Assembly: GCF_000143415.4 (NCBI RefSeq)
Contig: NW_003314326.1
Coordinates: 248,001 to 312,000, forward strand
Reading direction: 5' to 3'
From: Selaginella moellendorffii
Lineage: Eukaryota > Plantae > Lycopodiophyta
Length of the DNA stretch: 64,000 nucleotides
In this document: positions 1 to 64,000 of the stretch, piece after piece
Numbering within the stretch: the stretch's first letter is position 1
Layout: the number at the start of each line of letters is the position of its first letter
Program-made: the position numbers and the translations under genes
Notes under the pieces: model-generated
The model's database searches: none
What the model was told of the DNA's origin: nothing
Seen by the model: only the letters and a program-made list of their open reading frames with translations

Positions 1-460
1 TTGATTTGATCTGGATGAACAAAACTATTGTTATTACAAAAACAGTAGAAAGGTGGCGTTCCTGTGTGGCCCTTTTCTCTCGCGAATGCTGGGTAGCCAA
101 GCACGAACTCAGCACCTGGGCTGCTCGTGGAGCTCGAATAAAAAATCTTGTCTCGACTGTTTTAGATCTTTGTGAACAGCACGATCGATACGCGTACGCT
201 TTATGGACACTTGCGGGCTTGGACTGGCCGCCAAAACAGCGCTTTCCAACAGTGAGAGCACGAGCTTGTGACAAATCCGACACTTGTCCAGTAATCTCAT
301 CTCAGCTTGCATCTTTGGAGACTATTGTCCGGAAAGAGCGATCGTTGTCAACACTAGTGCGCGTCTTCAATTGCCAATTAAACTTCGACTTCGTCCACGA
401 TCACACTTGATCACGGGTATTATTCTTTTACTCTTTTCGCAAAAACTGTACTGGTTATGC

Positions 461-2151
461 CTAACTTGTGCTCTCGTCGATCCGGATTCCCTGCAACCAC
501 ATCAGTCAGCCAACAAGGAGGAGAACAAGAGCTACAAACTTGAGGTGGATCGAATTTGGCTCCCAGTTCACTCAGCTTGGCATGCGCTTGAGCATAGTCC
601 TTGAAGAACGCGTCCTGATCCTTGGCGTAGAGCTCGGCATGCTCCTGGAGATATACATTGAGATAAGTTTTTCTAATTTTCTTAAGTTGGTCTATTCTTT
701 ACCTTGAATCCTGGATCTTCGAAAAGGACTGCGTCAGTTGGCAAGACGAGAAGATCTTCGTCTCTTTTCTCCTTGATATCCTGCATACGATACAACCGGC
801 GTTCACTACTATCCAAATTTTTTTTTCGTCCTTGGAATAAAGTCTACCTTGAAATATGAATTGTCAAATTTCAGCCATTCCACAGTCCAGGACTGGCCTC
901 CTGGAGCTCCAGGTCCGTCTTTCTATCATGGTCTCAAGCATCAAAATGTCATCGAAGCTTCTGAAAGAACCACTTTCGTTACCGTGTATTTCGTTTCCTT
1001 TTTTCCCCAGCCACTCCGTTCTGGTCTAGATCGTCCCAAGGTATGAGCACCTGACAGGGCAACAATGTCCTTGGTATATCAAGGCGATGAGTAAAAGTCT
1101 GCTCAAGCCAGGAAAATTCTTCAAAGCGGAAAGCGCACCTTGTCATCCAGTCCCATCCTGTGAAACACTTTGCGAAGGTGCTCGGAAGGATTTGGGGGTC
1201 CGGCACCTGGAAAGAAAATTAATTCCAGGCGTCAAAGAAACGGACATCATTTGTCGAAGTCCAAGTTGGCTAGCGCTTGGAAAACTCATTCTTACTTGGA
1301 AGGTTACCCTCCTTCGGGCATTGCTCTGGGCCTACGGTATCAACTCTTCCATATCGCATTGGAATCCGGGGTCCTCCAGCCATCTGATTCCATCACCTTT
1401 AGAAGTTTAGGCCGGCTTCTTTGTTCTTTCTTGATAAGTTTACCTCTATGGCGGTGGCGCTTGCAAGCTGGAAAAGATCGGCATAGCTTACTGCGGTGAA
1501 TTTCTCCTTCACGGGATTAAGCAGCTTGAGAGCATTTATGAGTCCTGCCGTAAGTTCGAAGGGATCGTTCCAAGCTTTTCGCAAGTTCCTAAAAGTTACC
1601 AGCATTCGCTCCATGTTCCAACTCGATAGGGAAGCGCAGGCTTCCATTGGCACCACCACACTTGGGCCACTCGCTGATGTTCTTGTCATACGTTCCAGCG
1701 TCGTGCCATCCCAATCTAATCTGTCGATTTGAAAGAGCTCACAAGGTTTGATCGTTGAAAAATAAAGAAAACAGTGCGAGTGTTTTTTTTGACACTTACT
1801 ACTATAGGATTGCAATGCATTTTCGTGATCACTTCCTTGATCGCTTCCCTCGCTCCCACTAGCTGATCGAGCTGAGACGCGATCCTCTGGGACGATTCCA
1901 CGGCGGCGGCTCCACTCCCAGACATGGCAAAAGTTCTGATCCTCCGCGAGCAGGCCTGATCGGTTGCAAACACGATCCATCGACATCGAGAAAGAGAGGA
2001 GGCAAACACTCACCGCACGGAGCGACAAACCCGATGATGAGAGCCGCCGATGAGGCGCCGCAGCAATGCTGAGCCTCGCAGTGACAGCAGGAAGAGATTT
2101 GCAGAGAAGCGCCCCGGAGAAAACGATCGACCTCGCCGACGCCATCGCCAT
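461..2151 (-). CDS. APX: Chloroplast (stromal-type) L-ascorbate peroxidase, multi-exon
   Basis: Ser/Ala/Arg-rich transit peptide from ATG 2151. Spliced exons give [13 protein letters not shown] (distal Arg/His), [36 protein letters not shown] (proximal His), [39 protein letters not shown] and [15 protein letters not shown]. Last exon GIRIDESTS* has its stop at 461-463. Short GT-AG introns. Confidence 0.93.
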
Positions 2152-2257
2152 TCTTTACTACTCCTGTTTGAGAGAAGGGACTTTTTTGCTCGAGATAGCA
2201 GAATATTCACTAAATATTCCGGCAAAGAGTTTTAAACTACACGACCGGCTAGTCCAT

Positions 2258-4145
2258 TCAACGTTGTTTGAACGCTGACTCGTCGATGAATCCCATGGCC
2301 TCCACCGACATGTACTCCTCGTCCCTGAATCGCAGCAAGAACTGGACGAATCGATAGGCATCCTGGAAATTCGACACGGCACCCAGCGAGATTGTCACGG
2401 CCCTGAATGTGGCGAGTGGATGCGCCGACGATGATCGCTGGGAAATCGGCGCCACCAGTGGATGATTCGCGAATCCGCAAGTCCCGAGCTTGATGTTCTG
2501 CTTCTCGGCCAGGCTGCGAACAATGTGAGGCGGGAAGAGATTCCCAGTGGAATCCACGAGATTGAACACCACCATGCTCCCTCGCTCGCGCTCCTTGCTG
2601 CCGTAGACCTTGATCATGGGCCGCGAGTTCTCGCCGACGTGGTTGATCCTCTTGAGATTGGCATGCAGCCACGCTGCCAGGCATTCGACCCTCTTCCCGA
2701 TCCTGTCCATGCCGATCGATTCCAGATGATCCAATCCCGTCGCTACTGCCGCCAGCGTGAGCCCATTGATCACCATTCCACCGTCCTCGCAAGCAATGTG
2801 AACTCCCGCGGCCTCCACAAACGCTGGGCTTGTCCTGGATTTGAGCTTCTTCATCACCAGAGCCTCCACATCCCGCCTGATCGCCAGGAATCCCACGCCG
2901 GGAGGATACCCCAGCGCGTGATGCAGCGAGCCCACCACGAATTCGGGCCGCTCGATCGCGACGTCCACTACTCCAGCCGCGGGGAGGGCGATCGAGACAT
3001 CCAGCAGCGCGTGCCACCCCTTGGCGTGCGTTTGTTTGATCCAATCCACACCATAGCGAGTGCCGGTGAGGCCGGATTGCGCTGGAATGACGACGACGCC
3101 GCCGCCTTGGCCGATGACCAGTCTCGACGCCATCTTGTTTAGCAGCCGTTGGATCTCGCCCCGGGGAGCGGCGAGGTCCGTCGATCGCAGCCCGGCAACG
3201 CTAACTCGGGTGCCCGACCTCGCCGCGGCCGAGACGAGGTGGCGGATGGACTCGTGCGTGTCCTGGCACACGAGAATCTGGCTGCTCCTGTCCAGTGGGT
3301 AGATCTCTGCGAACAATCGGAAGCTGGCCGACACCCCAGCCGTCAAGACGAGCGTCGGGTAATCGTCCTTGGATGCGTTGAGCATGCCAAGGATCCTGTT
3401 CTGGAGGCCGACTATCCGGTTTCTTAGCCGAGAGCCGGATGGGAGAATGGATGCCGAGCAGGGAGCCTCTTCCAGAAGAAACTGCGTGTGTTCCTCCACC
3501 TGAGGAGATCCCAACGATCAGGCTATGCGCGTTCCAGCAAATGCCGTGTGAAGGCAAAATACCTGGTAGCTCGAGAAGAGTGGATTGTTGGCGTAGTCAA
3601 GGTGTACCACGCGCTGGAGGTCGAGATTGGAGTACTGCTCCTTCCTCACATTGTCCAGGGACAGGTTCTCGAAGTAGTCCTCGTAATCATCCAGGAATTG
3701 CTCCTCGGCCTCGACGTACTCGGGAAGAACAGCCGGTCCCACGTTGATCTCCTCCTCGGGCACCGACGAGGATGTCGGCCAGCTTCTCTTGGAGGCCTGA
3801 TCGTTGTCATCGGACGAGGAATTGAAGGAAAGGCTCCCCAGGAACTGATCGTTGGTGGAGGCCAGAGGATCCACCGCCTGCTCGCCGCTGGAATCAAGCG
3901 GGAACAGGCTCTCGGCGTGGAAGGCACTGTACGAGTCTAGGCTCTCCGTGTCGTCCCAGTTCGCCGGCGATGATGGGCGATTCCCATTGCGAGCAGCAGG
4001 GGGCGATGATGCTGGCCGTGAATCGATCTTCTTCTGCGAGGAGAAACAAGCGAGTGAATTCCTGCGACCCAATTCAGCCTCTCACCTTGTTGCTGTGGCC
4101 GTGAGCTCCAGAATTGCGCAGCCTAGAGCTCAAGCGATTAAACAT
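2258..4145 (-). CDS. PLP-dependent transferase fold, molybdenum cofactor sulfurase-like protein (3 exons: 4145-4086, 4033-3563, 3499-2258)
   Basis: Motifs VHLDYANNPLFS, PAQSGLTG, HALLD, GYPPGVGFL, RGSMVVFN and IKLGTCGF resemble the NifS-like domain of MoCo sulfurase. GT-AG introns at 4034-4085 and 3500-3562 join the frames. No MOSC domain is visible. Confidence 0.82.
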
Positions 4146-4324
4146 TCTTCTTGCCGCAAATCGATCTTATCCAGGGCGAGGCGAGAATTCCTTTTCTTCT
4201 CTGGTGCTCGTCTTATGGTCGCGGGGTTCACTCCTTTTTGTGCATTTGGCGGCTTGCCGTGTTGACGCCAACGAATTGGACAGAAGCGCATCCACGCCAC
4301 TCAAATTTGACGGTAGCGATCGCC

Positions 4325-4351
4325 TAGGGTTTGTAGGGCTTTTTAGGGTTT
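4325..4351 (+). promoter_or_regulatory. Two telo-boxes (TAGGGTTT) immediately upstream of the eIF3b ATG, in a ~220 bp divergent intergenic region
   Basis: TAGGGTTT at 4325-4332 and 4344-4351. Telo-boxes are typical of plant translation-machinery genes. Confidence 0.7.
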
Positions 4352-4364
4352 ACGAGCAGCAGCG

Positions 4365-7092
4365 ATGGCGGAGGTCGCCCTCCCATACCGCTACGATCCA
4401 CAGCCGTCGTCGCCGCAGCAGCAGCCACCCAGGCCTGGCTTGAACATCGACTGGTCGCAGGTGAATCTCGATGAGATTCAGCTCCCTCCGGGCGAGGATT
4501 TTGGAATCAAGAGGTAGGCTTTCTTGTCGAAATCGCTCCACTTAGCGGATCTCGGTTGTGGCTAGTGAGGATGAAGAGGAGGAGGAGGAGATTGTGGAGA
4601 GCGAGTCTGGTTTCGGGAGCATAATTGTCGTAGACAATCTCCCGGTGGTGGAGCCTGCCAAGTATGAGAAGCTCGAAAACGTGGTACGCAAGATTTTTGG
4701 ACAAATGGGAATTATTAGAACGCTCTTCATGCCGAAAGACAAAGCGACTGGCAAAACGTCGGGCTTTGCTTTCATCGAGTACTCCAGTCCCCAGGTATGC
4801 AAGATGTGGTGGAATTTTTCTATATCGTTTCTCAATCTACTTTGCAGGAGGCCCATACCGCTCGGGATCAAGCCGATGGGTATAAGCTCGACAAATCTCA
4901 CGTCTTTATGGTGAGGATGTTCGATGACATTGACAAGTACATGAAAGTTCCTGAGCAGTGGGTAGCTCCAGAGATCAAGAGCTACGTGCCAGGGGTATGT
5001 CTTACTTTGTTGCTTACGTGCTTCTTTCTTTTCTTAAACACTATTTACTTTGCATCAGGAGAATCTTCTCGAATGGCTGATGGACGAGAAAGGACGCGAT
5101 CAATTTGTGATACGATTTGGCACGGAGACAGAGGTGTGCTGGAACGATGCCCGTCTGTTGAAGGCCGAGACGGCATATCATCGATCGGTAGGCCGGGCTA
5201 CTGTTATCTCTATCTGGTCTGATTCTCTTTTAAATAGTTCTGGACGGAAAGCTTTGTTCAATGGTCTCCCCTTGGGACGTATCTCGCAACAATTCATCGG
5301 CAAGGTGCTGTCATATGGGGTGGATGCACTAACTTTAGCCGGATCACTCGATTCATTCACCAACAGGTTGGAACTTCGACCTTAAATTTTGCTTCATCTG
5401 TTTTACCGTGTCAAACGTAGGTGCGGCTAATTGACTTCTCCCCATCCGAAAAGTTCCTCGTAACGTACAGCAGCCACGAACCAAGCAATCCCCGCGAAAC
5501 ACAAGTAAGTTCGAAGTTGCAACCGGTGTTGAGCTGGTCTGAGTACTTGCTATGATTTGGCAGAAAGTAGTGCTTAACGTTTTCGACGTACGAAGTGGTA
5601 AATCGCACCGAGAATTCAAGGGCAGCGCCGACGAGTTTGCTACTGGTGGGACTGGAGGTGTTGCCGGAGTGTCTTGGCCAGTGTTCAGGTTAGTTCGGAT
5701 GATTACCATCTTAACTTGGGCTCAAATGCTACTTCCTATATCTAGGTGGTCTGGCGGCCGTGATGACAAGTATTTTGCGCGTATAGGAAAGCACTGTATA
5801 AGTGTTTACGAGACAGAGACCATGGGTTTACTGGACAAGAAGTCGCTGAAAGTTGACAATGTTATAGATTTTAGCTGGTCACCAACCGATTCAATTCTGG
5901 CCCTTTTTGTCCCAGAAGGCAACGGTGGCAATCAGCCTGCGAGGGTATGTATTTGTGTTTGATTTCTCTACATGTGACCTGGTTTGCTCTTGACTTCAAC
6001 AGGTTAGCCTGGTTCAAATTCCTGGCAGGGAAGAACTGAGGCAGAAGAACCTTTTCAGTGTCAGTGACTGCAAGATGTACTGGCAAAGCAACGGAGACTA
6101 TCTAGCAGTCAAAGTTGATCGGTATACAAAGACGAAGAAGAGCACGTATACCGGTTTTGAGCTCTTCCGGATCAAAGAACGCGACATTCCTATCGAGGTC
6201 TTGGAGCTTGAGAACAAAAACGACAAGATTATCGCCTTCGCATGGGAACCAAAGGGCCACCGATTCGCCATCATTCATGGAGATGGTCCTCGTCCCGACG
6301 TAACGTTCTACTCGATGAAGAGCCCAAACAACGTGGACCGTGTAACCAAGCTTGCCACGCTCAAAGGAAAGCAGGCAAATGCTCTCTACTGGTCGCCTGC
6401 GGGGCGCTTCATTGTGCTGGCGGGTCTCAAGGCGTATAACGGGCAGCTCGAGTTCTACAATGTTGATGATCTCGAGACTATGGCAACGGCAGAGCATTTC
6501 ATGGCAACTGATGTGGATTGGGATCCCGCTGGAAGGTAAGCTCTTCTGAAACGAACTTATCCTTACCACCGGTCGTTTGCAGATATGTGGCTACTTCTGT
6601 TACTTCCGTGCACCAAATGGAGAACGGCTTCATTATCTGGTCTTTCCATGGGAAGCTGATATACAAGGTTTCAAGGGACAGATTCTTCCAGGTTTGGAAA
6701 TTGTGAGTGCCATCCACTGCCGCCGACTGACGGTTGCTTGTGTTTCCTTACAGTTCTTGTGGCGCCCCAGGCCTCCATCTCTCCTTAGTAGCGAAGAGGA
6801 AGCCGAGATTTTTAGGAACTTGAAACAGTATTCCAAGAGGTATGACCAAGAGGACATAGAATCGTCGAGGTTCCACAGCACCCAGGAGTTGGAGCAGAGG
6901 AGGAAGCTGATTGAGGAGTGGAACGGGTGGCTGTCTTCGTGGAAGCAAATGCACGAGGCGGACAAGCCTTACCGGCAGGATCTTCGTGATGGCGAGCCCA
7001 GCGACGACGAGCAGGAGTACGAAGACGAAGAGGTCGAGATTGAGGAGGTGATCGACGTGGAAGAGATCAAGGAAGAGGACCTTGAGGCGTAA
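4365..7092 (+). CDS. eIF3B: Eukaryotic translation initiation factor 3 subunit B, multi-exon
   Basis: N-terminal IDWSQVNLDEIQLPPGEDFGI, RRM (IIVVDNLPVV...GFAFIEY), beta-propeller motifs (NLFSVSDCKMYWQSNGDYLAVKVDRYTKTKK, FAWEPKGHRFA, EHFMATDVDWDPAGRYVAT), FLWRPRPPSLL and an acidic tail. Many short GT-AG introns. Confidence 0.96.
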
Positions 7093-7167
7093 AATCATAA
7101 TTGCGTTTATTGTTGAGTGAGGAATATACCTATATCTAGGTATATTCTAGGCATTTAATTTCGACCT

Positions 7168-8142
7168 TTACAAGTGTATTGATAGGGGTGGCGGGGATGC
7201 ATATACTTTGGTATCCCAGGTACCCTTATCTAAATCAAACGAAAAGAATGCTTTATCACCGTTGCCCGAGACACAAGCAAAATTCATGAAGTTCCCGGCT
7301 TGTCCAATATAACTCAAGTCTTGGCAATTTTCCATCTTGCGCAGGCCCACATCCTTCTCAACACGTTGCCTCCACAAGGACTCCGAGATTATGATCTCGT
7401 ACTGTAGACCTCCCACATCCTTGAGCACCAAGTAATAGAGCTTCCCCCTCCAAGGAGCCAGGACATACTCTACACGCGGGTTGTCGATTAAAAGCCTATG
7501 TGTCACACTCTTCCTTGCCAGATCAAAAAAGGCCACCTCCATACCCTTTCTACAGAGAACAACGTCTTGTGTCACCACCAGCAGCAGCGATCCATCGCGC
7601 AAGGCCCCCGTCACACTGTGCCACTCCGCTTGTCCGCGAGTGAAGCTCCAAACCACGCCATCCGAGCGCCACACCACAAGCTTGTAATCCCAGGGAGGGG
7701 ACCAAGAACGCGTGGCAATGAGGCGGACCCTGGACATGTCTCCAAATTGCAGGTAGGGGATCTCCTCCCAGCGGTTGACGAAGGGACTCCCGACGAAGAG
7801 CCGCCTCACCTGTGTGGAGCGCGCGAGGAAGAGGCGCTTGTCTTGAGACACGGCGCACAGCCAGTCGGGAACGTCCTCCTCCACGTCCTCGAAATGCCGG
7901 GGCGCCCAACGCATCGCCTTGCCGCTGCTGTCCTGGATGCAATTGGCGTCGGGGAAGAGGCACGCGCTGTCCCTGTAAGATCTCCGGAAGGTGGGCTCGT
8001 CCACCACTGACCTCCACACGCGGCACACGCACCTGGCGCTTAGAACAGCCGAGAAGGGGAGCCTGGCGAGGATTTGAGCCACAACCTCGGGCATAATGCC
8101 CGATATCCCTGTGCCCCAGCACCCCTTCTTTGGAGACGCCAT
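7168..8142 (-). CDS. F-box protein (324 aa, intronless)
   Basis: N-terminal F-box MPEVVAQILARLPFSAVLSARCVCRVWRSVV followed by a divergent beta-rich interaction domain (LFVGSPFVNRWEEIP). Confidence 0.85.
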   Translation of the reverse strand: MASPKKGCWGTGISGIMPEVVAQILARLPFSAVLSARCVCRVWRSVVDEPTFRRSYRDSACLFPDANCIQDSSGKAMRWAPRHFEDVEEDVPDWLCAVSQDKRLFLARSTQVRRLFVGSPFVNRWEEIPYLQFGDMSRVRLIATRSWSPPWDYKLVVWRSDGVVWSFTRGQAEWHSVTGALRDGSLLLVVTQDVVLCRKGMEVAFFDLARKSVTHRLLIDNPRVEYVLAPWRGKLYYLVLKDVGGLQYEIIISESLWRQRVEKDVGLRKMENCQDLSYIGQAGNFMNFACVSGNGDKAFFSFDLDKGTWDTKVYASPPPLSIHL

Positions 8143-8675
8143 TAGCCCTTGCCCTTCCAGTCTCGATTTCTCGACTCAAAGGGCAATTTTTCTAGAACCT
8201 TTTCAAGTTCGGAAGTAAACCTTTTGTCCAATACGATAGTGTAGCACCATCACGACGTCGAGTTTAATCCGCCAGTGGCGCTTCTTCATCTGTCCCGCTG
8301 CTTCCCGCCTATCTGGCACCTCTCAATAATTTGGGTCCGGTGTTGCTCGAAAGAAATTGTATCTGTGAATGGGAATCGAATCGTGATGAGCTTCCTCGTG
8401 TTCGCGCAGCTACTACTCTGATGCTAATGCTCTTCTCTTAAGAAAAAGCTTGAATACACTTGGACCTTTGGTCACTGCCGCAATGTTAGTTTCTCACGAT
8501 CGTATCCTGAACTTTGGCAGATGTGAGCTGCTGGAGCATCGACAGGCTCGAAAGCTCCGATGAGCTCGCGACGTCCAAAGCGTCTGCGGTGATAACAATG
8601 TAGAACTGAGGGAATATTTCATATTCCACCACGTCAGCATTAGGTCACGACGGTTAGAGGGGATATCCCCACATA

Positions 8676-9900
8676 TAGGGGAATAAAGAGTTGCCAAGAA
8701 GAATGCCGAGGAGAATGGACTTCGCTTGCGTTGAGAGGTGAGAGAGCGATGTGCCTCCATAGGTGTCCACTTGCAAATTGACTCTTAGGTTCCCCGGGTT
8801 CTTCACTGGTGCACTGTCCAAACCCAATTTCTCAATAAACCTACAGAGTTAGAGTGAGAGCCAGTAGTTTTGTTAAACTGATCCAAAGATGAAGATTATC
8901 CAGACAAAGATGCTCCAGCTAGCTTTGCTTAGCCTTCTCTCACGTCCCAGACTACAGCTAAGCTTCAAAACTGGCTTTTTTGCAGCCAAGAGCTAATGAG
9001 GAAAACTTGCAAGTGCAGTGGAGCCCAGGTTTGGCCAAACAGGATCACAACAGGAGTATGCTCCAGAGGAGCTAAAAGGATGGGAGATCAGTGAGAAATC
9101 CCAGAATCTCCAACTCCTCTTCATCAAAAGTAGCAGAAACTGGAGGATCAGGAAGTGCCCTGAGGGGACAGCAAAGTGTGGGACGAGCAGCACGGTTGAT
9201 ATAATTGGTGGGTAAGGTGAGATCTGCCACACAGGCGTAAAGCTGCCTGCTCATAGAAATGGACAAGAAAAACGGTCAGGGTAGTTGCGAGGTCCAGCAG
9301 AAATGGTGGCAGAAGCTGGAAACACCGGATTGGAAGGTGGATGAGAGAGGCTCACCACACATTTCTGCTGGACCTTGGGACTGCCCTGGCTTGTCCAATT
9401 TTTCCTCCAGTTTTTACTTCTTTCAGTGAAAAGGAGTTGGAGATTGTGGGATTTCTCACTAATCTCCCATATACCCATTCTTGGCAAGTTTTAAATAGCT
9501 TTCTTCTAGCTCCTCTGGAGCATGCTCCTATTATGATCCTGTTTGGTCAAACCTGGGCCACCATTGCACTTGCCAGTTTTTTTTGCTAGCTCTTTTTTTT
9601 TTCCTGCAAAAAAGCCAGTTTTGAAGCTTGACTGTAGTCTGGGACGTGAGAGAAGGCTGAACAGAGCAAGCAGGAGAATCTTTGTCTGGATAATCTCCAT
9701 CTTTGGATCAGTTCAACAAAACTTTAAGCGTTCCCACTGCTGTCTAGTCCCAATTTTACAACGACACTACTTACTCTAGCTCGAAATCCGTAAGTTTATT
9801 GAGAAATTGGGTTCGGGGAGAAATTACCTCTCAATGCAAGTGAAGTCGCTCATTCTTCTCGGCATTCTTGGCAGCATTGTAACTCTTTATTCCCCTCTTT
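8676..9900. repeat. Large imperfect inverted repeat (foldback) centred near 9330; third copy of one module at ~10060-10170
   Basis: 8881-9150 is the reverse complement of ~9400-9710. 8676-8740 and 8821-8840 match ~9795-9895. Innermost stem GGTCCAGCAGAAATG / CATTTCTGCTGGACC. Confidence 0.85.
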
Positions 9901-12059
9901 GCTTCCACATCATCAAGCGTGAGCATGTCATCCAGGACCCATTCTTCAACTGGAGCAGTGTCTTGAGAAGTCTCACTATCATGACAGATTTCCACATCAC
10001 CACTCTCATCTGGAGCATCGTGATCAGCTACAAAAACCTGGTGCAAAGGTGGTGGTGGCTCAGCTGCCAAAAAGCCAGGTTTGAAGCCCAGCTGTAGTCT
10101 GGGATGTGAGAAAAGGCTGAGCAGAGAGAGCAGGAGTGTCTTTGTCTGGATAATCTTCATCTTTGGATTGGTTCTACAAGCATCTTCATCTGGATCATCT
10201 TCATCCCCATTGTGGAAGATGTTTCCACTTGCAAATAGACTTCTAGGTTCTTCACTGTCAAAGTCACGGAAACTGTTGCCAGATCGGAAACATTATCTAT
10301 AGCATTGCATTTATTTCTTGAAGGCTACACGGAGGTTGATTTCTCAGCAAGTTATCAAGGTGGAATGGTTTGAAAACTCAAGCACATGAATTACACCCGC
10401 AACTCCAGCTTTGGCTTTGTTACATGTCTAAGGGGAGTCATTGTGAGAGTGAGCCTCTCCAAGAAAAACAAACAAGAATGGAATCATCACATTCATCAGG
10501 CAACAAAGAACTCTCTAGGGAAACAAAACTTCTAAAGAAAGCTGGCCAAGGAGGCAGGGCATAGTAATCGCTCGAGCAGCCCTGGACACAGAGGTTTTGA
10601 CAATCCGGCAATGGCTTTGATGCATGCACCCGAATTGCTGCTGGCGAGCGAGTCAGCCATCCGGCCCTCGCGACCGGCTTATCCCTGAGAGGAAGTACAA
10701 CAAATGGATCATCTGAATTGCAAAAGCTTACCCCTCATCGCCACCCACATTGCTAGCGCCCGCGCTCGAATAGCCAGCCATCGCGAGCTCCTCCAGCCTA
10801 GAGCCAGCCATCCGGCCCTCGCAATCGGCTTGTACCTGACGGGAGCTAAGAAAGAAGAAGAAAAAAGGGGAAAAGTTACCCCATCAGAGCCCTCATCGGC
10901 GCCCACATTCCTGCTAGCCGGGATTGCTGGGCGCGCGAGCTGGCAATCGCAAGCCCCTCAAATCTCGCTCGTCCGCCATTCTAGGGCTTCTAAACGGCTA
11001 TTTCCCTTTATAGGGGATCCCTCCAATCTTCTTTGTGAGAGCACGTTGTGGTCTCACGTAGACGCTCGAGTTTACAAGCAGCTCATGGCATGGATCTAGT
11101 CTGAAGATAACATATCGAGCTCACCTCTTTCGACGCAGGAGAATTCCATCGTCGTAAAACATCAACACTGTTAGGGCGCTCCCACACATTGCATATTTGT
11201 CCGAGATATTTGTGAGAGATTTTCGTGGGGAATTCGTACAATGTGGCTGAATGTGATCCAATTTCTTATCTGCTAAAACAAAAATTCCCCCGTTTTGGTC
11301 TCTAAAATTATCAATCGAGCCAGGGACCTTTGCTTTGATGAGTGTAATGTGTGTGAATGCCAGTCTCATTGTCAGGTCATGTTGTCTCTGATACTCCTAC
11401 TAGAGCGACTTAAGCAGAGAGATTCTACAGAATTCTTCTAGATGACTGCGTCACTGCGTCCAACCAATGCTAAAGTCCTTGTAACACCAGCGTTTCCATG
11501 CTGCAGGGATACACCATGGTTTCCTCGGTTCCATCCAGCTCGGAAACTGCCAGTTTCCGTGTTGAGTGTCTCGAGTACTGAAGGTTTTGCTGTCAAGCCA
11601 CGCACTGGTACCGAATCATAAAATGCTGCTTTGCCCTTCGATGAACAAGGAATAGAAGTTGTACATTAGAAAACCCACAACGTTTCGCTGAGGTGTCTCG
11701 AGTACGCCTTAGGCTGTGGTTGTTCCGAGTTGTGAAGCTGCATCGTTTCTTTTGTGCAGAAGATTCCAAGGTCTGAAATATTAGTTGCCAGTGCATATAG
11801 AAATGAATCAGGAATCTAAAAGAGCTCTCGTCCGCTCGTGAAGGCTACGTCGACCACGAGCTACCCGCTAATCACAACTCGAGCTTCTCCAGCTCGAGGA
11901 ACTAAAACATGTCACACAAGCATCCTTCAGCCGTGCAACGTCCCTTGCAATACCTTCGCACCACTCCTGAGATAAAAACTTGTACCACCTCGTCATCGGC
12001 CATGACGCGCAAGTGATCGTCATCATCCACTTTCGTCACGATCTTGGACGTGTTCACCT

Positions 12060-12990
12060 TCGTTCCCCTTCCAAAGCCGTTGATCGGATAAATTCTCCTT
12101 CAGTCATGATGTACAAAAACATTGCACCCTACGAGAGAAGCTTGGGAACCGCAGAACCTGAGCCTCATGTACATGAGTGTGTCCCTGATCTTGACGACGA
12201 CCTCTTGGTTTCTATACTTTGCTCGCACCGCCACCACGGAGTAGTTGGCGTTTCCCTCACGATGCAGCGGCAGCATGCGCATAAAACTTGTACCCGTCTG
12301 TCACCACGTTTTCGACAATCTTGCGTGCATCCACAAGGTCGCAGAGCCCGTAGACGGTTCTCAAGTCTTCCATAACTGGCACAGAGTCGAACTTGAGCAA
12401 CTCGCTCCTCGCCATCTTCTTCCGCTCCTACTTCCTCGCCACATCGATTACAAAACCAAACGCCTTCAGCGGGTTCTGCATCGCAGGCGAAACCAGCAAC
12501 GAGTGCCTGCTCGCTCTTCGGCACAGCCACGAAGAATTGAAGTTTGTCATCACCCCGGTTCGAGCTCCAGTAACTTCCATGTAGTTGAAGCACTCTGTCT
12601 GGCAAGTTGAAGAAGCCGAGCAAGATCAGCAACACTGGAATGCCATTCCGGGTCACGCACCTGGCAATGGTGTGCGAGTCCAAAAATCTATATACCTAGG
12701 AGGAAACAATTCACCATGGAGATGAGGTAGTCCCCTTGGCCTAGAGCAAGGAACGATGTAAAGTCTCGTCTAGCAGGATTTCTATGACCCAGTCCTCCAC
12801 GCGATATGACTACCAATTTGTCAAGCGCATATAGCGGCTTGAAGATACACTTCTCTTTGACAATCCCATGGACTTCGGGATAGGCAATTTGCATGGACTG
12901 CTTGAGACTCACAACCGGAAGCCAGTCATTGAACGCCTTCAACACCGTGACGATCTCCGAAGATATTGCTCTCGCTTGCGCCAAAACACT
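12060..12990 (-). pseudogene. Frameshifted restriction-endonuclease-fold + protein kinase (Crinkler/CR-type) gene remnant
   Basis: Across frames: EVHGIVKEKCIFKPL...GQGDYLI; CFNYMEVTGARTGVMTNFNSSWLCRR...LLVSP; then kinase N-lobe-like RAKYRNQEVVVKIRD, HEAQVLR and LYIMTE. Stops and frameshifts are present. Confidence 0.5.
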
Positions 12991-13274
12991 TTTAACCTAA
13001 ACAAAATCCAGGGACGAATTTCAATCGCCATGGGGTTTGTCCAGTGTGGAAGCGTCAGAAGCTCTCATTTAAAATGCTGCGATGAGATTGCCATGTAATG
13101 GCCGTGCCGGGCGTGGATCGTGGGATTCTGATGGTTGTCACACTTGATCCACAGGTGTTTGTGAAGATGCCATGTCCAGTGTCACGGGGGTGATGAAGCT
13201 CGAGATTTCAAGTGGGAGAGATGGTGAGCATTAAAGGTTTCTTTCGCCCTGTTGCTCCCTCAGTAAACTATGCT

Positions 13275-13410
13275 TGGCATGGGCATCTTGCGGAAAACAT
13301 CTCTCGCTTTTGCCATATACCTGCTATGAAGGAACCATAAGAGTACAGATCATGACATCCTTCTCGGGCATTCCAAGGAAACAATCACAAACTTGAATGA
13401 TTGCCGTTCC
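13275..13410 (-). repeat. Inverted, diverged duplicate of an internal segment (~14232-14390) of the adjacent PPR gene
   Basis: GGCATCTTGCGGAAAACATCTCTCGCTTTTGCCATATAC and TGACATCCTTCTCGGGCATTCCAAGGAAA match the reverse complement of PPR coding sequence at 14275-14387. Confidence 0.88.
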
Positions 13411-13610
13411 TAGACAGCTATCCTGTTTTGGACGCTCTCCCATGGAGCAAACTCTTCTATGTTTCAAGGGACTGGAGCTTGAGCTTCGTGAGCAGGAGGG
13501 AGCAGGGAGTAATCAGGCTAGAAATCGGCGTAGTGCTTCAGCTTGAAATCTCACTAGGATATAAGGTCATTCAAAGCCTATTTAAATTAGCATATTCATG
13601 GAACAATTTC

Positions 13611-15506
13611 ATGCTAAAGAACTTGCATGCTCTACTTCTCTCGAGCTCTGAGTATAGACACGACAAGAAGCTTTTCAGCCAGTTGATCCGTGTGTACGGA
13701 AGATGTGGCCGCCTTGCGTGTGCCCTGGAGGTGTTTCGAGCACTACCAGAGCACAATATCTTCTCTTGGAACAACATGATGCAAGCATATGCCCAGAATG
13801 GCTATCAAGAAAAAGCGCGAGGGTTTTTCGATCGCATGCCGCGGAGAGATACTGTTGCGTGGACGACAATGCTAGGGGCTTACGCGCTCAAGGGTTTCGT
13901 GGCGGACGCCAGGAAGGTCTTTTTGGACATGCCCGAGAAAAACTTGGTTGCGTGGAATGCAATGTGTCAAGCATATGCCGCGAATGGGTACCTTGAGGAG
14001 ACAAAGATGGTGTTGGAGAGGACTCCTCAGACGGACTTTGTGACTTGGACAATGCTTATTACTGTTTATGCACAGAATGGCGATATCGGAGAGGCAAAGT
14101 TGGTGTTTGATACAATGCCGGAGCGCAACGAGGTGTCATGGAACGCAATGGTGACCGCAAATGCCCAGAAAGGACGTATCGATGCCGCTAAGCTGCTCGT
14201 AGAGAAAATGCCTTTGGTGAGTCTCATTGTGTGGAACGCAATCATTCAAGGCTCCGAAGTTTGTGATGCGGAGAATTTTTTCCTTGGAATGCCCGAGAAG
14301 GATGTCATATCTTGGACTCTCATGGTTCCTAGATACGCAAAGAGTGGGTATATGGCAAAAGCGAGAGATATTTTCCGCAAGATGCCAGTGCGAAGTGTAG
14401 TTTCATGGACAGCAATGCTGGTGGCATATGCCGGGAGCAACAACTTGGCGATGGCGAAAAAAACCTTCGATGCTATGCCGGAGAGAAACCATGTCTCGTG
14501 GAACGCGTTGCTCCAGGGCTATGGAGCGGCCGGGCATGGCACCGAATTGAGGATGACGTTTGAAAAGATGCCCCTCAAAACAATGTCGAGTGTGACGGTG
14601 GTGATGGAGTTCGAGGCGAAAATGGGAGAGATGGTGGAGGCTAAGCAAGTGTTTGATGATAATGGGATTGGTGAATCAAGCGTGGTTTCGTGGACAACCA
14701 TGGTGGTGGCTCACGCTCACCGGGGCGATATCGAGCAAGCTAAGAGCCTCTTTGACGAAATACCCGAGAAGGACATGGTTGCCTGGAACACCATGGTCCA
14801 CCTCTATGCCCAGCACGGGCATTACATGCTCGAGGCCAAAACCACCTTCGATCTCATCCCCCGGCGTGATGTAGTCTCGTGGAACACCCTGCTCATTGGA
14901 TATGCGAACAATGGCGATCTCGCCGCAGCTCTCAAAGTTTTCCACACCATGCCAATGAGAGACACGGTTTCCTGGAACGCCACGGTGACCATCTACGCAT
15001 CCAGTGGATTCATGGAAGAAGCTCGCGAGATCTTTGAGCAAATTCCCGGGAGCAACAACACCATAACCTGGGACGTGATGCTCGAGGCCTACACCGCGCG
15101 GGGCCTGGGAGAAGAAGCTCTTGAGCTCTTCCGGCTCATGGCCGTGGAAGGCATCCGTCCCGATGAGGCGGCGTTCGTGAGCATCTTGAACTCGTGTAGC
15201 CACCTCGGGCTCCTGGCAGAAGCTCGGCTCCAATTCCAGTCCATGAGCCAAGACCACGGCCTGGTGCCTGCGAGGGAGCATTACTGCTGCGTGGTGGACA
15301 TTCTGGGCCGCTCCGGCCGGATGGGCGATGCGGAAGAGCTTTTAAAAGCCATGCCTTTTGTTCCGGACGAGGTGGTGTGGGCCTCCTTCCTCAACTCGTG
15401 CAGGATCCACAGTGATTTGGAGCGCGGGGGCCGAGCTGCCAAGCTCAGCTCCAATGACGCCAGCCACTATCTTCTCTTGGCGACCAATTTTTCCACAATA
15501 TCTTGA
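13611..15506 (+). CDS. PLS-class pentatricopeptide repeat protein with E1/truncated E2 extension, no DYW domain
   Basis: Many 31-aa repeats (VSWNAM..AYAQ.G....A...F..MP) and C-terminal EHYCCVVDILGRSG...MPFVPDEVVWASFLNSCRIH. First in-frame ATG at 13611; intronless. Confidence 0.92.
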   Translation: MLKNLHALLLSSSEYRHDKKLFSQLIRVYGRCGRLACALEVFRALPEHNIFSWNNMMQAYAQNGYQEKARGFFDRMPRRDTVAWTTMLGAYALKGFVADARKVFLDMPEKNLVAWNAMCQAYAANGYLEETKMVLERTPQTDFVTWTMLITVYAQNGDIGEAKLVFDTMPERNEVSWNAMVTANAQKGRIDAAKLLVEKMPLVSLIVWNAIIQGSEVCDAENFFLGMPEKDVISWTLMVPRYAKSGYMAKARDIFRKMPVRSVVSWTAMLVAYAGSNNLAMAKKTFDAMPERNHVSWNALLQGYGAAGHGTELRMTFEKMPLKTMSSVTVVMEFEAKMGEMVEAKQVFDDNGIGESSVVSWTTMVVAHAHRGDIEQAKSLFDEIPEKDMVAWNTMVHLYAQHGHYMLEAKTTFDLIPRRDVVSWNTLLIGYANNGDLAAALKVFHTMPMRDTVSWNATVTIYASSGFMEEAREIFEQIPGSNNTITWDVMLEAYTARGLGEEALELFRLMAVEGIRPDEAAFVSILNSCSHLGLLAEARLQFQSMSQDHGLVPAREHYCCVVDILGRSGRMGDAEELLKAMPFVPDEVVWASFLNSCRIHSDLERGGRAAKLSSNDASHYLLLATNFSTIS

Positions 15507-15636
15507 TCTGAGCACCACCATTTCGACTGTGTTGACAGAGCTCCTCGAAGCTTGGAGGGCGAGGAAGGGGATGTAGCTCAGATGTAGGGCAATCGCTTCG
15601 CATGCGATAGGTAAGGGGATCGATGCCACAGGGAGG

Positions 15637-15661
15637 GAGAGAGAGAGAGAGAGAGAGAGAG
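15637..15661. repeat. (GA)n microsatellite
   Basis: Direct reading. Confidence 0.9.
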
Positions 15662-16249
15662 TGGCTTTGATCATCTTAGTGAATGAGTAGCGATTGAGAA
15701 TTTCGCATCCGTTTTGGTTTGTTGTCATCAACAATTTTACGGTCAAAGATTTTAGGGGCATCCGTACGCCCCGCCTGAAAGGAATTGAACTGGTGTCATG
15801 GTTCCTACACACCTGGTCACACTCCATCTAGTCTATGGAGTTGGGTCCTTGCATTGATCAATTGGAAGAATGTTCAATTGATCCTTGTAGTTTGTGATTT
15901 GCTACCACAAGTGGAATTACACAAGATCATGAGATCTCTCATTCATTTGCCACTGAAGCTTGATCATGCAATGGAGGGTGACAAACAAACGAGGACAAAG
16001 GGACAGCAGTCTAGTGATCAATCATGAGAGCAATGTTGTGAGACTTGATGACAATTAGGCTTATATATAACAAGACAAGATGGGATTGATCCCAATGCTC
16101 CTACGGGCGTGCCAAAAGGATTTCAAAGGAGTGGTGATGAAGGACGTGAGACTAACCAGGCAGAAGGTGGTAGTGGCATACAAGATGTTACTTAGCACAC
16201 AATTATACTCATCTCATTTCAATCTCAACTCCAATAATGTCAATATCAC

Positions 16250-18100
16250 AATATCGCCTCAATGTTATCAACATTAGAACAAAGTTAAAAGAAAGCAAGA
16301 GTGAATCACCATTTAAAACTCTCTAGCAACCAAGGTTGAAGATACTTTATTTAGTATCCAAGATCAATTCTTCAACTTCTCAGCTATAGATAACACACTA
16401 TTAAAAAGTGAATCATTACATCCAAGGCTTAATATAATCCAACGGTGTGTTTAGTCCAGTGGTTGACATGATATCAATAGAGGTGGAACCAATATGCAAA
16501 AATGGAAAAACTATAAAAGCCCAAGAACATGATTCTTTGTAATAATATCTGGTAAGTAAGCCTATCATTGCTAAATCATTATTAAGCTAAGTAAGTGCTA
16601 GTAATCCTCAACAAAGCCTATAAATAATCACTAGTTGTAAAACAACCAAACACTAAACTCATATCATTAAGTTATATACTTGTCTAACAAGAAAATAACA
16701 CACTAGGTACAACATATAAAAACTTTGACAAGTATAAATAAAATGACCACTCAAATCCAATCTAACTATGATAAGCTCACTAACATGTCCAACTAACAGC
16801 TTTGATCATAATTGAATAGGCTAACTGTGCATAATCAAAACCCAATTGAAATTAAAGTGAAGATTATGAGATAGATTTACACGGTATACAACTTCTTAAT
16901 AAACAAGGCTTCAATATAGGTATTAACATCTCAACTGTAAAAAACTAAGTTGGACATCACTATCCTTAACTAGGGTATAGGGCCACTAAAAGTTCACTAC
17001 TCTTATAAAATTTAACAAAATGCAAAGTGCAACATGCCATTAAATATAATATACAAAAGAAAAATACAAATGTCATTTTTCTAGAAAAGCACAACAACTA
17101 CTTTTCTACACTAATACCAGACTTTATCCAACTTAATTGCCTTAACCCCAAAAGTTAACATTCCTCAAACTGCATCATACAAACTACTTACTAAAGTTTA
17201 AGCCAACCAAAGTCAAATCTAACCCTTTCACTAACTTGCAATGGCTCATAAAAATAAAATGGTTTCCAAGCAAAATGATCAATAAACTAACCATTGAAAA
17301 AGTCTAAAAAAAATTTTGGAAATTTTTCCATCTTAAAGAAAGAATGACTCAACTAATTCCTCTTACCTACAACATCATATCAGTTCACTTTAACACAAAT
17401 TCTTATGACATAATAAAATATATAAGCATCTACCAAAATGCCCATATACTTGATATCAAATATTGATATCCACAAAAATGCAAAATAAACATCCAAGATT
17501 GGATCACAAAGACCATATCTTTTGATATCCATATTGCACTAACACTTTTGTTTAATCACTTTCAAGATTAAATGTGAAGCCAAAACATTAATAAAAAAAA
17601 TGATAAGTTCTAAAGATAATTCCCCATCACTCGATTCCATTAATATAAGTGTTAACAATATCAATATCTCAACTACACACTTTCTCCATTTAACACTTGG
17701 AGTAGTTCAAGTGTTAATAGATCCACTAATAAGCTACAACAAATAAATGTTATAACCTTCTCAAAACTCAATATGTAACTCTCAAGAAACCAAGATACCA
17801 ACTTAAATTTAGCATAATGAATTACCATAGAGAACCAAGTCAAATTTACTTTAATGCTACTATTTGCAAGTAGACTAGCTTCTTTATCAACCACTTTGGG
17901 GTTGATCATCATTTGATCAAGCAACTTCGTAAATCATATGGATATGATATAAATATCACAATGACTTAACCATCAATTGAGTAACATCACAAGCAACACC
18001 AATGTCACTATTACAAAGATTTACGTGAATAACAAAATACAACATAATGTTACACCCCATCAATAGAGTTACAATAGTTAACACTACTAACTTTTGTTCA
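16250..18100 (-). mobile_element. Heavily decayed, AT-rich retrotransposon remnant (probably Ty1/copia pol)
   Basis: No intact ORF, strong CpG depletion and only weak RT-like fragments on the minus strand. Confidence 0.35.
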
Positions 18101-18239
18101 CAACACAGATAAACTCATGCCACTCTCTATCAAACCAAACTCAAAACTAATCCAATATTAAGTTATTCAAGGAATAATAGCAAAGTTCCTTGGAAAAGAA
18201 TAAAGTATTATAACCCAAGCTTTCCAATAGTAAGTTTGA

Positions 18240-18637
18240 GTTTAAGTACTAATATAGATCATGGGGTGAAAGCCCAAATAGATTGTCCCCCATACGGGGG
18301 GGGTTGGGTGGGGGGTTGTAGGGGCTTTTAAAAGTATAGTAAAGATAGTGAAGTTAAAGACTTAGTCTTGAAAAAACCTTCCAATAATACTTCCAAATCG
18401 AGTTGAGGCTAGAATTGGGGGTTGGTAGCTTTGGGTGGGAGTAAGGATAAACTTGGGGTGTGCCAAAGAAGCTCTTTAAAGAAGTGTTCAAGAACAACTC
18501 TTACTCATAGAAAGGCAACTAACTGACAATGCTCTCGGCTCATATGAAGTGATGCCCCACTTGAGTAGTATAAGGCTCATTGGTCCTTGCCCCTTTCTAG
18601 GGGCTTGGGCCTTCCCTTTGGGATGGAGGTGGGGAGT
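18240..18637. mobile_element. Repeat (probable LTR) split by the chromovirus insertion; continues at ~35546
   Basis: The sequence joined across the GGAGT TSD (...GGAGGTGGGGAGT|TGAGGTACCCATAC) matches the reverse complement of the uninterrupted copy at ~58340-58680. Confidence 0.7.
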
Positions 18638-19869
18638 TGTAGTGCACCTAAATTGCAGGAGCTAAACTAATGTCTCAGATGGTCAGACATGCATTCTAAC
18701 CACTATCCCTACTATATATTTGAAACCCCTCATAGCGCCCCCCCCCCCCCCCCCCCCCCTTGAGGAACACACACTTTGGGCTTTCAGCCCAAGCCTCCCT
18801 TAGTACCAAGAGTTAATCTTTGGGATAAGCTTAAAACTTACTAAATATGAAATGTCCTTATATTGTGAATTTAGACACGGGACAAACACCATTGTGTTCA
18901 AGACAATCTCTACATTCTGTAGATATGCCAAATGAGTAAATCTAAACACTTTCCATAATTAGCATTTGGGACTGAAAAAAGAGCATGATAGCAAGGGTGT
19001 TTGGCAGACACGGTAAGCTATCATACAGTGATATTGAGGGACTAGACTCAATACATGAGGGTTCTTGTCACTAGCCAATGCAAGACATAATGAGATGGGA
19101 ACTCCTTACTGGGCTAAATATGCTTAACTAATAGCATGTAGGAATTCTGTCCTTATGCTTGTCCAGTCTAAGTACACTCGAAATGCCTAGTTAACTCCAC
19201 TAGCACAAGAGGGGTTACCAAAGGGATCCAGCTGTACTGACCTCCTACCATCATGGTAGTCAAGAAAGAGTGTCCATAAGGATTTGCTGACAAGTATATT
19301 TTGATATCCGAAGTCACATTTGCGACACTCTCCCCCCCTTGGGGAAGATTGACGTCCTCGTCAATGCATACCTAAGTTTAGTAAACTGTTAAGGCCAAAG
19401 ACATTAAGACTCAAACACCCTCCGGCCGTCACTGACAAGGAAATGACTAACGGAGTTAGCCACCTTTGCTGCTCCAAGTACCACTCGGCTTACAAAGGAA
19501 TAATACATCCCTGCCTACAGGGACATAGGGAGAAGGCCAAAGGCCCAACTTCCCCTGAGCAAGAAATCAATCCCGTCGGGAAGATTTAGACAACTATTAT
19601 AAACTAGCAAATGAAGTTGTTTACACGACCATGCCCTTTTTTCAAGAATGAGTTATCGAGAGAGAGGTGGGGACCTGTGATCAGTCTATAATAATTATCC
19701 CCATGGTTATGGATTGGACCCATGCACCGAAGTGCCGAAGTCAACCTGCCAAAATTGACCCCAGTATTAACAAACGAGAGAGACAAAGCTTTGATTTATA
19801 GAAATTTATTACTTTATTGATTTGTAAGATTTATTACAAAGTTTACAAAAGCTAGTCTTTATTACTATT

Positions 19870-20030
19870 TTCATACTCTATGACAAGCTCACGAGCATGT
19901 GTAAGATTCCTAAGAGGTTCCCAAGTTGATTCACAAGTCAGGTAACCTTTCCATTTAACTAGATATTCCTTCGCATGAGCCCGTCTCTGAAATCGAGAAT
20001 CCAAGATAGTTTCAACTTTGTATTATAGTT
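19870..20030 (-). other. Chromodomain at the integrase C-terminus of the chromovirus
   Basis: YKVETILDSRFQRRAHAKEYLVKWKGYLTCESTWEPLRNL. Confidence 0.88.
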
Positions 20031-21949
20031 CACCATCCACAATGTCTGGTGGCGGACAAATCTCCCCATGTCGTGCAACATCTATAGTGTAAGGAGCCAA
20101 ATAGATTGGCATGAAATACATTATGAATATTGGACATCTCTGCAAGAAGATCCAATTGATAGGATACATCACCATTTCATTTCAATACCCAATAGGGTCC
20201 AACATATCTCAATAACAGCTTTCGAGACAAAGGTTCCTTAATGTTCAAGTTCCAAGAAGATAGCCACACATGATCTCCCATTTGATAGGATACATCCTGA
20301 CGATGCTGATCTTTATCACATTGATACCTATCCTTAGCTTTGCCCGTCGCCTCAGTAGCTCTAGACCAACCTTGGCGTAGCTGCTTTGCATAAGTCTCAA
20401 TGGCCGGGACCAACACTTCAGACATTAGTTTTAGTACAACAATCTATTAAGGCACCCCACGAACATTCCTTTGCAACATCTCCCATGGAGAACAGCCAAT
20501 AGTGCTGTGAAATGTGTTGTTATAACAAATTTCTACTGTGTCCAAATGCTCAACCCTGTTACATTGGTCTGCCACAACATAGTACCGCAAATAATCCTCA
20601 ACTTGAGTATTCATATGTTCGGCTTGCCTATCAGTTTGAGGATGATAAGCCATACTAAACTTCAATTTGGTACCAAACAGCTGGAATAGTGTGCCCCAAA
20701 ACTTCCCCATAAACCTTAAATCTCTATCCGAGATCATCTCTTTAGGAAGACCACAAACCCACACTACTTCATGGAAAAAGAGCTTTGTTGCTTATTTCAC
20801 ATTCACTGTTTCCATAGTTGGAATGAAGTGTGCAATTTTCAACAACTAATCCACAACCACCATCAAAGTATCATAACCCTTAGACTTCGGCAAGCAAATG
20901 ACGAAATTAAGTGTCACACTTTGAAATGGCTATGCTAATGCATTGCAACTTTTCAGCCTGCTTCTTAGTCTATGTTTACATTGCTGGCATATAGGGCAAA
21001 AATGGACACAATCCGCTACATCACCTTCCATACCAAACTAAAAAAATCCCCTTTTCAACGAAGCCAAAGTCTTTCACTTTCCACCATGTCCCATTGCTAG
21101 AACATCATGATGTTCCCGCAAAAACAACTGTTGTAGATCCTTAGAGGGAAGATACAATCTTTCTTGTTTATAGAATATAAGCCCATCTCAAACTGAGAAG
21201 TGCAACTTTGCATTGGTTCAATTAGCAACTTTCACCACTTCACTACCAGGATGCTGCTTCGACAACTCTGCACGGTGCAAGATTGCCTTTGCCAATGGAT
21301 CACTTCCATACAAAACCTGAACATCCTCCAACCAGTCCAAACTGATTGCCGATATTGCCCGGAACTGAGCCTGACGACTCAATGCATCCGGAACAATACT
21401 GTCTTTACTAGGTTTATATATGATTTCAATATCATATCTAGCAAGCTTCTCTTGCTAACGAGCCTGCTTCAGCGTAAACTTAGGCTGTGTAGCAAAGTAG
21501 CTCAGTGTGTTACTATGTTTATAAACCTTGGTGTGTCCACCCAAGTAGTGTCTCCAGTGTTCCAGTGCCGACACTATAGCAAACATCTCTTTCTCATGCA
21601 TTGGCCATCTTCATTGAGTTTCATCCAATTTCTTGGAATAGAACGCAACGAGACAAACATGTCGTTTTAGCGTAACACCAACTACTTTGTCACAATCTTG
21701 CTGTAACATGGCACTATGAGACACAAAATCCCTAGGCCCCAAAGTGGAGCCGAAAGGGTGCCACGTGGTAATGGCCGAAGCAAAAGCCAAACGAGCGTAA
21801 CATGTTTGGACTAAAAGGCTCCGACTTGAGAGGTTGAGCGCAGGAGTGGAACTCCCAACGGAGTGCTCAAAGAATGAGCATGAAGCGAGCAATAAGCGAG
21901 GCTCCAAAAAGGGGACCCAAAAGGACCAACATATGACACATGGAAGTGT

Positions 21950-22428
21950 TCGAGATGGACCCGAAGTGGAGTCCGAGATAGACCCGAAGTGGAGTCCGAG
22001 ATAGACCCGAAGTGGAGTCCGAGGTGGAGTCCAAGATGGAGTCCGAGGTGGACCAAAACGGAGTCCGAGATGGAGTCCGAGGTGGACCGAGACGGAGTCC
22101 GAGATGAAGTCTGAGATGGAGTCCGAAATGGAGTCCGAGGTGGACCGAGACGGAGTCCGAGATGGAGTCCGAGATGGAGTCCGAGGTGGACCGAGACGGA
22201 GTCCGAGATGGAGTCCGAAATGGAGTCCGAGGTGGACCGAGATGGAGTCCGAGATGGAGTCCGAGGTGGACTGAGACGGAGTCCGAGATGGAGTCCGAGG
22301 TGGACCAAGACGAAGTCCGAGATGGAGTCCGAGATGGAGTCCGAGGTGGACCGAGATGGAGTCCGAGATGGACCCAAGATGGAATCTGAGATGGAATCCG
22401 AGAAGGACCCGAGATGGAGTCCGAGGTT

Positions 22429-22486
<58 letters not shown>

Positions 22487-22577
22487 TCGGGACCGAGACC
22501 GAGACCGAGGCCGAGGCCGAGGCCAAGTCCGGGTCCGAGTCCAAGTCCGAGTCCGAGTCCGAGTCCGAGTCCGAGTC
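21950..22577 (+). repeat. CpG-rich tandem array inside the 5' LTR (GGAGTCCGAGAT 12-mers, GAGACC and CCGAGT hexamers), ~630 bp
   Basis: Direct reading. Confidence 0.95.
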
Positions 22578-25500
22578 TAAGAGGGTGAAAGCCCAAAGCG
22601 TTCGTCTCCCAGACCCTGGGGGGTTTGGTGAGCTCCAAAAGTATAGTAAGGGGGAGGACTACAATAGAGCCAGTTTGGCCAGGAAAGGCCAGTTTGGCCC
22701 AGAGAGGCTGCACCTAGTGTTGGGTGATGAGCTGACCATTGGGAAGTCCAAGACTAAAGTAAACACGGACCGACAAACGGGGTAGCTTGGTGAAGTGTTC
22801 AAGAGCCGGCTTTAGTTCCCTCGGGAGATCGTCTGGCTGATGCTCCCAGTCCAAGTGTGGGTGGCACTACCTACTTGGATACATGGTGTGGCTCAATGGA
22901 ACCTTGCTCTAAGCCCATGGCTAGAGCACCTAAAGGAAAAAGGCAGGGAGAGTACCCACGAGGCTCGCGTAGGGCCACGGTGTTCCGAAATGTCATCCCA
23001 AATTCCCAGACTGTGGAAAGGAAGAGGAGTAGTCCTCTGGTGTGGTGACCAAGGACACAGTCATATAGGGAGGAAGTCCTAAAGGACAATGGGACTTAGT
23101 GGTCGGGCCCGTGGGCCTTGATCCAATGGCAGTGTTGGCGAACACGGCCAAGGACGAAAAGGGACTTAGTGGGGACTAGAACGGAGATATTGGGGAAGGC
23201 TAATCCCCATGTCAGTAGGCATCCTAAGGATGCTAAGGAGTGGATTTGGGATGATCACTCGTGGATGGATGGCTCAGTCTTTGAGTGATGGGACTAGGAT
23301 GCAGGTGGTGTCAAACCATCGTTGTGACCAAGGTGAATGGGCATGGCCTTAGCGTAACAGGCTGATATGTTGGTGGTACCTTGGGGTGTCGGTCATGGGA
23401 TCGGACACGTGGAGCACTTGGACCAAGTGCATGAAGTTGAGTGGCGGGGATGCCATTCTCGGGGCTAGTAAACCCAAGTCCAAAATAGGACTTACGGAGG
23501 TTGTGAGTGAGACTCCTCCAAGTGGTCGGAGGTGCGGTTAAGTGACTAAAGTAAAATGGAAAATTTAGTCGCTTACAACTTGGTATCGGAGTTGTTCCTT
23601 AGTCCGACTCTTATTGGTGGCCAAGTATATCACTGCTTGTATTGGAATCGGAAGGTCCTAGATATGGACCTATCCTCGAGGAGTAGCGTGTCGAAAGGAC
23701 ATGGTTCTCCACTCAAGTTCATGCATGAACTTGTGCACGATATGGTGGATGGAAAAGGGCCAGTAAGGGAACGACTTTGGGATCTTGGGAATAGTATAAG
23801 GGTTTCCTTAGAGAGCTGAGGATGTGATCCAGATGAGCGTTTGACGCAGCAAACGAGCTAATGTAGTTGTGGTAAACAACTATAGTTGGGATCATGGGAA
23901 AGATGCAAACTCCAAAACAATAAAGGAGTCACAAGATTACCCTTATATGGTCGAGGCTGGTACTTATAAATTTGAGACTAGAATTGTTGACCATGGGAGG
24001 TCAAATACAGAAGAGGACACCAGTCCTTGAAATGGTAGCTGGGGCTACCTCTAATAAATGCTGGAACAACCCAAGGAGTTGGGGGTGTACTTAAAGATGA
24101 GTTGTTATTCTCATCACATGGACAAGTAGTCCTAAGGGGCAAAAGTTAGCCCCAAGAAAATCATCAGGTGTCAGAGTAACACTTGCAAAGATTGTCCTTG
24201 TGAGTAGGACATGAGTACAAGAAGTTGTATTCTAGTGAGTTAGCACCTCTAAGATTGAGACCTCGTAGGTTGTTGGATTAGCAAAGTCCAAAATGCTGGA
24301 TGACTCAAGCGGAGTTAGGGAATGGTCCTAAGGGATTGGTTGGAGCATTTGGACCGAGGTGTATGGTGCCCCATGAGTTATGGGGAGGATTATAAGATCC
24401 AAGTATGCGAACAGTAGGTATCTCATTGATGGCAGAATGTGCCATACTAAAGTTGTGGGAAAGATGTTCCCAGAAGAAAGCAACTTTGGCCCAGAGTTGG
24501 GTGCAAACACTATGGTGCGGTGCTAATGGATAGTTAGCATGAGGAACAAGTATATTGGTCTTGGCAAAGACCTAGACACTAATAAGTAGTGTCATAAGGG
24601 TAGGCTCGTGGGGCCGATGGTGTGGAGACACCAAATGTGCTAAGGTGTGATACCTAGAGGTTATGATGGTGGGTTCATAAGAACCCCTTGCCAAAGGAAT
24701 CCCAACGGAAGCGGGAATGGCATGGCCTAAGTTGGAAGGCATGCGGTTGGAGTGTGGTGACCCAGATAATGATGGAGGTGTGGAAACACCAAGCAATGAG
24801 TTGTAGGACTTGATAACTATGGGGCAACTAAACAAGAGGTGCAAGATAATTGGTTAAATGGGTAGAAGGTAGCTACCCAAGAGTTCTTAATGGCATAAGG
24901 AAGTTAGATATACCCTTACGAGGGATAAATTGTTTATGTTGCGATATAGTAAGTCAATGTCGTAAACGGGAATGCTCATTGTCAGGAGGCTATCATTGGG
25001 ACACCCAAACACTCTAGAACACCAGGAGGTGGTGTTTCGTGTCGCAAAGGCAATAGATAAGGCCCAAGGGACTAAGTCCCTAGTGAATGATGGATAGTAG
25101 GGCCTATCCAAATGTTCAAGGTTGCGGAGACAGGAGAAGACTGTCTACCCGAATTGGACAAAGCCAAAAATGGAATTTTGGCAAGGCTAGTGATGGGCTT
25201 GTAAAAGCCCATAAGCAGCAACATTAATCCCGATGTGTGGGATTATAAGGTGAGCATGCCCAAAATTGAGGAACCACTCCCTAGGCTATCGGGTAGGTTC
25301 ATCCCTAAGAATACTTGCTAAGGCATAGTAAAATGTGCAAAGCTATCCTCCTAGTCTGGAGGAGAATAACCAAAGGAAACTTATGGGGCCAAAAGACAAG
25401 TAGTATTGGGATGGAACTGAACCATAGAAATCGAAGGGCATATCCAACGGTGGTTATGCAAGTTGGGAGTGGAGAATCAAGAGGGTGCTCGAGGATGTTG

Positions 25501-27869
25501 TTGCTAGCAACTGTGATGCCATGGAGAGTCTAAAATATGGAATTGTCCATGTTAGACTATATGACAACTATAAAGCTTGTGGAAAAAAAGGCCTTAGCAA
25601 GCTAAGGGACAGAGTTTTTTCAAGGTTCCCAAAGACGATTCTAGGTAGTTTAGTACCTAGAAAGGCCAAGTGTAAATGGTTCATGGAACGCGCGAAATCA
25701 GAGTGGCGCAGCAGAAGCGTGATCTTGAAGCTTGCCATAAGGCAAGGCTATCAAAGTTAGAGAAGTAGTTCCCGAGTGTTCAAAGAGAGGGCTTTGAACG
25801 AAAGTCGATGGTCAAGGACTTTCACACTTATGCAGGAACCATATTACAGTGGTCGGAGGACTTGCCAAGTGAGATTGGCAAGTCGGGGGAACAAATACCC
25901 TAGTTAAAGGTGATAACTTCAAAAAGGGTGGGCCGTAGGGCCAAATATGGAGGAGTCCATGCATGATCACAGACTTGTCAAGTGAGAGGACTTGGCAGTG
26001 TGGACGAACTAGGTTCCTAAGCTGTGATCTGTAGCGCGCTTTAAATATAAGTTGGTGCACCGGCGTGGGGAGTCACGCCAAGTATCCGGTGTGATGCCGT
26101 CCGTAGATGCATATACAGAGGTTGGGTTCGAGTCCCGACCCTCTAGTGCTTAGGTTCGAGTCCCAAATCACTAGGGCATGGTGATGGTTTGGAATATGAG
26201 GACACTCATTTTTCGGTGGTCATGGACTCTCAGTGAGGAGATTGGTTTGGGCACACCGCTAAGCGAGGGATGCCTCGGAGTCGTGATGCACGGTTAGATT
26301 GCTTAGAGTGAAAGCTCGGCATATCTAACTTGAACACTTTGGTGCAAAGGGCACCAAGGACGTGGTGAATGAGATGGGGACACCCAGTCTCAGTTGCTAT
26401 GGATCCTTGGCCGGAAGGGTTGGCTTGGGCACACCGCTAAGTGTGGTGGATGCCCCTGGGGTCATAGTGAACAACATGGAGGGGTCTAGAAGACTTAGTT
26501 CCTATGGGTAGACCTATTAAGGGGTCAAGATGAGATCACCAGGTGATCTTGTGGTTAATCAAGGACATGGTCTTTGTTTGGGTTAAAGAATATGATTCCT
26601 TATTCAAAGTGTTGATTTGAACTATTGATAATGGTGTGGCTTGGTCAAGGTGACCAAGTGGGAAGAACACCTAAGGGAAATGAGCTATGTTAATGCTGTG
26701 GCATAGTAAATCCGAGGAAGGTAGTCTTTATAAAAGATCCAAGAAAGGATCTCAAAAGTTGGGCCGTGGATAGAGCCCACAACAGAAAATGTTAAAGAGA
26801 CGTACTAGGGGTGAACACCCTCTAGACTTAGCAAAGCAAAGTGTTTGCTATGGAACTGAAAGGAAACCTCAAAAATGGAGGTAGCGATCCTATATTGTTG
26901 GGTGCAACAATCAAGGATAGGAGCAAAAGACTAGTGGCTGAGAAAAGAGCCATGGGAATCTTGGGAAAGAATTCAAATGGCAAAGTTAGGCCGAGAACAC
27001 TAATGTGTTGGGTGCTAACGGATTGTGGGAAAGGCAAAATTTCCCTAAAGGTGGATTCCCAACCGCTCCAATTTGGCGAAGTGGATGCTCCAAAGGGGGG
27101 AGCGGTAAGGTAGCCAAATAATAGGGCTGTGTGCAACCCTAGCACCAATTATGATAACTGAAACTTAGTGTCAAAGGTGGCACAATATCGGAGAAAGGAT
27201 GATGGTATCCTCAAATAAAGAACTTTCTAGGATAGGGAAGTGGAGTTGCACCATGTGCAACGTAAGGTGTCAGAGACACCTAGGAAATTGACTCTGAGAA
27301 GTCAAAATTAAAAGTTCCAAAGTGCAAGGTTATGTCAATAGAATCTGAGACTACTCGAGAATAAGTAGTGGAATTAAGTTAGAGAGGGAGTCTCTAACAG
27401 GTTTAGCGAGAACTGAACCAATAAAAGGGAGCAAACCACCCTAGGTGGTCGAATGAGTCTTTATATTGGAGAGACTGTGCTCCTTAGAGGATGGACAAGG
27501 CATGGTGCGCCTTTGGTGTCAAACCATAGACAAATATTGGCTGGGTGCCAAGGATGGAACTGGTAATACATGTGGGTGTTACTTTATAAAAAGGGTTTAC
27601 CATTCGATGAGGACATCAAACTTCGTCTATGGGTGGTGGAGTTGTGAGACACAAAATCCCTAGGCCCCAAAGTGGAGCCGAAAGGGTGCCACGTGGTAAT
27701 GGCCGAAGCAAAAGCCAAACGAGCGTAACACGTTTGGACTAAAAGGCTCCGACTTGAGAGCGGGAGTGGAACTCCCAACGGAGTGCTCAAAGAACGAGCA
27801 TGAAGCGAGCAATAAGCGAGGCTCCAAAAAGGGGACCCAAAAGGACCAACATATGACACGTGGAAGTGT

Positions 27870-28153
27870 CCGAGATGGACCCGAAGTGGAGTCCGAGATA
27901 GACCCGAAGTGGAGTCCGAGGTGGAGTCCGAGATGGAGTCCGAGATGGAGTCCGAAATGGAGTCCGAGGTGGACCGAGACGGAGTCCGAGATGGAGTCCG
28001 AGGTGGACCGAGACGGAGTCCGAGGTCGAGACCGAGACCGAGACCGAGATCGGGACCGAGACCGAGACCGAGGCCGAGGCCGAGGCCAAGTCCGGGTCCG
28101 AGTCCGAGTCCGAGTCCAAGTCCAAGTCCGAGTCCGAGTCCAAGTCCGAGTCT
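27870..28153 (+). repeat. Same tandem array inside the 3' LTR, only ~285 bp
   Basis: Direct reading. Confidence 0.95.
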
Positions 28154-29976
28154 GAGAGGGTGAAAGCCCAAAGCATTCATCTCCCAGACCCTGGGGGGTT
28201 TGGTGAGCTCCAAAAGTATAGTAAAGGGGAGGACTGCAGTGGAGCCAGTTTGGCCAGGAAAGGCCAGTTTGGCCCAGAGAGGCTGCACCCAGTGTTGGGT
28301 GGTGAGCTGACCACTGGGAAGTCCAAGACTAGAGTGAACATGGACCGACAAGCGGGGTAGCTTGGTGAAGTGTTCAAGAGCCAGCTCTAGTTCCCCCAAG
28401 AGATCATCTGGCCGATGCTCCCAGTCCAAGTGTGGGTGGCACTACCTACTTGGATACCTGGTGTGGCTCAATGGAACATCGCTCTAAGCCCATGGCTAGA
28501 GCACCTAAAGGTGAAAGGCAGGGAGAGTACCCACGAGGCTCGCGTAGGGCCACGGTGTTCCGAAATGTCGTCCCAAATTCCCAGACTGTGGAAAGGAAGA
28601 GGAGTAGTCCTCTGGTGTGGTGACCAAGGACACAGCCATATAGGGAGGAAGTCCTAAAGGACAATGGGACTTAGTGGTCGGGCCCGTGGGCCTTGATCCA
28701 GTGGCAGTGTTGGCGAACACGGCCAAGGACGAAAAGGGACTTAGTGGGGACTGGAACGGAGATATTGGGGAAGGCTAATCCCCATGTCGGTAGGCATCCT
28801 AAGGATGCTAAGGAGTGGATCTGGGATGATCACTCGTGGATGGATGGCTCAGTCTTTGAGTGATGGGACTAGGATGCAGGTGGTGTCAAACCATCGTTGT
28901 GACCAAGGTGAATGGGCATGGCCTTAGCATAACAGGCTGATATGTTGGTGGTACCTTGGGGTGTCAGTTATGGGATCGGACACGTGGAGCACTTGGACCA
29001 AGTGCATGAAGTTGAGTGGCGGGGATGCCATTCTCGGGGCTAGTAAGCCCAAGTCCAAAATAGGACTTACGGAGGTTGTGAGTGAGACTCCTCCAAGTGG
29101 TCAGAGGTGCGGTTAAGTGACTAAAGTAAAATGGAAAATTTAGTCGCTTACAGGCACCAATAGCATAGCCAAATGCATCATAATGCACTTTAAAGGGTTT
29201 ATCAAGATTTGGGATCCTGAGAACGGGAACCATAGTCAAGATCTCTTTCGATTGTACAAAAGCACGTTGACAAGCTAGTGTCCAATGAAACGGTATGCTA
29301 CTCTTTGTTAACTCAGTCAACGGAAGAGCAATTCTTGCAAAATTGTAGACAAACTTGCAATAGTATCCTACTAAACCTAGAAAGGAATGAACATCTGATA
29401 TTGTGGTCGGGACTTTTTAAGACTTCACTGCTTCCACCTTCTTTGGATCCACCTCAATTATGCCACCACCAACTATATGTCTGAGAAAGTTTACACATAA
29501 TTGTCCAAAAGCGCATTTACTTTTCTTAGCATACGGTTATTATTAGCACAACTTTTGAAACACTAACTCCAAGTGTTTTAAATAATTCTCCAACATTTCA
29601 CTGAAGACTAGAACATTGTTAATATATAGGATAACAAATATGTTCAAATAATCTTTGAATATTCTATCCATTATAGTGCTGAATATTACTAAAGCATTGC
29701 ATAACCCAAATGGCATGACAAGGAACTCATAAGATTCGTACCGAGTCTTAAAGGATGTTTTCTTCACATCTTGGTCTACCACCTATATCTGATGATACTC
29801 GGACCTCAAATCAAGTCAAGTAAAATACTTAGCCTTTAAGAGTTGGTTAAACAAGTCATCAATGTGAGGCAAAGGATAACTATTTTTGACTGTGATCTTG
29901 TTGAGTGCCTGATAGTCAATACACATCCTCATAGTTCCATCCTTTTTCATAACAAAAAGGACCTGCACTCTATAAG

Positions 29977-30649
29977 TGTAGCGCATGTAATCATGGGATG
30001 AGATTTGAATATACTGTCACCATGGATCCTTGGAACATTGGGAGATAAATGGGGATAAAATAATCACTAAGGGCTCTCTCATCAAGCAATTACCCCTTTT
30101 TTAGTTGGCTTAAGGGGAGAGAAATAGGGCGTGCTATAATTGGTATCAGAGCAAATGGCACATGTTCGATTCCCATTGATTAGTGGCTACTTAAAAATAT
30201 AATATATCTTTGAGCAAGATATATTCCTACCTCTAAATTTGAAATCGTACATATTGGGCATCCATGCATACGTCCTTCCTCTTGTGTGGAGTATCTACGG
30301 ACGAAAGTATCTACCATGGGACTATGGTACGGGTGGATAATTAGTTGCCTCACATGGAATAGTTGATCTACACAATGGAAGGATTGGTAGATTCAGTGCG
30401 GAAATGGAGGTGTTAGTTCCCCTTGGCTCAATAAGGGTTGTTAGTCAATACTTAATAAGGACATTGACATCTCTGAAAGGGGGTGAGTGTAGTGCATGTG
30501 ATCATGGGATGAGATTTGGATATACTGTCACTGTGGATCCTTGGAACCTTGGGAGATAAATGGGGATAAAATAGCCACTAAGGGCTCTCTCATCAAGCAA
30601 TTGCCCCATTTCCAGTCGGCTTAAGGGGAGAGAGATAGGGTGTGTTACA
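29977..30649 (+). mobile_element. TRIM (terminal-repeat retrotransposon in miniature), 162 bp LTRs; TSD ATAAG
   Basis: LTRs 29977-30138 and 30488-30649, perfect iMet PBS TGGTATCAGAGC at 30141-30152, PPT just before 30488, ATAAG on both flanks. Inserted in the chromovirus RT. Confidence 0.93.
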
Positions 30650-33250
30650 ATAAGGTGACTTGCTTGGTCGGATATAACCTTTGTCAAGAAGCTTCGTGAG
30701 TTGCTTCTTGAGTTTAGCCATCTCCTTGATGTTCAAATGATATGGAGCTTTTGTAGGTGGTTTAGAACCTGGAATAACCTCAATATAATGATCAACCTCA
30801 CAGCTAGGAAGTAGCTTTGGTGGCAAATCCTTTGGGAAGATATCCTAATTCCTCGCCAATAACTCCAATATCGTCTTTGGTATAGGATCAACCCCATTGC
30901 CGATTCGAACTAAGTCACCAACACCCTCAGTTTCCATCACTTGAACCCAAAAGGTCTGACATCCCTTCTTAGCTACTTTTTGAGTAACTCTTGTAGTTAG
31001 GAACTTAATATCCAAATTCTTTGAGGAGCACTTTTGCAACTAGAAGGACATATTGGGATATCCTTTTGACTTCAATGTGATACAACTTTGTCTAGCGCCA
31101 TAAATCCCTTTAATATATTTGTTGAAGAAATCCATACCAAACACTATCTGAAAATCTGGTATCTTCAACACTACCAAGTCTGCTCTTTCTTTCCACTTGG
31201 ATATTTTTATTGAAACATCACTCATAAATTTTCTGGCTACTTGCCCACCTTTCGCAAATTGGAAGTGTATGGGCAACATTTGCTCAGCATTCAATCTTAA
31301 CAACTTAACTAAATCTTCAGATATCACGTTGTGCGTAGCTCCTATGTCAATCATCATTCGGATTCGGTGTCTGTGGACAAAGCCTACTAAATACATCAAC
31401 AGATCAATGTTTGCATTGACTGCAAGGAAAGCTTGAGAAAAGCAACAACAGTAACTCACCTCCTCATCCTCATAGTTTGCATTGACCAACTCGTCACCAC
31501 CACCGTCTTCCCTTATGACATTAACATGAAACCTTGTGTTATGCTTGTTGGGACATTCCGAGGACCTATGTCCTGACTCTCCATAATGGAAGCAATGAAC
31601 CACACTACCCGTTCCACTAGGAGCAAGTTTCACACATTGTTGCTATTTATACCCACCAAAAGGAGGAACAAAGGGCTAGGACCAGAAGAAGCTGCTGGTG
31701 GTCTCCAACCACCACATTTGTTAACTATTGCTTGTGGGCCTCCAGGGCGAAACCTTCCTTCCACCTTATGTTTCTAATCACCTTGTTTATTCCCAAAATT
31801 CTTATTCTTGTCCGAGGTACCAGTATACGGTTGTTGATATTATTCTATGAGCGAGTGACTAAAGGCAACTTGCTGCGCTGCCTCCTTACACTCTAGATAT
31901 GTCTTCAGCTTAAATTTCAAAATCTCATTGCAAGAAAGTGAATTTAAACATTAAAGGAAATAACTTCAAGCATTTTCATCACTCATATTTGCAATCATAA
32001 TGCGTTTTTAAGCAAACACATTAACATAATGCATGAGGTCCCCTCACTGCTTTAACCACCACAATTCCGTGTGAAATCTCAAACCAAGATCATCCGGCAA
32101 GTATTCCTTACGGATACAAGACCATATCTTGGTCCAACTTTTAGTTTGCCCTTTTTCAACACACACCTGGTGCCACCAAGTTTTGGCATGATTAGTGAGA
32201 AAGGATTGCACATATGCAACTTTTGTATGATCATCTATGTCTGCTGCTATGAAATAGTTTTCCATATCGTAGACCCAATCTTCCAAAACTTGATAGTCCC
32301 ACATGCCTATGAAATTGGGTGGTTTTGGAGGTTTGAACTTTGAAACTCGTGCAACCGAAGGTGGTTACAAAACTTCATTGTCCTCAGAACTTGAAAAGGA
32401 GTTTGGTTGCTTAAGTTTAGCTAGTTTAGCTGCCTTAGCTTCTTTCTTCTTCTTCTTGTTCTCCTTCTTCAATTTCTGAACTTCCCTTCGCAAATTCTCG
32501 ATCTCAATTTCCTGAGCCGTACGTTGTAGTGCTGTAGCATCTAGCTCTTCCTCATCTGACTCAGCCTTAGCCTCTTCTGCAACATCTCTAGTAGGAGTTT
32601 CCTCCTCTTAATTCACCCATCTAGAGGTTTCAGCATCATCAGCAAAGTTCTTTTTCACCATCCTGCTAACTGCATACCTTTATTAGTAACTGAATATGCA
32701 TACAACATTCTTACTGAATGGTGCAATCCAACGAATCCTACACAGGTCACTTTGGATCTACTAGAAAAGTCTCTGCATATGCAACTTGAATAAGAAAATC
32801 CGACAAAAGTTGGATAGGAATCGCTGAGACAATTCCTTTAATACCAAATGTAGCACATATGAATTTGAAGTCGAACTCCAAGCCTATTGTGCTACAAAAT
32901 GAGGGTCCGGTACAATCCCATGAGCACTAGCTCCCCATATCCAACACCTACACGCAAAATGGTGTTAAATGAAGTCTAGCACAATTTTGGCATACCGGTA
33001 GCCTAACACGAGGAGAAGGGTACCCCACTGACTAGAACAGCATGGAGTTTGGGCTTAGACCCAAGCCGGACGTAAAACAAAGAGCGACACAACCCAGCGG
33101 GAGCTAAATTAATATCTTAAATGGTCAAACATGCATTCAAACCACTATCTCTACTATACATTTGGAACCCCCATATCCCCCCCCCCCCAACCTTGAGGAA
33201 CACACGCTTTGGGATTTCACCCCAAGCATCCCTTAGTACCAAGAGTTAGT

Positions 33251-35019
33251 TGTAAGTGACTAATTTTTTCATTCTAATTTAATCACTTAACCATACTTCC
33301 AACCACTTTAAGGAGTCTCATTCACAATCTCCATAAGTCCAATTCAAGATTTGGGGCTTGCTTGCCCTGAGATTGGCATCCATGCCACTCAACCTTTACA
33401 CTTGGTCCAAGTGCTCCATGTGTCCGATCCCATGATCGACACCACAAAATACCACCAACATATCAGCCCGTTACGTTAAGCCATGCCCATTCACCTTGGT
33501 CACATCGGTGGTTCAACACCACTTGCATTGCAATACCGTCTCTCAAAAACTGGGCCATCCGTCCATGAGTGGTCATCCCATATCCATTCCTTAGCATCCC
33601 TAGGATGCCCACAGACATGGGGAATAGCCTTCCCCAATATCTCCTTTCCAGTCCTCACCAAGTCCCTTTTTTTCCATGGCCGTGCTTGCCAACACTGCCA
33701 CTGGATCAAGGCCCACAGGCCCGACCACTAAGTCCCATGGTCCTCTGAGACTTCCTCACCGTGTGACTATGTCCTTGGTCACCACACCAAAGGGTTACTC
33801 CTCTTCCTTTCCACAGTCTGGGACTTTGGGATAACATTTTGGAACACCGTGGCCTACATGGGCCTTATGGGTACTCTCCCTGCCTTCCACCTTTGAGTGC
33901 TCTAACCATGGGCCTAGAGTGAGGTTCCGTTGAACCACGATTGGTATCCAAGTAGGTAGTGCCACCCACACTTGGAACCATACCCAGTGTTGGGTGATGA
34001 GCTGACCACTGGGAAGTCCAAGACTAGAGTGAATACAAACCAACAAACGGGGTAGCTTGGTGAAGTGTTCAAGAGCCGACTCTAGTTCCCCTGGGAGATC
34101 GAATGGTCGATGCTCCTAGTCCAAGTGTGGGTGGACTTGGACTGTTTGTATTAGTATTCAGACTCGGACTTGGACTCGGACTCGGTCTCGGTCTCGGTCC
34201 CAGTCTCAAACTCGGACTTGGTCTCAGTCTTGGTCTCGGTCTCAGTCTCGGTCTCGGTCCCAGTTCCATCTTGGACTCCATCTCGGGTCCATCTCTGACT
34301 CCATCTCGGACTCCATCTTGGGTCCATCTCGGGTCCATCTTGGACTCCATCTTGGGTCCATCTCGGACTTCATCTCGGGTCCATCTCGGACTCCACCTCG
34401 GACTCCGTCTCGGGTCCATCTCGGGTCCATCTCGGACTCCATCTCAGACTCCATCTCGGGTCCATCTCGGACTCCATCTTGGGTCCATCTCGGATCCATC
34501 TCGGACTCCATCTTGGGTCCATCTTAGACTCCCTCTCAGACTCCATCTTGGACTCCATCTTGGACGCCATCTCGGATCCATCTCGGGTCCATCTCGGACT
34601 CAATCTCGGGTCCATCTCGAACTCCATCTCGGACTCCATCTTGGGTCCATCTCAGACTCCATCTCAGACTCCATCTTGGACTCCATCTTGGATGCCATCT
34701 CGGATCCATCTCGGGTCCATCTTGGACTCAATCTCGAGTCCATCTTGAACTCCATCTCGAACTCCATCTTAGACTCCATCTCGGGTCCATCTTGGACTTT
34801 ATCTCGGACTCCATCTTGGGTCCATCTCTGACTCCATCTCATTGCTCGCTTCATGCTTGTTCCTCGAGCACTTCGTTGGGAGTTCCACTCTCGCTCTCGA
34901 CCTTTTTAAGTCAGAGCTTTTAGTCCAAACATGTTACGCTCGTTTGGCTTTCGTTTCGGCCACTACCACGTGGCACCCTTTCAGCTCCACTTTGGGGCCT
35001 AGGGATTTTGTGTCTCACA
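33251..35019 (-). mobile_element. Solo LTR of the array-bearing family, with internal inversion and deletion; TSD TTAGT
   Basis: Reverse-complement match to the LTRs of 21715-29152. TTAGT at 33246-33250 and 35020-35024. Array at ~34160-34840. Inserted in the chromovirus 5' LTR. Confidence 0.92.
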
Positions 35020-36514
35020 TTAGTCTCTGGGACAAACTCAAAACTTGCTAAATATGGAATGTCCCTAGATTGCAAATTTGGATACGAGATAAACACCATT
35101 GTGTTTAGGACAATCTTTACATTTTGTAGATAAGCCAAATTAAGCAAATCTAAACACTTTCCATAATTAGCATTTGGGACCGAAATGAGACTAATATAAA
35201 GGGCATGATAGTGAGGGTATACACGGTAAGCTATCATCTAGCGATATTGAGGGACTAGTCTCAATACGCGAGGGTTTTTGTCACTAGCCAATGCAAGACA
35301 TAACAAGACGGGAACTCCTTACCAGGCTAAATATGATTAGCTAATAACACATAAGAATTCCGTCTTTATGCTTGTCCGGTCTAAGTACACTTGAAATGCC
35401 CAGTTAACTCCACTAGCACAAGAGGGGTTACCAAAGGGATCCAATTGTACTGACCCCCTACCGTCATGGCAGTAAAGAAAGAGTGTTTGTAAGGACTAGC
35501 CAACAAGTATTTTTCGATACCTGAAGTCACATTCGTGACAGGAGTTGAGGTACCCATACCAAAACCATTATGCTATAATGTTTCCTCTTGGGGTCCCAAA
35601 TTAAAGATGCATTTAAAACTTAAAATTTAAAGGGTTATATGAATAAGTTTTGTTATATCAAGGGATGTTAAAAACTTGGAAGCTTTATGTGCTTTGCTGC
35701 TTATGTTTATAGGGAATGTAACCCAACCTTACTATAGTCTATCCTCGAGATGGGGATTGGGAGAGAGTATGAGAATCTGTGAAGTGATGGCTAACACTTC
35801 ATTGTTTGTGTAATGAGTAATTGAACTTACATAGAATCAAGTCAAAGTTCAAACAATATATATAAACTTTAGTAAAGGAACTTAGTTGAAACAAAGGCAA
35901 AAGTGGTCAAATAAATAAAGTAAACTAGCAAATTAGAAAAAAAAAAATTATAACTTACACTAATAAGAAATATGGTGAAGAAAAGAAACCCAAAGAAATG
36001 AAGTAGCACAATGTTAGTGTTAAAATACAAGATTTTTCCTGAAAAATTCAACATGGTTCACATGCCATTACAAATCTAAAGATTGAATATTAAAGAATAT
36101 TCTAAGAATCTTTGTCAAAAGAACTTAAGATTTAGAGATAAGAATGAACAAGAAAGCAAGCATTGACATAAAGAAACAAAGCAAAAACTCAAAAGTATAG
36201 GAAAAACCTTGAGAAAATAATCCAAAATCTTGACAGATCAAAATGAAATCATGCCCAAGGAAGAAAACATGATTTTTGATTACGTTGCTATGTGCTGCAC
36301 CAGCTCTATTCTTATGCTTCTCGACTCTCTCCTTAAACTGATGCTACCACCTAACCTAGGCAATAACAGCAACGTAAGTTGGATTTGGATTTTCTGGAGC
36401 TTCTGCTCTTATTGCAGTTGCAACTAGGCTGAAGAACAAAACGAACAAAGAGAAACAAATCCATCAACGTCGAGTGCTGTTGTTGCAAAGGACGGCCAAG
36501 GGAGAGATGTATTC

Positions 36515-38434
36515 TTAATTCGTTCTCATGCATTCCCCAACGGCTGCCCCATGAGCTCGGCAACAGTAAAAGACCGGCTCATCAGTGCGAGACCATCTTC
36601 GACATGGCCGGGAAATGCCGTATTCAACCACCACACCAGGACATTTCTTGATCGCTTTCTTTTCCAGACTCCTGGCTGGTCTCAGGTTTAGCAACTCATC
36701 GAGTGCTAACAAACACATGTGAACGTCCCCCAGCTTTTTGAACATAAGAGGTTGACTGGTGACTGCATCCCAATTTACGGACAAATCCTCATTATCTGAA
36801 TCCTCCTCCTCAGGTTTATCTGAATCCTCCTCTTGTGGATCTGCCTGTGCATTGATGTAGTTGACAACGTTTCCCTCAATCTCTCCCAAATCATCCTGCG
36901 TCACACTCTCAGGCATCAGGTAAACAAACTGATGCTCTACACTTAAATTCCTCGACAGCCATCTTGGCAGCACCTGCTCCTGCCAAAAACCGTGTGATCT
37001 CTTCCTTCGTTTTTTCTTCCATTTTGAAACCCTGATTTGCACTGCCTTGATCGTCAGCACAGAACCCTCTAGCCTCAGGTAGATGACATCCAAGGCTTTC
37101 TCGTTGAACGCCTCAGGTCCAACCAGCACACCATCAGCGAGCTCCTCTGTCGACAAGTCCCTGAGAAATTTTGCTTCACGTCCATGCTTGTATGTCTTGT
37201 AGTGCTTGAACTCTAACCCTTCCCACAGCTTCCCTTGATACCTCATCACTGAAACAATCAAACCTTCCACATTCCAGCCGACGCGAGGCGGATTCCTGTT
37301 CGTTCCTGTGCAATCCATTCTCACAGCACCTACCCAACGTTGAATGTCTTCATACTGGAGAGTGCTCTTCAAATTCTTGTTCTGTTCCATGATGTAGAAC
37401 TCCGCTCTAGACCGTAAGTATGGGCACAGGAGCCTGAACCTGGAACCGTCCTTGTAAAAACACGTGAGATCCACTGGCCCCTGAAGGAGAGCACTTAGCT
37501 CACCCCTTGTAACCAAGTCCAAGGCAGCTGCGAGCTGCTCCTTAGTGGTCTGCAATGCAATGAACTTATCAAACAACTTTCTTGTGTAAGTTTCTTCGAT
37601 CTTCTCCATGAACTTGTTACTGTTTCCCTTCACTTCCTCGAAGAACCTCAAAAGCTGAGGTATTCCACCGGTTAAACGTTCAAGCGCTTTAAGTTCAGTC
37701 TTGTCAAGACTCGACTGCGCAATCCACGTTTCCAGCTCACTGCTGTTGTAAGGTCCATCAAAGTCGAAACTCGGTAAAGGCTTGTCGGTGACGGTGTTGA
37801 TCCTGCGCTCCCTACTGTTGGTCGAAGACAGCTTAACAAGGATATGGCGAAACGACACTGCCTCCTTCAAAGACGACATTAAGCTTGGAAAATCCTCAAA
37901 CCTATCCCAGTCGTCTACCACGAACAGCAATGGATCGTTTATTCGGCGCCGACACCAGCCAACCAGCTCACCCAGCGTGGTCATCCCAGCCACACTTTCG
38001 TCACCTCGCGTGGCCACTAACAACGCATGTTGAAGAACGTCAGCCGGAGATTCAACGAAACGACGGGTAGAAATGTAGACGACTGGTTTTTTCTGCACCC
38101 CGAGCATGTTACCGGTAATGGAGCTCATGACGGTGGTTTTTCCGGTTCCTTTAGCTCCCTGAACCTGCAACTGAGCACCCCTGCGCAGCCTCGAAATCCT
38201 GTCCAGTAAATCCTTGGCTTTGGCCCTGCCTATGTACCTGTATTCTTCGGACTCGTACTCACTGCTAAAGCTGCGGGTGGGTTGTATGAGAGTTTGGAAC
38301 TTGGTCGTATCCCACAAGAAATCATCCGGCATGTTGCCATAGACGGCCTCAAGCTCGTCGAGAAGCCCCAAGGCCTCCTCAATCAAGGAAATACCTGGGT
38401 CGCCACGCTGCCGCTTCCTAGATGCGTCTCCCAT
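36515..38434 (-). CDS. P-loop NTPase + restriction-endonuclease-fold protein with C-terminal Cys/His cluster (Crinkler/RHS 'CR' effector-like), ~639 aa, intronless
   Basis: Uninterrupted ORF with first ATG at 38434. Walker A GAKGTGKT, Walker B LLFVVDD, GxP helix TGGIPQLL, REase-like GWNVE...PEAFNEKALDVI...AVQIRVS, basic NLS-like RKRQR and KKKRRKR, and terminal C-x12-C-x12-CC-x2-H. Confidence 0.8.
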   Translation of the reverse strand: MGDASRKRQRGDPGISLIEEALGLLDELEAVYGNMPDDFLWDTTKFQTLIQPTRSFSSEYESEEYRYIGRAKAKDLLDRISRLRRGAQLQVQGAKGTGKTTVMSSITGNMLGVQKKPVVYISTRRFVESPADVLQHALLVATRGDESVAGMTTLGELVGWCRRRINDPLLFVVDDWDRFEDFPSLMSSLKEAVSFRHILVKLSSTNSRERRINTVTDKPLPSFDFDGPYNSSELETWIAQSSLDKTELKALERLTGGIPQLLRFFEEVKGNSNKFMEKIEETYTRKLFDKFIALQTTKEQLAAALDLVTRGELSALLQGPVDLTCFYKDGSRFRLLCPYLRSRAEFYIMEQNKNLKSTLQYEDIQRWVGAVRMDCTGTNRNPPRVGWNVEGLIVSVMRYQGKLWEGLEFKHYKTYKHGREAKFLRDLSTEELADGVLVGPEAFNEKALDVIYLRLEGSVLTIKAVQIRVSKWKKKRRKRSHGFWQEQVLPRWLSRNLSVEHQFVYLMPESVTQDDLGEIEGNVVNYINAQADPQEEDSDKPEEEDSDNEDLSVNWDAVTSQPLMFKKLGDVHMCLLALDELLNLRPARSLEKKAIKKCPGVVVEYGISRPCRRWSRTDEPVFYCCRAHGAAVGECMRTN

Positions 38435-39782
38435 GAAAACCAAGCCGCAAGACCTAAGAGGATGATTCTTGGTTTTTATCAATTTCTGCACGGCATAGTC
38501 CCTGAGAAACGCAACATACCCATGTCCTCAAATATACGCAGAGATAATTTGGAAACACCTCCAATCCGGTTGATCAACTGCAACCTAATTTGATGTTCGC
38601 GCCCACATCACCATTTTAGATTTTGCAAAGAGGTGCTACTTTTCCCGATAGTAACAAGCCTGCTCAATTGCGACTTCGATGCGAGACATAGTCTGCTTCC
38701 CCCTGCAATATTTTCCTGTCAATCTCGTCCAAAACGCCTTACTCATCGTCAGCAGTTAGTGATGAAGAGCGAGCTGAGCTTTTCCTTGCTTCAGCTTCAG
38801 CCTGAGCATAAACTCAATTAAGATAGAACAAAGAAAAGAGCAAGTACCTTGTCTTTGGCATGCCAATGCTGGGAAAAGGGATCTCGCAAGGTCTGCATCA
38901 GAGCTGGTAGCCAGACTAGCAAAGCTCATGGCTGCAAACAAATACTAAGTCAGAGACCAAGTGATTACTCTCACCCACATGACAGGGTGTGTTGGCATCA
39001 CTCTCACAACTCACGTCTCCTCAGCCCATTCCTAAAATAAAATAAGTTTCCTAAGAGGATCCTAAGAGGATCTGACATGACATGCAGTCTAAAGCTACGG
39101 CTGCAGCAATCGAGACGAGCAAATGATTTGGCTTAAGATCCTTGACCACCTTGACAGCAACATCGCTACTCTACCGGACACGGGTGTTGCAAGAAAAAAA
39201 CGATTGGAGACGTCTTCATGCCTCGTTTCTCAGGATCTCTAGCTACAAGCACGCTTTGAGCTAGAGGACATGGTTTGCTGATTGGGAGCGCTATTCATGC
39301 ACGTCCGCTGCTAGAAAACAGAACGCATGCCGCGAGCCCTCTGCCATGGACCCTGCAACGATATAATCTAAAGCACGTCTGAGGAAGCTCCCTATTTTAA
39401 GCAAAAACACGTCTCCTCTCAAAATAAGTGAAAAAACGAGCAGACAAAATGGACCTACTACTGAGTTGAACAGGACATCCTTGATCACCTGCAAGCCATC
39501 ACTTTGATTTTGAGACAAAGTGTATATCTATCTTAGTTACTATCGTTTGAAAATATTAGAACAATAAAACAAAATCAAACAAGTGCTTTGAATCTGAAAT
39601 GTGACCTTTCTGCATATATGCTGCCATCATGGACATGCACAAAACAACTTCCTGGGATTGGGATCAATCTAAATGAAGGCTGGAGTAGAGAGTTTTGCAT
39701 CAGCCTATGCTAAGCAATCACATTTTATAAGAATTTTTATTGCATTGGAAACTGTTTGCTAAGCATTCAATTAAGTTTACTG

Positions 39783-42700
39783 TGTTGGGGGAAGGAGGGG
39801 CACCTCCCCCAACGCTCACTCAAACACGAGAAATGTTTCACTACTCTTCGCAAAATACCCCCCTTTGCCCTTATGAGGCAAGGGTTTTATATAAGGAAGA
39901 TAGGGAATATTCTGAGGGCTAAAATATTTCTTCTCTCTCTCTCACTCTCTTGGCCACGCCCTAACATGTGACCACGGTGGATCGCATTGGCTCCAGATGC
40001 ACAAGAACCCTCCGAATAGTGACTGCGGCTATTGATGCTAAGTGCTATGTGAAATAGTAGAAACTCTAAAAAACAAAGTGGAAAAGAAAGAAAAGAGGTA
40101 GGTGTAAAGTTTGGAGACATGGAGGAAAACCCGGTGGGAAACCCTGTAGTCAAATTAGACACTGGAGTTGAAGGAAAGTGTAGAAAAAATGTAAAAAGAG
40201 GAGGAAAATAGAGGAAAAAATAAAATAAAATATGAGTACTCAAAGAACTTAACCCGTACCTGGATTTCAGCTCAGGAAAGTGTAATATGCAAATGCAGCC
40301 TCTTGATGACTTCCAATATGCTCCAAAGATTGGCCGACTTTGAGAAAGAAAGAGAGGTAAAAGAGGGAATGTGTTGCCCAAGGGTGGTAAGTGTGGAAAT
40401 GATGAAAGATGGAGTGATATAGTGGAGTGCTAAGATGGTGGTGGCACTTTGAAAAGGCGGCCATGGATAACTGTTGGCCTGTAGAGTAAGCGCTAACCAC
40501 TTGGAGTAGCTGGTAACCGGTAACCAGTAACTAGTAACCAGTAACCGGGGACTTGTAACTTGCAATCAGTAACCAGTGTCTTTGGCTCCTACTCCTACGC
40601 CTGTTCCAGTATTGATATGACAGAGTGATATGGTAGAGCGATGAGATGGTGGTGGCACTCTGAAAAGGTGACCAGTCTAATGTGTTAGACTGAAGAAGTT
40701 AGCATTTGAAAAGGATGGCATAGTACTAGGTTGCCGGTAAAGAGAGGTGGCATGTGTCCACTGAGTGCTGGAGTAGAAGAAAGTGGCTTTGGCTTCTGTG
40801 GCCTTGCCTAAAGATTCACCTAGGTGCCTTGAGTGAACAAGTTCACCTGGTTGGAAGAAAGTCGCTCCAGAAAAGCTAGTGAGTTGTCGGCAAATGGTCG
40901 TAAGGACATCTCGGACATAGCACGTCCAAATGAGGTGGTGTCTTTTGCTGCTGGTGCATGTATGTGCATCCGTGGTATGGTGTAAATGTGACCTCAAACG
41001 GAGATGTGAATGATGGTGAAAGAATGAAAGATGAAAGATGGGCATCTAGAGATAACTTCGGGCAACATTGCTGGAAGTGATTGGTGATCGAACTATGAGT
41101 CTAGATGATATGGAATGGGTGAGGGGAATGTGTGGGGTGTAGTAATGGTAAGGGAAGGGCCAAAGAACCTGGAACATAGACCGAGCCAAATGAGGAACCT
41201 CCATACAAACGGCAATACAACACCAAATCCAAGGCATGGGCCATGGTTCAATGGGGAAACACCCTCTGAAAGGAAGAAAAGTAGCCATGAAACTAAAGTG
41301 AAAGAAAGGAAAAAAAAAGAAAAAGAAAAAGAAGAGAAGAGGAATGCCTCACCGGATGAAATGTTTGAGATGAGAGTGGTTGTGAGCATGTGAGAGCTCA
41401 CGTCCATTAGAATCAATTAGCACATATGCTCTGCCTCCAATGTGTCGCTGGACAAAGTAGGGGCCAGCGAGGGGAGAATTTCGAAGGTGGTGTAAACTCC
41501 TTGAGTAGAACGAGATCACCATCCTCGAATGGTTTGGCAGACCGTTGGTGATCAATGACTGACTTGATTTTCTACTTGCCTCGAAGGAGATGTTCAGTCA
41601 TGGATCGTCGTTGTTCCTCCAAGGCAAGAACCTCCAAGTCACGTGCATGAAACTTGTCCTCATCGCTAAGCTGCATCACTGCTGCGTATTGAAGTGAAAG
41701 TGAGAGTGATGGCACCTGGATCTCCACTGGAAGTACGGCCTCTGTCCCATAGACAAGGGAGAATGGGGCGCAAAGATGGATGTCTTGAAGGACACCCAAA
41801 AGGCCCACAACACCGTAACCAAGTGTTCGTGCTAACGCCTTGGGTGATCCTCCACAAGCTTTGAGATGACTGTCTTCAATATCTTGTTGCTGGACTTTGC
41901 CTGGCCGTTGCACTCAGGATAATAACTACTGCTCTTCACGTGCTTGACCTGCCGCTGCTGGAGAAGATGCATCACACACTTCCACCGCATGCAAAAAGTT
42001 GGTTGGAACTCTTGGATGGTCACAATCCAAGATAAAGTACGAGGACTGTGAACTGATCGCTGTAAAAGAAAGGTTAGTACAGTAAAACAGACATAGGAAT
42101 GGATACAGGCTCCAGCAAGAAAGTGACAGAATGGCTCCAAGGTATAACCAACAGCCACCACTACTTTTTCTGCATCCGTATACTTCTTTCCAGTCTCCTT
42201 GAACGAATATGAGGCATAATATGTTGCATGTGGTGGCTTGCTAGGCTGTGAACGTTGGCAAAGGCATATTCCAAAAGCCTCTATATCCATCTTGGTGTAA
42301 ATTTCGAAAGGGAGTTGTTGTTCTAGTGGTTGGAGTACCAGAGGCCCCACGGTAGGAAATTTTGAACTCAAAGAGTTATAACTCGCATGCAGCACGTCCG
42401 ATTGGCTTGATTCTTTTTGCCTGTTGTGGGTCTGGATGTAATCCTTTGTCTCCAAAAAACGGCATGACAAAATACGCTTGGAGTCGTTAGCTACTGCGAT
42501 TTGAGTAGGAAGATGTGGGCTGTATGACACCGTAGGTAGTTGCTGAGGAGAATTGAGTTCAGCTGTGTCCTATGAAAGATGGGCCTGGTCTGGAGTGACT
42601 GTGTCATCAAGCTCTATAAGAGAGAGTTGGTCCCATGCAAGAAACGAATCGAGGAGCCCTTCCTCTATCAAGAAACACTCCGAAAAGCTGGATATGGGAG

Positions 42701-45700
42701 CCTATACTCTATAAGCCCTGCCATCAAATAAAGAGGGCGTGTCTAGAGGCTCGGCCTTACTCTCAAATAAAGAGAGTGAAGCTGAGAGATGTCTTGGGCT
42801 ACCTGACTCACCTCCAACCATGTCAATTGCATTGCATGAGAAAGCACCTGTCATATAGACGATTGACACTGCCAACTCAGGAAAAACCTCTGTGAGGTCA
42901 GGAGGAAAGTATGGTGTGGAGGCCATCTTAGTCCGAGCTTGCTGGGCTTGTTGAGAAAGAGCTCTGCCATGGTTATTGAGAAAGGTGGCACTGTGGGTTC
43001 GATCACTAATTTCCATCTTGCCTTATGCGCTGTCAATGGTGCAATGGGCTATGACTTGTTATGAACGGCCAAGGATGATAGAGTCCTTCAAAGAGGATGT
43101 TCCAAGATGTTGGTAGTCAACCACGAGGAAATTGACCTCAGAAATAACACCCTGCACAGAGACTTTGACACCACAGCAAATGCCTACCGGAGGAACGGTG
43201 TGGTTGGCAAAGGTTTTGAGCATGATGGAGGAGCTCTCAGTGATCTGTAGCTGTGCTAAAAGGGCAGCCTCAAGAGAGATAATGTTGCTTCCAGAACCGG
43301 AGTCAACCAAAGCATCCATCTTACAAGAGGAAGTACCAATTTGCACCGGGACAAAGAATGGACCAAGATCTCCACCATATCTTGTCATGTCGACAATGTG
43401 CACCTCTTGAGGAGTCCCCTTGAGAGTGCTCTCTAGTGTTCCTGACCATGCACTCCTCTAAACACTGGCCGAATCCAGGGAGACAACATGTCTCGGAGTG
43501 AAAAGGTGACGGGAGTGTCAACCAGTTGTTGAAGAACCAGCTCCAAAACAGGAATAGCTGTTGGTGAGATCGCAGGAGGAGAAGAGAGTAGTGACTTGAA
43601 GGGGAGCTTACAAGCCACCCTCTGTATCATTAGATCTGGTGCCAATGAAGGTTCGCTCTCAATTGGTGCCGGGGGATCTAGAGTAGGCTGAGCGGCTACC
43701 TTCTTCTTCGCTTGGGCTCAAGTGGCTGCGGTTTGCTACTATTGCCTATAGAGTTCCTCAGCTACCAAAATTGTGTTGACCAATGAGGCTGGTGCCTTGC
43801 CTTTGCTTGACGAAGGGGCTGCCTCAATCACTTGTCGCTCCAACTGCTCCTGATATGTCTCTGGACCCTGAGACGATGTGGAGTTGTCCGCAAAGGGACG
43901 TTGTTGGACATATTGAGAAGATGGAGGCCGAAGCTCTAGGTGAAGCTTGAAGCAGCGCTGTGTGTTGTGTGTGTTCGTCTCACAGTGAGTGCACCAACGG
44001 GATTTAAATCTACATTCTCGAGCTGTAGCAGCCTCTTTCCTGGACTCCACTAGCTCCTGGAGCAGTTTGTCATGGTGTGATTACTGTCACCGTGGATCCT
44101 TGGAACCTTGGGGGATAAATGGGGATAAAATAGCCACTAAGGGCTCTCTCATCAAGCAATTACCCCTTTTCCAGTTGGCTTAAGGGGAGAGAGATAAGGT
44201 GCGCTACAGTGGCAAATGAAAATGCCTTACGGTAAGAGCTGAATGTCTTCTTAAGAAGTTTCCGTTGCAAGTTCCCATGCAAACCCGCTGTAAATGCCGT
44301 AATCCTCTGTTGCTTATCTTGGACCAGTCTGCGATCCCAACATTACTTCCAGTAAGCTTGAAACCGTGTGATGTAGTCAGAAACAGACTCGTGAGCACCC
44401 TGTAGGAACGAAAAAAGGTCGACAAGTAGCCGATTTGTGGGTTTTTCCTCAACGAAGCGTTCTCTAAAAGAAGCAACTAGTGTCTAGAAGTCTATCCGGT
44501 CCTCTGGGAGGAGAGAATCTACCCAGGTTGCTGCTTTGCCTTCAAGAGACTGCAAGAAGTCGTGGCACATACGATCATCATCGACGATCATGTTTATGGT
44601 GCAGTAGTAATCAAAGTGACTAATGTGCGATGTTGGAGAGACTGTTCCAACACCTGAGAAGGTTGGCAGATCACTCCCCTTCTACAGAACATGGAGCTGA
44701 GGTCGAGCTAAAGGTGGCTGCGCCATAGCTCGTAGATATAAGTTATTGGAATCTGCCGAGGATGAAGAGGACTCGGCCTGAGAAGGTGCAGTGTCATACC
44801 TAAGCTGCCTTTGGATGTTAGAAAGTTTACTCCGTGCCTTAGGGCCTTGAGGTACAGTAAAAGGGTGCCAATTTGTCGCATGTCTAGTTTGTACCGGCAT
44901 CAAATACCCTGAACACTGCAAATGCCCGGTCAAGGCAACTAGGTTGATAGGAGCAAGAAGACTATAGGCTAGTGCTCAAGTTGCTCAAAGTTGCCCAAAA
45001 TGCATGTGATGAAGAGAAATAAGGGCCGAAAGGGAAGTAGATGTAAGCCTCAAGCATGCGTAACCCATAGGGTAACCGCCAGAGTAGCCGCTGGAGTAGC
45101 CACTGGAGTACCCGCTAGAGTGGCCAGTAACCGATAACCCGTAACCAGTAACCGGGGATCTGTAACCTATAACCGGTAACCCCTACTCTCGCTCCTACCC
45201 CTGTGCCTGTTCCAACACCAACTCCTATCCTTGTGCCTGTTCCTACCGTCCCTATTCCTACGCCAACTCTTGTTTCTACTCCTCCTGTTCCTGTTCCTAT
45301 GACTACCTGTTCCTTGAAGATTGCTTCGTTCCCAAGGAACTCCTAATAAAGTTTAGCCCAAAAGAGAAAAATGAGTCCCTTGGTCGCAATTCTTCCCCAT
45401 TTTGACTGTTGGTGGGCTTGTTGGAAAGAGCTCAGCCCCGTCTACCCTCTATCGTAGGAATTTGGGAAAAATCCACCTCAATATTCCCTGAAATCCACGA
45501 AGAGGTAGCCCAAAATGCCAATATTGTGGAAAAACATGTGCATGTCCGTGATGTAGATCAATACTAAGGCGCCATTTGTATTTTTGATAAGCCTAGGACC
45601 AAGAGCACCTTTAGAGACAAACGGCATCCAAAACAAAGCTAGGAGGAGTACAAATTCCTACTCCAAAGATGACCCAATCTAGTCGGGGAAGAAAATCCTT

Positions 45701-46246
45701 TTGCATGCCATCAATTCGCCCAAATCTAGTGCCAAGAATCACCACTACTCGTAGATCTATGCCAGATCTACAAGCCCAAATGCACTACCTTGAGAAATTG
45801 GGCTGAGGAACCAAGCGAGAAAGTGAAAGTGGCTTCATTTGACTGAGCCAAGAAACGTTGTATCTCTTCAAATACTGCACAGTTTGATGAGTGCCATACC
45901 TTGCTAGAAAGAGGAGCTCTAGACCTATCCAATACGCCCAAGATCAAAGAAAACTACCACAAGACGAACAAGGAATTCCTTCCCAAATTCTGCGGCCAAA
46001 AGAAAAAGAGAGAAATGACGCTTCAGAAAGTGCTGCACATCACGCCGAGTTCACCATTTTTTGGGGGAAGGAAGGGCACCTCCCCCAACGCTCGCTCAAA
46101 CACGAAAAATGCTTCACTACTCTTCGCAAAATGCCCCCCCCTTGCCCTTGTGAGGCAAGGGTTTTATACAAGGAAGATGGGGAATATTCTGAGGGCTAGA
46201 ATATTCCGTCTCTCTCTCTCACTCTCTCGGTGGCCACGCCCTAACA
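39783..46246 (-). mobile_element. Non-chromovirus Ty3/gypsy deletion derivative with short (~185 bp) LTRs and tRNA-Trp-like PBS
   Basis: LTRs 39783-39966 and 46059-46246; PBS at 46041-46056. Zinc knuckle CTHCETNTHNTQRC, protease ALVDSGSGSNII, RNase H fragment and Athila/Tat-style integrase end (SSYYPECNGQAKSSNK, PFSLVYGTEAVLPVE, GPY). RT core not seen; no clean TSD. Confidence 0.85.
44082..44208 (+). mobile_element. 5'-truncated LTR of the TRIM family at 29977
   Basis: High identity to 30525-30649, ending ...GCGCTACA. Confidence 0.85.
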
Positions 46247-46668
46247 ACGGGAACCATTTAATCCACAAAAGTTGTATTCATCAATTAGGAATAAAAGGAA
46301 CATCTTGTTCCTTTATTAATTTATTTAGTTCCTGCCTAAGCGGGAGCTAAGTCTCATGGAGGCAGGAGACTAGCTAATGTGCTGTGGACAGGTTTTGCAA
46401 AGTACACTATATGAGGCTTTTTGTGGATGAAGTTCAGGGTGAAGACAACAGTGGTGTGGACTATCTCCACAAAATGGAGGGGGAGACCCCACAACACCTC
46501 TTTCTCTTGGAAGTACATAGCTCTATGACAACACTCTCAATCATTACATGAAACTGTTGAGGACTCAACTCAGTTGACAGTTGACTCAACAACAAGAGTG
46601 TAGCTCAAGTCCCATATCTGCAAGATTAGTTTAGAAGGAGGCATTGATGTTTTGTGCCTACAGGAACA

Positions 46669-46955
46669 ATGCTTTATTTCGTTAAAGTGGAACTTATTCA
46701 GTAAAGTGGGACATTAATTAGCATGTGTCCACATGCCATTTCCTAGTACTTAATTAATATTTATTAATATTTCTATCAGTTTTTTAATTTATTTTTTATA
46801 TTTCACAATATTATAACACAAAATCATATGAAAAGTTTTTAATTTATAAATTATAAAGCTAAAACTTCAATTTTTTATTGTTGTTATAAAAATGGCATGT
46901 GGCCACACACCAGAAGTGGGATAATGAAAAATTCCACTTTAACAAAATAAAGCAT
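46669..46955. mobile_element. MITE, 287 bp, ~23 bp TIRs, apparent 4 bp TSD AACA
   Basis: ATGCTTTATTTCGTTAAAGTGGA ... TCCACTTTAACAAAATAAAGCAT with an AT-rich core. Removing it and one AACA restores the LINE frame CLQEHKM. Confidence 0.85.
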
Positions 46956-47144
46956 AACACAAAATGATGAAGGCCCCAGACTTTAACCTGGGGATGAGGG
47001 AAGGCTTTAGTGGAACCCAGCTACTCAAGTGGTGGCCAGACCGGGAGGGGACACAACTATAGTTGAGAAGTTTGAAGTGTATCACAACTTTGCTCAAGTA
47101 TAGAACCATATGGTCTTGGTTTCAGGAAAAGGAAGCACTTTGAC

Positions 47145-47544
47145 CTAATACTATTTAAACCCAAGGATATTTAAACTCAAATATTCCAAGACCCTTAGCC
47201 AATTGGAAAAGAGGGTGCACTCTTGTTTATGAGCCCTTTCCCTCTATATTTGATCGTCTCTTGAGTCGTTCCTTGAGTCATTCCTTTTGGTTACTTATAA
47301 TCCACCACGCTTTTTTGTAAGTTCAACAAAGTCAAACCTGAGACCTACTCTAATACCAAATGTAAGCTCATGAATTTGGACTTCTTGGGAGGTTACCCAA
47401 CCCAGTTCTATTTAAACCTAAGAACGCTTAACTCTGAATATTCCAAGACCCTTAATCAATTGTAAAAGAGGGTGCACTCTTGTTCATGGGCCTTTTCCCT
47501 CTATATTTGATCGTTTCTTGAGTCATTCCTTTTGGTTACTTACA
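47145..47544 (-). mobile_element. Very small TRIM (184 bp LTR, 61 bp interior), left LTR truncated
   Basis: LTR 47361-47544 (TG...CA), second copy ending at 47299, PBS-like TGGTATTAGAG at 47348-47358 (minus) and a purine-rich tract adjacent to the left LTR. Confidence 0.82.
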
Positions 47545-50500
47545 GGAACTAAGTGAGATTCTAGATGAGTGTTCTACATGCAACAAAAGGACAGGTGGAC
47601 AAATGGCTAGTCTTGGGGGATTTCAACATGGTAGAAGACACTTGTGACTACAGGGGAATGCAAGAAACACTCCAGAGACGTGCAGAAGCAATGGAGTGAG
47701 CTCGTAAATGCCTTAGGTATCATGGACCTTCAGCATGTTGAAGAGTTTGCATCACATGCTCATCCATTCATAAGACAATAGACAATGGCTTCCCAATTGA
47801 GATTGGATTAGGTGTATATGGCAGAGGCCTAAGAACATGGCTAGGATTTGCCTCCTTCTCAAACCACGACCCCCTTCAATGCATAATCAAGCTCTAGTGA
47901 AATAAAAGGACAATAGTTCAACGAGCAATCACTAGAGGGATGCTATTAGATAATGTGGCAGTTGACTGGGTACGGGAAACCCTTGGGGATGACAAGCTAG
48001 TGTTGGTCTTGATGCTCCAAACTTGTCTTCAGATGCGATAAAAGGAGCTTAAAGGAGAAGTGTTGAAAGAAGTGAGACTGGCCAGGCAAAAGGTAGTAGT
48101 GGCTCACCAAATGTTTCTGAGCACTCAGAACCTAGACAAGTGGCAGGCACTACTAGATGAACAAAAGGCTAAATTATAAGACTTAGAGCATACAACATGG
48201 AGTACTTGTGTTTGGACAATAGAGGATAGTTAGGCTTTGAATGAATGCCTTCTCAACAAGGCATTCTTCAAGGGCATTAGGCCTATCACTGATTCTCCTC
48301 CCATCTTGGGCTTGAAAAGTGGGGATGAGAGGATTGTTGAAGAACAACAAAGGATGCAATAGCTCACATAGAAGTTCTACCAAGTACTATATATGGCTCA
48401 GCCATAGAATATAGCATGGGAGCATGCAATAGAGGAAGTGCTATCATCCCTCCCTCAACAGTCCCTCAGGATTGGTGTGACACATTGAGGATGGATTTTA
48501 TGTTGGAGGAGCTTTGGGAAGCACCCAAGAAATTGAGTAACAACAAGATGCCAGGCATTGATGGCCTCTTGCCCATTTTCTTTGAGACACACTGGGGAGT
48601 CATTGGCCCTTTGCTGCATCAGGTGTGGAAGGATGCCTAGTATGATGGGGCCATGCCCAGCAAGATTCTAGAGGGCCAAATTGTGCTTATCCTGAAGAGG
48701 GGGGACTTCCAAGAGTTAAGGAACTAAAGGCCTATCACCATGCTTAACATATTTTACAAGGTCTATGTGAATGTGATGGCTCTCAAGATCCAATCAGTCA
48801 TGCCATTGATCATTCAGGAACAACAAATGGGCTTTGTCCCAACGTGTCAAATCACAGAGAATATCTGGTCGTATTTGTTGGCTTAGAAATGGGCAAAGAT
48901 CTCTAACCAACAAATCATAACTTGGCTGCTAAATTTTGAAAAGGCATACAATCGAGTGGATTGGAGGTTTTTAGAAGAATGGATGCACATGATAGGCATC
49001 TTGAGGGAGATGGTTGCACTTATCTCATTACTGTACTGAGGAGCAGCAAGTAAAGTCACAATCAGTGGTGAGATAGGACCAAGCTTTCAACTGGGAAGAT
49101 CAGTTTGGCAGGTGTCCATTGTCACTATCTATTTCTAATTGTGGTCGAAGCCTTGGGCACATTTCTAGGGGAGGGTTGAAGCATCAAAAGATTTGTCTTG
49201 CTGACCGAGAGATAGCAACTCTAGGCATGGCAAGAGTGACCTAGGACTTTTGGATAGGGCTTTTGCAAAGGATACAACCATGTTTCTTCTTGCAACTAAG
49301 AAGAATCTGGACGAGGCTAAGAGGGTGTTGGAAATGTTCAACCTCACTACTGGAGCTGCGATCAACTGGAACAAATTGGGGGTGATCAGGCATTGAGTCT
49401 TGGGGCCAAGACATCAGCTTCTAGTGGGTAAAACTAAAAGAAGATACCAAATACCTGAGGATCTAGGTTGGTACTAGGTTTAGCACAATGTTTCAGGATA
49501 ACTTCAGGTTGTTACAAGGTTTAGATGTCGCAAATGTGGGGCAACACCTATGTGTCAAGCATGTTAGAATGCAAAAATGTATTATTTTCTTTCACAGGAT
49601 GGATGTTTAGGTAGAGTAGTAGTGCATATTAGATACCACAAACATGTAATAGAGGAAGGAATTTTCCATGATTCTTTTCACAATTTGAAAACTACTATTA
49701 CTATAGAGGTTAGGAAAAAAAGTGCCACAACTCCAAAGTGTGTTCAATAGTCTGTACTAAAGGATTATATGGTGGACATGTTGCTATAGGCTAATAGCAA
49801 AAGAGAGTTCACAGAGAACATCTTGAAGGACTTGCTTCGCAATATAAAACCCATACAAATTTAAAATTCCATACCGATTTACAACTTGACTATAGCTATA
49901 GTTGAATTCAAGGTCTAAGATTTCTAAACTCAAACCACCTTTTGAACATATATGTCTGAGGTTGAATAGTGAACAGGGAAGAAACCCAACTTCTGCGGTT
50001 TTATAGCATATATTGCTAATGCTAACTAGTTGGCTATATGACAAGTATTTAGAGGTGATAAAAGTCAGTTGTTACAAGGTAGAGAGAAGAGTTGTGAGTT
50101 TTATTGGGCAAAAAGTGTCAATGAATATTGCTGATATATCAAGTTTAACTTCCATCACAAGTTGAAAAAACTTTATCGAGAATGAATAGATGCACTAACT
50201 AAAGAGGAGCATGAAGCAAAGGCAAATAAGATGTGCATATGGTGGCATGAAGGAGACAAAGTGCCAATTGAAGAACTTCCACAAATGGAATATTGGCTTG
50301 CATGGTGGGAAGTTCGAATATTTCAATAAGGCCATTATATTCTTTATGCAAGTTTTTTCTATAAGTTATGGAGCAAGTTCCCAATAAGTCAAGAGACACT
50401 AGGCCAGGCTAAGGATTGGCTGAACCAACCAATGTTATTCAACAATCTTTTCAAAATGGATGACAAGACATTGGGCAGAGAAGAACATTACATATTATGG

Positions 50501-50918
50501 AAAAAGCTGCATGTAGAAGGTTTTCAAACTCTCAAGCAACTAATGGGGGTGTTGGACAGAGACGTGAGGAAGACAATAAAGCATATATAAGTTTTCAACC
50601 TAGGATAGTGGAGGAAGGTTCATCTAGATCTTCTTTATATTATTTCAGCAGTGAGCAAGGTGAAGAAAGGGTTATCTTGGCCTAAGCAGAACTTTGTAGT
50701 AGTGCAACGTGAAGTGGAATTAGATTGAGAATGAGTGCAACTGAGGGCTAGACACAAGTATTCATAGCCCCTTACTTAAGTGTTCTTGGGTTTAAGTAGT
50801 ACTAAATTGGGTGACTTGTTGAAAAGTCCAAATTCAAGAGCTCACAAAGTGGTGAAATTGACAATCAGAAGAACTAGCTTAAGTGTACTATTAAGTGAGG
50901 GGATGCTTCTAAGGTCAT

Positions 50919-51870
50919 TATAAATGACTAAATTTCCCACTCTACTTTAATCATTTAACCACATTTTTGACTATTTAGAGGAGTTTCACTCATAATCTTA
51001 GTCTTCATCCCAACTTGGGGTATTTGCTAGCCTCTATAAGTGATCTCAAAGGTATATCAACTTCACACTTAATCTATATATTCCATAAATCCAATCCTAT
51101 TTCAAATACCCAAAAGTAATATTGATGTACCAACTTCTATGCTAATACCATATTCATTCTCATTGTCTTATTAGTAGTCTAAGATTATCAATGCCATGGT
51201 CATGTCTCTCCAAGACTATAGATTATCTATCTATAAGTGGTCATCCTATGACCACTCATTAGTATCTTTATGATGTCTCAAAATATAAAAGAACTATAAG
51301 TTCATAAATTTGGACTTGAGCCCAATACTATTCAAATTTAAGGACACTTAACCCAAAGTATCTCAAAACCCTTAAACGATTGAAAAAAGGAGGTGCATTT
51401 TTATTTATAGGCCATTTCTTTTTATATTTGAACCCTTATAAGTCATATTTTAAGTCATTCCCTTTGGTTATTTATAAGAACACTATTATATATCCTTTTT
51501 TTCAATCCTCATAAAGTCTTTTTCTATCCATAGTAGTGCTTACTAACACTACCACTAGGACAAAGCCCAAAAGCTTATCCACTAGATCACATTAACCCCT
51601 AGGACTTCCTCATAAGCAAAAGGATCAATCCTTTTTCATTTCACCATTAGGGATTTTAAAATGACATTTCAAAACACCATAGCCTAATGCAAACCTTGTG
51701 GGTACTCTCCCCAACTTCTACCACTAGAGTGCTTTAGCCACATAGCTAAAGCAAGGTTTTGATGAGCCACATAAGTAGGTAGTATTTTCTACACTTGGAT
51801 TGGGAGCATTGACATCTCCAACAAAAATTGAAGGTAGCACTTGAATAATTTATTAAGTCACTCCACTTAT
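50919..51870 (-). mobile_element. Old, partial copy of the array-bearing LTR family, interrupted by a solo LTR of the small TRIM (51295-51476, TSD AGAAC)
   Basis: Colinear but heavily C>T/G>A decayed match to 52739-53530. AGAAC flanks the 182 bp insert. Confidence 0.75.
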
Positions 51871-51929
51871 CTGTCCATGCATTGAAGTTGGTGTAGGCTA
51901 ATTCTCCACTACAGCCACCTTCCTTGAAT

Positions 51930-54900
51930 CTGTCTTGACACTTTTAGATGTAACAATATAGCCTAGATATTCCAGTTGAGTTATACAGCTTTCTTAGTAT
52001 GGCTAGTTATTACCGACATTACTAACATAAATCTGTGGAGGTGGTTATTCCTTTGACACAGTTGTTATGCAAGAATGTGCCATTTGAGTGGAAGAAGCCA
52101 CAAGAAGAAAGTTTTTTGGTTCTAAAACAATTGTTAAGCAAGACTCTAGTGCTTTGAATTGCTAATCTATCAAAATCTTATAAAGTGATATACGATGCAA
52201 GTGGTATGCATTGGAAGAAGTTTTTATGCAAAAGGGACAGCCTATTGCATATAAAAGTCGAACTTTGAATCCCGTAGAATAATGTTATTCCACATATGAA
52301 CAAGAGTTACTTTTGATTGTTCATGCTTTACAGATGTGGCAGCACTATCTTTATGATGCAATGTTCATGATATTAACAGATCACAAACCACTTATGTATC
52401 TTTTTACACAAAAGGAGTTGAACACTAGGTAAGTTCGTTGGATGGTCAAACTCATAGAGTTTAGGGAGTTTCCTATTGAGCATCTTCTAGGAAAATCAAA
52501 TATGGTGGCAGATGCTTTATCTTGTGTTTGTCATGTGATGGCATTACAAACACGTTTTTGTCATCATTTGAGTAAGGTGGTCAATGACTTTGGGTAGTTG
52601 GTTAAGCGTGCTCAAGCTAAAAATGCTGAGGTGGCCTCTTTGCACGACCAAATGGAAGCCCCTTTCTCATTAGTGGATGGGATTCTCTACTACAATAGCT
52701 ATGTATATTTGCTATGGACGGATGCGTTAATTACTCAATGTAAACGACTAATTTTTCCATTTTACTTTAGTCACTTAACCGCACCTTCGACCACTTGGAG
52801 GAGTCTCATTCACAACCTCCATAAGTCCCTCTCAGGACTTGGGGCTTGCTAGCCCCGAGAATGGCATCCATGCCACTCCACCTTTGCACTTGGTCCAAGT
52901 GCTCCACGTGTCCGGTCCGATGACCGACACCCCAAGGTACCCCCGAGATATTGGCCCGTTACGCTAAGGCCATGCCCATTCACCTTGGTCACACCTTTGG
53001 TCTAATGCCACCGGCATCATAGTCCCGTTTCTCAAAGACTGTGCCATCTGTCCATGAGTGATCATCCCAGATCCACTCCTTAGCATCCCTAGGATGCCCA
53101 CAGGTATGGGGAATAGCCTTCCCCGACATCTCTTTTCCAGTCCCCACCAAGTCCCTTCTCGTCCATGGCCGTGTTCGCCAACACTGCCACTGGATCAAGG
53201 CCCGCAGGCCCGACCACTAAGTCCCACTATCCTTTGGGACTTCCTCACCATGTGACCGTATCCTTGGTCACTGCATTAGAGGCCTACTCCTCTTCCCTTT
53301 CACTGTTTGGGACTTTGGGACAACATTTCGGAACACCGTGGCCTTACGCAAGCCTCATGGGTACTCTCCCCGCCTTTCGCCTTTAGGTGCTCTAGCCATG
53401 GGCTTAGAGCGAGGTTCCGTTGAGCCACGACAGGTATCCAAGTAGGTAGTGCCACCCACACTTGGACTGGGAGCATCGGCCAGTCGATCTCCCGGGGGAA
53501 CTAGAGCCGGCTCTTGAACACTTCACCAAGCTACCCCGCTTGTCGGTCCGTGTTCACTCTAGTCTCGGACTTCCCAGTGGGCAGCTCATCACCCAACACT
53601 GGGTCCGACCTTCCTGGGCCAAACTGGCCTTTCCTGGCCAAACTTGCTCCACTGCAGTCCTCCCCCTTACTATACTTTTGGAGCTCACCAAACCCCCTAG
53701 GGTCTGGGAGACGAACGCTTTGGGCTTTCACCCTCTCAGGCTCCGGACTCGGACTCGGACTCGGACTCGGACTCGGACTCGGACTCAGCCTCGGACTCGG
53801 ACTTGGGCTCGGCCTCGGTCTCGGTCTCGGTCCCGATCTTGGTCTCAGTCTCGGTCCCGGTCTCGGTCTCGGTCCCGGTTTCGACTTTGGACTCCATCTC
53901 GGGTCCATCTCAGACTCCATCTCGGACTCCATCTCGGGTCCATCTCGGACTCCATCTCGGACTCCACCTCGGACTCCATCTCGGGTCCATCTCGGGTCCC
54001 ATCTCGGGTCCATCTTGGGTCCATCTCGGGTCCATCTCGGACTCCATCTCGGACTCCATCACGGACTCCATCTCGAACTCCATCTCGGACTCCATCTCGG
54101 ACTCCATCTCGGGTCCATCTCGGACTCCATCTCGGACTCCACCTCGGACTCCATCTCGGGTCCATCTCGGGTCCCATCTCGGACTCCATCTCGGACTCCA
54201 TCTCGGACTCCATCTCGGACTCCACCTCGAACTCCATCTCGGGTCCATCTCGGACTCCACCTCGGACTCCATCTCGGGTCCATCTCGGGTCCCATCTCGG
54301 GTCCCATCTCGGGCCCATCTCGGGTCCCTTTTTGGAGCCTCGCTTATTGCTCTCTTTGTGCTTGTTCCTCGAGCCCTTCGTTAGGAGTCCACTCCCGCCC
54401 TTGACCTTTCAAGGCGGAGCTTTTAGTCCAAACGTGTTATGCTTGTTTGGCTTTCACTTCGGCCACTACCACGTGGCGCCCCTCCGGCTCCACTTTGGGG
54501 CCTAGGGATTTTGTGTCTCACACTCAAGTTTTATTCCACTATCATGATCGTCCAAAGGCTGGTCATTTTGGGGGGAAGAAAACGTATGAGTTGATTAAGC
54601 ACAATTTTTATTGGAGGAATATGAAGGATAATATCCTTGAGTATTGTAAATCATGCAAGCTTTGTCAACGAGTAAAGATGCCATGAGAGAAACTGAGGGG
54701 ACTTTTGCAACCTTTACCTATTCCTTAGAGTCATTAGTGTAGTATCTCTATAGACTTTATCACTTTTTTGCTATGCACACAAAGGTAAAAAGACCAAGTA
54801 TAAGTTATAGTGGATTGGTTGACAAAGTATGTGCAGTTGTTGGCTCTTTGGAAGACTGTCACTGCCTCAAACTTAGCTACAGTCTACCTTAAGAAGGTTT

Positions 54901-55560
54901 TTCCTGATTTTGTTTTGCCAGAGGATATCATTAGTGATTGAGATTCAAAGTTCACAAGTGGATTTTGGAAGAGCTTTGTGAAGACTATGCAAGTGAGTTT
55001 GAAACTCTTGAGTGAAGGTCATCCTCAGATATATAGGCAAATCGAGCATATGAATCAGGTGGTGGAGGATATACTACATTATAACATTGATCAAAAGTAG
55101 GGACAATAGGATCTATATCTAGCGATGGAATTAGGATTGCATTTGAGTAAAGATGTTCAAGATAATTTTGATTCTAAGGCAATTGATCTAGCCATAAAAC
55201 TTGATGAGATTCTAGTAGTGTGTAAATGAAATTTGTAAGTAGCTCAAGATAGAGCAGAGAAGTTTGCTAATGAGCACTGCCAATTCCGGGAATATAAGGT
55301 GGGTGATCTCGTCTTTGTGCGAGTGATTTTTCCGTGAAGTGAGTAGTAAAACACCTTCGTGCTTTTACAGACAGGGAAGAGTGACAAACTTTCCCATCGA
55401 TATGTTGGTCTATATGAAGTGCTAAAGCACATTGGTAAAGCAATTTATCGAGTGCAACTGCCAATTAGGATGAAAATTCATCTAATATTTTATGTCAGCC
55501 AATTGAAAGGTGTATTATCTCAAAGTGACGGGCCCAATGCCTCCTTGATGTATACGGCTA
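51930..55560 (+). mobile_element. Decayed Ty3/gypsy pol (RT end, RNase H, integrase), interrupted by a solo LTR
   Basis: LEYLGY, YDASG, YEQELLLIVHALQMWQHYL, TDHKPL and HDRPKAGHFGGKKT...CKSCKLCQRVK. Confidence 0.85.
52739..54522 (-). mobile_element. Solo LTR of the array-bearing family; TSD CTCAA
   Basis: TG...CA ends, CTCAA at 52734-52738 and 54523-54527, array at ~53742-54328. Confidence 0.93.
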
Positions 55561-56949
55561 TGGAAGATGGACTAAGAGCTTGAGTAGGGTTCCCCAGAAA
55601 GGGTGATCACTAATACAACTCGTCATTAGAACAAGGACTTTGTTGGGGGGGGGGAAGAATTTTTAGGCACCAGCTTTGACCACATGGTTAATGTCAGTCA
55701 AAGGGAGGCTCAAGGGTATATTAAGGTATGTTAGGGTAAGGGACTTAACTTACTGTAGGAGTGGAGCTTTTGAAGTAGCTCGGGGGTGGTTGGGTGGTGA
55801 GGAACCTCAAGAGGAGGTGTAATGTACTCTAGAAAGACTAAATCTTTGTTTTTTTGCACCAAATCATAATAGCCTTAACATAGATCATCTTACAAGAGTG
55901 AATTGGCCCAAGGATGACACTCAATCCCACACTAGAAGCCCATGATAACCTCACTCAACCTCTCCAGAAGGCAATCCAAAGAAGAAAAGGAAGACAAATG
56001 ATGGAACTTCCACCAACCCAGTAAATGAGGAGAATGATCTCTACTACGAGGAGGAGAATTGAAAATTGTTAAGCATTTTCTCCTAACTGTCCCAATTTCC
56101 AAAAGACATGCTTGATAAGGAATGGCACCTATCACCTAGTTAGAAGCTGATTGTGGAGATACTTAAGTGTATGAGAATGTATGAGGAAGTCTATAAATTA
56201 GGTCATCTATTGTGGCATATGCCCACATTCATGATGTGCATCAAAAGAAACTCAATCCTAATAGCAAGAAATGTTTCTTCTTGGGGTACCATGATCAAAT
56301 GAAGGCTTACAGCCTTTACAACTTTGATTGCTAAAAGCTCATGATAAGCCATGATGTAGTCTTCTCTATCGCCATAAATAAAGTAAGGTGGTGGATCTTT
56401 CACTTATCCTAGACAACATTCCTAAGCCCTTGGCACTACCCATTTCTCTAGCTCAAGGAGGAGTGCCTAGTAATCAAAGAGGAGTCCTTATCAATCCAAG
56501 GGAAGCCACTATACTTCTGGGAGGAGTAACACTTTCCAATCCTAGTAACAACTTTGATGATGCTTCTTCATCTCTTGCTCCTTATGGCCCTTTTGCTACC
56601 CATTAGCCCAAAGATCATACCATCCATACTCTTGTGGAGAACATTATGGACAGTGATGAAGTTCCTCCTCCATCATATGTGGTGATGACCACTCCACCTC
56701 CTCTAGTCAGCAACTAGTGGATTGCAACATACTCTGGACAAATAATCAAGCTTTCTACAAAAGCTCAAGAAGCACAACTATAGCTCCAACTTGCACTACT
56801 CATCATGGTCCTTTCTATTGGGGCATACATGTGCTTGAACCTGATAGATTCTCACCACAGCCTCCTTTGATGTCAATCTCTTCCTCAAAATCGGCTAGGC
56901 AAGTTCTTCTCCTTCCTCTCTACTCTTGAGTGTTTTTGTTTGATGCTGC

Positions 56950-57950
56950 TCAATAGTGTCAAGCCTGATGAGATAACTTTTGGTGCTCAACAGTCCAGCA
57001 ATGCAAGAGGAGTATGATTCACTATAGAAGAATTAGACTTGGATACTGATCCTTCTTCCTCCAAGTTATAAACTCATTGCAGCCAAGTGGCAGTTTAAAT
57101 GCAAGTATAGAGCTTATGAATGTTATAAAGCACACTTTGCAGCTCATGGTTTCTCTCAAGTTCATGGGCTGGACTACACCAAAACATACAGCCTAGTGGT
57201 AAAACTCACTACCATTTGTTTGCTCTTAACCCTAGCTATAGAGTTTGATTTGGAGCTTCATCAATTTGATGTGAGATCTGTGTCTCTCAATAGTGACCTG
57301 CACAAAGAGGTCTACATTGCTCAACCTACCAACTTTGTGTGTGTTGGGCAATCTATATGGCATTAAACAATTGCCTCACATGTGGCACAACAAAATTGAT
57401 TCTTATCTAATTGCTTGGCTTTATGTGTAGCACAATAGACACAAATCTCTACATATACAAGTAGGGCCATGGATTTTTCTTCCTATCTCTCTATGTAGAT
57501 GATACCATATTCACCTCCAACAAGTTTTGTCTTTTCAATCAGATCTTTCTTCTCATGGTTTGAGATGATTGATCTTGGCAATCTATACTATTTTTTGGGC
57601 ATCTAAGTTCACAAAGATAGGCAAAGTGGGATTCTAGAACTTTCTCAGGCCAAATACATCACAAAATATCCTCAAGAGGTACCCTATTACTACACCTATG
57701 GAAGTTGCCACCAAGCTTTCCAAAGTAACTCTAGATGATCTAGCTTTTGAGGAGGAGAATTAGAGGCCCTATCAACCCATTATTGGGAATTTAATCTACC
57801 TAGTGGTTTTAAACTGACCTGATCTTGCTTTCTTTATAGGTTGTGTGGCAAAGTATCCAATATTAGCTTAGTATGCAGCAACTAAATGGATCATGTAGTA
57901 TGTTTCTAGAACTTGAAACTTATCTCTACAATATTTGAAAGGCAAGAACT
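56950..57950 (+). mobile_element. Decayed Ty1/copia reverse transcriptase
   Basis: MQEEYDSL, GFSQVHGLDYTKTY, LHQFDV, EVYIAQP, LYVDD and MIDLGNLYYFLGI. Confidence 0.88.
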
Positions 57951-58199
57951 CAATGTAAGTTATAAATTTTCCTTTGCCAATTTACTTTGTCTATCTGACC
58001 ACTTTTGCCTTGGCTTTCGTTAATTTCCCTTACCAAAATTCTTTCTTATCATACCAACTTTACCTTGGTTCTACTTAAGTTCAACTTATTATTGCTAAGT
58101 AATAAAGTGTTAGCCAATTTTTCACAAGTTCTTAAACTCTCTCTTAATCCCCCTTCTCGGGTTAGATTGGATTTAAAGTTCACCTACACTCCCCACAGA

Positions 58200-58680
58200 C
58201 ACAAACAACCAAGCATACAAAGCCTCTAGGTTTCTAACATCCCATAATACAGAAGGCTTGATCATAGAACCCTCTAAATCCCAAGTCTTTGGTGCATCTC
58301 TTAGTCCAAGACACCGTGGGGAAATACCATGGCTTAACAATTAGTATAGGTACTTCAACTCCCCACCTTTATCTCGAAGGGAAGGCCCAAGCCCCTAGGA
58401 AGGGGCAAGGACAAATAAGCCTTATAGTACTTAAGTAAGGCACCAATCTACCTAAGCCAAGAGCATTGCAATTGGTTTTTTTTTTTAGAGTGGGAGCTAC
58501 TCTTGAGTACTTTTTTGAGGAGCCTTTCTAGCAATCCTTAAGCACGTACTCGCTCCCACCCAAAGCTATTAACCCCTAGTCCCAACCCCAATTTAGTTTG
58601 GAAGCACCACTGAAAAATTCCTTTAAGACTGAATCTTTAGCTTCTCTATCTCTACTATACATTTAGATGCCCCCCCCTCG
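58200..58680. mobile_element. Uninterrupted copy of the repeat split at 18637/35546 (opposite orientation); further partial copy at ~59150-59280
   Basis: Reverse-complement similarity to 18290-18637. Confidence 0.65.
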
Positions 58681-59779
58681 ACCCAATCTTGGATTTAGTC
58701 TCAGACTTAGTCTTGGACTTAGTCTCATTCAATGAAATTTTTATCATTTCAATCATAGTTTTATGGATCTTTTAGTTTATAATATCTCAGGGAGTTGGAT
58801 CCTTACAACTCTACCACATATAGAAAAAGTTTAATGCCCATATTGAACATATCTATTTAATTCTACAACTTGTTGACCATGGCCCCAAAAGCATCGCCCC
58901 ATTTAGTGATGTGCTTAAGTCAACTTTCTCAACTAGGAGCCTATAACAACGAGATATAAATATCCCTATACCCCTTTCCTTAGACTTGAATCTAACCTTG
59001 CTTTATTAGAGAGTTAGGACTTGAACACAACCTTTGTAGAATCTATCTATGGATTTAACAATAGCTCTCTATGTTTGGTTGACTTAATTAAACCTATGCT
59101 AATTAACTTACCTTCAGCACACTTTTGGAAATTAATATAGATCCATCTTCACTCCCTTCTAAGGCCACTAACCCGCAATCCCAACCTCAAATCAGTTTGA
59201 AAGCACCACTAAAGAATTCTTTCAAAACTAGTTCCTAAACTTCATTATCCCTACTATGCTTTTGGAACCCCCACCCCCCGGAAGAAAGCCACTCCATCTT
59301 TGGAACGATATACCACTTGCTTGTCACGTGCTCTGGAGCCAATGTGAAAGTTTGGAACCTTCCACATCCATCCACCAACCCTTCCAATGCGTAGAGTTCA
59401 TGGTCAAGTCTCCATACATGCTGCCTCAAAAGTCATTGCTTGTTGTGCACAAGAACTTCCACAGCATAGGCTCATAGAAGAGATAGCCGTGCAGCAGAGC
59501 TCTTGAGCTCACTCAGATGTCACCACTTCCAAAAAGTGACTCTAGTGTCCCAAGAGCCGCAGCTTTCATTGGTAGAGTGAGCTGGTTCTTGAGTCGATTC
59601 TTCCTATCTGCCAGAGTTTCTCTTACGTGAGGCCCTAGAAAAAATCCAAGAAACCGCAGAATTCCAGTAAGAACACACTGGCTGGCTCGTGTACGCCGGC
59701 AGCCCCAGAGTGTATGGTGCTGTAGCCTACTTGGACTTGGGGACCCCCTTGGTTTTGTGCCAAGGACTGTGACACTGCT

Positions 59780-59962
59780 TTTCCTTTTGACCCTTTGCCA
59801 CTCACTTTACAATTACGTGCCTTCCCTAGAAGAACAAACTCGTCAGTAAAAACCACAGTATATTTGGGTAGCTTACCCCTATTGTCTTGTTGGGATCATT
59901 GATGGCTTTCCTCACGGCCTCAACACTTTTGTACATGATGAAAGTGAATCCCTTGCTTGATC
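59780..59962 (-). pseudogene. Intron-containing RRM gene fragment (UBA2/hnRNP-like)
   Basis: SKGFTFIMYKSVEAVRKAINDPNKTIG, then a GT-AG intron at 59826-59876, then GRHVIVK*. RNP1-like KGFTFIMY. Confidence 0.65.
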
Positions 59963-60439
59963 AAAAATAGGAAACATCCATCAAACAATGAAGGAGATTT
60001 GAGTCAGGTCCACACTGCCCTTGGCAAACAGCCCCAGCCCTATACCTCACCTCCACACCTCCAGGCTCTGCCATGCCCTTGCTTGCCATCCATTCCAGAA
60101 AATCCCTAGCCACTACTTCCCTATCGATGCCTCTGGCCATGCCATTGCAGCTGCTTGTCACCAAAATCCTGCTCAGATGATTTGTGCTCCTTCCGCTAGA
60201 AAAGGGAATGCAGCCACTCGAGGATGGTGGAATTCCAGTAAGAATGCACGCATTCCTTGCTGTGTCGAGAGAGAAAGAAGAGCACAGAGATGTACAGCTT
60301 GTGTTGGGCTTGGTCTACTGAGCCTGTCCCGGCCATGCTAAATTACATAACAATTATGTGGCCCTGCAAAAGCAAAACACATGAGCGATCCCCTGTCCTT
60401 GTCACTGCTGGGTAGTGGCCGCCTCCACTCCTCCACATA

Positions 60440-61410
60440 CCGTGGCCTTGTGTATAAGTTATGTCAACTCGAATTGTAAGTTGTTGTGGTGATGTACATC
60501 TTGAGAGTACAATATAGAGCTGCCTGTGGGTAAAGACTAGCTGGGGCAAGTAGATGCCCACACGATCAAATATTTGACCTTGGCATTTTGAAATTGTCAA
60601 GCGATATCCAAGATGAGGAAATTGTTTTCGAGACATAAATAATGGAACATCTAAATCAGAGGGTGTTAAATCAATGCATGGGATAAAAGTTCTAGTGCCT
60701 TTAAATTCACCTATAATTATTTTATTAAATGAAGTTCTTTTGACCATTAGTTGAGTCCAATTGCACAATCCAATTGTTAAAGACATGTTTCTCAAAAAAA
60801 TAACTATACAACCTTCTTTTAGTATCAATTTATGTGGTGGTAGTCTAGAGAGAGTGATAGAGTTTAAAAATTCAATTGGGAAATTTTCAGGATGTTCAAC
60901 ATCAATAGAGTTAATGCTAGTGTAAATTTGAAGTGGACCTGGTAATTGAGAGATGATGTTGTTGTTAATTTGAAATGTATATCATTACGAGGCATTAAAA
61001 TGGCTCTATTTGCTACAATTTGAACATTTGAAACGTCTTTGATACATGTGAACATGAAATCAATAATAGAGGTACTTCTAATTAGTTCTGAAGGAAGAAA
61101 GATAGAATCAAGTGGTACAATAAGGTTTTGTGTATAATTATTTCCATCACCAACTTTCAATAGCCATTTTGCCCAATCTGGGAACTTGGGGCCAAGCAGC
61201 ATATTTGTTTGCAATTGGAACTTTCTAAATAGATTCCATAGACTATTTATTCTTACAGATGTGGAAACAATCTATACTCAGTGACTATATGGGACAATTA
61301 ATAATGTTTGACGAAAGTCATCACTTGTAACAATAATAATGCCACCGAATGGAGAATTGTTCTATTTCAAGTTTCTTAAGTAGTGATCGACAGTTAAAAA
61401 GGCAAGTGTA
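60440..61410 (-). mobile_element. Helitron-type PIF1 helicase remnant
   Basis: PFGGIIIVTSDDFRQTL, WLLKVGDG, RAILMPRN, IFLRNMSLTIGLCN, RKQFP, TISKCQGQ and VFTHRQLYIVLSR. Confidence 0.85.
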
Positions 61411-61689
61411 TGAGAACACACGCACATAACTTTTGCCTGCCCCGGCCGGACTTGGACTGAAACTCAGCTCCGATGCATAAGCCCCCTAATTGAGCATCAG
61501 TCCAAAGGTAATAACCGAGCTATAATGAAATCAAGGCAATAACAAGTCCAAACCTTGAGAACAATACAACAGTGTAGGCAAGCAAGGTTGGCTATGGTAT
61601 CACGCATGTCCAAAAAGAACCACACAACTCTACCTTTGGACTCTTCAATAGTTATATCATTACCCATCACATGGGTATAGCTTTCTTCT

Positions 61690-62336
61690 CACACTAACCT
61701 TTCTTGGCCAAATTGACTCCATTGAAATCTTCCCTTACTATACTTTTGGAGCTCACCAAACCCCCTATGGTCTGGGAGATGATTGCTTTGGGCTTTTACC
61801 ATTGGACTTAGACTTGGACTCAAACTCAGTCTTATACTTGGTCTCGGACTCGATCTTGGTCTTAGTCTTTTTCTCGGCCTTAACCTCAAACTCCATCTCA
61901 GATCCATCTTGGACTTGACTTCAGACTCCATCTCAAGTCCATCTCAGACCCCATCTCAGGTCCATCTTGAATCCATATTAGACTTTATCTCGGACTTTAT
62001 CTTAAATTCCTTCTTGAATCCATATCAAACTTCATCTCAGACTTCATCTTAAATTCCTTCTCGGACTCCATCTCAAACTCCATTTTGAACTCGTTTTTAA
62101 CACGTCACGACACTTGCTATATATCAGTCCTTCTTGTGACCCTTTTTAGAGACTTATTCACTGATTGCTTTATGCTTATTCCTTGAGCACTTTGTTCGAA
62201 GTTCCACTCCCACTCTCAAATTTCTAAGTCAAAACTTTTGGTCCAAACATGTTACGTTTGTTGAACTTCTTCTTTGGCCACTACTATGTGGCCCCCTTTC
62301 TACTCCACTTTGGGGCTCAAGGATTTATGTCTCACA
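61690..62336 (-). mobile_element. Old partial copy of the array-bearing LTR (decayed array ~61800-62090)
   Basis: Matches 53620-54522 with heavy CpG decay; ends ...TGTCTCACA. Confidence 0.82.
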
Positions 62337-62519
62337 AGTTCCTTACATAGTAGTGGAAGTAGAGGCTTTTATTGGTTCATTGGGTCTTGTAGACAAGCAT
62401 TTAAGTCTATTCTACGGTGTAGTTTGTTTCCCCACCTATTTCTCTTAACTTCTAGCAGCTTGGTTTGCCATATTTCCTGGTGTGTTGTCTTTGAGAGTTC
62501 TAGTTTTCACATGATTTAG

Positions 62520-63250
62520 CTAGTGGTTTTAGAGAGCTCTTCATCATAGATTGTGGCCAACATTCTTCTTGACTAAGCATTGGTATTTTTATGCTTTAAG
62601 GCATTCATCTTTCCACCAATTTCCCTCCATTATCACATTTTTTCACACTTTCCACTATTGGGTAATACACTTCCATTCCATGGCAAAACTTAAAGGGAAA
62701 TTTAGGGTACTTCTTGGAGGTTTGAGAACTTTAAAGGTTGTAATTTAGGTTTGAGTCTTAACTTGGGTTATTTTTCTATCTTTCTCTTCCTTCTTCTCTT
62801 TTCTTTATGTTTCTTTACATTTTTCTAGCTTTTTCTTTCACTTTCTTCTTCTTTTTCATGCTGGACCAAGGGTCTAGTTTGACTACAAAGTTTTGCACTA
62901 GGTTTTCCCTCTATTTTTAAACTTCACACTTTTCACTCTCTTTCTACAGTTACCTCTATTTGGCATTTATTTTCTCTTTGGCTGCCAATTTTACAGCTGC
63001 AGATCATGGGTTCTCTTCATATTAGGGGGTTCTTGATCCACCTAGAGCACAAATATTCTCTAAATATTCCCTTTAGGGAATATTCTAAGTATGGGAGAGA
63101 ATATTCTATATGGGAGGGTATATACCTTTCTTCTCTGTGACTTTTAACAATGATAAGGGCATGATGTATTGATTTTTTTGGCTATAGAAGATTTTGAGTG
63201 TGTTTGAGAGCGAGATGATGTGTAAAACACACACCACTTGAAGTACTCTT
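62520..63250 (+). mobile_element. 3' region of an element related to 39783-46246
   Basis: 62700-62960 resembles the reverse complement of ~40040-40330. Confidence 0.5.
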
Positions 63251-64000
63251 CTTGTGTTATAGTTCCTTCAGACTTGGTGCACTCACTCACACTCCATCTC
63301 ATTTCCTTGAAGCTACCTTAGAGTTGAATCAATCATCGTCCTTGCATTGATCAATTAGAAGAATGCCCTTGTAGTTTGCATATCACTATCGCAAGTGAGA
63401 TTATGAGATCCTTAGTCTGTTTACCATCAACCTTGGATCTCCAGGGAGAAGGATAGTTTTAAAAATCTAAACCCCAAATTGAGATGTGGATTATGCAAAT
63501 GCCCCAAGGGGAACACCATGGATTGCAATCTTCAAACCACCCCACTTCCTTTGACTTTTTGTTAAATCTCATTATTTAAGCTTATGTGGCAAAAGAGAGA
63601 AGAAAACATGATAGGGCAGGGAAATAGCCAAATGCTCATATGTGCTAGCTGTGCTTCTTGGCCTAAAGTATTAGCCACTTTCAAGAAGTAGAATTTTCGA
63701 AGTGTAAAAGGCTCAGTTGACTTTTGCCCTTAGGGCTCATACGGCTAGCAAATTTGAGTAAATAATCATTTAAAAAGGCTAAAAGTTGTAGCAAGCAATT
63801 ATGGATATGAGAATTTTAGAGAAAAATACCTATAATCATAGTCAAAGATATTGATTAGACTCTTGAAATCATTATCACTTTTACTTTAATGAGTTTGTAG
63901 CTACTTGGAATTCTAGTATTGAAATTGAAATTAATAAGAAGTGAGATAAATCAATTTTTTGGACATCAAATAAGAAGAAACAAAACATATCATGATGTTT

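Follow-up and report, generated by a model that had tools for sequence, protein, structure and literature searches.

The gene and its genomic setting

The locus described here raises the question of what a long, unbroken reading frame is doing among decayed transposons in the genome of the lycophyte Selaginella moellendorffii. Throughout the text, the window refers to the whole stretch of 64,000 nucleotides that was analyzed. On its minus strand, the window translation gives a frame that, counted from a GTG, stays open over 658 codons (36515..38491), whereby the first ATG defines a protein of 639 aa, in agreement with the coordinates proposed in an initial annotation made before this work (Table 1). 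The frame had been described there as the sole long ORF outside repeats in a transposon field of about 48 kb. This holds, since all other ORFs of at least 200 aa between 16 and 64 kb are repeat-derived, being either read-through of a 12-nt minisatellite in a dispersed repeat or an RT-RNaseH fragment of a retroelement. An ORF of 640 codons cannot have arisen by chance at such base composition. The claimed retention of CpG in the ORF was also confirmed, with an observed/expected ratio of 0.75 as against 0.3–0.55 in most neighboring kilobases and 0.0–0.2 in some transposon blocks; the contrast is real and of moderate size, and it suggests that the gene may form an unmethylated island within silenced repeats.

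The gene exists in two genomic copies: the copy in the window (36515..38434, minus strand) and LOC9639826 on scaffold GL377637.1 (locus L005; older gene model P0064), whose proteins are 97% identical. The second copy also holds the ORF open, so that both exceed 630 codons. The two share a unique gene unit consisting of the CDS flanked by about 500 bp on its upstream and about 440 bp on its downstream side, and outside of this unit their transposon content differs. In the window, a degraded retroelement is inserted immediately upstream of the gene unit. PPR and F-box genes are located in the same 64 kb.

Table 1. Features of the locus, with coordinates in the window and the evidence or remarks for each.
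Feature	Residues (aa)	Coordinates	Strand	Basis or remark
Complete single-exon CDS, headless CR-type protein	1-639	36515..38434	-	first ATG at 38434; 639 codons + stop
Unique gene unit		36072..38936	-	CDS with flanks; common to other genomic copy L005
Neighbor, outside gene: degraded LTR-type retroelement		39785..46230		~170-bp direct repeats, 92-94% identical
Neighbor, outside gene: dispersed-repeat copies incl. 12-nt minisatellite element		33246..35515		downstream of gene
N-terminal basic patch, NLS-like	6-11	38402..38419	-	read from sequence
P-loop nucleotide-binding domain	60-225	37760..38257	-	model, motifs, conservation
Walker A	93-100	38135-38158	-	located in translation
Walker B (hhhhDD)	170-175	37910-37927	-	located in translation
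Helical lid then winged helix (helices + beta-hairpin)	226-336	37427..37759	-	model, conservation
Conserved GxP motif TGGIPQLL, in helical lid	255-262	37649-37672	-	located in translation
Long helical linker	337-380	37295..37426	-	AlphaFold model
C-domain, predicted alpha/beta	381-510	36905..37294	-	restriction-endonuclease-like element order; conservation
Acidic linker with internal duplication	511-555	36770..36904	-	low-confidence model region
C-terminal module, conserved C-C-C-H cluster	556-639	36518..36769	-	sequence, model, conservation

A STAND-type core in the N-terminal half

The AlphaFold model of the protein (mean pLDDT 80.6) shows a P-loop domain followed by a helical lid and a winged helix, and the N-terminal half models as a STAND-type NBD-HD1-WHD core. 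Its best Foldseek matches in the PDB were Avs4, NLRC4, CED-4, NRC4 and Roq1, with E-values from 1e-8 to about 1e-6. In Pfam, the closest families remained below their cut-offs (nSTAND_NTPase5 with 24 bits vs. 34, and NACHT with 20.5 vs. 26.7) and NB-ARC did not match the window protein at all; NCBIfam, a PDB sequence search and PADLOC gave weak P-loop matches only. The motifs of this core are nearly invariant across 11 Selaginella paralogues: the Walker A lysine is kept in 10 of them, and D174 of Walker B, G256 and P259 in all. The P-loop, STAND-like character claimed in the initial annotation is thus supported by conserved motifs, model and Foldseek, with Pfam staying sub-threshold. A repeat sensor of the LRR, WD40 or TPR type was found neither in the Pfam scan nor in the AlphaFold model.

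Homology to fungal Crinkler proteins and the missing header

The Crinkler/RHS (CR) assignment of the protein is borne out by alignment of its NTPase, winged helix and C-domain with header-bearing fungal proteins. In a phmmer search against 1.84 billion proteins, it matched the header-bearing Rhizophagus protein P0017 over aa 18–513 (E 6.7e-8), and hhalign of the Selaginella against the fungal family aligned residues 28–510 over 476 columns with a probability of 99.95% and an E-value of 5.4e-38, at an identity between the window protein and the fungal proteins of about 18–23%. Judged by these alignments, the module is homologous over its full length to the post-header part of proteins from Glomeromycotina, Serendipita and Mycena. 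The homologous NTPase, winged helix and C-domain are found in the Glomeromycotina CRNs of Rhizophagus irregularis (P0017 and P0031), and relatives exist in the further genera Diversispora, Gigaspora, Paraglomus, Funneliformis, Serendipita and Mycena. Plant and fungal proteins share their Walker and GxP motifs as well as, in the C-domain, the motifs P..N..D, Q-I-T/S and W. REase and NTPase domains have been reported in Rhizophagus CRNs (PMC6131194). A search with the Rhizophagus module returned Glomeromycotina, Mycena and one further assembly, and no oomycete CRN. A profile search with a 14-sequence alignment in a word-indexed protein database recovered just four proteins already known, the candidates probably having been swamped by P-loop words.

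Plant and fungal proteins differ at both ends. The ubiquitin-like Crinkler header (PF20147), present in many of the fungal proteins, scored above the Pfam gathering threshold in the Rhizophagus and Serendipita relatives, is assigned to further Glomeromycotina genera by precomputed annotation and is carried by 8 of 16 fungal sequences in alignment A4 (Mycena members not shown individually). In comparison, it was absent from the window protein even at E-values up to 10 and from all scanned Selaginella paralogues (P0006, P0007, P0008, P0014, P0020, P0022, P0035, P0045 and P0064), and the 1.4 kb upstream of the gene contained no candidate header ORF, as expected from the earlier remark that an N-terminal header is missing. 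Direct reading of the translation revealed neither a hydrophobic signal-like segment nor an LxLFLAK-type motif at the N-terminus, which consists of the basic patch and then a helix. A 68-residue N-terminal extension in the old gene model P0064 was considered as a possible header and rejected: it is made of small predicted exons, has no header similarity and is omitted from the RefSeq model. At the other end, the Selaginella C-C-C-H cluster, a probable zinc knuckle, is lacking in the aligned fungal proteins; its residues C598, C611, C624 and H628 are kept in all paralogue sequences that cover them, and the cluster is doubled in P0007 and P0028. The acidic linker, with its duplicated stretch at about aa 530–548, is restricted to the closest paralogues of the window protein.

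The C-domain and the question of catalysis

Nearly all motifs listed in the initial annotation were found in the protein, the C-domain signature being P440-x3-N444-x4-D449 (with a second spacer of four residues and not three as noted before) together with Q466-I-x-V-S. The residues conserved across the 11 Selaginella paralogues are E390 (9/11), E420 and D449 (11/11), Q466 (10/11) and I467, K475 and W484 (11/11 each). A second basic patch (aa 471–479) lies inside this domain. The predicted order of elements is a helix (E390), a strand, a strand after D449, a strand ending at Q466-I467, a helix and a strand, which, with the positions of the E, D and Q residues, fits the alpha-beta-beta-beta-alpha-beta core of PD-(D/E)xK enzymes. 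Moreover, approximately half of the best 50 matches of the C-domain in a BFVD structure search were PD-(D/E)xK proteins, the best with an E-value of 9e-4 as the sole one below 0.001.

Searches against solved structures and domain families were less favorable. Foldseek of the C-domain model in the PDB yielded nothing significant, the best match (E 0.03) being to non-nuclease folds; arenavirus and hantavirus endonucleases and R2 element proteins with a restriction-like endonuclease domain were among the weak matches. Pfam assigned no family to the C-domain of the window protein searched alone; in the 16 fungal relatives it recognized P-loop families and the header and nothing over the C-domain, and scanning the winged helix and the C-terminal tail separately returned nothing usable. 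The position of the (D/E)xK lysine, two residues after Q466, is occupied by T, S or R in 11 of 11 Selaginella sequences and never by K, so catalysis is not assured. Overall, of the restriction-endonuclease fold proposed earlier, the element order and the conserved E, D and Q residues stand, while significant PDB matches, Pfam matches and the canonical lysine are absent; a PD-(D/E)xK fold of the C-domain is weakly supported.

An important question is whether the protein cuts DNA at all. A member of the same family with the same architecture, in which nuclease activity was lost or never present, would serve as a switch or scaffold that binds DNA or chromatin in an NTP-dependent manner. The missing lysine, an acidic residue replaced by Q and the want of a significant match to any solved nuclease all speak for such a protein; to bind DNA, the conserved basic loop together with the zinc knuckle would be enough. 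However, D449, Q466 and E390/E420 are kept across paralogues and kingdoms as an active site would be, and K475, situated in the loop following the Q466 strand, is invariant in the Selaginella family. Within the PD-(D/E)xK superfamily, enzymes are known that have Q or E where the canonical residues would be, or whose lysine has moved. In CRNs, moreover, induced cell death was mapped by mutation to the annotated REase domain (PMC5289972). We regard a non-cutting protein as a serious contender that is nevertheless unlikely.

Family, selection and origin of the locus

The Selaginella family comprises at least a dozen loci and is lineage-specific, all paralogues coming from this one species; the earlier attribution to a land plant holds. 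A homologue of 38% identity is carried by run SRR4210093. Members are 22–55% identical and keep their motifs nonetheless; near-identical recent copies are lacking apart from the copy/haplotype pair described above. In a crude neighbor-joining tree, the fungal sequences group together, and the Selaginella paralogues are deep and not clearly monophyletic. One paralogue, P0002, looked like a natural deletion of the C-domain, but its truncated model turned out to be an assembly-gap artefact.

The initial annotation had offered the enzyme of an undescribed mobile element as one reading. The gene would then belong to a still-moving, transposon-derived NTPase and nuclease pair, or be a selfish parasite gene spreading with neighboring transposons. 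Transposons indeed abound around the window copy, the family is multi-copy and one scaffold carries a tandem cluster of its members, CR NTPase + REase pairs have been traced to prokaryotic transposons (PMC5289972), and the behavior of an epigenetic parasite has been ascribed to a headless Crinkler-like gene of animals (PMC12957317). The comparison of loci did not bear this reading out. Between the window and four other loci, similarity was confined to the coding region, with no common flanks or terminal repeats, the one exception being a 71%-identical stretch shared with L003, which lies downstream at about 1 kb from the stop codon. Between 35 and 47.5 kb in the window, no inverted repeats of at least 40 nt were found. 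In the two paralogues whose neighborhoods were examined, P0003 is 300 bp from ordinary genes on either side, and P0007 has genes for GTPase, PARP and terpene synthase around it. The paralogues are also old, and the transposons surrounding the two copies differ, which indicates that they came around the gene and not with it. Overall, a mobile or selfish element is improbable.

Another possibility is a relic drifting toward a pseudogene, still intact through its youth and with no present function. The silenced-looking, CpG-poor repeats around the gene would suit it, as would the fact that the two copies differ at 19 amino acids and that their last few residues are altered through a single indel. 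Furthermore, dN/dS was 0.58–0.74 and not significantly below 1 (P = 0.14); it was computed on the two-copy pair, synonymous sites between paralogues being saturated at their level of protein identity. However, the coding sequences of the two copies are separated by one indel where the rate of the flanks would predict about 30 (Poisson P about 2e-12), approximately 30-fold fewer, and substitutions are 2.5-fold rarer in the CDS than in the flanks (1.9% vs. 4.9%; Fisher P 3e-5). This deficit of indels and substitutions shows that the ORF has been under constraint between the two copies. Together with the full ORF retained in both copies, key motifs that are all intact and match deeply diverged paralogues, and a CpG content above that of the surroundings, it makes a relic very improbable, a shade more so than a mobile element, and the gene is intact and selectively maintained in S. 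moellendorffii. Fungal contamination or mis-assembly, suggested by the root-dwelling fungi that harbor the nearest non-Selaginella relatives, is effectively refuted by the low identity to fungal proteins, the position of family loci in megabase-scale Selaginella scaffolds beside plant genes, the two diverged copies with common plant repeats and the PPR and F-box genes of the window. The locus is a nuclear-genome gene of S. moellendorffii that encodes a headless version of the C-terminal module of CR effectors.

Comparison with known systems

According to PMC5289972, NTPase + HTH + REase is the commonest C-terminal architecture of CRNs, in which toxicity is ascribed to the REase and its regulation to the NTPase. 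Under the classification of Zhang et al. 2016 summarized there, oomycete CRNs of this type have the same three-part architecture as the Selaginella protein, and the same logic of an REase effector under an NTPase regulator acting on nuclear DNA is proposed for them in that text. Neither the phmmer search nor the search with the Rhizophagus module gave a direct sequence match to an oomycete CRN. The oomycete proteins are delivered into a host, whereas the Selaginella protein is endogenous to the plant.

Prokaryotic STAND-nuclease defence proteins (for example Avs4, PDB 8dgf) and the eukaryotic NLR, Apaf-1 and CED-4 proteins share the NBD-HD1-WHD core and the GxP motif, so that the Selaginella protein, too, probably works as a switch whose oligomerisation depends on nucleotide and which is coupled to an effector. 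In contrast to these systems, it has no LRR, TPR or WD40 sensor, and its effector-like domain is C-terminal. The AACRNL family of animals (PMC12957317) is likewise a Crinkler-derived toxin module in a free-living, non-pathogenic eukaryote with a lost or degenerate header. Its toxin domain, however, is an ADP-ribosyltransferase and not an NTPase + REase pair, and it has no sequence relationship to the Selaginella protein.

Proposed function

Taken as a whole, the protein is best explained as a headless, endogenous CR-type NTPase-gated DNA-targeting protein, with a probability of roughly 0.55; its family classification is well supported, and its function is what we infer. From the N- to the C-terminus, it consists of a STAND NTPase core, a long helix, a probable PD-(D/E)xK alpha/beta domain, an acidic linker and a probable CCCH zinc knuckle. 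Because header and signal sequence are absent, the protein presumably stays inside the plant cell that produces it, and the basic patches may allow its entry into the nucleus. Binding or hydrolysis of a nucleotide by the STAND core would then switch the oligomeric state. Through this switch, the C-domain would be licensed for DNA binding and probably for cleavage, with the basic loop and the zinc knuckle assisting. The most plausible role is one in genetic conflict, such as defence, cell death or protection of the genome, and not one in housekeeping. The family is restricted to its lineage, has expanded, evolves fast between the two copies and descends from an effector-type module.

It is plausible that the module was transferred long ago between fungi associated with roots and the lineage of Selaginella, in either direction. 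A more specific scenario connects this with immunity: the module would have passed between a Glomeromycotina- or Sebacinales-like fungus and an ancestor of Selaginella, lost its header, gained the zinc knuckle, spread to a dozen or more loci and now serve as a STAND-gated nuclease arm of immunity or programmed cell death outside the NLRs. We consider this history unlikely.

Implications

Homologues of CR proteins in land plants have been attributed to Zhang et al. 2016 in PMC5289972 and PMC12957317, so their existence as a general fact may already be on record. In RefSeq and UniProt, the Selaginella proteins described here are labeled as uncharacterised. Research on Crinkler effectors treats them as weapons that oomycetes and fungi direct at plants. 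In Selaginella, an NTPase + winged helix + nuclease-like module otherwise known from microbes that colonise plants has been retained by a plant, seemingly for its own use, as an expanded and headerless family under constraint. If the protein were catalytically dead, it would illustrate how an effector module can become a switch that binds DNA. If the plant uses it as a STAND-gated nuclease, plant conflict systems would gain a branch outside the NLRs, along with a possible case of gene transfer between fungus and plant. Should the reading as immunity acquired by fungal transfer be true, the family would provide a counterpart, in a eukaryote, of bacterial Avs-type STAND-nuclease defence, made from a former effector. 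The family offers a sequence-defined case for asking which role such modules play in free-living hosts.

Open reading frame in a transposon field

The left end of the window (1-16000) is ordinary gene-rich DNA with near-normal CpG, and the transposon field sets in abruptly at ~16 kb. On the minus strand, 658 codons starting at GTG are open at 36515-38491, and translation from the first ATG (38434) yields the single-exon, 639-residue protein (36515-38434) of the initial annotation. Its description of this frame as the sole long non-repeat ORF was borne out: the other ORFs of at least 200 residues between 16 and 64 kb are either read-through of a 12-nt minisatellite or a retroelement RT-RNaseH fragment. 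The motifs listed there were found in the translation, except that one spacer reads P-x3-N-x4-D rather than x3. The CpG contrast was likewise reproduced, with an observed/expected ratio of 0.75 in the ORF against mostly 0.3-0.55 nearby and near zero in some blocks.

The minisatellite (17-50 units in every copy) resides in a dispersed repeat of ~1.5-2 kb, and its read-through accounts for the long "ORFs" in these regions. The CpG-poor blocks, most with a TpG/CpA excess and low G+C, are depleted far beyond the other repeats, which points to old elements that have undergone methylation and deamination over a long period. The isolated Pif1 2B-domain piece may come from a Helitron-like element.

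Features surrounding the gene (window coordinates)
Feature	Position	Strand or remark
Class-V aminotransferase-like ORF	2258-3514	-
F-box ORF	7168-8142	-
PPR protein ORF, 701 residues	13401-15506	+
Dispersed repeat, five copies	21700-23800, 27600-29200, 33200-35000, 52700-54500, 61800-62300	both orientations
Ty3-type aspartyl protease fragment, isolated	31040-31633	-
LTR-type retroelement, ~6.4 kb	39785-46230	terminal direct repeats ~170 bp, 92-94% identical
Pif1 2B-domain piece, isolated	60343-60828	-
CpG-poor blocks	16000-19000, 48000-52000, 56000-58000	observed/expected 0.0-0.2

Second copy and selection

The protein is 97% identical to S. moellendorffii LOC9639826, whose gene was located on scaffold GL377637.1 via the older gene model P0064. 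This second copy aligns to window 36072-38936 and, further upstream, to 39249-39779; beyond these stretches the same repeats are differently arranged in the two copies, and the second is flanked by the same minisatellite-bearing repeat. The LTR-type retroelement starts a few bases from the end of the upstream homology and therefore looks, from the alignment, like an insertion specific to the window copy; its coding capacity is broken up, the sole ORF being an RT-RNaseH fragment.

Substitutions between the copies amount to 1.9% in the CDS and to 4.5% and 5.3% in the flanks (Fisher P 3e-5). The CDS carries one indel, at its extreme 3' end, against ~30 expected at the flank rate of 15 events in ~950 bp (P ~2e-12). 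The dN/dS check proposed in the initial annotation, run on the two copies, gave 0.58-0.74 (dN 0.013, dS ~0.02; codon differences: 19 non-synonymous, 9 synonymous; 29 differing nucleotides overall), not significantly below 1. The ORF is therefore held open by selection while its protein sequence evolves fairly fast, and the gene is an intact, constrained plant gene.

STAND core and C-terminal domain

Besides a P-loop domain, the full-length AlphaFold model (mean pLDDT 80.6) contains a helical lid bearing the invariant GxP motif, and a winged helix. Its top PDB matches are STAND proteins (Avs4, NLRC4, CED-4, NRC4 and Roq1; E 1e-8 to ~1e-6), in keeping with the STAND-like motif noted from the sequence; the predicted structure amounts to a STAND core that lacks a repeat sensor.

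Modelled alone (pLDDT 76.7), the C-domain (residues 381-510) runs helix (E390), strand, two short helices, strand, then a strand preceded by D449, a strand ending in Q466-I467, a helix (W484) and a strand. This predicted order fits a restriction-endonuclease core, as had been proposed from the motifs. Against BFVD the best match has E 9e-4, and PD-(D/E)xK proteins account for roughly half of the 50 best: the UL24 family, N-terminal regions of bunyaviral L proteins, exonuclease V, VRR-NUC and PDDEXK-annotated proteins. Against the proposal, the fold search of PDB gave no significant match, and the (D/E)xK lysine is absent from its usual position, although nearby K475 is invariant across the Selaginella family. 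A nuclease fold is likely, and the domain may be catalytic.

A C-C-C-H cluster, probably forming a zinc knuckle, is conserved in the tail. The module is tandemly duplicated in the paralogues P0007 (L004 11600-12230) and P0028, where short introns separate the duplicates from the rest of the protein; the tail thus appears to be a separable module.

Selaginella family and mobility

Scanned exhaustively with phmmer, a set of 1.84 billion representative proteins yielded only 27 matches, most of them S. moellendorffii paralogues at no fewer than 12 loci, some of which form a tandem cluster on a single scaffold; the protein belongs to a Selaginella-specific family. A full-length homologue, 38% identical, in Logan SRR4210093 (L001, 2116 bp) suggests, from its sequence, that one or more other organisms have the family too; an unspliced intron may lie within the start of this homologue. 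The seeming lack of a C-domain in the paralogue P0002 (L003 10001-11769, GL377606.1) is an artefact of an assembly gap (N run), around which the gene model splices.

The initial annotation had also considered the enzyme of an undescribed mobile element, to be checked by counting paralogues and aligning their flanks. Similarity among the paralogue loci is confined to the coding region, except for one stretch, 71% identical, shared by the window and L003 ~1 kb downstream of the stop. No inverted repeats were found bracketing the gene, and the window holds no further copy. Single-exon P0003 has ordinary genes 300 bp away on both sides, and the neighbours of P0007 are GTPase, PARP, acyl carrier protein and terpene synthase genes. 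These results do not support the mobile-element reading; the window gene has no signs of mobility.

Relationship to fungal Crinklers and proposed function

The non-Selaginella phmmer matches come from Rhizophagus, Acaulospora, Serendipita, Mycena, Rhodelphis, a few further assemblies and a cyanobacterial caspase-STAND protein, the last aligning in the P-loop region only. The Rhizophagus irregularis protein P0017 aligns to residues 18-513 of the window protein, its match beginning directly after its own Pfam Crinkler header. This header scores above the Pfam threshold in the Rhizophagus and Serendipita relatives, is annotated in further Glomeromycotina genera and occurs in 8 of the 16 aligned fungal sequences. 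Profile-profile comparison of 11 Selaginella with these 16 sequences (probability 99.95%, E 5.4e-38, 476 columns) spans NTPase, winged helix and C-domain; by sequence comparison, the window protein is homologous to the module that follows the Crinkler header in fungal proteins, and its assignment to the Crinkler/RHS type stands. The protein itself lacks the header, as first noted: none was detected among the Selaginella paralogues scanned against Pfam, nor any header-coding sequence in the 1.4 kb upstream of the window gene. According to two reviews (PMC5289972, PMC12957317), NTPase + HTH + REase is the most frequent C-terminal architecture of CRNs, and land plants have CR homologues.

We infer that the module was transferred long ago between the Selaginella lineage and root-associated fungi, a point that a crude tree did not settle; for an unrelated gene, another transfer from a fungus to Selaginella has been suggested (PMC5982333). 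The window protein would be located in the nucleus and oligomerise in a nucleotide-gated manner, its C-domain would bind or cut DNA, and it may have a role in conflict or defence.
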